This document shows positions 1 through 64,000 of a stretch of DNA of 64,000 bases, piece by piece. This stretch comes from Oopsacas minuta (lineage: Eukaryota > Animalia > Porifera), in assembly GCA_024704765.1 (NCBI GenBank), contig JAKMXF010000322.1, forward strand, positions 248,001 to 312,000, given 5' to 3'. Below the pieces are notes generated by a model that was not told where the DNA came from, searched no databases, and worked only from the letters and a program-made list of their open reading frames with translations. Every line of letters starts with the position of its first letter. The stretch's first letter is position 1. Position numbers and translations under genes: made by a program.

Positions 1-17
1 ATATTATAATCTTGTAG

Positions 18-3000
18 ATTTTTGGTTACCAACTGGACAAGACACTTACGCTCACACCGATCTCACTTTCTCAATCGGGAGCCTCACAAGCACGTCCACA
101 TACACAATTAATCCCGGTGTTGCCACCCACTTAGAAAGTATCATAATCACCCAATGGGTGTCTGTCAACAATCGTGATGTACGTGTAGTTTTGCAGGCCG
201 CAAACGATAATGATCAGACCAATATTGATCCCGCAACAATTCGAGTAGAAATTGATAGCCTAATAGACACTGTACCTTCAATTACAGGTGTTTGCACAGT
301 CAGCATTCCATCTGGCATTTGTTCAATTGTTCTTACCTTCCCTGAAAGTTGGCTATCCTCTCTAACGGAGGATTATCCTTACGCTATCTTGGTATCAGCC
401 CAATTATTTGATTCATTAACTATTCTCGGTCTTATTGATGCTCGTTATGAGGCTAGCTGTCCCTTCAATAACAATGTGTTCATCCACGTGCCGACATATT
501 CGCAGTTTTCAGGTTCATATGTATATATCCCTGTATATGGCAGAGCAACTGAAGGCATCAATAGCTATAGTATTGAGTTTTGGGATAGTTACTTATTGGA
601 ATTCGAAAGAGTTGAAAATTCAGAATATTTCATCTCAGAAGCAACTCTTGATTCTACCATTAGCGGTCATTTTTTCGTGTCAGGATCTACAACACGATTC
701 CCTATACAAGAAGGGACCATGGATTTACTGTTTACGGTTGTGTTGAAAGTACTCTCTTACAGTGAATGTCGAGATGAAACTTTGACTGCTCAAGTTATCT
801 TCCTATCAGATGGCCTACAACAATCTGTAAGTTTATATTCGTAAATATTTTGGCGGGGTTCCATGAGTGAAAAGTTAGGGGACGACAATCCCGATTGAAA
901 TACTTTTATTTTTAATATTTCACACATTTTTTGATAGCTTAACTTACCAATTCTAGAATTTTCATAATTTATATGTGTTATCCTATATTTGCAAGGTTAT
1001 TGGCAATGGAGCTGCTGCAGTTCATTACCCAACCTGTGGGACTAGCAGTTCAATTCGTGTCTGCCCGGATGATTCCCTAATATTATTCCCATATCTAACA
1101 TCTACTACACTTATCAACACAGAGAATATCGGCATACCAACGTCACCAACTCGCATCTATCTAAAGTCTGCTCTAAAGAGTGGTAAAGTTGTTGATGCAA
1201 ACGCTACGAATTGTTTATCTAGTGCACCTGGTGTTGCTGACTTATCAGCTGACTGTAAATGGGTAAGTTATATTACTGTTACATATTCTACAGATTGTCA
1301 CAACAATTATATATATTCCTATTTAGCTTACTTTCTCGAAAGCTCACAGTCAAGGAGCAGATAACTTCTTGCTAACTATTGAACAAGATAGCTTAACCAC
1401 AAGCATAACATTGGATATATGGTACCCACGATCTGTTACATACACAGATCAAAAGCAGGACGCATTAATCACAGACCCAGGAGCACAAGGTCGTAAACTA
1501 GTGCAGGGATACAGCACGTCCACCTGTGGTCTTGGCTACCAATCGCCAGAAATCTACGTTACAGCCGAATTCTGTGACGGATCATTTCTGAGTTGTCCCC
1601 ATAGACAGAATCTAGACATATCCCAGCTAGTACAGGATAGTATTACTTCGGAAGACGCCAATATACTTGACACAGTCAATGTGGGAGCTAGCATATACCT
1701 AGAGGTTTATCAACAAGGAGAAACTGGATTAGAACTCACTAATAGTCCAACGCATCGCATAACATTGAGCACAACTGGTAGCGTGACAACACAGGTCACA
1801 GATTTGGACGTACGCTTCTTTACTTCAATACAATCACTGGCTCCTGATTCAACTAATGCTACATTACTCGAGGCTACTGTTCAGCTAGCTACAGACTTTA
1901 CTATCCCTTATACACAGGCTATTGTTGTAGTGGATGCTGTGTTTGATGACGGATCTCGCATGAATCTTCGACCCGAACATGGCTTGGTTCTGTCATCAAC
2001 TAACGTGGATATTGTGGAGGTTATCAACGATGAAGAGGTTTGTTTATTGTTTGTTTTTGGCATTCCATGAGAAATTTGTTTCAGCTCCACATAATGTCCA
2101 TCTAAGCATGCGGGCGGGGTGGTGGTGGAGCTGAAACAATTTTCGTATTAACTTTAGTGTCTTACATATTATTCATATCTAGATTCGTGTTACTGGACCT
2201 GGACATGATCGTTACCTAGTCGCAACATGGAATTCCCCTTGTAACGGTAACGAAATATTTTCTAAACCAACAGTTATTCAAGTTGAATTTGACACTCCCG
2301 AAAGAATCGAACTTACAATAGATGAACCCACGATTGTCCGTGCTACAGACCCTGCATTCTTGTTCGGATACCCTTCGACTACAAATTTCTCTGTTATAGC
2401 ATACTTCAGTGGAAATCGTACTCTTGATATAACGGTGGATACGAAATGGGTCGCGATAAATGCTGACTCGTCAGTCGTTACTATTACTGGTAATCAAATT
2501 GCTATTAATCCTATTAATGCAATATATTCTGGAGATGTTACTCTAAATGCGAATTATAATTTCTTCAACTTGGCCAACTTTGCAGACTCTCAGTCCTTAA
2601 CTATCGCACGTTCTATTGGCATTTCTCTAGAACTTAGACCGTATCCAGCATTTCCAGGCAGTGAGCTAATGTCTGTCAGCACATCTCAAATATACCCCAA
2701 CACTTCAATGCGTCAGAGTTCTATCTTAGCAACGAGTCTGGATCTTAGTAATGGCGACCAAATACCGATTACACCAAATGGTACTTATACACTCAGTGAC
2801 TCCAATCTAGCAACCATAGACGGAGCAACCCTACAACCTGTTCAAGCTGGTAATCTAATTATTACAGCTGTCTTCTCCATTTATAATAGGAGCAAAACTT
2901 TGGACATACAAGACATTGATCTCTCCACTGTAACCTTTAGTGTTAGTGTAGTGAATATTGTTGGTAATACACTTCAAGGTATTGTTGGCTCAGAAAGTAA

Positions 3001-6000
3001 TTTTATTGGTGATGCGACGTTTGCTAATACATTTGGCGTAGAGTTTGTATTCCCTGAATTGTTCAATGAGGGGACCCCAGCCCTTCCTGGCTTCTTAACT
3101 TTTGAATCCGACGATCCATCTACGATTTCTATCGATGCCCAGACTGGTGTCGTAACTCTAGGACAGAATTCTATTGAGAATATGGTGATATTATCCGCGA
3201 CTACGGCGAATACTACCAAATTTACTTCTTTATTTGCTAACCTTCAACCAGAATTGGGAGATATTGATATTGGAGATGAGTTTGGTGTACCTATTCCACC
3301 AAAAACTGTAAGTTATGAGTTTCATTTACATTATCCCCCCTTTAACTAACAATTATAATCATTTGTAGTTCCTTCTCCTAAAATGCCTCTTATTCCTTCA
3401 CACAAATATGTTTAGTATTACAATAAGGATATCCTCGAATTCCCTTATAACATTTTGATAATCTGTCTGAAAAGTTTATTCCAATAAAATATTCAGTGAA
3501 ACTTCCATAAATGGGCAGTGGAAACTGAGTGAAAATTATATAGACCGAATTCCGATTCCCCTACAATTGAACCTCTACATTAACTGGGTAACCTTTTTCA
3601 GCGTTCTGGAACACGTTAATGGACGTTACCCTGTAATACATATTCGTTATTACTTCCTCTATTTTCTAGCTTTTTACACCATTCACTATTCCAATCTACC
3701 TTAATACAGATGGAAAAACCCTCGGTCTGGTTGATGTTTCGATAAATTTTCCAAACGGTAGCTTTTCATTTGTATCATTTACCCGAGGTCAAGATTGGCT
3801 GCAAGGAGATGTGTTTTACAACTCTGATCCAAAATATGATTTTTTCAACTTTGGTGGGTTAGTTGGAAACCTGGCAAACCCAGGGAGAATGCTTTTATGC
3901 GATCTAGAATTACTACCCTTAACAATTGGGACATACCAATTGGAAATTACAATCAATCAATTATCCGAGAAATCTCTAATTGTTGAAGAAATCGGAGATT
4001 TTATCGGGATGAATTCAATTTCGACACAGCACTCCATTGTTGTTACATCAGGATCCCGATCTGTCGAGACAAATTTCTTCCCAGTAGAGCGCCGGTTCAG
4101 AAGGATTGCCCCTGCACTCACACTTGGGGATATTAATGGTGACGGCTCTTTCGATATGAACGATGCTCAATTCTTGTCGTTGAGTTTACTAGCTACCTCA
4201 GATTTTTCTTCTGAGCAACTGGAATTGTCAGATTTAGATTTGAATGGGGAAATTAATTCGAATGACGTCACCTACCTTATCAAAGTTAATTTCGGCTTAC
4301 TACCATTCTTGTACAACTTCGTGCTGCTACCAGCTGATGATCCATTTTCAAATTGTGTCCTTACAGTTAGTGTATCTGCTTATGACTTTGATGGGCCTGT
4401 TGATGATTCCAGGATAAATATATTTGCTCTATTCATAACCAATGATACAGATTTTCATACTCAGTATGATTTAACTTCACTGGAATACGGAACCAAAACA
4501 AATACAGACTTTTCAACCCCAGTGAATGGAAAATGGGTTTCACTTGAAACTAATCCCAATGCGACAGATAATTTTGTCCTCCGTACTGACTTGAATGACA
4601 TAAACTCTACAGACATAGGTCTTGCTATTCACATTGTGTATTTCCCAGCCTATACAGAGATATATACAATATTCCTATCTGGCATTCAGACAGACTCATC
4701 TCCTTTATACCCATCATTTTTTGATATCATCGAGCTTGCTGATGTATCTCAATCAATAGAATTCACACCATTACGCGTGTTTGATAACACAATTCCAGAG
4801 GGCGTATGCTTCAATTACCATCCTCCCATATTCGATCAACTCGCCTACCCTATAACTACTCCACTCTCTGAGAATCATCCCATCAATTCCCTGATTGAAG
4901 TTGTTAGAGCTACTGATCAAGACACGAATATTAATGGTGTTATTCGATACTCTATAAATGCGATTAATTTCGCTGGAATCACTCAATCACCTTATCCACC
5001 AGTTCCAGTATCAGTCGACCCCATAAATGGATCAGTTTATGTAATTGGAGAGTTAGACCGTGACCTTTATGCAAGAATAGAATTTGTGATCTGGGCCATT
5101 GACCAAGGACCCCACCTTTCATCTCGTTACACCGCTACGACAACAATCCAAATCCTCACAATCGTTGACGTCAATGATAATGCACCCCTATTCGTATCAA
5201 ATCTCTTGTTCAATATAAATGAGAACACACCACCAACCACGCAAGTAGGCACTGTTACAGCCACTGATTCCGATGCCACTTCTCCCAATAATCAAGTCAC
5301 ATACTTAGTTGATGGTTCTTCAGGGCCATTTGTTGTATCCCAGACTGGAGTTATTACCGTAGGTCAATTTATCGACATTGATAACGGAAATCCTAGCGAA
5401 TACACATTTACAGTGATTGCAAGAGACGGCGGAAATCCTACATTATCATCAACAGCTAATGCCACTGTGAATATTAACGATCTTAACGATATAGCTCCCG
5501 AATTCCTGCCGCCATTCATTCTGAATATTCCCGAAGATGCTGCTACAAGCACTGTTATCGGTACAATACGAGCAAGGGATAATGATACTGATATTGCTCA
5601 TGCACAATTTACTTATTCTATAACTGGCGTTAAGTTGCTTGACGGAGATAAGAATCCTGTTAATCCAGATCTACTAAGTATGAACTTATTCTCCATAGAT
5701 GAAGATACAGGCAATTTGACATTGGAACAAGTAAGTTTGATTTATCCAAAAATTCTCGTATTTTGTAAATTTCAAATACTTTTTCGAATTGGTATTACTG
5801 TGGCAGACTGTACCATATATGTATAGCAGCCATAGCCCACAAATTGTCGATTTCATTGAAGGAAATGTGATAGCCTGATCCCAAAAATCTTCACGACAAT
5901 TTTCACACATTTATTCATATACGTATATTCAGGTTGTAATTTTGATATTTAAAAGCAGTTTTAAGAGCTTAAAATTGTGATTTTAAATGATTTGTGATTT

Positions 6001-9000
6001 TCTCTAGCCTTTGGATATTGAAACTGCTCAAGGCTACGAACTATTGATAAAAGCAACTGATCTTGATGTGGCAAATCAACTCGACTCATTTTCCACTTAT
6101 TACCTCTATGTCTGTGATGTAAACGATAATGCACCAATATTCCCACGAACTTCTTACTTAATTGACCTCCAAGAAATTACGAATGTTGGCGAAGCTGTGT
6201 TTTCAACTGGGAAAATTGACGCAGATTTTGGTTCATATTGTGGCACTGACACTGCACTCACAAACAATAATTATCTACTTAACATCACTATAGTGAACAG
6301 TGATCCATCCATATTTACAGTAGATAACGACCTGCAGGCCATTACCCTCCTTACAGAAGTCGACTTCGAAGCCCTTGGCACACAAACTTACTCTCTTATT
6401 ATACAAGTTGATGACATATCGCCTCCTTTCCAACCAAATCGAACGAATTTAACCATCACACTCGTAGACTCAAATGATAATGCACCGATTTTCGATGATC
6501 GATCATATTTCGCTGAAGTCCCAGAAGGATTGAAAAATGGTACTGAAGCTTTTATCACCGTCTCTGCAACAGATGAGGACTCCGGCTTAAACGGAGACGT
6601 AAAATTCAGAATTCTATCAATCTCACCTCCTCAAAATTTCACCATCGACGTAGATACAGGCGATATTACCACAGATGGGGTAATTACATTGGATGCTGAT
6701 GCCAATGACACACTATATACCTTATTAGTTGTGGCATATGACTTGGGTGTCCCAGAACAAAATGCTACTGTTACTGCAGAGATTTTAGTCACTAATACAA
6801 ATGATAATGTGCCAAAATTCGTCGACGTGGATGAGACTATAATTGAGAGCGCTTCTATTACTGTATTTGAAGATATTCCCAAGAATACAGCAGTTTATAC
6901 AGCACGTGCTGTTGATGGAGACCAAGATTTCCTGTATTTTTCAATTTCAAACGATCCAACAGGTACATTCACTATTGGTGAGATATCTGGTATAGTGTAT
7001 TCGGCAGCAGATGATTATTGTAATGACACAAGCTATACTTTGGCTGTAATTACAATTGAAGTGAGAGACCGTCTCGATCTTTCTGCAGCGAAATTTGCAA
7101 CCCTACCTCTTACTATTAACGTGGTTGATGTTAATTCCAATGCCCCACAATTTTGTCCATCCGTGTTCCCAGTTACTGCACCGTCTCCTCTCGTAAGCGG
7201 CGCTACCATTGGCGAATTAACACCATTTGATATTGACAGATGTAACAAGGGATTTGTATATTCAATTATCGGTGGCGCTGATGCTGGTAAATTCACATTC
7301 AACGTAAATAACCTTGAGACTACAACCGGCATTACCTTTACTGAGGGAGAAGAATTTGAGATTGAGGTAATGGTTAGTGATACAGGCTCTACAAATGTTC
7401 TTAGTTCAACTGCGACCGTTTTAATTGTGTTAACACAATTTGTACCAATCGAATTGGAAATTACAAACGGATATCTCACTTCCCTACCTAGTTACAGTCA
7501 ATACAGTGTAACTCAAGAGTCGGATTTGTTCACTCAAATTTCCCCCAATTTGGACGGATCCGTTTCTGCATCGCTTGGCACTCTAACTGATACTTTCAAG
7601 TTCAAACATACACCATTGCCAGCCACTGACTTCAAAGTTGATCTGATTTGTCCGATCTTATACGGTGACGTTGGTTATAACTTCCTATGGGTTTCTATCC
7701 AACGCAGGACTGAGCTTCAATCCACCGATATTGATGGTGATACTCAAATTATGGTAAAAGCTGAAAATGGGCCTCTGATTGTTGAAGAAATATTCACGAT
7801 TTCAGATCCAAATGGAATTGAAATTTTACAAATTCAATTTGAAGCTTCGTGGTTTGATATACCGTACAATCAGGATCTAAATTTGGAAATCAGTCTCGTA
7901 AGCACACCAGAGATTTCCCGTAACATTTCCTTCGAAATTAATCCATACTACGATTTACCAGACATTGATCCTTCTCTCGGTAACCTAATCTTTAGAATCC
8001 CTCAACGCAATCTATATCCAGGAGATATATTCCAGATTGAAGTGTATGGAGAAGCTTTAGGCTCAGAATTAGATAGTTTAGGTTTCTCAATTACATCCGA
8101 TAGCAGTGACATCACTTTCCTCAGCGTGGACGCCATACCTGGATGGTCTGTCGGATTTAGTTCCACCGGATTGACGGCAAATATCGCGGCATTCAGGGCT
8201 TCCCCAGGCACTGTAGAGGGCAAAAGATACTTATCGATCGATGCTCGAGTTGAGAACACGATTTCAGCTAGTCAAGTTGATGTCAGGATTAGTTACACGA
8301 TTGTACAGCTAAGTACAGCCCTCGAAGCTAGCGTACCATTGGAATCAACTCGATATGTCATTTCATATGAAGGGATAGCTGAATCTGGCCTACTTTTTAT
8401 AATACGTAAGTTTGTATCTGCAGTATACGCGGTTGCTAGTACACCACACATTGTCAATACAGCAGTGCTAACCAATAATCCAGTATTTCTATCCTATTCC
8501 GCAAATGCTGTTGTAGCGAGTGCTACGCCTTATCTAACGAATAACGTCGAAATTCTTTCGTGCACCAGTAATACAGGTGTAATTGAAACTGATTCAGGTT
8601 GTAATGCAAGACTTACCCCATCGACTGTGCCAACCAACGACCTTGAAAAACTCACTCTCACAATAAGCGTTAATGACCCTGACGTGATAGAGAGTCAATC
8701 TGATAACGCTAGTTATAGAATATGGACACCTTCTCTGGACGATATATCACTAGATGTCACTGATTCAACATTGAGTATTATTTCAAACTACGAACGCAGA
8801 GTCGCTGGTACCTGTTTATCTGTTTATCAAGAAGCGGACATATATGCTACTACAACACTCCAATACCCAACCGGATCTCCTGTGACAATCCGAATTGAAC
8901 AGCTGATCGCTGACCAGATTAGTCTAACACCTGATACTAGAATACAAAGGACTGGAACTACTATAACAGGATTAGCAGCTGGGGTAACTACACTTACATA

Positions 9001-12000
9001 CGGCTCAAAAACAGTCGAGGTAACCACATCTGCCACGCCAGTGAATGTAGATAGATTGAATGTACTCGCTGCTACAGGTATTACATTTTCACCTGATACT
9101 GAACCTAATTATCCAGTTGTTGGTACACAAAGTGTTGAAGTTGGATATGAACAAGTTTTAGATAGACCTGGCTTAACTGCAGCACTAATTGCCTATGCTA
9201 AATTCAGTGACGGTAATCATAGAATCGTTACGTCATCAGATGGCGTAGAATTCAGTTCCTCAGAGCCTACAGTCGCTACTGTAAGTGGATCAACACTGTC
9301 TATCACTGGGGAAGGAGCTGGTTGTTATATCGGCGTAATTTGGTCATCTCTTGATTCATGTCCAGGTGAAGTTGGTTCGGGAGAAGGATTCATTAATGTA
9401 GAGTTCGATGAACCGGACGACATCCAGTTAATTTTAACTGAAACCGAACTAGTACACATGGCTGATGAAGCTAGTGACCTGCTACCGCTAGAAACCGCGA
9501 TAACCGTCCGTCTCGTATACGGTAGTAACACAATTGATTTGACATCAGATTCAAGAACAGAGTATAGTTTTGAGAATTCGCGATTCCCCCTAACCGAGAT
9601 TGATTGTGGGGTTAATTGTAGAAAGTTTTCGGTCCAAAATCCTGATCATTCCGGCATAGCTACTATTCGTGTCAAATTCTCACATATCACTGCTTTCAAA
9701 GAAATTTTATTAGATATTTATAAATCGATTCGAATAGACTTTTCTTTTACACATGAACCAGCTTTCCCAGGTGCTTCTACCGCCAATGTTTTCCCTCTCA
9801 ACCCGATTGAGGATACAGGTATATTCCAAAAAGCTTCGGTCTCAGTTGACCTAATCCTTGAATCTGGTTTGAAGAGTCAGAATTTTGAGATTTCAACATC
9901 CTCTGATCTTTCCCTCACCACTAATGGTTCTAATATTCTTACGGTGGTGGATCTCATCCTATTGCCTCAGCAAAGCGGGGCTGCTTTATTGACTGGCGAC
10001 TTCAAATCCTTGTCCACTTCTAGAGAAATAATAATAAGTTCCATGTCTGTGGAAGTGGTTGATATTAGTGCTCTATTCTTTACAGACGGCGGCACTTTAT
10101 CTGGACAACAGGGTAATGAAGCGGATAGGTTTCTGATCAATATTGGATTGGATGATGGAACTTTTGTAAATGATATTTTCGCTTCTGGGAGCAACTATCT
10201 TCCCGATTTGTTAACATTCTCTTTTACTAATTACTTCTCGCTTAATGAAATGACCGGAATTTTGGTTATCAACGACAATTCACCTCGCGAAATTCTATAC
10301 ACAATAAGCTCAGATTTTCATATGGAAACATTCACATTCTACGCCAATCTGGAAGCATCCAATGGTGATTTGGATTTTGGTAAACAAACTGGATTACCCA
10401 TTGACCAGCCTGATGGTACAGCGACATCATTTAGTGCACCACTCATGATAAACAGTGGGAAATTGGTAGATGGTACGAAACGTGGCTTAGGTGGTGTAAA
10501 TGGCTACATTGAATTTGATGAGAATATATTTGAAGTAACATCTTTCACGAAACACTTATCATGGCCTGGAGATGTCCTAGATGTCAATATTGATTCTACC
10601 CCCGGACGTGTGTTATTTTCCGCACCTCTGAAAGCCTCTGAGTCTGAAGTTTTCGCGAGTTTATCAGACTCTGTTGAGATTTTCTCTATCGATATGAATT
10701 ACAAATCTGGAATAACTGGTTCCACATTCGACAGCACAGAGATTGTGACGTATATTGAAGATATGGTAGACAGTAGTACACCACCGAGTTCTATTGTAGA
10801 CGATGCCCAGGCAATCGCTGGTACTTTCTCCATTGGAAATATCACTCAGGGGGTCTCTAGACGTAGTGTAGGAATAGAGCCGGCTCGCACTAAGAGACAA
10901 ACTGATTGCGGTGGGAGCCTTGCGCCTGGCGACACTGACGGTGATTGTAGGTTTACAGTAGCCGATGTAACCTATGCTCTGAATTATATTGTAGAAGCTG
11001 CCGGTAATTTCCCTACGCCTGGAACTTATTACAGTGGAGCTAAACAGAGACAGTTAGATGAATTGGACCCGACTTTAGATGGCCTTATTAACTCAAACGA
11101 TCCAAGATATCTGAATAGGATAATAGTCGGTTTCCTTCCCTTCGTGCGGGATGTAGTCATTTTATCCACTCACGAATTTCTCCTATCTAACTGTAGAATT
11201 AGAATAGAAGCTACTATTCTTGATAAATCCAATTCATCGATAATAAATTCGAGGGAAGTTGCATTTTACGCTGGACTATTCGCGACAGAGCCTGCATTCG
11301 AAACAGATATATCAGCTGTTATTCCAGAGTCTAGTTATGGAAGCCAAGTTTCTGACACAGATCAGGATACGAATTTCCACGGTCAGTTCTATAGAACTGA
11401 ATATAACGATGGTAGATATCGTCTCCAATTACGCCCTGAGTTCGATAGTGACTATGATGAGATTGCTGTAATTTTAGCTGTTGCAACCATTAATAACCAA
11501 CTTGAAACTAGCCCAGAAAGAAGCTCAACTTTCTTTATTAATAGCAACACTCAGAAGAAATTCGCTCAAACTTTCTCGAAGACAATAATTGACAATACTG
11601 TATCACTTCAAGTACAGAAAACTGGTGGATTTAATCCATTACGTACTATATCCTACAACCTGACCTATAGTCAATGTAATAACGAGGCGAAACCAAATTT
11701 CACACAACCCTTCTATACTGGCACAGTTCGTGAAGATGCGTTTACAGGTTACGTTGTTTTACAAGTCATGGCTACTGATTCAGACAATTTCACTAATGCA
11801 GAGCTCGAATACTCACTGCCTTCACAACAAGTTAATGGTAAATTCACGATAAATTCAACTACTGGTGAAATATCTGTAGCTGATAGTCTAGATCGTGAGC
11901 TTGAGGATATCTATGAATTCACAGTTACTGCAAAAGACAAAGGTATCTCTCAAGTGCGAACTGGAGATGTTGATGTGAATATTACTATCCTTGATGTCAA

Positions 12001-15000
12001 TGATAATTCCCCGATATTCGAGTTTGACTTCTACGGATTTTATGAATTCTTTGAAAACGCTACATTAGGAACTTTAGTAGTAGTAGTTAAAGCTACTGAT
12101 GAGGATATTCTAAACAACGGACTGATCACCTATAGTCTAGATATGGATTGCGCCAAATATTTTAATGTGTCGAATAGTGGGACTGTAAGTATCGCCAATC
12201 CTTTAGATTATGAAGATGTCCAGGCTTTCCAATGCACCATTATTGCAACTGATAATGGTGTCACACCTAGGAACGACACCACTGACATCAACGTTGAAAT
12301 TAAACCTCTAAATGATTTGCCTCCCCAGTGCCCTCCAACTGTCGAGTTGTCGTTTGCTGCAAACGCGCCTAGAGACCATATTATTGCTATTTTGACCGCT
12401 AAAGATGATGACATAGGTCTTGACCATAATACTTTAGCTTACGAACTTGTTAATTCACACAATGGTTTATTTTATATAAATCAAATCTCTAATAATCAAG
12501 TTGAACTGAGGACAAATATCACTAGATACAACCCAGGTGAAATATACTACGTCACGCTCAATGTAACAGATTTAGTATGGCATTATTGTGTTACCCAGGT
12601 CACTATATTTGTTGAAGAAAGCTCCTACTTCGATTTCAGCTTCAGTGTCCCTAAAATCGCATATTTCCGTTCGCAGTCGCGATACAATTTTGTGGACGAG
12701 GTTTACGAACAAGATATTGGATTCTTTGTGGAAGACAAAGACACAACCAGTTTCGATGCATTTGGTGAACGAGCTGGACAAACTCGAAGCGCTAGGATCA
12801 CGAAGGCACCTCAAGAAGCATTCAGTGTAACAGGAGTAGTCCGTGGCTCTGATAATATTAACTACGATAGTCCTTGGGTAAGAGTGACTGCTCAATTTTC
12901 AAGTGAATCGGGTTCCACATACCTAAACGCCCCAACCAGTGCTTACATATCAATAACCTCCAATAATAGAGGGCTAGTAGACACAGCAGCTATTTGTTCT
13001 GTGGGTGTATTAACTGATGGTATTTGTACAGGAACAGTCGTGCTATCTTCCGAATGGTTCATGTTTGATGATATGGCAGGTGTTAGTATTACCCTAAACG
13101 GAATTGAAACCTACATTCAGGATATAGGTATAATTGTACAACCAAGCATCGATTCTTCTACAACTCAGAATCTAATGCTATCTGTACCGCATCGTGAGTT
13201 GTTCCCTTCAGACGAGTTTGAAGTTGTACTCAGTGCTTACACATATTATGAGCCTATTGGATACACAGTGGATATCGGTTACACAGCCGCCCAGCTTAGC
13301 ACAGTCGTCACACCGCACTATACACCCTCTCCCGGATGGCAGTGTACTCTAAATTCTATGTCTGAGAATAATTCTGTAGTTGAGAGATACGTTTGTGTTT
13401 TCCCTAATACTGATGATCTCGATCAAGGTCGTGTCGATAAATACACAGAACTTCTCACTATAAGATTCAAACTGAGTGCTGGTGCAACAGGTGGAGCCGT
13501 AGAATTTGAAACAAATGGTATTTCCCTTACCGCTATCAACGCGATTGTCTACAGTACTACATCTGGTGCGTCGATACACAAATATGATTCTAATGGATTT
13601 GTAGCTGCAGGTTCCGCGACGAATTATCCTTCAATTTATTTCCAAGAGGATTCAGAGATTCATGTTTTTGGATTTGTAGAAGATAGTGAGATTCTTAACG
13701 ATCTGCAAATTCTTGATGTCGCTACGAAAACAATTTCCGCTGGTATTGCGGTGAAAGGTGTTCGTAAGAACCCAGACACTCCACCAGCACTATTACTTAT
13801 TTCCGATTTCACATGTGAATCAAGTGATCAAACGGTTTTGAAAGTGTCGAACTGTATGCCTTTCCTCGATACTGAGACTGTCACTGGTAGTGATTCTGTA
13901 TCAGTAGAAATCTCTAGATCTGGTCAAATCATCACAACTGTACTATTCAGAGTTTGGATCCCTAGATTAATAACCGGAAACTATTTGGATGTTACTTTCT
14001 CAGACTCGATATTACAACCTATCTCAACATGTCCAGGTTTATACCAACAAACACGTGTCATTATACGCGCAGAATTCGAAACACCAAGCGAAGATCTTAG
14101 CGTTTTATACTCAGATTTCAGTGATATTTCAATTTCAATTCAGAGAAGCGAAGTTGCTCTTTACTCAAATGGAATTGTCACTGTAAACTCTAGTTTCTCT
14201 GAAACTTCCATCACAAATGTTCCCCTGTTTGTAATGAAAGGAGCTACTTCCATTGCTCAAGCTACTCTCACTGTCGATCCAACTTCAAATGTTACCCTTG
14301 AGGTCATTATACCTGAAGTTTTCACAGAAATGACTTTAGAATCCGCCCCAAGCGAAATTACAGATCTCTCTGGTGAAAGGCTATTTATCCGCGCTAAGCT
14401 AACTCAGAATTGTGACGCTGATCTGAAACCAAACTACGTCAGCACCAAAGCTATATTCAGTGACGGGCACACACAGGTGTTGGATAATCTCGTCAGTGAA
14501 TTGGAACTGAAACCATACCCTCTTATCCTCAGACACGCCTCTGGGCTAACACTAGAAGCTTACGGGTCAGGAAGTGGTCCTGTTGAAGTATGTTGGCAAT
14601 GTTCAGCTAATGCTGAGAAATGTGGTGAAACTAGTGTAACATGTTCTATTCCTCCTCCTGATGCCCAATACTTTGAAATTGACTCCCCCAAAATTGCCTT
14701 CCCATTTTCTGTAGCTGATTTAGCTGGCTATGCTAGTGTTGCTACCATTACGGTTATATCGCTTCAATACGGTTCCGAAATTAAAGATCTCCGTTTCGAT
14801 GATAGAACAATGATTACTATTGATGACCCTGAAGAGTTATTTTATTTCAATGACATAACTTTAGAATTTACCGCCCGTACGTCCACGCAATCTGGGTCCG
14901 CTAATATCAGTGTTACTTTCTCACAAGCACCTGACGTGGTCCTTACATCCGTATTACAACTTGTTAGGCATCAAGCCATTGTAGTAACTCTTTCGCCATT

Positions 15001-18000
15001 CCCTTCCTATCTTGGTAGTTCTTCTATTAGCATCGATACTCTAAGGAAAATTACAGGAACAAATGTATACCAACGTGGACTACTATCTGCTGTCCTGATT
15101 ACTACTACTAATGACTTCATTTCTATTTCTCAAATAGCCAACTATACAACTAATGACAGCATTTTGAATATAGGATCTGATCAGTCTGTTACTCCTATTA
15201 CATCTGGCCTGGTTGACATTACAGTCGAACTCTATAACCTGAATGAAAATATCACTGTCAATGTTACGAATGATCTTGTTGGCCTTACTTTTATCGATCG
15301 GTTCGAATTGCCATCAAACACACTTATTGGAGGTTACAATGAAACTCGGCTATTTACATTGGATATCACATTGGAAGATGGGACAAAAATTTTTGACTTT
15401 TTCTCAGATAGTTACTATGGAGCAAATCAAAAGCTAATTACCTTGAATGCTACAACTGATAATCGTGGTGCTATACAGCTACAACAGTATGGCCACGTGG
15501 CAATTCTTGATAATTATTACGGTTTAGTTACAGTGAAAGCTACTGGTGGTAATGTTGAAGCGTTCACTTCGTTCGCAGTCAATCTCGATCCCGCCCTTGG
15601 CGATTTTGATATTGGTGAAAGAACTGGCATCCCTGTTGGGCCATTGGCTGAAGGATCCACCTATACGATTCCTATTCGTGTAAACGCAGGCTCAAGTGTA
15701 TCTGCTTTTGATTTGGAAATAATTTTCGACACAGATGTGTTCGAACCTAGTAGAGCAAATGTCTACTATTCAGGGCAAGTGGCAATTGAATATGACATTC
15801 CATCCAACCCAAATATTTACAAAATAGTTGGTTTATTAGACTCTTCTATCAGCGGACTTGTAGATTTCGGAGATTTTGAATTAACAGTGAAGAGTGACGT
15901 AGATCTTGACTTAACTACAGTCCGTTTGTTAATTGTGGAATTAGTTGACAACAACGAGAACATCGTAACCTCCGATACATACAGTGTAGCCAGTGACCTA
16001 GAAATAGAAATCCTTGGTGATAGGAGAAGAAGTATTGATTTATTGCCCAGAAAGCAGAGAACTCCGAGAATCCGTCGAACACCCGGTGAAATACCTTGTG
16101 GAAAATTTGGAGATATCGATGGCAATAACGCATTCACCGTTCTTGACGCACAAATGGGTCGCGATTATCTTGCAAATCCTGTTGGTCCTCAACCAGCAGG
16201 CCTTGACGTAAACCAGGATGGTCTTGCCGATATCAATGATATCATATATCTTATCCGAGGATTAGCATTCTCTCTTCCATTCCTTTGTAACGTTACGGTA
16301 ACCCCGGCAAACCTGTCAGATTGTACTTTGACAATTAGAATTACGCTTGAGAATTCAGACGGACTTTCCCCATCACCGGACCACACTTTTCCCCATGTAA
16401 TGATTCAGCATAATTACATCAATTCCCAATACAACGACTGGGATGTATCTATAGTTAAGTTTGGTGCCAAATCTAATCCGACACCAAATAGTGTAACACC
16501 ACGTGGTGGTCTATGGGAAGCATATCCCAATGGGAATGGTACTTTCTTGGTGAAAGTTGATACTGCATTATCTGCTTTCTCTATTGGCCTTACCGTCGTG
16601 TTGATAACAGCCAACACCCAATTTGTATCTCTCAGATCAAGGTTCGTATCTTTCTATAAACCAAACAATGCATTTAACTACAATCAAATCCCAAATTTCG
16701 ACATAACTTCAGTTCGTCAGCCGCTCGTCTCACAATCTGATAGTTTTATTGGATCTAGCGGTGGTTATGACCCATTTGTCACTTTTGACAATACCCTGAG
16801 GTCAGATTTATGCCGTTATACGGGGCGACAATATAGCGTTGAAGAAGATGCGGATCCAAGAACTTACGTTGGAGATGTAGGCGCTCTCACTTTAGGGGGT
16901 TCACCGGCCCGCGAATATGAACTAGTCCATCTTGATCCTGTTCCTGTCAATTCCCATTTCATGACAGCTTCAGTAGACATGATAGAAGTCATTCAAACTA
17001 GGGTAGATCTCGATGCAGAGCAATTCGTATTCTATAGCATAGAAATCGAAGCTGCAACGAATATTTATGGGAATTCTGGTAATGGAAGCGAATTCTACTC
17101 ACGTTCTGCTAAATTCAATATTACAGTTATTGATGTTAATGACAGTCCACCTGTGTTTACTGTAACTAAAGAATCTTTCGTAGAATATGAGAATATTGCT
17201 GTCGGAACTATTCTTTTCCAGTTTGAAGCGGAAGACGATGATGAAGGTTTGAATGGATTGATTACATTCAGTATATCTCGTGGTGTAGGAAAGGAGGACT
17301 TCTTTATAAACGCAACATCTGGAGAGCTATCGATTGCTATGTCTCTTGACCGAGAGAGACAGTTCGCTTATCAATTGGAGATACACATCCAAGACAATCC
17401 GGCTATAACCGAACCAAAAACTGCAACATATAATACTACTGTAACTGTATTGGATATCAATGATAATGTGCCTGATATTGTTAGGCCCAGTGGGGAATTC
17501 TTAATTGAAGAGAATAGAACTCCACCTGAATTAATATCAAATGATTTTTTCACAATTATCGATAATGATAACAGCGATAATGGTTCAATTTCTGCTTTTA
17601 TTATTTCTGAAATAAGAGATGATCAAAATCTTAGTGTTGCTATATCGTTATTCCAGTTTGAAATACAATCTCAGGTAAGGAATTTTTCATGTAATTTTTG
17701 AGTCTTTGAGCCATTTTTGGTTCTGAAAATGCTCTGTCCATTATTTTAATTGTACTCACGCATGACACATTACTCTACTTTAGACAACATTCAGAATACA
17801 AACTAATGCAACATTTGACTACGAAGTATCAACCTTCTATGATATCATAATAGAAGCCACTGATGCCGGCACTCCACAATTGACTGGCACTACTGCTATC
17901 CGTGTTAACATATTTGACTTGAACGACAATCCACCTGAATTCAATCAGTCTGTCTATGAACTCTATGCTAACTCGGATAGTTATAATGGACAAAGAATTG

Positions 18001-21000
18001 GGATTGTTACTGGAGAAGATTTGGATTCAGATCCTAACGATAAACTGAGGTACGAATTGGAAGGGTCTGATGCTGGATTCTTCACAGTCAATGAGGAGAC
18101 TGGAGAGTTATATACGGACCGTTCACTGGATAGAGCAATAGGTAAGTTCATACCACAATACAGTGTAACCTCCACGAATTGGGCATATGGAAACGGGGAA
18201 CTTTGGCAACGGAGTGAAAATATATATATATATATATAGCAAATTCCTCGTAGCATATAATTGAACCTCCACAATCGGGGAATTTGGCAGAAACGGGGTA
18301 TTTTCTGTTATGATATGTATTCTCTCTCTAGGTTCATTTTACTCTCTTATCATAAGAGCTACTGACTCCCCAATCAATCCAGCAGATGAGCAAAACGGTA
18401 CAGCAAGACTACAGATATACGTCACGAGTAACGATATATTATCAACACATTTTGAATACGGTCTAGCCAGCAACAGTATAACTCGTGAGAATGCTACATC
18501 ATACAAGGTCCCGATTAGTTTCCTCCTAGCCGACACGCCTGCTACTCTACACGCTTCTTTCGATACAGCTCAAGCTGTAGGAGATATTGTACTTACCCCA
18601 TCCACTCTAAATCCTTCAGGATTTGTGTATATGCTATTGCAGGATGGACTCTATCATGAAGACAAGCTATTGACAGTGGTAGTGCGAGCTGAAGATTCTA
18701 GATTATACCATAGAAATACTGGTAAGTGATAATAACCTATGCCATCATGAAGAAATGGTGTCAAAATGTCTGTAATTCTAAAACCTTGAGTGTTGATCAT
18801 GAAATGAACTTCTGATTTTGCGAAAAAATCTGACCACGTGTTAGAAACTATAACCACTGTTTGTTAGACAAGTTTTGGGTGATTGAATTTGATTCATGTT
18901 TGTTGGTTTGATAATTGAATGAATCTATTATAGGCACAACCATTGATATTGAGGCCTACCCAATTTCGTCAAGCGAAACTGGAGTAATTACTGATCAATG
19001 TACAACTAGCAAGGACACTGGTTTCTGTGTACTTCGTCTCCAAATACCTGACTACTGGTTCAATTCAAGCTTCACTAACGCATTCCTTACATTCAAACAG
19101 AATGGATTTGAACAGTCAAACAGTGTACCGATCCATTACCCATTCGTATCGTCTTCACAGCCAACTGAAGACAGTGCATTTTTTCTAGTTGCGCCTTCTA
19201 CAACCTATTACAGCGGGCAAACCTTTTACGTAGAGGGATATGTCTTAGTGCTTGGCTTCACTGTAATAGAATCAATAGAAGTTATCATCAACGCTAACAC
19301 GAACTTCGGACCGAAGAATACCTGGGTTATTCCTTCTACTTGGGTAGAAATTGATTGTAAGTTTGTCACTGAATAATAAGAAACAATTCCCAAAACTCTA
19401 TTTATACCTTTACAAATGCCTATTCCCGCAGGTAGCCAATCAACAACTACCCCTGCTGGCAGTGCTAGACTGTGTGTTGAGCCTTCTTCTACGTTTGATG
19501 GATTCACTGAACCTCTAAAATTCTTTACTATTCCACTTATCGTGAGTTAACTTTGTAGAACGTTAAGCACGGGCAAACGTATACAGACAATATATCAATT
19601 TTCAATGGGTCTATATAGATGTTTTGGGACCTATTGACCTATTTGAGTGCTGTGGATGCCGGTTACAGTGGTGGGGCATGAGTTATTAAACTGGGGCATA
19701 CTTACATTAATGAAGTGGGGGCACATGCTCCAACTGGTACCCACCCTCTCGCCCCTCTGGCGGGTTATAAAAACGTGTATGGTACTCCCAAAATGGTTCT
19801 TATAACCGGCATCCACTGTTTAACTGAAATCATAACAAATTTTAAATTTGAATTTTATTGTTTTTCGCTCTTTCAGGTATCCGCTTTAAGCCAACCTGCC
19901 TTCGCTAGAATCTCCATCTCAGACTTAGCAGTGTCTGTTAGAATCGATACTCAAGTTGTAACTCTACAGAGTCCTGGGTACTACATCAAAGACAGGGAAA
20001 CTCCAGTTCCAATGGCGACTGTATCACCAGCTCAAGTCCGTGTCGAACCCTTGAACTCTCAATACTTTTACATTGTTAATTACAAAACAAATTCTCTTAT
20101 AAATACAGCTGTATTTGATGGTACAAGAGTATCCGCGGATATTGATGTGTATGGATTCTTGAGTGAATATTCCAGAGAGGTTTGTTGTTATTTACTATAT
20201 ATGTATTATGTATACACTGTAATCCAAAGCGTATTGACATTATCCATGATCTTAATCAAATCTCACTGATATATTTTTACAAATTCGACAACTGCGATAT
20301 TCTATCCATTTTCCATTCCTTTTTTCTGAGGTTCAATCGTCTATATTCCTTCTAGGCTAATCCAAGTAATATCGAAGTAGAAATCCTAACTTCTAGTTTA
20401 CAATGTGCTTCAAGTTCACTCGGGATACTTAAAGTAGAATTGGACTGTTCTGAGATATATCTTGACGGCACAGAGACAAACGGAGGAGAAGTAGAGATCT
20501 CTATTACATCCCCCACCTCTATCCTAAATAATGGACTCATCCCTAAAGCTTTTATATGGTATCCAGACGATGTCACTATTACGTCATCAGATACAATACT
20601 TAATCAAGTTGATTATGCTTGTGCTGCTTCTGTGAGGTTATACCAATCTACTGCATTATATGTATCAGCTATATATAGTACTGGCGTGTCAGGGGAGGTT
20701 GAATTTAAAGCAGATGTTACTTCTAGAGCTAATGTGAGTTGTTTGTTTGTTTGTTTGTACGCCTCTTTGCCTCTTTGTTTGTCTGTTTGTTTATCTACAG
20801 TGGAGTTCGCCTATCAGCAAATCGTATTTTGTACGTATTTATTTCATTTGTTAGTCGAGGAATATTTCCAATCCAAATTGGGATCTAATTCCTTGAAAAT
20901 TGATACTAAACGGGAAATCCACTGTATCTCTCTAATATCTATTTGTTTTGTTGTTTATTGTTGATTACTACTCTACAATATAATAGATCGTTTCTGACAA

Positions 21001-24000
21001 TACTCTACTCAAAATCGCCAAAACATCTGTACTAAGCCCGCCTAAAGCTGGCCCAACATTTGCCCGCCCAGAGCCTTTCCTATCAGCTGATTTGACAGTA
21101 GAATTACGCGTAGAGCACAGTTCAGGAGCAAATTTCCCAAAAAGTTATCCACTACAGATAAGACAGAATAATGTTACTATAAAAGCTCTGCAGATTAAGA
21201 TTATTTCTAGAGTTGGATTCTTTGTCAGTGACACTAGTCCAGGACCTTTCCAAGAACAAGATGTGAGTTTTGTTTATTGTCATAACTTCGCTTTACGCGG
21301 CTTGCGGAATTTCTTGTCCGCGGGCGCTTTGCGTTCTAATATTTTGTATTATAATTAACCTGTGTCAGAGCCTAAATCTGTTTTGACACCTATCCCAGAG
21401 ATATCGCTTAGATCTTATCGCATTCTACGCACATGCTAAGTCTCTACTCTTGCCATTTCCTCAATCAATTCCATTTGTTTTCCTAGGCTACAATATTCTA
21501 TGACGAAGATCTGATATATTCAGCACAGCCTGCACCAGTAGAAGGCTACTTAGTCTACTCAGACGGACACAAAGAGCCGCTATATCCCTCTCTACCCTTT
21601 ACAGATATTAGCGGAATAACCAGTAGTAATTCCTCTATCAATATAGATAATACAGGTAGGAGACTAGTAGTAACAGCACGTAATACAGGACATACTGATG
21701 TATGGGCTACAGTGGATTTCTGTGGAGAGACATATACTGCAGCTACTTCTGTAGATGTGAGTTTGATTAATATATTTGTATTATTATTATCCTGCAGAAA
21801 ATTGTAGTTGCTTTTTCACCCATGGCCATTAGTCTAGTACAGTTGTTCCCAACCCAGCTGGGGTCTATTACCCCTTGGTGGTCCACGGACGACAGCGGGG
21901 ATCTGTAATTGTTTTGCGGTCTATGGGGAGGGCTCTACGGGTGAAGAAGGTTGTGAATCGCCTGTCTAGCACGCTAATAACATTCTCATTTCATATTTTC
22001 ATGAGATAAATAAAGAACTATTTTGTGGAACCTCGGGATTACGGTCGCCCTAATTATTGAATATAGAAATGTTAATGCCTTTAGGAAGGAACTTAAAATG
22101 TGGCATATCCAAATTTATATCCTCTCTCTTTCTCAGGTATTCCTCTCTACAACTCATCCTACCTTCATCTCAGCCTCATACCCCGGTAGTATCACTGAGA
22201 ACTCTGCTATAGGATCTAGCGTACTTACAATTAAAGCTACAAACCCGCAATCTGTCCTACGATCTGAATTACTCTACTCCCTATACCCAGATAATAATGC
22301 GTTTACTGTTAATGCATACACAGGCGTAATCAATACTAAAATAAACCTTGACTACGAATCTGGACCTCAGGTATGTAGCATACATTCGAATATTTAAGTG
22401 GAGTTATTTATGCAATATTTCTTGTTCCTATAGAGCTATACATTCACTGCTCGAGTTACAGACTTCGAGCAAAGACGTTTGTGTACTAATCCTGATGGAA
22501 CCTGTGATAGTTGTAATGTTACTTGTTTCGGAGAGACAACTGTAAGTATATTTTGTAGTTTTGTATTATTTTTGTGGTTACTTATGTCTCTTTTGTATTA
22601 TTTTAATTAGGTTACAGTCCAGATAATTGACGAGAACGATAATCCTCCAGTATGTGTGGTTCAGACAGAACCTGTACTCCTTGATATTGAATCTGTTCCA
22701 CCGAAATATCTCCTAACAGTAACAGTTACAGATGCTGATTCAGGGGATGCTAATCAAGCTACTTCATTTGAGTTATTCACCACTGAATTCGAAGACAGGT
22801 AATTAACAAATATTTCTGATATTACGGGAATTGACTGTATTTATTTCCTTTATTATTGTAGATTTGCAGTTGACTCTGATACAGGAGATTTCAGTCAGAT
22901 TGGCAACCAAACAGCTCGTAATCTCGATCTCACAATTCGCGTAAAAGCATCTCAAACAGCTACACTATTCGATACTTGTGATGTACTAGTTGAGCTGTAC
23001 TACTTTACAAGTACCATTATATTATCAGCATGCCCTATTACACAAGATGCTGACGTCACTGTTGTAGTAGACGTACTGCCACCCTATGTATTTGATGTTG
23101 ATGATATTGGGACTGTTTCTATTGCTGGAATTGAAGATTCAGAGTAAGTATTGATAATGTAGTTAATCGGGGTCATTGCTGGATATTTCCAGTTAATTGC
23201 TTGGCCCCAAATCTTTTGTATATGATTATTTTCACACCTTTTCATATAGGACTCCATCCTGTCAAGACTTGACTCTTATCTTCAAAGACTCAGATGATAA
23301 TGTGTTGAATCCAACTGACGTATTTATGAGTATTTTAGCGAACTCAGCAAATATTGAGTCTGATTTGTTGGCTTTGAATATCGGAAATATTGTAAGTATA
23401 CAAATACCCCGCTATATACACTCAGGATAGCTTAATATGAACATTCTCTTGCTCTTATTATTTATTATAACAAGATTTTTGGTAACTCGGGGTTCACAGT
23501 AAGCGAGCCTGACTGTACTAGTAACCTTTATTTAAAATGAATACGCTTATTTCTAGTCCTTCTATTTGGGTGTAATATTTCACCAGTTCACTTCCTGGAA
23601 GTATTTTCAGTCTACAAATACGATAGCTCAAATATTATCTACTTAGAACTTGTATTTTCAATTCTCCTACTCGTAAAACAGGAATTATAGCCATTTATTG
23701 CTATTAGTATTAGTGTATTGTTTCTATTCTCTAGACATTCATCAATAATGGAGTGTTACCTACCGTAGTACCGCCAACTCCTGCAGATCTAGAAGGTTGG
23801 ATGATAGCTATTATCGTCCTTGTGGTTGTTATCCTGATCCTGATATGTCTTGCTATTCCTCTCATATTCTATCTGAGACGATATAATAGGTAAGATGCTT
23901 ATTCTAATAGCGAATTTCCCCAAATATTCAGTTTGAATATTTTCAATGTTTTATTTTACTATTTTCGCAGACAATTGAAGGAGGAGCAAGAGAGATTATG

Positions 24001-24647
24001 GAATCAACGTAAATCTGTACCGACTGGATACGGCGGCCTAGCTGAAGCAGAATTTGTTTACGATCTGGAAGGGAACTTAGTTTTCAGTCAACAAGGTGAT
24101 ATACCCTTGCAACAGAAGAAATCTACTCTTGATGATGCACCTTGGAAAGGTAAATTGTTAAATAAATTATTGATACAAATATTTAGTCAACTCAAGGGGC
24201 CTAGCTCTATTTGTTTTTTACTCCGTTTCCAGAGGCCCTGTTTGTATAAACGATGAAATATGTTACTTTAACGGTTTGGCCCATATTTGTACAATTTCAA
24301 ACTTCTATATAAGCGGGTATTTCGGGAGTTGACTGTATTATGTTTGAAACTTTGAATCGCAAAAACAAGAAATTTATATTATGTACTTCTTAGGAAAAGA
24401 TTTTGATGATATAGAAGGAGGAAAATCACGGAAACCCTGGCAACAAAAATGGGCCAGAAGTCCAGAAAACCCCCTCTACGATTCTAAGGAGTACCTCGCG
24501 GACTTCCAGAACCCTTTAACAGACGATGAAGGGAAAAGTGGGACAGCAGCCAAGACCCCAACAAAAGGAAGTCGGGCCCGAAAGTCTACAGAAATCGGGC
24601 CTTCGATTGGCGCAGAGGAATCCTACTTAAACCCAACAGCTAAATAA
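18..24647 (+). CDS. Giant coherin-type cadherin (cadherin repeats + TMEM132-like cohesin/Ig modules + cohesin-dockerin cassettes + TM); 5'-partial, about 6,900 aa inside the window
   Basis: Hand-spliced GT-AG exons: 18-826, 996-1262, 1327-2037, 2183-3307, 3670-5730, 6008-17674, 17784-18141, 18332-18721, 18934-19356, 19432-19541, 19877-20179, 20356-20733, 20987-21262, 21487-21756, 22137-22370, 22434-22541, 22611-22798, 22862-23143, 23250-23391, 23475-23498, 23735-23889, 23971-24149, 24394-24647. All phases are compatible and the chain ends in TAA at 24645-24647. It has many cadherin motifs (DxNDNxP, LDRE/LDYE, AxDxD), one TM helix and a short tail. The base-18 acceptor shows the gene continues upstream. 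Confidence 0.9.
2076..2139. mobile_element. Short MITE with 15-bp perfect inverted ends (TTGTTTCAGCTCCAC)
   Basis: TTGTTTCAGCTCCAC...GTGGAGCTGAAACAA; appears to be an internally deleted version of 53405-53678. Confidence 0.65.
3239..4310 (+). other. Cohesin - furin site (RFRR) - dockerin cassette A
   Basis: NLQPELGDIDIG...FTIPIYLNTDGKTLGLVDVSINFP is cohesin-like. RRFRR lies at 4090-4104. Two 12-residue Ca loops follow: DINGDGSFDMND and DLDLNGEINSND. Confidence 0.8.
4820..7440 (+). other. Cadherin repeat block 1 (7 EC repeats)
   Basis: Successive linkers DVNDNAP, DLNDIAP, DVNDNAP, DSNDNAP, NTNDNVP and DVNSNAP, with LDRD/LDIE/VDFE motifs. Confidence 0.85.
10346..11143 (+). other. Cohesin - furin site (RTKR) - dockerin cassette B
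   Basis: NLEASNGDLDFG...FSAPLMINSG...GVNGYIEFDENIFEV is cohesin-like. RTKR lies at 10886-10897. The loops are DTDGDCRFTVAD and DPTLDGLINSND. Confidence 0.8.
11680..12610 (+). other. Cadherin repeat block 2 (3 EC repeats)
   Basis: LDRE, DVNDNSP, LDYE and LNDLPP motifs. Confidence 0.85.
15581..16282 (+). other. Cohesin - furin site (RIRR) - dockerin cassette C
   Basis: NLDPALGDFDIG...YTIPIRVNAGSSVSAFDLEIIFDTDVFE is cohesin-like. RKQR lies at 16049-16060 and RIRR at 16067-16078. The loops are DIDGNNAFTVLD and DVNQDGLADIND. Confidence 0.82.
16815..18430 (+). other. Cadherin repeat block 3 (4 EC repeats)
   Basis: DVNDSPP, LDRE, DINDNVP, FDYE and DLNDNPP motifs. Confidence 0.85.
21840..21964. 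mobile_element. hAT-like MITE (CAGYKGTTCCCAACC-type termini)
   Basis: CAGTTGTTCCCAACC...GGTTGTGAATCGCCTG. Related sequence occurs at ~24828-24878, ~27981-28149 and ~48976-49070 (CAGCGGTTCCCAACCTTTT...CCCATAGACTGCAA). Confidence 0.55.
22137..22990 (+). other. Cadherin repeat block 4 (2 membrane-proximal EC repeats)
   Basis: ITENS, LDYE, DENDNPP and VTDADSG motifs across four small exons. Confidence 0.75.
23798..23875 (+). other. Transmembrane helix of the coherin
   Basis: WMIAIIVLVVVILILICLAIPLIFYL followed by basic RRYNR. Confidence 0.9.
24262..24336. mobile_element. MITE family 1 partial copy (last coherin intron)
   Basis: GTTACTTTAACGGTTTGGCCCATATTTGTACAA...GGGAGTTGACTG-TA. Confidence 0.65.
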
Positions 24648-25159
24648 TTATATTCGTAAAACATTTACAAAATATTTCTATACTTATTTATTCTACATTT
24701 TTGGCTTTTAGTTTAGTTTCGTATTTATTTCTATTCTATTTTTGTTTTTATGTAGTTCAGTGTTATTTGTCACATAAGTAACATTAAATTTTATACTTAA
24801 AGTATTACAATTTTCGTTGGGTTAGAACAGCTGTTCCCACCTTTTCACCCGTGGACCCACTAGGCCCCTCACAGTCTGAAATTGTGCAAATATGGCCTTT
24901 AAACCGTTTAAGCAACGTATTTTATCGGTCATATCGAACTCTGCTTATCGGCATAATTATCGCGGTCCCTTGAGGTTAGATTTTAGATATATCGGGTGTT
25001 GTGTGTATTATTTCCATGTCTTCATTCAATCTATAACGATACTATTCAATAACTTTAATATTAAATGTGAAAATATATTAAAAATACAGCTAAATAAAAT
25101 GGAAAAAAGTTGAGTATAAAAAGTGCTATAAATTCAAATAGTAATATGTAAAGTTTTAA

Positions 25160-28100
25160 TTATTTTTTAGGGAATAATTTCTGTAGTTTGGTAAGATATT
25201 TTATATCTTCTCTCTCTTCCGTAGGTTGTGTTATTAAGGTATCGTGTTGCCGGGTTGGAATGAAGTCTAGAGAATGTGTTCTCTTGACTGGACTCGTTGG
25301 CTTTTTGAGTGTACACAGGGATATAGCTTGAGGTATATTGGCGAACCAGTTTCCAAGAGTTTCTGAATCTTTGGTCTAAAGGAAAGTAATAGTGTTTTCG
25401 CTGGTAAATACCATAGGTAGCTACGATATTCGGCCTAATACTCAACTGTCTAGCTTTTCCGACATACGTTGAGGTACGCTTAAAGTATCTTATAAGTTGA
25501 ATTATTCAAATTTTTTATACAACACTGCAAACCCTCCTGGACTAGCTGGACTATCCCAGGATTTTTACAAGAATTCCATTGAAATAATTGCAAATTTCTG
25601 TATATTTTTCCCAAATGAATGCATACAAATTCTATCTATGGATGCAAAACTTGGGTAGTTTTCGAAAATCCTAAGAATTACGCTCGTTGGTAAGTATGTG
25701 ATAGTCCTGACTAAACCATAATGTTTTGCTTAACACTAGTCGAAGCTCGTTAATACGATTTCCGGTAAAGCGAACATATTTGAACGTCCGTTGGTGTTCG
25801 TACTAACCTGGAATAGGTAAGAAGCGCCTGTAGCACTAATAACCCTAAACACAAGCCCTTTCTTCGTATAATCAGTTGGCATCTCACATAGAGCACCTAG
25901 TAACATTAATTCAGGGCCTAGAGGATTGTTAACAGCCATCTCTACAGGATCCTTGTAGAATTCTAATCTGTCATTCTTTAGTTGTACAAATACATCTTTC
26001 CAGGGTCTCTTCATTGGCTTGCGATTCTCTGAGATATATTCTTGTTTACGAGATAGAAATCCCTGAAAACAAAAAACTACATAAATACAGTAAATGTATC
26101 CACAACATTATTATACGTCGCTAATAGATTGCGAAATAAGCAACTGACTTTATCTGAAATAATAGATAAGGTGTTTATTAGCTTTTAACACCCTTGGACA
26201 GGGGTCAACTCCTGTTATATCTAACACGGATATATCGAAGTGCGAATTGTACAAATATGGTCCCAAACCGTCAGATTATCATATATTTTATCGGTGATAT
26301 CAAAGTTATTATCACGGTTCCTTGAGCTTCGATATGACAGGAATTGGCTGTACCATGAATCAGCATTATATGCATGAATTCTATATCATTTAATTATTTC
26401 ACAGCATTTTCAAGTAGCGGGGTTAGCTACACTTTCCAAGAGAGGACTATACTAGAGGTAATATGGGGAACATAACTTCGAACCTGCATAATTAGACGTC
26501 TGTCAGGATCAGGTTTCGTAGAAACAGCAGTGGGAGGATCTTTAGCTTTGAAACCAATGATAACATCTTCTTTAGTGAAAGACACACGCTTTCTGTTCTC
26601 CTCTGGAGAAGCTGTATCCATAGAATTTGTATCAGTATCATATCCCAGCAATGCCTAAAACCAGGATAAGGTAACCATAATGGTCAATTGGAATTCATAA
26701 TATAACTCACTTTAAAGTCGAATGCATTCTCTACAACAGGTACTTCTTGCAGTGTAGCAACTTCGTGAACTCTACTAAGACCAGCAAACTCATCACCATC
26801 TTTCATATATGTAGCATCTTCACTCATAAACACCTTCTCAATAGCTATATCTTCGAAATAACAAGAATCATCATCACTATCATCACCGATGTCCAACACG
26901 CGATGCACAGGGCTTGGTCTAGCCGGATCGCCATCTATTGGTTCCTGTGTATACACGAAATTGGCTAGTTTAGATATGTCGAACGTGTGCACTTGCTCAA
27001 CTCTAACTTCTACTGCTATTTCGTCAACTACAGGCTCAATATCTGGCTCGATATCAGGCTCAATCGTGTTGATTATCGTTACGTCATTAGTATTGTCCTC
27101 AAGTGAAATAGGGGGAAAAGTTTCCTCTGGGACAGGAGTATCCACGTGATCCTCCTCTTTAATCGAATCAAGGAAATTATAGGAATCTGTAAAACTTGGT
27201 TGAGTAGATAGATCTAAATCATAGGCGGCAGGATCTGCAATAGTGAAATCACTGATTGAATATGTTTCTGTTGGGATAAGGGAGGATTCCAATGAAGCAA
27301 GCTCGTCGTCAGGGATAGTAACTTCAGGCTGTGAAATCTCCATCTATAAAGTCAAGAGAAAATGTACAACATAGCGTATACGTTTACTGTCAACCCCTGT
27401 CATATCGAAGCTCAAGTGACCGTGATAATAACTTTGATATAACCGGAAATATGTTACTTTGACGGTTTGGGACCATATTTGTACAATTCACACTTCGATA
27501 TATCCGTGTTAGACATAACGGGGAGTTGACTGTACATCAATCCTTACGTTTAATAGTTTATCAATATTGTCCTGACACCATTTCTCCCAGTAGTCCAGGG
27601 TAGCGTCTTTATCGACTTCATCAATCTTCTCAATTCTCTTAAAACATTCAGATTCTATATCATTAATCTTATTCATCATATCTTTACGGCTGAAAAGTGC
27701 CTTGGTTTGTGACCAAACGTCTTTCGTAGTGCTCAGCGATTTCGTAACAGAGAACGCATCTTGCTGTATTTCTTGAATATCATCCATAGCTAGAGAGTTC
27801 TCTGGGTCACGACTAGCAGCTAGAAGTAAGGGTAAGTCTTTGCAAGCCATTTGATGAGATTGTAGTAGAGCTTCTATTACATTGTGTTCATCTGGTAGTG
27901 AATCCTGTAGTAATTACAAGATTAATCAGAAATCGATCAAAATAGTTCAACTTGCAGGAAATTTTGTATTACGCTATAGGCAGGTAGTACTTAAATTTGG
28001 GTACACTGACCCATTGGTGGTCCACATACTACAGCAGAGGGGTCCACAGGATCTCAAAATTCGTATTGCAGTTTATGGAAGGGGGTCTACAGAATGTGTT

Positions 28101-31100
28101 AGAATTAGTATCGGGGTCAGTCAACGCGTGAAAAGGTTGGGAGTAATTGTTATAATTGTTCTCTTGAAAAGCCAATACTTTTATTTGCATCATAGGCATG
28201 GTTATTTAGGATTTAATGGCACTTGAATGGTTACAAAGGAGTGGTTACGTTACCGAAAATATTCTAATTTATTCATATTAACCTGTTTGGCTATATTCTC
28301 AATCTTCTCATCCAACTGACTACTCCCTCTTTCCAACATACGTACTGTCTTAACTATAGGATCTCTAACTACTACTGATTTAGCTACCAACAGTACAGAT
28401 CGACATGTCTCTACTAGATCGTGATAAGATTGTGATAAAGTCTGCATTCCTGTTGACAATTCTGTTGACTGGGTAGGTGTTAGTTTGCTACTTGTCAATG
28501 CTTGATGTTTCTTAGTATTCTCTGAATAAATAGACTCTGCTGTTTTCAGTGAATGGTCGCATAGAATTGGTAAGATCTATTGCATATGAAGTAATTAAGA
28601 TAGAATTACAGTGTAACATCCACAAACGGAGTGCCAAGGACACCGAAATGCTACTCTGTTCGTGGAGGTTACACTGTATACAGTAGAATGTATATTGCAG
28701 CATCAAATTTTTAACGCAGTACATGTAGCTGGAAACTGAAAATTTGAACACGGAACCGTATTGGCAAGAGGGTTAATAAGGTTTGCATACCTTACCTTTG
28801 TGAGAGGAATATCATCCTTGAAGTTCGAAGGCTTTGGTATTCTGTTTTTAATCTTATCAAATAGCTTAGCTGATTCTCCAATATACAAAATGAACTCATA
28901 ATATTTGAGGGACAACTCCATTTTCTGAATATTATCACTCACATACATCTGTTTAAGTGGCCAAATCGCCTTAACTTCTTCAGAAAGCTGAAAATTTGAA
29001 GGAAAATCCTCTAACAAATTCGTATAGATTTTTGGGGCTACTTCAGTTAGAACAAATCCAAAATATTTGAGAATCGTAACTGTTGAATGCCTTGGATGTT
29101 CTCTAGTCGTTTCATTAAAACTGTTGAAATTTTGTTGTAGCCATTCTTTGAATGATTGTATAACTCCAAGGAAGATTGCTTTATCCTTGTGTTCCAAATT
29201 ATAGTCAGCTAACAGTATACTCAGTTTTTCTGTTAGATTCTTAACTTTCCATACAATGTTACTTCGTATGGCGTCCAATTCCAAATTCTGATCGCAGCCA
29301 GCTACAAAATCAGCTACAATTTGTGGGTATTCATCTAGGACACTCAATTCTTTGAGTTTAGTAAATATTGAAAAAATGAATTCAATTTCGTTCAATCTAT
29401 CAAGACTCTCACTTAGTTTAAATTCTGAATCGAGTATTTCCTCGCGTTTTGATATATCCTGATCACGGGCCTTTATATCCTCAATAAGCTTTTCGTTAGA
29501 ATTTTTCAGAGTATTGAACTTTTCATGAAAAGAAGTAGTTTGAAATTTCAAGTCAGGATATAGTGATAGTTCATTCAAAAAAGTTTCACAAGTTTTCGTT
29601 TCAATGAGAAATTGTTTATGCTTACATTTGTAGCCTTCTACCTGGTTTAAATTCGATTTCTCGATGGGAATAAGGTTTTTAAGTTGCTCACTGCCTATCA
29701 TATTGCGTTGAATATACTCATCAATTCGTATAGCATGTCTAAGCCATTTGTCTTTTGCTATAAGTTTAAGATCAAGTTCTTCAATCTGTCTTTTCAATTC
29801 TGGGATCTAAAGAATAAAGCAATATATAAATATTGGGTCGTTGCTAGGGGGGAGGGGGAATGTAGATAAAATTCTGTATCATGACCGCACCCAGGCCGAC
29901 TAGATTCTGGTCAGATTTTCCCCTGGTGATAGAAGATTAACTTGACCAAAAAATGACGTATAGAACCTGTGGTCACAGCACATGGCCAAGTTTGGCCCAA
30001 CTTACCTTGGTCAGGAGATCAGATCCAGGATGTTTGTCAGTTATCTCTTTCTCAAGTTTATTTAGAAGGTTTGGTAGACCGTATATATATGTTGAACTCT
30101 TATGATTTTCCGTCAAACTGTCTGCCAACTCTATCCCATTAAGTTCATCCTCCAAACTCTCCAATTTATCTTCAAATAACTTCGCATTTACTACATTCGA
30201 TTCAGCAGTATCTTTGTCTTTAATCTGCCCTAAGACCAAGGCAACTTCATCAATAAAATCAGTCAATTCTGTATCAGCATGCTCTAAAGTAGCTTGTATC
30301 TTATTCATAATATTATCAGGGAAAGATTCATATTGATCATTCGGTTTATTTTCTGTAACCCAATCTTTCATATTTTTTGCCCAATTAGTTAGATCATTTA
30401 ATCTCCGCTTCCCAAGCCCAGAAATTCCAGTCTTGGTCTCTTTTGCCCACATCGACTCTGTTGTAGCTCGTCTGTCAATTATGTAATACTTCAACCAACA
30501 TTTTATCAGTGAATGCAATTCTGTCATATTTGATAGAGCCTCAGAGATTGTATTCTCAAGATGTGTAAGTTTAGGCGTAAAAATTCGCGATGTTTGGTCG
30601 GGTCCAATCAAATTATTGCATTCTGATTTGTATTTTGAGATTCTTGGGGGTTTATCGTCCATGTTGAAGTTGTGAGAAATGTATTTGATGAGTTCTAATA
30701 ATGTTGAAGATTTGACTGAAAGAACTTGTGTTTCTTCAAAATTTGGAGTTTTCAAAAGCTGATTTCGTAGTTGTGGGATTTCGGTTAAATTCAATCGATC
30801 TACAACATTTTGCATAGGCGAAAGTTCTCTCACAATCTTAAGAAAAAGAGAAATACAGCCAGAATTATTTGAATTATCCGCCATGGTTTGTTGCAACATC
30901 TGCCATTTCTTCTGCACTTCCTTTCCTTTCTCTCTACCATCAGCATTTCCTGAATGATATAGCTCATTTATCAACTTTTCATAAACAGGTTTTTGGTCTG
31001 CAACTTGCTTTAGAGTGTAATCATGATTCTTAACTTGATCCTGGAGCTCAAAGGTAGGAAGAGGATCATCATTCAAAGTATCTAACACAATCTCATTATT

Positions 31101-34100
31101 AAGAGAATCACATAATTCCATAAATGCTCCAGCATCTTCCATTAATTTCTTATTCTTCTCACGATCTCTAAAAAACACCAAAAAAATTAAATTTACTCTG
31201 GAATATACAAATCAAAACATACTTCGCCTTTTTCGACAAATCCGTGATTCTATCATAAAGATTAGTGCATTCAGAGTCAATTTCATTCTTCAAAGCCTCG
31301 CAATCTGATTGAGAAAATGGGTCCAAATTATGTAAGTCAGATTCAAATCCATCGGCAAGTGTGTTTTGAAACTTTTCTATCTCAGTTTGGAACATTTGGA
31401 ATTTAGTTTCAGTCTGTGCGGAAGGTGTTTCAGCTATTTTATCCAATTCTTTTGATTTATCTTCTAAATAATCTTTACCAGCTTCAAGTCTTGCCTTTAT
31501 TGTTAATCGTTTTAAAGCATTTTTGTTCTTCTTTTGTTTGTCAGAAACTGATTTTTTGAGACCGGATAGTAAGATCAAATTCTCGCCATCTGTCTCTTAT
31601 ACACATCTGAGTTTGAGTCTCTTCAAAACATGTCATGAGTAATGCAGTATCTTTCAGTTCGATTTCTTGTGTTTTTACTCTATAAAAATGAAAATATTTC
31701 AAAATATAATTATCGAACGCAAAATAAAATATACTTTTCTAGATCAGTTGCCTCAACTGGCAATTCATCAATAATTTTCTGCTTTTCCTTGAGTAATTTC
31801 TTGAGGTTTTCTGGATTAATTAAATGTTGTTTTCTAGAAGATTCTATTTGTTCTGTAACTCTTTTGAGAAGTTGAGTAATGAGGGGCTGTGTATAATTAA
31901 GTAATTCTTCAATTTTTTGTGTTTTTACTTTGACTTCAATTTGTTCTGTGAAATCTGGACAAGGCGGGAGAGCGATTGTTTGAATCGGACACCCAGTCAA
32001 AAGGCTAGAAAATTTGATAATAATAGTATTGTTAATAAAGAGATAGAACATAAAAAATTAGTTCGATATGATCGATGAAATGTATGTTTACTTTGACTGT
32101 TTGGGACCATATTTGTACAATTCAAGGCTTCTATATAAGTGGGTATTTGGATATAACGGGGGGACTGTACCTGTTTACTAGTTCTGGATAGCTGGATAAA
32201 TCTTGTTGAAAGTCAGTTAAAGTTTGTATCTCTGCTTTGCCAAGCTTTTCCCCGTTATTAACTTGTCTATTCATGCGATTAACCTTCCCTTTGACACCTG
32301 TCAAATGTGTTATAATATCATCTAGTTCTTCCTGCAAGCTTGTAAGCCAACCATTATTCAAACAAGTTTTCTGTTTGGAATTGCATCTATCGATTAATTC
32401 TTTGCTTTTTAGCTGTAAATCGTCTTTCCCTTCATAGTCGGATAGTAAGTCTTCAACACGATTCTCAATTGTGAGAGATCTATTCCTTATAATCCCGATT
32501 TTAGATAAATAGTCAAGCGTTTCTTTTGGGGTACTCGGCGATGTGAGTTGAGAAAATTGTGAATTTAAGTTTTTCAGTTCGTCATTAGTGATTTGTATGA
32601 TATTATTCCTTAATCGGAGAGGGTCATTAACTTTATTCCTCCTTCTAGCTTTTTCTATTAAACTTAAGAGAATGTCTTTCGTAGGATTAATTAACTCTCT
32701 TAACTCTTTGTATAGAGTTAATAGAGATTGGAATAACTCTGCTAATTCAGGTTTTTCAGGAAGAGAATGTGATTTCTTGTCCAAGGTGCTGATATGCTCA
32801 ATTATCTGAGAGATACTGACATCGATGACATTTTCAAATACTTGTACTTCAGTGTATGGGACTAGTGGATCTTCTGACACTGGAACGACATCTAGCCCTA
32901 AAAATCATTCAAATTACAGATTTTATCACCACTATCAAGGATACGAATTCTGGCAAAGAAATGCAAAATTTGACAGGCCCTTTGAGTTCATATTAACGAG
33001 AGTTTGAAGATAACTATGTCTAACTCCTGTTATATCGAACACGGATATATCAAAATACCCAGCTATATCAAACTCCGCGATAATTGCATCAATATGGCTG
33101 GAGCTCTGGTCATATGGAAGTAAGTATCGCGGTCCCTTGAGCTTCTATGTGACAGAAGTTAACTGGATGTAAATTAAAGGTTTAATATACCTTGGAATTT
33201 GAGATTTGTATACTTAAGACGAGGTTCGATGCCTTCGTATAACTCTTTGAGTTCAGGGTAGTGTATGTTAACAACAAACAACGCGTGTTTTGCCTGAATT
33301 ATTAGCTTTGCTTTTTCATAAGCAGACTCAATTTCGTCTTTCTCTTCAATTTTCTAAAAATGAGGGAAATAAAAATCTCATTGGTAACAAAAATATGTAC
33401 ATACCAATTGGACTGATTTGTATTTGAGAGTCTTCAGTGCTGTTATGTTATTTTCAAGTGGAGAAATTCTGTCTGAAAAGGTGTCAAAATATGAACATAA
33501 TGAGATTAACTTGTCGAGTTGAGATTTGCAAGTGGCAGGATCTTCTGATGGTTTTACTGGGATTTCACTGTTCCGTTCTTTCAATTGTGTTTCTAACCTA
33601 AAATACAGTGTAACTTGGACGTTAATAATACTCAAACTAACAAATCCTCACATTTTGCCTGTAATAAGAGCTAATACATTAGTAAACATGAAAGTACTTA
33701 CGATTTAGCTCGTTTATTAAATCTCCTCAAAACTTTATCAACCTCCTTCAAATGCTTTATGCATAACAACAGATTCAGCCTATAGGAATGTTCAACTTTT
33801 GTAAGTTCTTCAAACTGAAAATCAAGTTCTTGAGGAATGAGGCCAGGGGGTGCTTGATAAGGTGTGAAATTGAAGGATTTGGCTCTAATCAATAATTCCG
33901 TGTAAATGCCAAATAAGTCCATTAAATCTTTGATTTTGGAATTCTTGTCTTCATTTAGATAAGACTTATGTGAATCTGCAAACAACAAATAAATTTCACA
34001 ACATATAACAATATAACGCTTAAAACTGACCGAGTAAAGAATTAAGTTCGTCCAAATCATATTCTTTCAACTTTTCTGTATCTCTGAAGAATATTTCTTG

Positions 34101-35702
34101 TGTTTCCAACCATGTAACAAACTCTTTTGCTTTATTTTCGTATTCGTTACTGTCTCTTAGAAACTCGAGAGCTTTTCTCAACACGGAATGGATTTTACGA
34201 GATGCTACAAATTTTTAACACAATAATAAACCTCTGCAAAAGCAATATAAATTTTACTAACCTTGAATTTTCTTTCCTCCTTGGTTGAAGAACTGATATA
34301 AACTGCAAATGTATAAAAACATAGAACGTTCATCTCCGTACTTCACAACATCTTCAGCATCCAATAATGGTGGAATATCTACATGCATTCATAGTTTATG
34401 GAACATAACAAGATTAACAACATATATAGCGCAACTGTCAATAAATTCATTTGATATGCTATGGTTTCGGCACAGATTATAATTTAAGATTTTTAGCAAA
34501 AACATACATTCATTGTGTAACACATATCTAGAGTGCAGGTTATGTATATACAATTTTATGGGCTATACTCACCCAGTTGTTTGTGTGCAACATTAAAAGC
34601 ATTAGAAAGACAAGCTTCTGGATCTGATCTGTCCAATTGATCGAATTTGATAAGTTCGGGACGGTTATGGTGGATGAGAGCATTGAATGCGAGACCGTCT
34701 TGCCAGCTAGATGTAAAGTTCTTCAATTCGACGCCCGGGTATCCTTCCGTTTGATGTTGACACCATAAAAGCAAGGCCTAAAGGACATAATGTAATACAA
34801 ATAAAATCTGTGCCGACAGCATAATGCATCAATTGGCATTTGAAGCCAGATCAAAAGTCGTATGCTATTACTGAACTTACAGATTTCTTGCCCTTATAAT
34901 CTTGAGATTCTAAATCAGTGCCAGCCAACTGGAATCTTAAAAATATCATAAAAATCATTCCAAGCGTCCGTCGTTCATCTCCTTCAGCAATATTCTCTGC
35001 GCTTATAGAAGCCTAAGACACATATATAGAAATACACTTAGAAACGGCTGTGTATGTTCAAATCAAACTACAAGAATTTAAGGAATGTTAAGGTGTCAAT
35101 ACAAAGTTTGTGGACTCTGACTTACATTTCGGGCACTCTGACCTACATTTTCGCAATTTTGAGCCTAATCAAATTTAGTTTTCCAGATATGACCATGCGA
35201 AGTTATTGTGGAATAATATTTGTCCAGATTTCTACATTTGCGAGCCCTAACAGCACTAAAATTGTGTCCAGCTCACCTTGTTCAGATATACTTTATGCTC
35301 GATCAAGAATTTGACACAAGCATTCAGATTCTGCATGTAGTGAATACGCATGTTTCCTTTAGCAGGTTTTGCAACTGTTTCGCTACTCAATTTCTGTAAT
35401 AATTTGATCAACCTCAAACCATCCCTAAAATCGATGTAAAGATCTGTGATTTGATCTTTGATATTGAGGTACTTATTGCATAACCTCGTAAAAGTTCCTT
35501 TTTGCATTTCATCGTGCTTCATACGTAGATGTGTTACCAGTTCATTAGTAGTCCCTGTAAATGTAGCCTGACTCTCAGTACTTATCAGACTAGAGATACT
35601 TGAAATGGACGAGTAGAGTTTGAATTTTTTAGCAGCATCAAGTTTCGAGGGGTCCTCAGGCGAATCGAAGTGAAAAGTAGGAATCGTATTTCCTTCAGCC
35701 AT
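25160..35702 (-). CDS. Divergent beta-spectrin-like protein (CH1-CH2, spectrin-repeat rod, acidic linker, PH domain), about 2,400 aa
   Basis: Exons 5'->3': 35702-35292, 35012-34881, 34777-34573, 34378-34262, 34204-34031, 33975-33702, 33597-33405, 33353-33191, 32897-32171, 32004-31735, 31679-31223, 31167-30006, 29806-28796, 28576-28283, 27904-27548, 27343-26711, 26654-26484, 26062-25808, 25375-25160. CH1: QKGTFT...[16 protein letters not shown]...[12 protein letters not shown]2: ALLLWCQ...GY.GV...[21 protein letters not shown]: GFLSRKQE...RPWK.V...FYKD...DYTKK..VF....G.SYLFQ. The frame is continuous once the 19-bp adapter at 31590-31608 is removed. Confidence 0.85.
26199..26350. mobile_element. 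MITE family 1 copy (spectrin intron)
   Basis: GTCAACTCCTG...TTGTACAAATATGGTCCCAAACCGTCA...GAATTGGCTG-TA. Confidence 0.75.
27387..27532. mobile_element. MITE family 1 copy, opposite orientation (spectrin intron)
   Basis: TA-CTGTCAACCCC...TTTGACGGTTTGGGACCATATTTGTACAA...GGAGTTGACTG-TA. Confidence 0.78.
28609..28676. mobile_element. MITE family 2 (CAGTGTAAC termini, TA flanks)
   Basis: TA-CAGTGTAACATCCAC...GTGGAGGTTACACTG-TA. The same terminus (CAGTGTAACCTCCACGAA) also occurs at 18161 in a coherin intron. Confidence 0.7.
31590..31608 (+). other. Nextera/Tn5 mosaic-end adapter (CTGTCTCTTATACACATCT), assembly artefact
   Basis: Exact 19-mer Tn5 mosaic end inside a spectrin exon. Deleting it restores the reading frame (..[14 protein letters not shown]..). 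Confidence 0.93.
32065..32167. mobile_element. MITE family 1 partial copy abutting a splice donor
   Basis: Core TTTGACTGTTTGGGACCATATTTGTACAA. The terminal TA overlaps the minus-strand donor (GTACAG). Confidence 0.7.
33017..33165. mobile_element. MITE family 1 copy (spectrin intron)
   Basis: AACTCCTGTTATATCGAACACGGATATATC...CGCGGTCCCTTGAGCTTC...AGTTAACTG. Confidence 0.65.
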
Positions 35703-36009
35703 AATATTCTACAAATACAAACAAACAAATTCTCCTTTTTATACATGTCTATCAGAATTGGTAGAATGTTTGCGCTTAGATTCCTTTTAGAAGCCAAAAA
35801 TCAAAATATGGCACGTAATTGCGAATTTCGGTGTGTGTGGCCTTCACACAGTTGCAATATGCATTACAAATAGATGATGACAAGATCCTTGGTCAGTTAC
35901 CACTAACTCAAAGTATTCCTGTGCTTCCCACTTTACAGGGTTAGCACAAGTATAAATTCTTTCCAGCACAATATGTATTGTGCAACTCACAATTATACTG
36001 AATTGCTCA

Positions 36010-39000
36010 ATGACAACATATCCCCATCTCAACACTTTTCATCCACAAATGATGCATTATGGGGTGTGCACTAACGAACCGTTTCAATTCACTGACATTC
36101 AGAGTGTAAATAATGCAATTGAGAATTCTTTATACGCGAGAAGACGATCTTCTACTTGGCCAACTGTCGTGCTTGAAGATGGCACTGAAAATGAAGTTTC
36201 GATCCAAAATGATATTGTTATCAAAACTGAGCCGAATTTAGACCCAGATGGATATTTGATGGATTCTCCTCTCCAAGATTGTATTATTAGCCCTGACCAG
36301 TCTCCTGAGATGGATTGTAATGATTTATCACAACCACAGGTTTGCTCACAACAATTTTTGAGTTAGGATTTTCCAAGTTTTATATGCTAATTCTCAACAT
36401 ACATTCTCTATTCTGTAATTTGTATAGCCATAACAATTGGGGTATGATCCTTATCTGGATCGAACGACCATTATGAGTGGAAAGTGTGAAAATTGCATTT
36501 ATTTGAGATCTACATACGAATTGTATGAATTGTGTTGTGTGAAAGAATGTATGGAAATTAATTCTCACTCCCACAAGAATGCAATATACGCACAGTGCAT
36601 ACGATAAGTTATGTTCAATAAACTGGCTGGCTGTTTTCCTGCTAGCAGGCACAAGTGTTAATACTTGTACTTCCCACAGACATACTTTGTTAATTCTAGC
36701 ATTACTTTACGTTTGAACGTATTTTATAGAATTTTCAAGTGAGTTCTACACAATGTTCCTCCCACAAATCAAAGAACAAGAATGTATGGGGAGACATGTC
36801 TTATGCTGATCTTATCACTAAAGCAATTCTGAGTTCTCCAAATCAAAGATTGACTCTTGCAGAGATCTATGCTTGGATTGTTGATAACGTTCATTACTTT
36901 GCTGATAAGAAAGACACTAGTTCTACTAGTGGATGGAAAGTGAGTTGGCTAGATATGCCATATGGAATTTGCTAAGGAATTTTATTATTATATTATAGTC
37001 AACTCCTGTAATATAGAAGTCTCAAATCGTACAAATATGGTCCAAATCGTCAAAATAACATATTTCATCCGGTTATATCGATTTTATTTTCACGGACCCT
37101 TAAGCTTCGATTTTACTCTAGTAAGTATATCGAAATGTAAGATTGCCGTATCTTAAAATAAAACAGACAATTGACCTTAAAAGGTGTTAAAAATAGAAAT
37201 ATCACTTTGACTACTCCTATTTTAGTTTAGTTCAGATTGTAATACAATGACGCTAGCTCTTCATTATACAGCATTTTGAACTTTCCCCAACTTGTTATGT
37301 TATAAAATGAATACTAATTGAATAGTCAGATAATCTCATAATTTCTGATTGAAATGATCAAAGAAAGTTGCAAAACACATTTTTCACATATATATGTTCT
37401 GTAAATTCTACTGACTGTAAATTTAATCACTGCTAAGAACAATACTAGAATTGTTACTGTTAATAACTGCCAGGTTTCTCATGGGTGAGGTTTTATTGAG
37501 GCTATATAGCTGATCATATTTCTATATTTATAGATTATTTACAATGGAGAGCTAGTATGGAATTAGTTGGGCATAAGCGTCGTTCTTCTGTCTAAAATCT
37601 ATATAGACTCTATAGAGATCAATGTCTAGACTCTCGAGTCTAGATCAAGTGAAATAGTACACTATTTGTGCTTCATCAATGCCTGTAGCAGTATTTAGTG
37701 CAGTTCTGTAATGATGTCAAATATTGATACTGCATTTACTCTTAGAAATTGCAAATTTTGTACTTTTCTAGTCGTATTGTATAGATAAAGATTTGTATAT
37801 TTCATGCTGGCAGCTAAAACACTAAAGGCATAATCGGCACAGTAATAATTCTCCCAATTTCAACATACGTCAGTCGAGCCTCCATAAACCTAAACACACG
37901 TATTATTAATTGGAATTTCTTTGCAAATGCGACAGTGATTCTGGCTGAATTTTCGTCATACAATCTGAATTCACCTGTCCTATAATCCAACACAATTCGT
38001 TCTATTATTTGTAATTCTAAGAACTTTTTGATTCGATACAAACATATTAGAGATTGTGTGTATTCCCAATACCGGCTTCATTATATCAAACTATACATCT
38101 TTGTAGTTCCTACATCAAAACTCCCAATTTCTATTAAATATCAGACTTTGATAATTCGAGGTTTCTCTGCCCATTCAATTTTTGTTCAATTTTCCATTCA
38201 AATTCTTCATTCAATTTCATTTGAAGTCCTGCGATAGAATAGTATTTCTTAAATGTATTTATTCAATGTTTTCCACATAATTACGGTTCGAATTATGTTT
38301 AAACCGGTTAATACGAACTTTGTCTGATTATGAACAATATATGTGCTCCTGTTTCTTAGGGCATCTTGCCTTTCGAACGATTTTGCCTCTGAATCGATCT
38401 ATTCAATTCTTTTGATACTTTTCTATAGATTCCAAAAATGTTAGTCATGCCTAATGATGTAATTTGCTCGTCAATTTTATGCGCTAACCAATAATGGCCT
38501 CATCTCTCTGCAAAGATGCGACTGATAATTACGACATAAGTCCTGTTACAAACATTATTCCAAGTAATGCCATTCTTCCTTATGTTATGTATAATTATCA
38601 CAGTGTAATTATATTTGGATATTTGTTACTGTGCTGATTATACACTTTAGTATAGTGGCTCAGTAATAAAAAGTTGAATTTATGCATATATGTGTGTGTG
38701 TGTTCACTCTCCAGTTCACACTTTTGAGATTAAGATACCTCCAATTGTCATGTATCTCTCAATATTCCACTAAGATTACATTGGCACAGGCTCTATCTTT
38801 TGATAATTCACGTATTTATAATGAGGTTTATTCTTTGCTTTTAGAATTCGATTCGCCATAATTTATCACTTCATAACAAGTTTAAACGAATCCCCAATGA
38901 GACCAGTGGTAAGAGTTCTTGGTGGACAATCAACCCTGATAAAACGGGGACTAAAACTCGTCGCGGCCCGAATTCGAGCTCTCCCAGACCAAGTACCCCA

Positions 39001-42000
39001 AAACTTGGACGCAAGGAACTGGGCAAGGAGACTCCTACAATGAAACGGAAGGAGAGGAAGAAAAGTAGATCGAGAAGAGGATCAGAAGGAGCTATTAATT
39101 TCTCAAACTTGGATTGCTCTCCGCAGTCCCCATTAATAGGAGGAATAGCCCTTACCAGGTATGTAGGTGTATTTATATTTACGGTGGTTCACGTAATAGC
39201 AAATTTGCTTAGACTAGGAAATTCGTGTAAATACGATTTGCTAATATCGAACTCCACTGATTTAGGTAGAATTATGTCCACATAGGCCTTTCTATTATAA
39301 CTCCAAAGATTCAAAAATTCCACAATCGTTCTGACTTAACATCAATATTTAATGGTAAACAACACACAACAATATTAATAATCTTAAATATGTAAATTTA
39401 TTCACAGAGAGACACATTCCTACTGGTAAGGAACCCACGTCTTGTTGCTAATTCACTTTCACGGTTTTGAAGGCTATTTTACTGCTAGAACCCTTTATTA
39501 CACTAGCAATTAATTCATTATATCAGAATACATTTGAGTTATCAGTAATTGATGCCAATTAGGTTAATGGAAGCAAATAAGAGAGAAATCGAACAAGAAT
39601 TTTTGAGTATTTTGATTGCTTTTTTGGAAATGTCTAACTTCAAACTTATTGAGCCGCAACACGGAGATGTTTATTATTCAAAATCTTGAATAATCCATAC
39701 TTAATCTTAATCAATATTTTAAGGATTCTGCTTTATAAGGCCTTACTTGTGCATGAAGGTTTCTAAGGTACTTGAGAAGGATGTGAACTGCTCGAATGAC
39801 TGAATTTATGGCTTGGATAACTTACCTTCTCATCAGGCGTAATTGCATTCACATATTTTGCTCTTTGAAAATTCTGATACATATTTACCAACTTCTAATA
39901 CTATATACTTTCTTTCCATTGCCTAATCTCTCAGTGTCCAAATCGATAGTATTGCATGAATTACAGCAGAAAATCCAGAAGGATAGATTTCCTTATGTAC
40001 AATACCTCTAATGAAATTTAATACGGCGTGGAGGTTTGCAACATGTATATAGTGGGAAGTACACTTGTGTATTCTTTAATTATTCCTGAGTCTGTTTACA
40101 CGATACAGCTAGATTATATCGATCAGCTGACGTCTTGTCTAGCTCCTTAACTTTGGCTTACCCAAATCAAAACTGTATGAATTTTTAAATACAGTCAACT
40201 CCTGATATATGGAATACGGATATATCGAATACCCCCCGCTTATATCGAGTCCTGATTTGTACAATTAGAGACCCAAACCGTCAAAGTAACATAAATTTGA
40301 TCGGTTTTATCTAAGTAATTTTCATGGTCCTTTGAGCTTAGATATAACTGGAGTTATCTGTACTAATCTAGAATGACAGAATCTATTTTATTCTCTTTCT
40401 TGGCTTTAAAGACCATTTCTGATGGTTGTACGAAAACCTTAATAGTTACTAAATCCCGAATTCCATTAATTCAACCCAATGGGATTCAGCTGACCAACAC
40501 CTTCAAATTTCAAATTATCATTGTCTCTAAATTAGTAAATTTGCTAAATTCCCCAAACACGAGTAATTGCAATACACCATCTAGACATTTTGAATCCCTC
40601 TAAGAATCGTCCATCCAGACCATAAATGCACGGGAAATTCTGTGTTTCGTAATTTCTCTGTAAAAGAAGCAACTAAAGCCGTCTACCAATTAGAAACCAT
40701 TTTTGCTAACAAAAATGCTAATCAATTGGTAGGTATTTTTAACCTCTGCAAGCTAGTAAGATATATTTATAATCAATGATAGTGTTGCGATATATTTAAA
40801 GTTTAATCATGTGTAATGTCCTTATTCACCTTTATTTTATTGTTACATTATCACTTTGGTAGTTGAACTACAAGCTAATTATATGTAATACTAGTTACTG
40901 AACTCTGCTGGGATCTTTGCTGCGATTTTATCTCCAAGATTACTCAGACAAATTATGAACCCCCGTAACAAATTTTGATTAGTTTCACTCTTTCACCTTC
41001 GCATAAGTTTGCCTTGTTTGTTATTTTGGTTTGTCTCTAAAATTCATTGCAAAGAGACAACAAAAACAAATTACAAACATTCAGAATTTACAATTGTTCC
41101 GGCCGAGGATATTTGAAATTTTTTCCAAATTCGAGGCGATTTCTACGTAAATAAGGCTCAGCACATAAAGGCAAATTGATCTTAGACCCAACGGCGAGAG
41201 TCCTAGTAATGAAATAATACATGAAACATGTGTAATGTCTAATATATGTAAATATTAATATTTACTTATATTAAATTCACAATCTAATTACGAGTAATTA
41301 ACCCACTTAACAATCCAGCAATAAATCATCAATGGCTTTAAAATATTAATGTCTAATAGAGTAATACAATCAGATTGTTTGAAATAAAGTAAGATACTTT
41401 TGCTGACTGATTTAATAGTGTGCCGCCTCGTTATTAGAGAAATTAGACTTGAATCTGCTTCTGAAAGTGTAAATACTCCATTTGATTGGATTAGAACGAT
41501 TGCCCTCTTGTCAGATTTTGAGATTTTGCTTTGACATTTCTAAAATTACAATCCGTGCCGACAGCATAGAATAGGACTTAAATGTATTTACAGTGGCACT
41601 ATTAATTGGAGGCACTAAGTTTAAATTTATGACTTTATAGTGCCTACAACAATAGTTCCAATAAATTCAATTGATGTTGTCAGCACAGATTGTCGTTTTA
41701 TAGTTACCCAAATTTACAGTCAGTGTCAAATATCAAGTTTGTAGCTTTAACGAGTTCCCTATAAATCTTGGATAACTAAATTATCCTTTTGAGTTTACTA
41801 TACAAGAAATAGGGAAATTTATAATAGACACTGACGGAGATTAGACAAACATCTTTTCAATTAGGTAAGCTGATTCTTAAATTAATGGGCTGGTCTCTGA
41901 AAAATAATGTTTCAATCATCTTCTCGAGTAATTCAAATACAGAAGTACCAACTCTAACTGTAAAACGATTAGACTTTATTAAAATTCTTCATATGTTAAA

Positions 42001-44208
42001 CTCTAAACTTCAAAGTTTGTATCGATTTCATTAGACAAGTTTGAACATGATATACTCTTAAGAATTACACATCCATTGGAGATATCGCACCACAACCTTT
42101 ATACTTTGAGTGCCAATACACTTATACAATATAATATTCTCAATGGGGGAGGGTTTAACAGTTTATTAATTGCGATTGAGTAATACATTTGGCCTATTAA
42201 ATTACTAGCATGCTTCTATGTGTATCTAATTACATTAATGGCTGAAAATTTAATATAGTGCTCATGGAACTGTGACACAGGTGTTAACAGTTCAAATATC
42301 ACTTACAAGTTACGCAATTTGAATAGTTTGTATGTTCTAATGTTTGTATGGTGCAAAGTTTATAGTTGATTCAATAATTTCGATCATTTTTTCAGCTACA
42401 TAAGTGTAGATATTCAATTTAATGAACCATGGAAATGCACCTACACGCGAGAATAGTTTGTAGTGAAGTATGTACAGTCAACTCCTATTATATAGAATAC
42501 GTACACATCGAAGTACCCGCTTATATAGAGGTCTGAAATTGTACAAACATGGTCCCAAACTGTCAAAGAAACACACCTTTCATCGGTTATGTCGAACTCT
42601 GCTTAAATCAAAGTAATTTTCGCGGTCTCTCTTGAGCTTCGATATAACTGGAGTTGACTGTATTTATATTATATTACTATGGATAAATTGCCAATTTTGT
42701 CGTTGCAAATATTTGAAAATTGTCTCTTCTCTCAGGACGAATTCAAGTGATGTATATTCTGGAGATTCACAAGCTAGTACCCCTATGACGTCACCGATTA
42801 TGAAACAGAGGTCTGGTTCATTCGGGAATATGTTGAGTCCACACAGTCCGAGGTTAGGCACACCCTTTGCAACGACAACTAGCACATGGAATCCAAGTCC
42901 TCATAACGAAGTGAATTATGGTCCTACCAGTCCCAAATGTAGACTCAGGAGTAATTCACATCCAGCTGAAAGTACGCTTATTCACACTATAAGTCCTAAT
43001 GTAAGGAAGAGCAGTGAGAGGTATGTGTGATGAGCCATTCATAAAAGAAACTTCATTTGAGGCCCCAACAATTGTTTCGGGTGTACACATGTTTTTGTAA
43101 TTTTCACAAGTAGTTTTTACGAAAGTTTGGCAGATTTACTCATCATTTTGTGTGGCCAAGGCCTCCCCCGGAACCACTCTCATGGCTGAGGCTCTTAATT
43201 ATTTATCAAATTAATATCTCAAACTTTGCATTGTAAGATCCCAGTCGATAATATATTATATACTTTTCCTCCAGTAGGCCTAACTGTGCTCATTCTCTGG
43301 GATACACCAACCCAGACACTATCAGTGACATATCCCACTGCAGTGCTAACATACAAGCACCATGGACTTCACCACTCAACTCTCCTCTCCCACTAACACC
43401 ACATCAAATTGGACTGATACCTGATCAAAGAGGTAGATCATCTTCCCTTACTATGAACCTTTCCCCACCCTATGTCGATATCAACGAAGCTGTAAAGCCA
43501 GCTTATTACCATCCACCTGTTGTACCGCGAGAGCGTGCGCGTTCGTTCACCACCACACACCACTCAGTTCATTACGAACCAATGCAAGCATACCAAGAGC
43601 CTACGCAGGAATTACACAATCCATTCCTGCATAGTGTCACCCATCAACACCAGCAGTTGCAACCTCCAGCTTATAGCGAGTATAAACGTATGAGTGTGCT
43701 TCACACGTTCTCAGATCCTTACGGGAGACGAAGTACTTGCAATTCTACTGTTGTTCAGCAGCATAAAACTCCACCACTGAGTGCTGGGCCTTTACAGTCA
43801 CAATATCTAAGACCAAAAACTTTTTTCTCTGAATACGAAATCGAGCATAAAATTTTGGACACGCAGCACCCTAGAGTGCAAGATTTAAAAAGGGAGAGCG
43901 TTGGTGAACTCCCAACTTCTAGCTCCCCTTCCTGCTTCCAACTGAACTCTTGTCAAGGCCAACATTTTGAGAGAAGTTACTCACAACCACAACAACAAAC
44001 AAATTGCCCAACAGTCAAAGAAGAACACTCGTTTTTCATAAAAAGCTCATCTTGTCAACACGCAGCTGCCGATAATAGATTCCAAGTGCAACAATTTGAT
44101 TTGAATAGTCTACAGCCAACTTTGCTAGGCGACCAGGTCAGCATAAATGCGATTGAAAAAGACGTAAACTTCGAAATGCTGGACAATCAATTGCGTATTC
44201 AAACTTAA
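36010..44208 (+). CDS. FOXO: Forkhead box O transcription factor, about 690 aa
   Basis: Exons 36010-36339, 36730-36939, 38845-39158, 42736-43020, 43278-44208. N-terminal RRRSSTWP. Forkhead domain [35 protein letters not shown]...SGWK|[26 protein letters not shown]. Confidence 0.93.
36996..37115. mobile_element. MITE family 1 degenerate copy (FoxO intron 2)
   Basis: TAGTCAACTCCTG...TACAAATATGGTCCAAATCGTCAAA...CACGGACCCTTAAGCTTCGA. Confidence 0.65.
40192..40360. mobile_element. MITE family 1 copy (FoxO intron 3)
   Basis: TA-CAGTCAACTCC...GGAGTTATCTG-TA, with the shared core CCCAAACCGTCAAAGTAAC. Confidence 0.8.
42475..42660. mobile_element. MITE family 1 (Tc1/mariner-pogo-like), full-length copy in FoxO intron 3
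   Basis: Perfect terminal inverted repeats CAGTCAACTCC...GGAGTTGACTG, flanked by TA on both sides; no ORF. Confidence 0.85.
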
Positions 44209-45731
44209 ATAAGCTATCCTATAGATTTATGCTATTTGAACGCAAAATTCACTTAACCAAGCTGGATTTTAATAATATAGTTCAAATCGATAGAAATTTT
44301 ACAGAACAATCTTGTTTTTGCTGATTTGTTTTATTGTGTAAATATCGCCTAGTGAAAATGGCGTTTCTACGATAAATTATAATCCCTGTGTCCTGCAATT
44401 ACAGAGCTAAGTTATTAATATGCTACATGTATGTATGAGCTAATGCAGCAATACTTGCTAATGAATAATATGCTATAATTATTCTTGTTTATTTTTTGGG
44501 ATTATTTATTCGTGTGTTAATTGTGGCATATTTGAGGAAAACCCTGAACGCTACTGTCAGCCGATGTCAGCCGCATAATTGCATAACTAGAGGTTGCTAC
44601 GCTTATAGATGCCAAATTTGGTGTGTGTGTATACCAAGTCACCCATTGTATTACTGAGCCACTATCCAAATGTATAGTCGGCAGAGTAAAAAGCAATCTC
44701 AAGTGTTCTAAACTTATTATCTACTGTATTCGTGTGAAAAGAAGAAAACTGTGAATGTGTGGTTCTACCAGTTAAGATGCTAGTTAAGAATATTAGAGAA
44801 TATCTTTCTATATATTTTAAATGGTGTATCCACTGTACAATTGGTATTTGTGCTAAATTTCAAAGTTTAATTAACATCTCCAACTTTCGCATTCATGACA
44901 CTATTTCTGCGAATATTGACATAGGATCTGTAATCTGGATAGGATTCCCAATTAATATTTACAAATATAAACCAAACACGTCCGAGAGTATACAACTTAG
45001 AATATCTACATAAGATCTCTAACATATTCAATGGATGCAATAAACAAGAATGAGGCCCAATCAATTTGCAGGAAGAAAGCAATGATAATTATAGGCACAA
45101 TTGTGTCTATAAATTCCCTGAAAACTTCCATATTTGTTTTCCTCTGCGATAGTCTTATCATCTGTTACTTTATAGGATTTATTGTATGCACACTGTCGTA
45201 ACTACAACACTCCTAAGTATTTGGTTGCATAGTAGTGTATTTACAGGTAGCATGCGTTTGTAGGACTCATGGAAAACACGCCCTTCTCAAAATTCCCGGA
45301 TCCGCCCCTGCGGTATAGCTACATTTGTGTATTGCTATATGATCCCCAAAATATTGCGATCATATACACAAATATGCTATAACCTATTGAACTATCTTGT
45401 ATCATTTTAATTGATTTAAATAATATATAATTCGCATATGAATTAACCAACAAATATGGAATTTCCAATTAATTATACTTCCTACAATCGCTAATCTCTT
45501 TTTAACCAATCTCTACTCGGAAAATTAATAGAGAACACACGTATGGATACATCCGTATCAGTAATCTACGTAAATAGAACAGTTCAGCATTTATAATTAT
45601 ATCTAAGAGTCTTTAAATCATTTTCATTGAATATTCAGGTATTGCTTATAAACTCGGTTTAGTAATAATATTATTGTGCAATAAATCGATGAGATATAAA
45701 TACTAGAGGATTGACTTTCAAAGTAGTAAAA

Positions 45732-46725
45732 ATGAGCAACGTTGAAGTAGAACGAGAAAATAGCCCAGCGAGAACTACTGAAGAAGGAGCGAGTGACGAA
45801 CCTCTGGTAGAGCCTGGAATAACCCAGGATACGAGTCAAGAAAATGAAGACGGTGGAAGGAGAAGAAATTACGTTTCATTAGTATTTGCATTGCTATCGG
45901 TTGTGTTAGTGCTAGGAGCTATTGCTATACCAAATTGGACAAAATTGGTCTCTACAACAGATGGAATATATATTGGAGAATATGGCCTATTCCTTGTTAA
46001 GTTGTTGAAAGTTGGAGAAGATAATGAGACAACTGTTGTATACCAAAATCGTAAGTTATCTTTTCGCTTTGTATTTAAGACCCAGCATAGTGTCTTAATG
46101 GTCGAACGAATTGTCCTGGGGTATAACCTTGCGGGAAGAGGGCACTTTGAACATACACAGTTTTGCAATTTTGAGCATATAAAACTGACTTATAGTTTTC
46201 GAGATATGACCATGCAAAAGTGGCACAAGCAATTGCATATATCAAACATTGCTATTCAATGGCTAAAATTGCAAATCATCCATTAATACTGATAGAATAA
46301 TTCAATTTTCATATATGTTATCTCCTTTAGTTTTTGAGTTTTACAATCCAGGAGAGCTAAGCCTTATCGTATGTATCGTAATAATACTACTATTCAACAT
46401 GGCACTGACTGTATCAGGCGTAATAGTGAGTCTAGGCTGTTGTCCAGCGTATTTAAACTTCTTAGCTTCATTTTCCGTTTTCAACATATTCGCCTGTGTT
46501 AACTACCTTGCTATAATGGGTCTATGGCTTTGGGTGACGGATCGAATCCCCTATCATAATACAGATGACCCTATAAGGAAAATATATACTGATGTATATG
46601 TAGAATTTGACTACGGCTATTATCTAATAATACTATGTACAGCACTGTTGACTATTGCAGCTGTGTTCAATATTCTGGATATGCGATTATTCAAAAATGG
46701 ATGCTTCAGAAAGAAATATAGGTAA
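45732..46725 (+). CDS. Claudin/PMP22-superfamily tetraspan membrane protein
   Basis: Exons 45732-46050 and 46331-46725. Four hydrophobic helices, W...GLF in loop 1 (PNW...YGLF) and FDYGYYL before TM4. The 3' end may instead splice at the donor at 46722. Confidence 0.65.
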
Positions 46726-46779
46726 GTTTTGTTGATATGTTTGTTTATATAACTAGCAGTAGTTATATTTAGAAATATA

Positions 46780-46928
46780 CAGACAACTTCCGTAATATCG
46801 TGCACAGATATATCAAAGTCTGAAATTCAACAAAAATGGTCCCAAACTGTCAAAGTTACATAAATTTATCAGTCATATCGAAGTAATTATCGCGGTCCTT
46901 TGAGCTTCGATATAACGGGGAGTTGAAA
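46780..46928. mobile_element. MITE family 1 copy between the claudin-like gene and CUEDC1
   Basis: TA-CAGACAACTTCC...ATGGTCCCAAACTGTCAAAG...GCTTCGATATAACGGGGAGTTG. Confidence 0.7.
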
Positions 46929-47185
46929 TATTGTATTTGTATAACTATGAATAAACCCAAGTTGTAGTTGCATATTGACACCCCTAGGAGCACAAAACGC
47001 CCCAAATATGCGAACTAAATAAGTGTGACTCAATATATTATGTATTAACACATATTTATGGGAATGTATAGGGAAAAACATGAATAAAAATGTAAAAAGT
47101 ATTGTAAAGCAAAAGAAGGAAGAATTAGTGTTAATTTGATAAATAAAATATTTTACTCAAACAACTTATTCGTATATTAAACTAC

Positions 47186-48280
47186 CTAAGTATATTGTTG
47201 AAAAGTATTTTTTGGCAGTTTTTTCGCGAGTTTGGTTAATTTTTTCTTCGTTGCTTTATCCATTCGTTTCAGCGTGCCTTGAGAATGGAATTGAGATGAG
47301 TCCATGTTCGCGGCTTGTCTTACCTCGCTATATAATTGCTGATTCTGCTTAACTCGCTGTAGAAATTCCACATTTTGTAAATAATGAGCTATTTTATAAT
47401 CTTCAAAAACTTGATTTTCAGTCTCGTCCGGGTCAATGGGTACATCTAGCTCTTCAAGTTTGAGTGGTAATCGAAAAGGAGAGATACGGCCCTCTCTGGT
47501 ACGAGAAATCTCATCGTTTGGCCCTGTGGAGAACTGAGCAATAGGCGTGTCCGGAAAAGATTTTGCACGAACTGGGGCTGAAATTCGTACACGCAGGAAA
47601 TCATTAGGTAACGGACCGATTAATACAGTTTTACCGTTAACATTAAGCCGATTTGTTTCCCCCTTCTTCCATTTAGTGAGATAATCCTTAGGAGGTGAAA
47701 TCGGTGCTTCCGGTCGCAATATACCCACACTCGTGTTAAACCGTTTTAATTCTGGATGCTGCCCTAATCTCGGTTTCTCTTGGGTCTGATTTTTCGTGAA
47801 TACAGGTAACGAAGCGTTTATATCAACAGATTTTTCTGCAGGGAAATAGTATGCATCTAGATCATCATAACACGGCGGTAATTCAAATGAATCTACACCA
47901 GGAACTGTTGGGGGAGATACAGTATCCATACTGGATGGATTAGTTAACTGAAATAAGTCATGTGTAGCAGCTTCTATATTACCTCGTTTCTGTCTTAATA
48001 TGTCCATTATAACTGGGCTATCTATGTCAGGGAATAACTGTGATAAATGTGTGAGTCTATCGTCAATGCCCATAGGTTGAGCATATTCAACACGTATTTC
48101 ACTTGAAGTTGGTGGTGACGTCATGAATCTTTCACGCGCTGGAGGTGGTGGTCTACGTTGTTTGTTTTGTTGTTGTGCCTTGTTCACAACACGATGAGCA
48201 TTTGTTTTTTTCTGTGCAGCAGTTGATCTTTGTGGTTGCTGTTCATTATTTTGATGTTTATTACTCAATAAAGGATTCAT
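47186..48280 (-). CDS. CUEDC1: CUE domain-containing protein 1-like
   Basis: CUE domain LSQLFPDIDSPVIMDILRQKRGNIEAATHDLFQL, plus CUEDC1-type blocks LIGPLPNDFLRV, EDYKIAHYLQNVEF and LKRMDKATKKKLTKLAK. Single 364-aa ORF. Confidence 0.82.
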   Translation of the reverse strand: MNPLLSNKHQNNEQQPQRSTAAQKKTNAHRVVNKAQQQNKQRRPPPPARERFMTSPPTSSEIRVEYAQPMGIDDRLTHLSQLFPDIDSPVIMDILRQKRGNIEAATHDLFQLTNPSSMDTVSPPTVPGVDSFELPPCYDDLDAYYFPAEKSVDINASLPVFTKNQTQEKPRLGQHPELKRFNTSVGILRPEAPISPPKDYLTKWKKGETNRLNVNGKTVLIGPLPNDFLRVRISAPVRAKSFPDTPIAQFSTGPNDEISRTREGRISPFRLPLKLEELDVPIDPDETENQVFEDYKIAHYLQNVEFLQRVKQNQQLYSEVRQAANMDSSQFHSQGTLKRMDKATKKKLTKLAKKLPKNTFQQYT

Positions 48281-48412
48281 TCTATAAAGTTAGCTCTAAA
48301 CAGTAGATTATTGATCAAATATGCAAAAATGGTCATTCAGAAGTTACGTGACGTAACCAAGGGGAGGTATAGACAATGTATAACAGCCCTATTTATATAA
48401 TATCACTAATTA

Positions 48413-48530
48413 CAGTAAACTCCTGTCATAACCAATTAGGATATAACGAAACTCCCTTCCGACGAAGTAATTCTTTACTCCGCTTATAATGAAATGAAAC
48501 TGGGGTCTTCGTTGTAACGAGAGTTTATTT
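48413..48530. mobile_element. Related TA-flanked MITE (CAGTAAACTC termini)
   Basis: TA-CAGTAAACTCCTGTCATAAC...GTTGTAACGAGAGTTTATT inverted ends. Confidence 0.5.
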
Positions 48531-49730
48531 TAATGGAAGCTCAACTTCATCCTACGTTAATGTCTATTAATATATTAAACTATAATGCTAAATTCTCTAC
48601 GCTGCAAGCTCATCATTTGATGCATTACATTGACGAAAACAGACCTAAGATAGTATCTACAATACTATTACGTAAATAGACATTAATTTAACCTTAGCTA
48701 GAGTTTTATATATGAGAGCAATGCATACAATAATATAATACGGATAGAAGCTGGCAATGTATTATATTTCCTATTCAACAAACAGTAATTAATAAGACTT
48801 TGTTACTCAACAGCAACTTCTCATATTCAGGTGTAAAGTTGTTGAGGGCTTCATCAGTTGACCGCCAGGGGTTTCAATGACCAATTATCTTCATGACAAT
48901 GAGATATCTTTTTTAAGGAGTAGAAATGTGTATTCAAAATACTAATCAGCATTTTAAAATATTTATTGTGTAGTTCAGCGGTTCCCAACCTTTTTAACCA
49001 TGGACCCCCTCCCATAGACTGCAATACAAATTTTATGATCATGTGGACGTCCGTGAACCATCAAGGGATCCATAAATCATCAAAGTAGGACATATATCAT
49101 TAAATACTCCATTGATATTCATAAATATTTTGAGATAGTAAACTTGTATTGAGCCTTTGTTGAATATTACAATCTCTTTATAGTGCATCAAGTACAGTAA
49201 TAATGAACCCTCTAATTACAAGACAAATCATAGGACGTATCATGGCACCATTACCGTTAGAACCTCCCGAATATAGAGAAGAGATTACTCCTCAGACAAG
49301 CCCTCCTCACTTTAATAACGGGAACACTTCCTTTATTGTATAAAATTAGAGTTTCTAAAATTTCAATGTAATTTATGCATGTATGCAATTATTGTATAAT
49401 TTGTTCATTTTAAATAATTGTAAATAATAAATAACAAAATTTGTTGATTTTTATGTAACAAATTCCATTCACTTAGAAATAATTGAAAATACGTTTTATT
49501 CAGTTTTACATTTCGTGAAATATTTGAGAGATCATTTTACTTATTAGGATTCATTGCAAGACAAATATGGAGATAGATACGACCCCATTTTCAAAACATA
49601 ATGGGGGAACGCAATGTATTATTGTATAACAAAACGGAGGTTCAGAGAATTGTAGTCAAGAATCATTAGATCAGACATATGCTTGGGTCCTCATAACCTC
49701 ACAGCAAAAAGCCATTAGCTAGCTTAGTAA

Positions 49731-50730
49731 NNNNNNNNNNNNNNNNNNNNNNNNNNNNNNNNNNNNNNNNNNNNNNNNNNNNNNNNNNNNNNNNNNNNNN
49801 NNNNNNNNNNNNNNNNNNNNNNNNNNNNNNNNNNNNNNNNNNNNNNNNNNNNNNNNNNNNNNNNNNNNNNNNNNNNNNNNNNNNNNNNNNNNNNNNNNNN
49901 NNNNNNNNNNNNNNNNNNNNNNNNNNNNNNNNNNNNNNNNNNNNNNNNNNNNNNNNNNNNNNNNNNNNNNNNNNNNNNNNNNNNNNNNNNNNNNNNNNNN
50001 NNNNNNNNNNNNNNNNNNNNNNNNNNNNNNNNNNNNNNNNNNNNNNNNNNNNNNNNNNNNNNNNNNNNNNNNNNNNNNNNNNNNNNNNNNNNNNNNNNNN
50101 NNNNNNNNNNNNNNNNNNNNNNNNNNNNNNNNNNNNNNNNNNNNNNNNNNNNNNNNNNNNNNNNNNNNNNNNNNNNNNNNNNNNNNNNNNNNNNNNNNNN
50201 NNNNNNNNNNNNNNNNNNNNNNNNNNNNNNNNNNNNNNNNNNNNNNNNNNNNNNNNNNNNNNNNNNNNNNNNNNNNNNNNNNNNNNNNNNNNNNNNNNNN
50301 NNNNNNNNNNNNNNNNNNNNNNNNNNNNNNNNNNNNNNNNNNNNNNNNNNNNNNNNNNNNNNNNNNNNNNNNNNNNNNNNNNNNNNNNNNNNNNNNNNNN
50401 NNNNNNNNNNNNNNNNNNNNNNNNNNNNNNNNNNNNNNNNNNNNNNNNNNNNNNNNNNNNNNNNNNNNNNNNNNNNNNNNNNNNNNNNNNNNNNNNNNNN
50501 NNNNNNNNNNNNNNNNNNNNNNNNNNNNNNNNNNNNNNNNNNNNNNNNNNNNNNNNNNNNNNNNNNNNNNNNNNNNNNNNNNNNNNNNNNNNNNNNNNNN
50601 NNNNNNNNNNNNNNNNNNNNNNNNNNNNNNNNNNNNNNNNNNNNNNNNNNNNNNNNNNNNNNNNNNNNNNNNNNNNNNNNNNNNNNNNNNNNNNNNNNNN
50701 NNNNNNNNNNNNNNNNNNNNNNNNNNNNNN
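49731..50730. other. Assembly gap (1,000 N)
   Basis: Run of N. Confidence 1.
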
Positions 50731-51208
50731 GCCATTTGTTTGTTGTTCTGTTTATGATTATTCTCATTTACAGACTGTATTTATACAAATTCATACATTC
50801 ATTATTCAGGTGTTAAGTGATGAACTAGAAAGTTACAACTAATCACATTTCCTTAAACTCTACCACGAGACTATTGTCTCACAGAATTAGGGATGTGTTA
50901 GGTCAGATAGCTTTCAATATGTAAATTAGTTCCAGTTATAACATGCCACATTCCTTGTATAGAATTAGTTGCTATGCTGTATTAGCTATTAGTTCCAATT
51001 TGTGGGGGATTAATACTTAATGTAATATTATCTAGCCAACTGAATTCAATTGATTTGGTAACTGATACTATAAATAGAATAAGGCCCAGTTAATGAGAAG
51101 TCTGTTGCAAAAAAGAGCATATATGTTGAATAGAATTACTTGTATGCAAATTGCACGAGAATGTCATATAATATAATTAGTAGTTAGTGCAGTCATTTAT
51201 CGGGGGAG

Positions 51209-51285
51209 CAGAGGCGTAGCTAGCTTTTCCTTTGGGGTTGCTGACAATGACCCCGGGGTTGCCAGCAACCCTAGCTACGCATATG
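51209..51285. mobile_element. Small MITE-like inverted-repeat element
   Basis: CAGAGGCGTAGCTAG...CTAGCTACGCATATG, with a 10-bp perfect inverted core. Confidence 0.5.
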
Positions 51286-51789
51286 CTGGGGAGGTCTTTG
51301 TCCTCCACCCCTTGCCAAAACGTCTGGATGAAACACTGGCAGTATAGGAGGATACCCATATTTATAAGAACCTCTGTTATGTTTTATTCAAATAAGAACT
51401 AACGCTATGAATTGGATTATTGTTAGTCCATAAATTATAATACAGCAAGCCATTACGTATAATAATCACTAGAGGATGCCAGATTTTCTATTCTATTTAT
51501 CAGCTACAATACAGTGATTTTGTGATTTAAGCTGATCTATCCCATTACATAAGAAATAGTGACAAGTGTTTGTTGTTATTTTAATTGTATTTATCTTTGT
51601 TACAACAATTTATATATTGTAAATAATAGCAAGAATATATTCATATCTTTGTGGTAGTCCCTCAGGGCTTCAGCCTAGTGTCTTGGGGCTGTGAGTGCAC
51701 TTGGGACAACTCCGTACCTTTCCCCACCACTACCCGAACTGTAGAGTTCGCATAACGTATCAATTGAGCCGGCCGGACTCAAAGTAAAA

Positions 51790-51862
51790 GATTGAAGATT
51801 GAAGATTGAAGATTAAAGATTGAAGATTGAAGAATTAAAGATTGAAGAATTGAAGATTGAAG
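51790..51862 (+). repeat. (GAAGATT)n-type tandem repeat
   Basis: About 10 degenerate copies of TTGAAGA. Confidence 0.85.
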
Positions 51863-52154
51863 CGATGAACAACGACAATGACCAGTACCGGGAGAGCTCC
51901 CCCACCCCAAACCGAAATCGGCCCCTTGACTCATTGATCACAGCCTCTCCAAGCTGATCACAACTAATCAAGAGTTTGAAAACAGTTATAGAGCAAGAGA
52001 CAGCACTAGACACGCGTTGGATCTGTACATCACCAGAGCACCAGATCACCAGCAGAAGAAAAAGAATTGAAGAGATGAACACCAGATCACCAGCAGAAGA
52101 AAAGAAACGAAGAAAAGAAGAAGCACCACGACAAAGAAGAAAGAAGAAGCCACG

Positions 52155-52222
52155 AAACGACGAAACGACGAAACAACGAAACGACGAAACAACGAAACGG
52201 CGAACAACGAAACGACGAAACG
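52155..52222 (+). repeat. (AACGAAACG/ACGACGAA)n low-complexity tandem repeat
   Basis: Repeated ACGAA/ACGAC units. Confidence 0.8.
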
Positions 52223-53167
52223 GGCGAATTTTTAACGAATGGAACGCTAATACCGACGGACCCTCTCACCACTAACTGAAATCATCCCAACAACGAGCTG
52301 GTCTCGACCTCCGCAAGCCGATAACAACTAATTGAGAGGATTTGAAAACAGTCAGTAGCAAGAAGCAGCATCAGCGAACCATAAAATAGCGAACGAAGAA
52401 GCGTACGTACGTAGGTGCGAACTAACGACGGAGTGTAGTAAATAAAGAATTATACTCGTATATATATATGAATTGATTAGTGTCAGGTGTTGCAACGGTA
52501 ATAATATAATTATTATTACCGTAGTTATACACCTGCAATATAGTGCTTATATTAAACTAACTGTAACACCGGCAGTATCTATATATAACACCTGAATATT
52601 TGTACTGTACCAATTACAACACCTGCAGGTTTGTATTATTACAGGCTATAACACCTGCAGTAGAGTATAGAGTATATATACGATATATTCTATTAGTTTA
52701 GTTTTCTACTAATCTCTAACACATAATTAATACTTTTCTTTATTATACGTTTAAGGCTGGTAAAATTTGGAATTTTTGAATGCACAAAAAGTGTAAAAAG
52801 TCGAAATTTTTTAAACGAGGTGTGAAATAATTGGTGTTCCGATTCATTACACTCGTAACGCATAGGCCGTAATTAAATCAGAGATGCAAACTCTCACTCA
52901 CACAGAATTCGTTACCCTCTAAATCTATAATACATTCCTGAATGACTCATCCTAGCAACATAAGAGCTGGCCTATTAAATGTACAGGATCTCAAAATTGT
53001 TATAGAAGTGACAAAGGTTGGGAAAGGCTGCTGAATATATATTTATGAATGTATTAATATGCAAAATAAATATACAAAATACAATAACAAAAATATTTAC
53101 AAATAAAGTCTGTATGTGAAATATAAATCAAAACACAAACAAATAAAATAACAACTAACACAGTTGT

Positions 53168-56097
53168 TTAGATCTTACTGTCAAGTTTTGTAGATATTTC
53201 CTTCATTAAGAATTCCAATTGATCGATTTTAATGTTCATCTGTTTGACAGATAGATTCATCTCAGAGACCTGTGATTTCAGAGACTCTAGCTTCATGTCT
53301 TGTCTCTTGAAGTTACCCTCTTGTCCTAAGGGGGGCATAGTGGGAGATTCCATAGATTCAGCAAATGTTACTATAAATAGAATAAGGCCCAGTTAATGAG
53401 AAACTTGTTTCAGCTCCACATGATGTCTATCTGAGGGCATTTCATATCTCATTATGTTATGACGTCATCATAATACAAAGTGTCCAATTCATAGGAAATA
53501 TTTAAATGATTCTACTTCTAAATATGTATAATTAAGCGTGTTAAAGGAGGTCTGTTACTGCTATTCACTCGTTAGTTAGTAAATATATTGTATATTTGAA
53601 TTTCTATGATAAAATGGTGAAATAATGACAAAACTCATGTGACAGGTAAACTTGATGCGGGCGGCGGAGCTGAAATAATTTAGATATTACTTACAAGAGG
53701 TCAGAGCACGTTTCTTCTGTTCTACTTGTTGCATTAGTATATGAACATTCATCTTACTCTGATTACGTGTTATGAGAGCTTTCTGCTTGGCTAAGGACTT
53801 CACTTTAGTAACTTCAGTGGCATCCACATGTCCAAGGACTGGTACATCAGAATCAGGGGCTGGATTAGCTACTTGAAGACCTTCTTTGAATGTTTTGAGT
53901 TCTTCTGATGCCTGTAATTATGCTTAGTTACATTACTGGTAGTTAGGAATGGGGCTGAAGGAGGGTATTTGATAAGACAGGAATTCATATACCATAATTA
54001 TGGATTTGATAGCTGAACACGTTAACAGGTGTTGGGGAGATTGTGGAGAATATTAATAAATATAACTTACAGAAGTTGAGGGGTAATCTGAGGGATTTAA
54101 GTCATAGGAAGCTAAATAAATAATAAGTAAATAAACAAACAAATAAACACACAAAAAAACAAACAAAAAAACATACAACTTACATACAGACTCTCTTACA
54201 CCTTTACTGAGATTAAAGTTATCGCTAGCAACGGAATTGACCTTAGGAATAGAAGAAATCCTTGGTGGAGGTTGTCTGACAGTTGTCCTCTTGTTCCGAT
54301 TCCTTCCACTAGCTCTGAAGTCTTTAACCTAAGCATACAAGGTGTATAATCATATTTCCACACCTTTATATGTGAATACAATATATATATGAACTATGCC
54401 TTATTGAATACAGTCGTGCTTGCTGCAACATTCCTATTCCTATTATATTTCCCTCCACCACCTATGCCATTAGCAGGTAGTTCTGTAGATGTTATAACCA
54501 CAGAGGTAGCGGGTGAATCTACTGGCTCTATGTTGAATGCTGGGAAGAATCCTGACAGCTCTCCGTATTTACAAAACCACCAACCATCCTGGTTTATTTT
54601 CAACACCTATACGAGGACACAATCTGATAACAATTCAACACTCTCTGTATGGTTCGATTCGTGTTTGTTACCTCAATAATATCTCCCTTATCAAGTGATA
54701 ACTCATCCTCACTCTTAGCTACATATCCTTCTATTACATAATACTTCTCTGGTATTGTATCTTTATTGTCATCTTCAAACTCTTCATCTAGTGCCTCTAG
54801 GTATGCGGCGGGTATCCAAGCTTCTAATAGCTCACCTAAACAATGAGGTGTTAATTAGGACAATAGAGGAGTTTACTGTTTATGACCAATTGGACAAGTG
54901 ACCGTCTCTAGCGATATAACACCTGTCATATTGGTCACTAAGAACTTACCATCACTTTCTACACCCAGCTTGAGGGCTAACCACCATCCATCTGGATCAC
55001 TCTCTAGGACAAGGAATATATCACCAGGGACACAGGAATGTTGTCCCTCTATTCCAGCATATGGTGCAACAGCTCTATATCTATAAACAACAACAACACC
55101 ACATAAACACCTAAACAAGTAAACAAACAATACCTTACTTTCCCTCATTCCTTTCTTGTATAGGTTGTACATCAGAGTCCCTTATAGCATCAGAGGTGTC
55201 AAGCTCTTCTAGGAATGTAGATGGTGCCCACCCGCTCTTCCCCTGGCACTCACAGAACCACCAACCACCCTCTCTAACAAGGACACTTAACACATCTCCC
55301 TTCTTGAAACTCAGCTGATTGGATTTCTCCTTTGCTTTGAAGTCCGCTACAGCTACGAACTCTTCTATAACAACGCCACCTAGAGATCGGAATGTAATAA
55401 CCACAAATATGTCCCTTGGGTGTATAAATGGCATACCTGTGTGTCCTAGTGGGTGCAGAGAAGCTTTCTGTCCTTTCCCCCTCAACTTGTGATCATATTC
55501 ATCTTTAAGTTTGAAGAATGAATTAATGACAGAAGATCTGAGGATGAATTCATCTAATTTTAGAATACTATTAAGATATTGCTGCATCTTCTCTTGCATA
55601 TCTTTAGGTGATGTAGTTTTGAAGATACTGCTTTTCTTACTTGGGAGTAGAGGAAGAACACGTTCCTAGACAGTATATTGGTTACCATGGTGATTATCAA
55701 GTTATTATATTTCTTGGTGTGATAAGTCAAGCACCTATGGGAACACAGCTCCGAATAATTGTTTGATGGTTTGTTTGTTTGTTTGTTTACCTTTTCAGAT
55801 ATCTGTCCAGCTTGCACAGGAAACATAGCCTCAAGTTCAGACTGGAATTCATAAAAATCAGAGTACAATCTGGACAGAGAGTACCTAGCAGAATCTGACC
55901 ATTCTACGAATAATTCATAACGATATTTCTTGGAATTCGTTCTGTCATCTTTGACGTATGATGTCACCTGTAAATATAAACAATACGTGTTAATCTTTTC
56001 ACACCTATGAATACACAATAAAGTGTCAAATACTAACCTCAATTTGTGTCACACAAGGAGCTGTGAATTGTGAATGCGCTGTGTATTTAAGAGCCAT
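53168..56097 (-). CDS. p47phox/NOXO1/Tks-family organizer: PX + three SH3 + C-terminal coiled coil, about 590 aa
   Basis: Exons 56097-56038, 55967-55791, 55665-55437, 55379-55139, 55080-54950, 54835-54672, 54606-~54412, 54328-54188, 53911-53695, 53370-53168. PX: YELFVEWSD..R...R.YSDFYEFQ..L..MFPVQAG.I...ERVLP.LP. SH3 cores: GGWWFCE..GKSGWAPSTFLE, DGWWL...EAWIPAAYLE and DGWWFCKYGELSGFFPAFNIE. PPPRISSI resembles p47phox PPRRSSI. Confidence 0.85.
53405..53678. mobile_element. MITE, longer relative of 2076-2139 (last intron of the p47phox-like gene)
   Basis: TTGTTTCAGCTCCACATGATGTCTATCT...GATGCGGGCGGCGGAGCTGAAATAA; shares sub-terminal sequence with the 2076 copy. Confidence 0.65.
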
Positions 56098-56282
56098 TAA
56101 TAACTAATATTAACAAATTTGTTGTTATTTGTAGAATGAATAACCTCTTAACACACAGTAAACAATAAAATAAACAAATAGAATATGATATATATGTATG
56201 TATTGTCTCTAAAACGATCTTACAGAATCTAGCATTCCTCTAACACACTTATATCTCTATGCAACTAATCGGCTACTATTCC

Positions 56283-58511
56283 CTAACTACTCTCTGTTTT
56301 AGAATCTTCTGGTTTGTCAACTGGATTAGGCTGCGGATCAGAAGAGGGAGGTTCATCTTTTGCCTCCTCCAAGAGGGGATCAGGTTCCTCTGAGACCACT
56401 GGTACCTCTTCAGGGGCCTCGTATGGCAGCTGCTCGAGCATAGTCTCTAAGGCCCGTTGACATGACTGCCAGGATACGTGAGGGATATTGATATGTCTTC
56501 TACGTCTACGTGTTACCTACAAAAATTCACATAATAATATTATATTCCATTAGCCAGATTGGTTGTCAGGGTGTCACGAACCTCTCCTACCTCGCTGACT
56601 TGCAGGAATACTCCCATTTCATTCCTCCTAGCATCGAAATAGAATCTCTTTCTCTTGGATCTGACCTCTATGGTAGCAGGTAGGGTCTCATCTATGCTAC
56701 TGCTCTCAGCTAATGGAATATATGATAAATATGCATATATGTAACCACAGTATAATGAATTCCTTACTCTCTTCATGGTTGCCAGGGTTAACAGTAGGAT
56801 TGGATATAGCTGGCTTAGGCTTTGGGTCTGAATCTCCACCCTCTGTAGCCTCAGCGGGAGGAGGAGCAGTCCCATTCTCAACCTCTCTCCTAGGACGTTT
56901 ATTCCTCTCCCTGAGAAAAAGCCTTATATATAATCATGATGGCATTGCATGGCAACGAATAGTTATTAGAAGAATGTAACTATTATGATAGCATTCATAA
57001 TCACAAGACAGATGACAGTAACATAATACTATAGTATAATATGAACCATGAATGTAGATATGTGTCTAATTATGGAGACATCACTTTACATGGTAATATC
57101 CTGAAACTAGAAATTTTTCCTTGGAGAATTCATTATACCTATATTCTCGGGGTTCTCTCCTCTCCCGTGGAGGTTCTCTATACTCCCTCTCTCCTCTACG
57201 ATCTCCTCTATAGTCTCGAGGGTCTCTACCCTCCCTTGGTTCGGGCCTATTGTCTCTGATATCTCTACGATTCCCTCTCTGATCTCTTGGGTCCCTAGGA
57301 TCCCTCTCTCTAGGGTCCCTCTCTCTAGGGTCTCTTTCTCTAGGGTCTCTTTCTCTAGGGTCCCTCTCTCTTGACCTCTGTGGAGGAGAAGCTACACGTA
57401 GTATCTCCCCAATGACGTCACGTAACACCTCTAGCCCTTCAGATGGTACAATCACTTGAGTGCGCTCCTCTCCATTCCTAGGGCTCTGTTCCGTAACCTA
57501 GAAACCATATATCATGAATGGAATCTATAAATACTCCTAATACTATACCTTCAGAAATTTTCCTCTGTTATTCTTCCTCAAATCGATATACAGAGTCTTC
57601 CTTTCGTTAGTAATCTTCTGACTATGTGTATAATAGGTAACACCTCTGTGTACTAAGGTAAATTAGAATGGAATGTATACTCACGTTTCTATCCTTTCTG
57701 AAGAGTCAGCTGGTCCATTCTCACCTATAAACAGAAAGATACTTGTATAGCGGACCGTGTTAACACCTCTGTTAATATATACACTAACCTGTATCATTGC
57801 TATCCTTCTCTAGTATATCAACATATTGTGTCAAGACATCTATAAATTCCTGGAATAACTCTTGGGGGATAATCACACGGTTCCTGCCACTTCCTCTGTT
57901 CTGATTAGACTACAAGAAGTGTTAATAGGAGGGTAACAACTGGGAGAACTCTGCGGACAAGAGAGACCCCTCTTAAATGTCATAATTATAATCTAACACC
58001 TCATTTGTATATATATATATGTAAAATCACCTCGATAATCTTTATGAATTTCCCAAAACCGTTCTCCTTCAAGTCAATATAGAATCTCTTTTGATCTACG
58101 TGTAGAGTCTTACTTATCAATTCATCTAAACAGAAACAAACAAACAAACAACTATATCATAGACTAATAAACAAACAAACAATTACCATCATAATTGGGT
58201 CTCCGTCTAGGAGGTCCTGCCCTCAGGGGAGGAGAGTACATATCATACTCTCTTCTAGATCCTCTCATTTGATCCATGTCTCTAGGAACACCTAAATAGC
58301 AAATAGTAATGAATTCCAATTGATACAATTAGTAGTTAGGGAAGTTAACAGTAGACCTCTTGGTAACAGCCCCCTACCATTGGACAAGAGGTTTAGGTCC
58401 TGACCAATTGGACAATAAGGGTACAGGGGGTATGGTATTTGACCCCCTAGGGGTCTAATTTGTACCTTGTCTCGGCATTCCTCTTGCACCTCTTGGTCTA
58501 TAAGTCACCAT
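56283..58511 (-). CDS. PURA: Pur-alpha/beta family nucleic-acid-binding protein (3 PUR repeats) with RE/RD insert, about 440 aa
   Basis: Exons 58511-58466, 58291-58187, 58125-58031, 57900-57789, 57724-57685, 57621-57549, 57497-57139, 56910-56768, 56709-56591, 56516-56283, all phase-consistent. PUR repeats: ELISKTLHVDQKRFYIDLKENGFGKFIKIIE, KITNERKTLYIDLRKNNRGKFLKVTE and EVRSKRKRFYFDARRNEMGVFLQVSEV. Confidence 0.88.
57295..57371 (-). repeat. 15-bp coding tandem repeat encoding (RERDP)x5 in the Pur gene
   Basis: AGAGAGAGGGACCCT-like unit repeated five times. Confidence 0.9.
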
Positions 58512-59118
58512 CTTTCTATTCTATTCTGTTTCGCTAATTAATCTCAACAACAGCTCAGCATCGACCTCCTACTCACGCTACACAGCTGTAAATAATAACA
58601 AACTGGTCATACAAGGTGTTAATACATTCTATATACTCTGGGGGCAGCTGGTATTGGGGTTGACGGGTGGGATAGACCCGTCAAAATGGAGAAATGTTCT
58701 ATAACAAGGTGTAAAAAGTGGAAAAATTGTGTCACTATGTATATGCCATAGGTGTGAAAATGAGAATTTACCTGTGAAAATGTATAATATAACAAAATAA
58801 TAAAAATATAAAAGCTTTTAGAAAAATTCCTGAAAAATTGTAAATTCAGAATTCAAATTCTTAAACAAAGGTTGTCTAATAAATAACTTCCTCTTCGTTA
58901 CCAAGCAAATCTGTGAAGTATGTTAATAACTAAAATTCAACAAACAAATATTTGTACATTTAATACATTCCTATAACATTCCAATGAATACACCATAGCA
59001 ACGAGAGAATACGACACATTATCATTACAGCAAAATATCAAATAGATTAAAATTAGAAATGTGGAAGCAATTATCCAATCTGATGCATAAAAATAATTAA
59101 AATATTTGCCGTGATTAA

Positions 59119-63194
<4,076 letters not shown>

Positions 63195-63470
63195 GATGAG
63201 TGTTAATATATAATCTAATGTAAATAACAACAAACGAGGAGATAAATATATATACATATTAATACGGAACTAAAGGAATATTATAGTTCCTCCTAATGGA
63301 CCCTTGATTATGACTCTAGAAGACAGCTTGGGTGTCGTCTAGGGGGCACCCCTCTCACCCCTTAAACAAGTCCATATAGCTAGAGTAATTAACACTAATT
63401 AATATCCATAGTAGTAGTAATAATATAATCGAATAATACTGCATTCCTATCTCGTATCTTAGCAACATAA

Positions 63471-63653
63471 TTATTTCTTGATCTCCTCTTTGATCATCCT
63501 ACCGTCCTGCCATCTATGAATCTTACTCATAGACTCCCCTCTCTTAGTTAACAATGCCTTGTATTCTGGTTTGAGTAGTCTCTGTAGATGTTTAGCACAA
63601 ATTCGTGAGAACTGGACATAGTTTAGTCCTGCTATCCGCCAGAATTGTACCAT
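63471..63653 (-). CDS. ATP5F1E: Mitochondrial ATP synthase F1 subunit epsilon
   Basis: MVQFWRIAGLNYVQFSRICAKHLQRLLKPEYK matches the family signature W R x A G L x Y I/V x Y/F S x I C A K x (V/L) R x x L K x E. Confidence 0.85.
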   Translation of the reverse strand: MVQFWRIAGLNYVQFSRICAKHLQRLLKPEYKALLTKRGESMSKIHRWQDGRMIKEEIKK

Positions 63654-64000
63654 TCTAATTTGGATGCTAGAATATATTCATAAGGACAAGGACAGGACAA
63701 GGTATGGGAATTAATACTGGCCCCTACTTGTCTATTTTTAGTAAGGTAGACAGGACAGAGAGGTTATCCAACCTTCAATTCTACTGCCGACAAATACATA
63801 ATTCTATATTACACATGTTAACATTCTTATCACTGTTTGAGGTGTTATACAATACTAGGAAACTCAGGGGTCATATAGCCCAATCGGTCTCAGGGTGTGG
63901 GTGCTATTTGTTACTTGCCTCACTTTCTTAGGGAAAATCTTACACATGACATCAGCAGAATACGAACACAAAAATAAAATCTGTCTGGAAATAAATCGCT

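Follow-up and report, generated by a model that had tools for sequence, protein, structure and literature searches.

Three cassettes, each ordered as a cohesin, a basic loop, a dockerin, and a beta-sandwich domain that we named X, were found within one giant cadherin of Oopsacas minuta, and their cohesin and dockerin domains are genuine members of those folds. The loops carry proprotein convertase consensus sites that recur in relatives. On balance, we favor the reading, built on structural models and sequence comparison, that a convertase cuts the exposed loop of each cassette and that the compact cohesin-dockerin-X unit would hold the resulting pieces together noncovalently.

Gene structure and cassette architecture

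The window, that is, the whole 64,000-nucleotide stretch of DNA analyzed, contains most of one transcribed, multi-exon, single-pass transmembrane cadherin, recognized from open stretches, from cadherin and TMEM132 Pfam matches, and from RNA-like contigs. All features described here lie on the plus strand. The in-window part of the gene spans positions 1 to 24640; its 5' part, with the N terminus and signal peptide, lies beyond the window start, and its 3' end encodes a predicted transmembrane helix (23798 to 23875, a hydrophobic run followed by RRYNR in an open stretch at 23735 to 23890) and then a cytoplasmic tail. As coherins do, the protein has a cohesin domain in the same chain as its cadherin repeats, and any hedgling-type domain at the N terminus would fall outside the window. 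The exons are covered by RNA-like contigs, and a splice joint from 5730 to 6008 was also seen (run X4), delimiting an intron with GT..AG ends between cadherin exons (5731 to 6007); together these indicate that the gene is expressed.

A six-frame scan of the window found exactly three cassettes, A, B, and C, which align with one another at 24 to 27% identity over about 400 residues. Profiles built solely from homologs of other species matched the cohesin, dockerin, and X domains of all three, with E values from 3e-9 to 4e-30. Cohesin A appears to be split by a phase 0 intron at 3308 to 3669 (GTAAGT ... TAG), as judged from its GT/AG ends, the reading frame, and the continuity of the profile, which covers positions 1 to 23 in the first exon part (3236 to 3307) and positions 28 to 154 in the second (3670 to 4056). 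Run X4 had no depth over 3122 to 3676 and the joint across this intron was not directly seen; a six-frame match on the unspliced stretch extends cohesin A to profile position 30, at nucleotide 3325, beyond the putative donor. Dockerin A (4114 to 4302) is followed by X domain A (4306 to 4788), which was delimited by the cassette alignment and the family profile. In cassette B, which gave no Pfam match at family cutoffs, family profiles placed the cohesin at 10343 to 10828 (56 to 62 bits), the dockerin at 10901 to 11137 (58 to 64 bits, with the calcium loops read from the sequence), and X at 11141 to 11653. Cassette C comprises a cohesin at 15578 to 16027, a dockerin at 16103 to 16279, and an X domain at 16280 to 16789 that the family profile, model, and fold search describe as a generic beta-sandwich, whose best match to an unrelated structure has a Z of about 6. 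The X beta-sandwich is about 165 residues long.

A TMEM132-like module, overlooked in the initial annotation of this DNA, always precedes the cassette. The module before cassette B contains a TMEM132-type cohesin-like domain (7991 to 8317) whose score of 13.9 bits with the family profile of cohesins indicates only a weak relation to the cohesins that precede dockerins, and the module before cassette C has an Ig_TMEM132_4th Pfam match at about nucleotides 13800 to 13970.

Identity of the cohesin and dockerin domains

The domains had been described from the sequence as cohesin-like and dockerin-like, and both assignments held up to profile and structure comparison. Cohesin C exceeded the cutoff of Pfam PF00963 (25.5 bits against 24.1), and cohesins A and B, with no Pfam match, were recovered by the cassette-cohesin profile from other species at E values of 4e-21 and 6e-19, respectively. 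For Dockerin_1 (PF00404; cutoff, 22.9 bits), dockerins A and C scored 36.8 and 24.7 bits, and dockerin B, without a Pfam match, reached 64 bits with the cassette-dockerin profile. As read from the sequence, both 12-residue loops of all three dockerins start and end with Asp (positions 1 and 12) and have an acidic or amide side chain at position 5. Five of the six loops carry D or N at position 3, whereas dockerin B has Thr there in its second loop.

The structure was modeled (AF2) for cassette C, giving a pLDDT of 90.8 and a pTM of 0.89 over 405 residues. Residues 7 to 149, the cohesin, form a nine-stranded beta-sandwich that superposed on type I cohesins with a VIA Z of 14.8 (6kge_A and 3ul4_A; root mean square deviation [rmsd], 2.1 Å) over 127 to 130 of about 141 residues, and the top 24 matches in the fold search consisted entirely of cohesins and cohesin-like modules, most of them type I. 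When the dockerin-X part of the model was compared with the whole library of solved structures, all ten top matches were dockerins. The best match for dockerin C was 3ul4_B, with a VIA Z of 9.8 and an rmsd of 2.1 Å over 61 of 63 residues, and helices at residues 189 to 200 and 220 to 230 follow the calcium loops, giving the two tandem loop-helix repeats that define a type I dockerin.

Candidate convertase sites in the loops

The three sites reported by the initial annotation, RFRR (4093 to 4104), RTKR (10886 to 10897), and RIRR (16067 to 16078), are correctly placed and all lie in the coding frame. They are the only occurrences of R-x-[KR]-R in 5,768 translated residues, and all are inside cohesin-dockerin loops; composition alone predicts 0.28, and three were reached in 0.25% of shuffles. 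The loop B site reads RTKR↓Q and is preceded by an upstream dibasic site, S-R-R↓S (10859 to 10864), whose RRS is kept in seven of seven orthologs (arrows, predicted cuts). Loop C likewise has an upstream basic site, D-R-R-R↓S (16022 to 16030), before RIRR↓T. In loop A, RFRR is preceded by RR and followed by Ile at P1', and the upstream dibasic site present in orthologs has been lost in this species (GSRS). By textbook furin rules, these two features would make cassette A a poorer substrate.

The loops are about 20 to 25 residues long here, compared with a median of 40 in relatives, and are predicted to be flanked by extracellular modules of the cadherin and Ig types, on the N-terminal side of the one transmembrane helix. 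In the cassette C model, residues 148 to 188 have no secondary structure and residues 150 to 170 have a pLDDT of only about 59 to 64. A loop modeled with so little structure and confidence is probably accessible, and the basic sites are probably exposed in a flexible segment.

Conservation of the sites in relatives

Orthologs keep the motif, and so do most of the distant homologs. Orthologs at 50 to 69% identity retain the sites, with Arg codons that differ synonymously between species. In seven orthologs (50 to 61% overall identity), the B and C sites persist amid variable intervening residues, and about 3,900 residues contain almost no further motif of this kind; for cassette A, orthologs retain RRAR, RIKR, or RAKR. 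A broader set comprised 183 cassettes in 120 representative distant proteins. Relatives that could be named include proteins of choanoflagellates (Monosiga and an acanthoecid among them), of the calcareous sponge Sycon, and of a haptophyte. R-x-x-R was present in 136 of the 183 homologous loops, and R-x-K/R-R reached 23.4 per 1,000 residues in loops compared with 0.18 in the remaining 397,000 residues of those proteins, which is about 130-fold denser. A 72-sequence alignment gave the consensus RxRRS...RxRR. Paired sites around an excisable spacer, which had gone unnoticed, are common; two site clusters flank a short spacer in 45 loops.

The loops of relatives are 14% Arg. Shuffling within loops, which preserves charge, reduced the number with R-x-K/R-R from 115 to 21 ± 4 (maximum, 31), so selection, by this comparison of sequences, acts on the motif itself, in the order of its residues, and not on positive charge alone. 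Across the motif-bearing loops, P1' is biased to A, Q, S, or N, and P2 is R in 104 of 115, where the search motif itself allows R or K only. The full motif is absent from 68 of the 183 homologous loops (about 37%), among them the loops of one subfamily whose proteins run to about 7,900 residues, and in 32 not even a K/R-R pair is present. Cleavage would thus not be obligatory for the module, which presumably works uncut in some contexts.

A proposed cut-and-hold model and its alternatives

We picture each cassette as a three-domain clasp made of a type-I-like cohesin, a calcium-loop dockerin, and the beta-sandwich X, in which a flexible loop would link the last strand of the cohesin to the first calcium loop of the dockerin. 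The loop bears one or two candidate sites, a dibasic or R-x-R-R site after the cohesin and R-x-K/R-R before the dockerin, that a furin- or kexin-type convertase would cut during transit through the secretory pathway; if both were used, a spacer of about 12 to 16 residues would be excised. The polypeptide would thereby become four segments, of which the two between cuts in the window would have 2,172 and 1,727 residues, each inner one starting with dockerin-X and ending with a cohesin. The neighboring cohesin and dockerin would be binding partners, and the segments would stay joined through a preformed noncovalent cohesin/dockerin-X interface that is probably calcium dependent and may serve mechanically, for example as a break-away joint. 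That these junctions are exchangeable, as had been suggested initially, is speculation.

The cassette C model bears on whether the pieces would remain in place. Dockerin-X modeled alone gave a pTM of 0.88, and we take the pTM of the whole cassette to mean that the 150-residue cohesin is not freely placed relative to dockerin-X, bearing in mind that AF2 confidence measures the model rather than binding affinity and that the cohesin could pack against X instead of receiving the dockerin on its canonical binding face. The model thus implies a cohesin confidently placed against dockerin-X, which fits pieces that stay joined after the cut. It also argues against a different fate for them, in which the protein behaves as a polyprotein and the freed pieces, headed by a dockerin and tailed by a cohesin, bind partners that were not their neighbors: other cassettes, TMEM132-type cohesins, or paralogous receptors carried by the same cell or by a different one. 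Head-to-tail chains or cross-links would then form in the style of cellulosome assembly, instead of the original order. Such re-sorting would suit inner fragments that each have one dockerin and one cohesin, the second, TMEM132-type cohesin in each super-module that has no obvious partner, and a two-site spacer excision that frees both ends. However, the adjacent cohesin and dockerin-X are modeled as one confident unit, and that unit is present in many homologs without a cut site, which argues for pairing preformed within the cassette; we regard re-sorting as unlikely.

Still less probable, in our judgment, is that the loops stay uncut and that their basic clusters bind sulfated glycans or acidic partners, or that each loop is a hidden-length tether freed by pulling. 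The abundance of Arg and the third of homologous loops without the full motif would be natural for such loops, but the loss of motifs upon charge-preserving shuffling, the preferences at P1' and P2, and the rarity of the motif in the rest of the same proteins all count against such roles. A cut loop whose pieces are held by disulfides through neighboring domains, like those of integrin alpha chains or the insulin receptor, seems very improbable for this protein. In most homologs, the cohesin does begin with a conserved Cys and a C-x2-PPC-x2-C cluster lies beyond the second site, and integrin alpha chains are among the weak fold matches. Yet here the cohesin of each cassette starts with Ala, those of B and C are entirely free of cysteine, so that no disulfide could tie the pieces across the cut there, and the integrin matches have an rmsd above 17 Å, as expected of a generic beta-sandwich. 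Convertase cleavage with noncovalent holding by the cassette remains the reading that we prefer.

Possible significance

Cohesin-dockerin pairs are among the strongest noncovalent protein connectors. We know of no role for them outside bacterial cellulosomes, and the cohesins of animal TMEM132 proteins and early cadherins have, to our knowledge, no known partner. We propose that the partner is the dockerin next door in the same chain, with the link between them cut at a conserved protease site. If so, giant surface proteins would consist of segments strung together by nothing but calcium-dependent cohesin-dockerin contacts, which could impose a defined rupture force, or a threshold in calcium, on adhesion between cells or between cell and matrix. 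Cohesin-dockerin pairing would then have a physiological role in eukaryotes for the first time and be a new holding device in the cut-and-hold receptor family (Fat, Notch, and adhesion G protein-coupled receptors [GPCRs]), and it would add a third type of hold-together junction to GAIN/SEA autoproteolysis and the Notch heterodimerization domain. Adhesion proteins predating animals would have had a modular, probably calcium-sensitive joint, giving a molecular handle on calcium-dependent adhesion in sponges and choanoflagellates, and protein engineering would gain a natural eukaryotic cohesin-dockerin pair compatible with the secretory pathway. The widest reading, in which the succession of TMEM132 module, cohesin, cleavable loop, dockerin, and X is an ancient eukaryotic break-away joint with such a rupture force or threshold, older than animals and also present in a haptophyte without cadherins, seems to us less likely than not.

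Comparison with known systems

Similar cut-and-hold logic operates at the Notch S1 site and in LAR-type receptor phosphatases. Fat cadherins (human FAT1 and Drosophila Fat) undergo a furin-type S1 cut, and the pieces stay noncovalently together at the surface (PMC3953070). They resemble the present protein as giant type I adhesion receptors with a basic-site cut in the secretory pathway, which here is predicted. The cut predicted here differs in being threefold in one chain and inside a cohesin-loop-dockerin module that would itself do the holding, often with two sites and an excised spacer. The idea that cleave-and-dock logic had not been described thus stands only in part, as cut-and-hold was already known in Fat cadherins and it is cohesin-dockerin as the holder that appears new. 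The early cohesin-bearing cadherins (2012, cited in PMC6030884) share cadherin repeats, a cohesin, and TMEM132-type Ig modules, and vertebrates are stated to lack any detectable dockerin homologue (PMC6030884). The literature searched on cohesin-bearing cadherins mentions the cohesin, and we found there no description of a dockerin partner, of X, or of conserved cut sites.

Among bacterial proteins, the nearest by language-model features (scores, 0.91 to 0.95) were cohesin-dockerin two-domain proteins of about 180 to 230 residues in ESM Atlas clusters, which were also among the AlphaFold DB fold matches. Noncellulosomal proteins of this type were reportedly described by Peer et al. in 2009. 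The dockerin directly follows the cohesin in one chain, as in the cassettes, but global superposition on the cassette model is poor (TM, <0.3), and they have no convertase sites, X domain, or cadherin/TMEM132 context and, judging from their length, a shorter or absent loop. Bacterial cellulosomal type I complexes (3UL4, 1OHZ, and 6KGE) share both folds, including the duplicated calcium-loop/helix dockerin. There, cohesin and dockerin are on separate proteins and assemble enzymes onto scaffoldins, whereas here they alternate 1:1 as neighbors in one eukaryotic adhesion protein, with X after them, no enzyme domains, and binding that is predicted; a cellulosome was rejected on these grounds.

The GAIN domains of adhesion GPCRs and the SEA domains of mucins offer another parallel, a noncovalent junction in an adhesion protein that may act as a mechanical break point. 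The cassettes had been called self-processing, which is wrong, as no autoproteolytic module was found; Pfam searches in and near the cassettes gave no GAIN/SEA-type family, even at E values up to 10. GAIN and SEA domains cut themselves, whereas the sites here are a proprotein convertase consensus, that is, one for a protease acting in trans.

Results

From the start of the window to approximately 24,640, the plus strand holds the greater part of the gene for a single, very large type I membrane protein, spread over a few huge exons. Its open stretches contain many cadherin repeats together with TMEM132-type Ig modules, and a single hydrophobic helix (approximately 23,798 to 23,875) is followed by a tail. 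The contigs of one source-sample run are RNA-like, covering exons only and joining 5730 directly to 6008 across a GT..AG intron, which indicates that the gene is transcribed and that the exon ending at 5730 carries on in frame at 6008. TMEM132-like modules occupy 1 to 3235, 7400 to 10340, 12700 to 15570, and 18265 to 21800, with matches to the Pfam second, fourth, and sixth Ig domains of TMEM132 that range from weak to clear. One such module precedes every cohesin-dockerin cassette; the fourth lies beyond cassette C, and what comes next is not a cassette but cadherins and the membrane helix.

All three cassettes lie on the plus strand: A at 3236 to 3307 joined to 3670 to 4788, B at 10343 to 11653, and C at 15575 to 16789. 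They can be aligned with one another over about 400 residues at 24 to 27% identity and share one plan, namely, a beta domain of approximately 150 residues, a basic loop, a unit of approximately 65 residues with two loop-helix elements, and a beta-sandwich of approximately 165 residues directly after the dockerin that we call X. At Pfam's own cut-offs, C matched both Cohesin and Dockerin_1, A matched Dockerin_1, and B gave no match at all. Profiles built solely from the homologs of other species matched the cohesin, dockerin, and X of all three. The acidic positions of both 12-residue calcium loops are kept in every dockerin, except at position 3 of loop 2 in B, which is Thr. Cohesin A is interrupted by a putative phase 0 intron (GTAAGT...TAG, plus strand, 3308 to 3669) that we infer from its ends, the reading frame, and a profile match that carries on across it, at a place with no RNA depth. 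A six-frame scan of the window found exactly three cassettes, with no fourth after the last TMEM132 module.

Structure models agreed with these assignments. An AlphaFold2 model of cassette C (405 residues), built with a 72-sequence alignment, had a mean pLDDT of 90.8 and a pTM of 0.89, and solved type I cohesins superposed on its residues 7 to 149 (Z 14.8, 2.1 A). Such a pTM over 405 residues would be unattainable with a freely floating cohesin, so the model sets the cohesin and dockerin-X as one unit. The loop was modeled at a pLDDT of about 60 and has no secondary structure. A separate dockerin-X model (pLDDT 91.3, pTM 0.88) was searched against one representative per cluster of solved structures, and the ten best matches were all dockerins, led by 3ul4_B from a solved type I cohesin-dockerin complex (Z 9.8, 61 of 63 residues). 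Both chains of one Clostridium thermocellum type I complex are among the best matches, one for the cohesin and the other for the dockerin. By structure search, X is a generic, unremarkable beta-sandwich. Foldseek with the dockerin-X model gave no match below an E value of 1e-3, and shape searches of AlphaFold DB and the ESM Atlas returned cohesin or dockerin parts only, with no structural twin of the whole cassette. The initial annotation of three cohesin-site-dockerin cassettes in one cadherin was thus confirmed by Pfam, family profiles, the six-frame scan, and the cassette C model.

The basic loops contain the sites RFRR (A, 4093 to 4104), RTKR (B, 10886 to 10897), and RIRR (C, 16067 to 16078). 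Chance was rejected as their explanation, since R-x-[KR]-R is expected 0.28 times in the 5,768 residues and occurs three times, always in the loop that links a cohesin to its dockerin, as had been proposed. A second explanation, that the motif follows from basic composition alone, was weighed on relatives. Searching 1.84 billion representative proteins with a profile of the three cassettes found 714 relatives, usually matched over the whole cassette in one stretch and two to five times in a protein; 183 cassettes were aligned from the best 150 of them. The full motif is present in 115 of the 183 loops, and at least K/R-R is present in 151. Its density is 23.4 per 1,000 residues in loops versus 0.18 in the other 397,000 residues. 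When residues were shuffled within each loop, motif-bearing loops fell from 115 to 21 ± 4 (maximum, 31), so residue order and not charge alone has been selected, and composition was rejected as the cause.

Many loops carry more than one site. Two separated sites occur in 45 of the 183, the consensus of the 72-sequence alignment is RxRRS ... RxRR, and A, Q, S, and N predominate at P1' after the second site. The same two-site plan is seen in B (SRR|S ... RTKR|Q) and C (DRRR|S ... RIRR|T). Conservation in orthologs, left as a check by the initial annotation, bears the sites out: in seven orthologs (50 to 61% overall identity), both positions are retained in B and in C, the intervening spacer varies freely, and hardly any further motif of this kind occurs over about 3,900 residues. 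Arginine codons at the sites differ synonymously between species. Orthologs of cassette A have RRAR, RIKR, or RAKR. In the window's cassette A (4057 to 4113), the upstream dibasic pair is lost (GSRS versus SRRS or ARRS in orthologs) and Ile follows RFRR; because of this pair and this P1' residue, A looks the weakest of the three, and its cleavage may be less efficient than that of B and C.

The homolog alignment also showed that most members have a conserved cysteine cluster, C-x2-PPC-x2-C, that follows the second site and precedes the dockerin; a further cysteine lies in the first calcium loop, and another opens the cohesin. The window protein has lost most of these conserved cysteines.

Named members of the family come from Monosiga brevicollis, an acanthoecid choanoflagellate, the calcareous sponge Sycon ciliatum, and the haptophyte Prymnesium parvum. 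The P. parvum protein (P0056, KAL1521827.1; 4,778 residues) is free of cadherin repeats. A cassette comes after each of its three TMEM132 modules; these cassettes are near-identical in cohesin, loop, and dockerin, and their loops carry RRR and ARR pairs. The module thus also occurs outside animals and choanoflagellates, and the combination of TMEM132 module and cassette either predates its joining to cadherins or is independent of it. A previous study of TMEM132 noted the cohesin of coherins and stated that vertebrates have no detectable dockerin homologues (PMC6030884). Outside eukaryotes, the closest look-alikes are small bacterial proteins in which one cohesin is directly followed by one dockerin. 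They form many clusters of 180 to 230 residues in the ESM Atlas and AlphaFold DB, from Bacillota, Chloroflexota, Bacteroidota, and candidate phyla, and are possible ancestors of the eukaryotic cassette.

Elsewhere in the window, the neighboring genes on the minus strand comprise an intron-less gene for a CUE-domain protein and exons for SH3 and RhoGAP domains (47186 to 48280, 55135 to 55599, and 59513 to 59992). The CUE-domain gene is conserved in the same set of related assemblies. An AT-rich stretch at 48000 to 52000 has a GC fraction of 0.23 to 0.29, versus about 0.38 elsewhere. A 249-residue open frame (minus strand, 32131 to 32880) marginally matches the bacterial flagellar protein FliT in Pfam (31.3 bits, cut-off 29.5), which is probably a coiled-coil artifact.

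Discussion

An unstructured loop of low pLDDT, an extracellular position in a secretory protein, and a selected convertase consensus together make it likely that a furin- or kexin-type enzyme cleaves the loops. That the pieces would stay joined after the cut, as the cassette C model suggests, is less certain than the cleavage, since high model confidence does not measure affinity. We regard both as well-motivated predictions. Cohesins B and C lack cysteine and hence any covalent tie of their own across the cut, and a disulfide tie from the cohesin was rejected on that ground. The description of the system as self-processing was wrong, as a Pfam search detected no autoproteolytic domain. The overall interpretation is thus partly supported: the folds and the selected sites stand, while self-processing does not, nor does the novelty claimed for cutting and docking as such.

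Some relatives bear on the order of events. In a subfamily of approximately 7,900 residues (P0016, P0019, P0021, P0030, and P0036 to P0039; about 7,400 to 7,950 residues), the first cassettes are without basic sites and the last often has one; these proteins look like natural uncut versions of the clasp. Such uncut versions suggest a mechanism in which the clasp would form first and cutting would be an added, lineage-variable step making a tethered clasp into a separable joint.

Notch, at S1, and the LAR-type phosphatases follow the same logic, in which a receptor is cut by a convertase and its pieces are kept together noncovalently. That logic is also already known for Fat cadherins (PMC3953070), and so cannot be called undescribed. 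Relative to the literature searched, outside which lie Nichols 2012 and Peer 2009, which may mention the dockerin or the sites, four features of the system appear to be new: the use of cohesin-dockerin-X as the holding device, the threefold repetition of that unit in one chain, the predicted excision of a spacer between two sites, and the deep conservation of the unit.

Follow-up and report, generated by a model that had tools for sequence, protein, structure and literature searches.

Three cohesin-dockerin cassettes, each spanning a predicted convertase site, in a giant cadherin of a glass sponge

Introduction

The locus analysed here raises the question of how the parts of a giant cell-surface cadherin, predicted to be cut at three places, would behave once cut: whether they would polymerise head to tail, or stay together in their original order. 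It lies in a 64,000-nucleotide stretch of Oopsacas minuta DNA (contig JAKMXF010000322.1, positions 248,001 to 312,000), hereafter the window, to which all coordinates refer. Few non-covalent bonds between proteins are known to be as strong as that of a cohesin-dockerin pair, and such pairs are seen as a tool with which microbes assemble cellulosomes. A type I cohesin is recognised by a nine-stranded jelly-roll β sandwich together with the cohesin sequence profile, and a type I dockerin by two 22-residue repeats, each with a calcium-binding loop (Asp or Asn at positions 1, 3, 5, 9, and 12) followed by a helix. Furin-type convertases cut after the last Arg of R-X-K/R-R (minimally R-X-X-R) within the secretory pathway, and the loop that carries the motif has to be disordered and exposed.

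Gene structure and domain layout

A single gene on the + strand, spliced and expressed, encodes the protein; RNA-like contigs showed splicing as modelled, and the gene was highly represented in the RNA-like run. Two large open frames, at 3811-5823 and 6011-17698, together give 4,567 aa, and the 5' part of the gene, like the N-terminal piece of the product, extends upstream of the window. The product is a giant type I membrane cadherin. It is built on an ancient repeat unit that comprises cadherin repeats, a TMEM132-like Ig module, a type I cohesin, a disordered loop with the predicted convertase site, a type I dockerin, and a β domain. With slashes at the predicted cuts, the order is module A-CohA / DocA-7EC-module B-CohB / DocB-3EC-module C-CohC / DocC-4EC-module D-2EC-TM-tail, and the features, all on the + strand, are as follows.

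158..3349, +, module A of the N-terminal piece: TMEM132-like Ig and extra Ig-like domains in several exons (module B/C profile)
3242..4092, +, cohesin A, split by an intron (about 3311-3708) and ending in the linker (profile match 3679-4332, E 6.8e-13; donor and acceptor seen)
4090..4104, +, basic site 1, R-R-F-R-R, with a predicted new N-terminus at 4105 (motif RFRR at nt 4093)
4126..4330, +, dockerin A, two 22-residue calcium-binding repeats (Pfam Dockerin_1, 30.8 bits, cut-off 22.9)
4822..7435, +, seven cadherin repeats of piece 2, with intron 5731-6007 within EC3 (self-trained EC profile, Pfam Cadherin, splice sites)
7436..10348, +, module B: TMEM132-like core and extra Ig-like domains (weak Ig_TMEM132_4th and Big_2 matches)
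10349..10810, +, cohesin B (nine strands in the AF2 model, pLDDT about 90; match to 6kgc_A)
10886..10897, +, basic site 2, R-T-K-R, in a loop of pLDDT <50 (motif and AF2 model)
10931..11146, +, dockerin B (match to 2ccl_B; 81% mean identity among six orthologs)
11147..11689, +, post-dockerin β domain B, rigidly packed with CohB and DocB in the AF2 model (67% ortholog identity)
11690..12574, +, three cadherin repeats of piece 3 (EC profile; best Pfam Cadherin stretch aa 1902-1994)
12575..15583, +, module C: TMEM132-like core and extra Ig-like domains (Ig_TMEM132_4th 36.6 bits, cut-off 27)
15584..16015, +, cohesin C (Pfam Cohesin E 2.3e-4; AF2; Foldseek)
16067..16078, +, basic site 3, R-I-R-R, in a disordered loop (motif and AF2 model)
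16109..16294, +, dockerin C (Dockerin_1 21.4 bits; two helices of pLDDT about 90; 71% ortholog identity)
16829..18435, +, four cadherin repeats of piece 4, with introns 17675-17783 and 18142-18331 (EC profile, splice sites)
18436..21756, +, module D: TMEM132-like core only, in seven exons, to 18720, 18933-19356, 19432-19541, 19877-20179, 20356-~20733, ~21048-~21260, and 21487-21756 (GT..AG joints in RNA-like contigs, Ig_TMEM132_4th, profile mapping)
21757..22136, +, intron without a hidden exon (contig depth, joined ends, orthologs)
22137..23144, +, two membrane-proximal cadherin repeats, the second weak, in exons 22137-22370, 22434-22541, 22611-22796, and 22860-23144 (Pfam Cadherin E 1.6e-10; EC profile)
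23251..23391, +, juxtamembrane exon (joints and a loose end in RNA-like contigs; conserved in orthologs)
23735..23889, +, TM-helix exon, hydrophobic run MIAIIVLVVVILILICLAIPLIFYL followed by RRYNR (75-81% ortholog identity)
23971..24647, +, cytoplasmic tail in two exons, 23971-~24148 and 24393-24647, with the stop codon at 24645-24647 (83-92% ortholog identity)

This arrangement of pieces had been proposed by the first-pass annotation, and the cut sites, domain matches, and EC counts bear it out. The counts of 7, 3, 4, and 2 cadherin repeats, the last repeat being weak, were obtained both from linker motifs and from the self-trained EC profile, and the two internal pieces, 2 and 3, indeed carry a dockerin at the N-terminal end and a cohesin at the C-terminal end. 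The TM helix and tail are kept in all five orthologs, and the tail, which contains the motifs NPLY, NPLT, and YLNP, is the most conserved part of the gene. The cut sites would lie on the luminal side, because the single TM helix is at the C-terminal end and a relative, P0115, has a signal peptide.

In a TMEM132 module, a conserved N region is followed by a cohesin-like domain and then by three Ig (BIG2-like) domains (Sanchez-Pulido and Ponting 2018). The Ig_TMEM132_4th profile passed the Pfam cut-off in both module C (36.6 bits) and module D (29.7 bits). Weak matches were obtained to the 2nd domain in module D and to the 5th and 6th in module A, and relatives show these three domains as well. 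Module B shares about 25% identity with modules A and C, and the module B/C profile mapped colinearly on module A at 62-544, 1342-2013, and 2189-3322. The same profile matched just the first ~55% of module D, and its mapping in the window gave neither a terminal cohesin nor a basic site or dockerin there, as the annotation had described for this module. Mapping of five orthologous loci (L001-L005), in which all the module D exons are conserved, likewise gave no cohesin-dockerin part in module D; the membrane-proximal module lacked a cohesin in 5/5, in agreement with a membrane piece that bears a dockerin and no canonical cohesin. The annotation had allowed that a missed exon in 21757-22136 might restore a cohesin or dockerin. 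This segment is a real GT..AG intron, with an RNA-like contig depth of about 8 compared with thousands on exons. A contig starting at 22137 was preceded by 16 letters identical to 21741-21756, joining 21756 directly to 22137, and in L001 and L004 the two flanking exons run as one continuous frame without an intron; therefore, no exon is hidden there.

Cohesins, dockerins, and the linkers between them

The AF2 models of the cohesins showed nine strands, and their top PDB matches were type I cohesins: the CohB model matched 6kgc_A with a VIA Z of 13.6 (rmsd 2.9 over 135 residues), and the CohC model matched type I cohesins with a Foldseek E of 2e-8 and a TM of 0.73. By sequence, CohC scored 21.8 bits against Pfam Cohesin (PF00963), just below the 24.1 cut-off, and relatives passed it, such as that in Salpingoeca rosetta with 37.3 bits. 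Judged by fold model and profile together, the cassette cohesins are type I cohesins. The dockerins are of type I as well: for Dockerin_1 (PF00404), DocA passed the cut-off and DocC fell just below it, and the DocB model matched the type I dockerin 2ccl_B with a Z of 9.7 (rmsd 1.8 over 62/62 residues). Across six species the dockerins are 71-81% identical compared with a 58-62% background, and they are the best conserved parts of the ectodomain (81% and 71% vs about 60%). The two repeats within each dockerin are dissimilar, and the symmetry needed for a dual binding mode is therefore absent.

The motif R-X-[KR]-R occurs exactly three times in the 4,567 aa (RFRR at nt 4093, RTKR at nt 10886, and RIRR at nt 16067), about 12 times as often as the approximately 0.24 expected from composition, and there is one in each of the three ~30-residue cohesin-dockerin linkers (P about 2e-6). 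The sites at junctions B and C were kept in all six species, and that at junction A was kept or reduced to R-X-X-R, the orthologs having RSKR (three loci), RRAR, and RRTR. Junction B also has the basic motif RRS, likewise conserved, some 10 residues upstream of R-T-K-R. The linker with the cut site was the only disordered stretch in the AF2 models (pLDDT 40-54). Taken together, the motifs and their placement predict proprotein-convertase cleavage at all three linkers.

The cassette is widespread, with 3,107 cluster representatives, among them S. rosetta PTSG_01972, a complete protein made of a signal peptide, a cohesin, RRRRS...RARR, a dockerin, and a TM helix. In 189 cassettes, the linker had a minimum of 23 and a median of 48 residues and contained R-X-[KR]-R in 128 and R-X-X-R in 18 more, and the basic linker site was conserved from choanoflagellate to sponge. 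The calcium-ligand positions of both dockerin repeats were D or N in nearly all of them, positions 1 and 12 being Asp in 187-189. Twenty-one of the 189 (about 11%) had no basic pair in the linker, some cassettes had K-K only, and in a related family K-V-S-K-K-Q replaces the R-X-R-R of the third cassette; cleavage thus does not extend to every cassette. Of 128 representatives that bear the cassette, 88 have it once, which makes polymerisation impossible for them; such counts per protein are lower bounds, as numerous 'proteins' in the database are gene calls of a single exon made on eukaryotic assemblies. Polymerisation, therefore, cannot be the general job of the cassette.

Predicted docking of neighbours and a proposed chain of clasps

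AlphaFold2 gave a pTM of 0.76 for the cohesin-loop-dockerin stretch of junction C (255 aa) and of 0.87 for junction B with the next domain included (451 aa). In the longer model, the cohesin accounts for about 38% of the residues and is tied to the remainder solely by the disordered loop; since unplaced domains cannot reach such values, the cohesin and dockerin are confidently placed. These models predict one rigid unit made of a cohesin, the dockerin that follows it, and the domain after that, and cis docking is suggested by the pTM. If so, the pair would be docked already before a Golgi convertase cuts the loop. A cohesin-dockerin complex is defined by calcium-dependent binding of high affinity between the two modules, for which the pTM values would be indirect evidence.

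We lean, if only slightly, towards the reading that the four pieces form a fixed-order, 1:1:1:1, calcium-dependent chain of clasps rather than open-ended filaments. In the calcium-rich ER, each cohesin would fold against the next dockerin in the chain and dock in cis. A furin-type convertase of the trans-Golgi would then cut the exposed loop and perhaps the second conserved basic motif as well, in which case a short connecting peptide would be excised. The surface would then display four polypeptides in their original order, held by three non-covalent cohesin-dockerin clasps that depend on calcium. The membrane stalk would be the last piece, with DocC, four EC, the TMEM132-like core, two EC, the TM helix, and the conserved NPxY-type tail. 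Rather than ends for polymerisation, the clasps would be joints at set places, or points of rupture, giving way when force is applied or calcium is lost; pieces may be exchanged between molecules after rupture.

A stronger version, in which the three pairs are mutually orthogonal and re-pluggable, so that after rupture a piece re-docks on its matching end on another molecule or cell and the whole acts as a modular, self-repairing, order-coded tether, appears unlikely. Against the fixed-order chain itself, the second helices of dockerins A, B, and C have S/I-N at positions 10-11 and K/R at 18 in common, so some cross-reactivity is possible, and AF2 might join a cohesin to whichever dockerin it is linked with, hence the models are no test of specificity.

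We also consider it improbable that the basic sites stay uncut, or are cut in a minor fraction only, and that the cis pair is an intramolecular latch hiding about 25-90 residues of slack to be opened by force, or a stiffener of the stalk. The rigid cis unit is predicted with or without cleavage, cleavage at this locus is itself a prediction, and the cassettes that lack a basic pair or have K-K only would suit such a latch. Against it stand the over-representation of the motif and its confinement to the linkers, its conservation over six species, from choanoflagellate to sponge, and its position in the one disordered, exposed loop, as convertases require.

The first-pass annotation had pieces 2 and 3 polymerise head to tail, giving filaments of variable length or cross-links between cells that grow from the dockerin-only membrane piece. 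The two complementary ends of these pieces, the residues common to the second helices at some recognition positions, the conservation of the three-cassette layout in a second, distant family, and the high representation of the gene in the RNA-like run all fit this proposal. However, polymerising piece 2 or 3 requires CohB-DocA, or CohC-DocB or CohC-DocA, and therefore promiscuous or non-neighbour binding, and the paralogous cohesins and dockerins are just 24% and 37% identical, yet each is conserved across species, every dockerin with a fixed helix signature of its own. The rigid neighbour pair in AF2 suggests that the sites are occupied before cleavage, most relatives carry one cassette only, and the huge N-terminal piece, with a cohesin only, would cap any chain. 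Open-ended polymerisation thus seems quite improbable.

Very unlikely is a cleavage that serves shedding. Distal pieces would then be freed as soluble or matrix-bound cadherin fragments that cohesin-dockerin pairs re-capture or sort; in a variant, the dockerins would bind the TMEM132-type cohesin-like domains inside the modules, either of their own molecule or of a different one. In favour, FAT1 too sheds its ectodomain (PMC3953070), and such a third domain is expected in every module, D included (PMC6030884), with a weak PF23039 match in the relative P0013. However, hhalign gave this internal domain a probability of 9% against the cassette cohesin, which is not a significant similarity, and both the strongly conserved dockerins and the rigid complex predicted for neighbours favour stable association.

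Comparison with known systems

The cassettes have the same folds (Z 13.6 and 9.7) as the type I pairs of cellulosomes (Clostridium thermocellum 1OHZ and 2CCL; C. acetobutylicum 6KGC), and the dockerins share with these the duplicated calcium-binding loops with D/N at 1, 3, 5, and 12, although sequence identity to the bacterial modules is 10-23% only. In cellulosomes the partners are on separate proteins, whereas here they adjoin in one animal polypeptide with a cleavable loop between them; unlike the cellulosomal dockerins, those found here have dissimilar repeats, and no dual binding mode is expected. An anchoring scaffoldin is a cell-bound protein with one or more cohesins that receive dockerin-bearing partners. 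The annotation had likened the membrane piece to such a scaffoldin as the nucleus of chains. We rejected this comparison: the polarity is reversed, as in all six species the anchor bears a dockerin and lacks a cohesin of the cassette type, which also argues against growth of filaments from it. With the variable-length filament claim unsupported, the weight lies on the cassette itself.

Coherins (Nichols 2012, as cited in PMC6030884) combine cadherin repeats with a cohesin domain in choanoflagellates and sponges, and by the criteria given there the protein is a coherin, having cadherin and cohesin domains and relatives in S. rosetta and sponges. According to the same source, the coherin/TMEM132 architecture combines cadherin repeats, a cohesin, and a TMEM132-type cohesin-like/Ig block in the order that is also expected for the protein analysed here; vertebrate TMEM132 has no detectable dockerin partner (PMC6030884). 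In the literature searched, we found no description of a convertase site between a cohesin and a directly following dockerin, nor of three such cassettes in series with a fourth, cassette-less module. If confirmed, the chain of clasps would give an evolutionary context to the orphan cohesin-like domain of human TMEM132, with ancestral family members having a dockerin partner, and it would provide a source of naturally diverged eukaryotic cohesin-dockerin pairs for protein engineering. Should the re-pluggable version be true, it would be a eukaryotic counterpart of cellulosome assembly older than animals, and might account for some of the calcium-dependent dissociation and re-aggregation classically seen in sponge cells.

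The closest functional analogue would be the FAT cadherins. In the 'classical processing' of FAT1 and Drosophila Fat, giant cadherins are cut by furin and form non-covalent heterodimers (PMC3953070), and, as in our proposal, an adhesion receptor is cut in the secretory pathway into an ectodomain piece and a membrane stalk that are held together non-covalently (PMC3953070). Notch S1 and the GAIN or SEA domain receptors are grouped with furin-cut FAT as analogues. The proposal differs from FAT in its holding device, a cohesin-dockerin pair, and in having three serial cuts where FAT has one. This suggests a different use of the pair, which straddles a predicted convertase site so that an adhesion receptor of an animal or choanoflagellate could be cut yet remain assembled, here three times in series. 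If confirmed, this would be a third route to cleaved-but-associated receptors, beside GAIN/SEA autoproteolysis and the furin-cut FAT/Notch heterodimers.

Domain Architecture and Predicted Cut Sites

The first-pass annotation had proposed that three furin sites divide the protein into four pieces, and our searches recovered the same arrangement. The motif R-X-[KR]-R was observed three times in 4,567 residues, against 0.24 occurrences expected, and it was found only within the linkers that join a cohesin (Coh) to the following dockerin (Doc). The three copies of this cassette, A, B and C, thus carry the following sites, where cleavage is predicted:

nt 4093, + strand: basic site RFRR, within the cohesin-dockerin linker (junction A)
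nt 10886, + strand: basic site RTKR, within the cohesin-dockerin linker (junction B)
nt 16067, + strand: basic site RIRR, within the cohesin-dockerin linker (junction C)

The identity of the flanking domains was assigned by Pfam and by structural matches. DocA scored 30.8 bits with Dockerin_1, above the threshold, and DocC scored 21.4 bits, slightly below it; the DocB model was superposed on 2ccl_B, a type I dockerin of C. thermocellum (Z 9.7, rmsd 1.8 over 62 of 62 residues). CohC matched Pfam Cohesin with an E value of 2.3e-4, its model matched type I cohesins in Foldseek (E 2e-8, TM 0.73), and the CohB model also resembled type I cohesins (VIA Z 13.6). The cadherin repeat (EC) counts of 7, 3, 4 and 2 put forward in the first pass were reproduced in two ways, with the DxNDxxP linkers and with a profile built from the repeats of this protein itself. 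TMEM132-type Ig domains are present in modules A, B and C, which are about 25% identical to one another.

Gene Model and Expression

Positions 1-24647 of the window (+ strand) are the 3' part of a single very large gene, composed of small exons, a giant exon at 6008-17674 with an open frame of 3,896 aa from 6011, and about 17 further exons, with the stop codon at 24645-24647. None of the public runs is recorded as RNA; run X4, whose recorded kind is unknown, shows RNA-like behavior and was treated as RNA. Its contig depth reached thousands over the predicted exons, compared with about 7-16 in three intron bins. GT..AG joints were read directly in X4 contigs at 18720>18933, 19356>19432, 19541>19877, 22541>22611, 22796>22860 and 23391>23735, and loose contig ends agreed with the joints 20179>20356, 21756>22137 and 23144>23251. 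The other splice sites were taken from the sequence and phase-checked, and the D5/D6 junction is approximate (about 20733 / about 21048). The parts encoded by several exons, i.e., module A, CohA, module D, the distal cadherin repeats and the tail, were searched exon by exon.

The DNA contigs of runs X1-X3 break at 19682-19720, 19819-19863, 20796-20829 and about 21900, with unrelated loose ends, and the DNA depth was about three times higher in the bins 19640-19839 and 21840-22039. Together, this suggests repeated, transposon-like elements within two introns. Elsewhere in the window, the stretch 48001-52000 is very AT-rich, with a GC content of 0.23-0.29 against about 0.36-0.40 in the remainder.

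The Fourth Module Ends before the Cohesin and Dockerin

Module D, the fourth, TMEM132-like module, was placed with a module profile of 12 sequences; a two-sequence profile was too weak for this placement, and a tblastn search with modules B and C missed it. Ig_TMEM132_4th was above threshold in module D, and Ig_TMEM132_2nd gave a weak match. The alignment covers positions ~165-725 of the 1,292 in the module profile, and the cohesin-dockerin part corresponds to positions 1040-1292, in agreement with the earlier reading that the module stops before these domains. The same was true of the orthologs: beyond the giant exon, neither the window nor any of the five orthologous sponge loci had a match to this part of the profile. 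Rather than a damaged copy, module D is better regarded as the TMEM132-like core on its own, and modules A-C are such a core with extra Ig-like domains, cohesin, site and dockerin.

A missed exon at 21757-22136, which might have restored a cohesin or dockerin, was ruled out: this interval is intronic, its RNA-like coverage is close to nil, and a contig joins 21756 to 22137. In addition, the two exons that flank it here form one uninterrupted reading frame in the orthologous loci L001 and L004. Two of the five orthologs (L001 24987-25511, L004 25443-25961) thus have no intron between the final exon of module D and the cadherin exon after it, a difference that is a gain or loss within the group.

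Conservation among Orthologs

The closest relatives came from ENA assemblies, and the annotated Sycon ciliatum protein is more distant. The giant exon has orthologs in five proteins of 3,877-3,903 aa with pairwise identities of 57-81%; all 15 downstream exons are present in unchanged order at the five loci, whose upstream flanks are filled with cadherin exons. All six species have R-X-[KR]-R at both junction B and junction C, and almost no further motif of this type per 3,900 residues; at junction A, four species have RRFRR or RSKR, and the other two RRAR or RRTR. Within the ectodomain, conservation is highest in the dockerins (81% and 71%), together with the domains after them (67-71%), over a background of 58-62%. 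Across the gene as a whole, conservation peaks in the cytoplasmic tail, with 83-92% identity across the six species versus about 60% for the ectodomain. This tail (23971-24647) bears the motifs NPLY, NPLT and YLNP, which resemble adaptor-binding sites of the NPxY type.

A second basic motif ends the last cohesin strand, and its Arg is invariant in the 34 aligned cassettes (position R155 of alignment A1, built for the cassette C model):

window about 10856-10870 and 16028-16042: R-R-S or K-R-S, 8-25 residues upstream of the R-X-K/R-R site

The Salpingoeca rosetta counterpart is RRRRS. By analogy with proinsulin, the two basic motifs could allow the excision of a short connecting peptide.

Distribution of the Cassette in Relatives

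When the A1 profile was searched against 1.84 billion cluster representatives, 3,107 proteins were found with E <= 1e-3, 810 with E <= 1e-10 and 257 with E <= 1e-30. Full cassettes were present in 128 of the 149 best matches, with one in 88 proteins, two in 22, three in 17 and four in one; these counts are lower bounds, as many entries are single-exon gene calls. In 189 cassettes, 23-90 residues (median 48) separate the first calcium loop from the invariant Ala in the last strand of the cohesin. This spacer holds R-X-[KR]-R in 128 of them and R-X-X-R in a further 18; 22 have a different dibasic pair, and 21 lack any basic pair. Both dockerin repeats in this set have almost invariant calcium ligands. 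In many relatives, a TM helix lies merely 180-450 residues after the last cassette, and a membrane stalk with a dockerin and without a cohesin is the norm in the family.

A complete single-cassette protein was found in S. rosetta, and therefore the cassette predates animals:

PTSG_01972: signal peptide, TMEM132 4th Ig domain, cohesin (37 bits), RRRRS...RARR, dockerin, TM helix, short tail

A second, distant family (P0006-P0013), with 28-30% identity in the cassette region, also has three cassettes; in a tree of these with cassettes A, B and C, the deep branches were poorly supported and long branches met. In the third linker of this family, K-V-S-K-K-Q replaces R-X-R-R (e.g., P0006 4536-4816), and, to judge from the sequence, a different protease may cut this joint, or it may stay uncut. 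In the calcareous-sponge cadherin P0014 (Sycon ciliatum LOC135829591), cohesin matches at aa 387-525, 1111-1255 and 1838-1982, spaced by 725 residues, each lead directly into cadherin repeats, with neither basic site nor dockerin; thus, cohesin-only variants exist. Another relative, P0107 (2,385 aa), has a single cassette and, on the cytoplasmic side of its predicted TM helix, ankyrin repeats (Pfam Ank_2, E 5.5e-24).

Predicted Structure of the Cassette and Proposed Association of the Pieces

The AlphaFold2 model of cassette C (255 aa, 34-row alignment A1) reached a pLDDT of 78 and a pTM of 0.76, and showed nine strands, two helices and a single disordered stretch that holds the basic site. 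Cassette B was modeled together with the next domain (451 aa, alignment A2), with a pLDDT of 84 and a pTM of 0.87; internally, the pLDDT fell below 50 only at residues 176-192, which are the RTKR loop. The cohesin accounts for about 38% of the residues and is tied to the remainder solely via this loop. From the definition of pTM, a value of 0.87 would be unreachable unless the cohesin were confidently placed against the dockerin and the following domain. The models are compatible with docking in cis and silent on specificity; AlphaFold2 may dock any linked cohesin-dockerin pair. A shape search of the ESM Atlas gave an alignment limited to the cohesin part. As for the internal TMEM132-type domain, hhalign against the cassette cohesin was not significant, and a PDB profile search found no match. 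A match to the 'CLIPPER domain' 9ifr was dropped, as it concerns isopeptide-bond domains of bacterial adhesins.

Furin acts late, in the trans-Golgi; for FAT1, this late cut is stated in PMC3953070. We lean, with some reserve, toward a calcium-dependent chain of four pieces in fixed order. Each neighboring cohesin-dockerin pair would already be docked before the chain is cut, at a very high effective concentration, and the convertase cut would come later, in the trans-Golgi, after docking.

That the cassette instead works as an uncut latch seems improbable to us. Slightly less probable still is the model of the first-pass annotation, a polymer or cross-link, which would require non-neighbors to bind, CohB with DocA, or CohC with DocB or DocA. 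Pieces 2 and 3 do have the polarity that this model states, and S/I-N at positions 10-11 and K/R at 18 are common to the second dockerin helices, so that cross-reaction is possible. However, the models predict that neighbors are docked before any cut, the paralogous cassettes lie far apart (24% identity for cohesins, 37% for dockerins), and each is nearly constant over six species, with its own helix signature. Moreover, a single cassette is the usual case, and polymerization therefore cannot be its general role; the very large N-terminal piece, with a cohesin only, would cap any chain. The architecture and the dockerin-only membrane anchor of that proposal stand, and its open-ended filaments are disfavored. 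Shedding, or binding to the internal TMEM132-type domains, is the least likely of these readings.

Comparison with Known Systems

Coherins, i.e., cadherins with cohesin domains, and the TMEM132-type block in coherins, lefftyrins and hedglings have already been published, and vertebrates have no detectable dockerin (PMC6030884). Our literature search returned no paper uniting dockerin, cadherin and furin, or dockerin and Monosiga in that sense, and an earlier mention of a dockerin is possible. The nearest structural analogue is the bacterial type I cohesin-dockerin complex, and the nearest functional analogue is the furin-cut FAT1/Fat heterodimer, whose parts are non-covalently associated.
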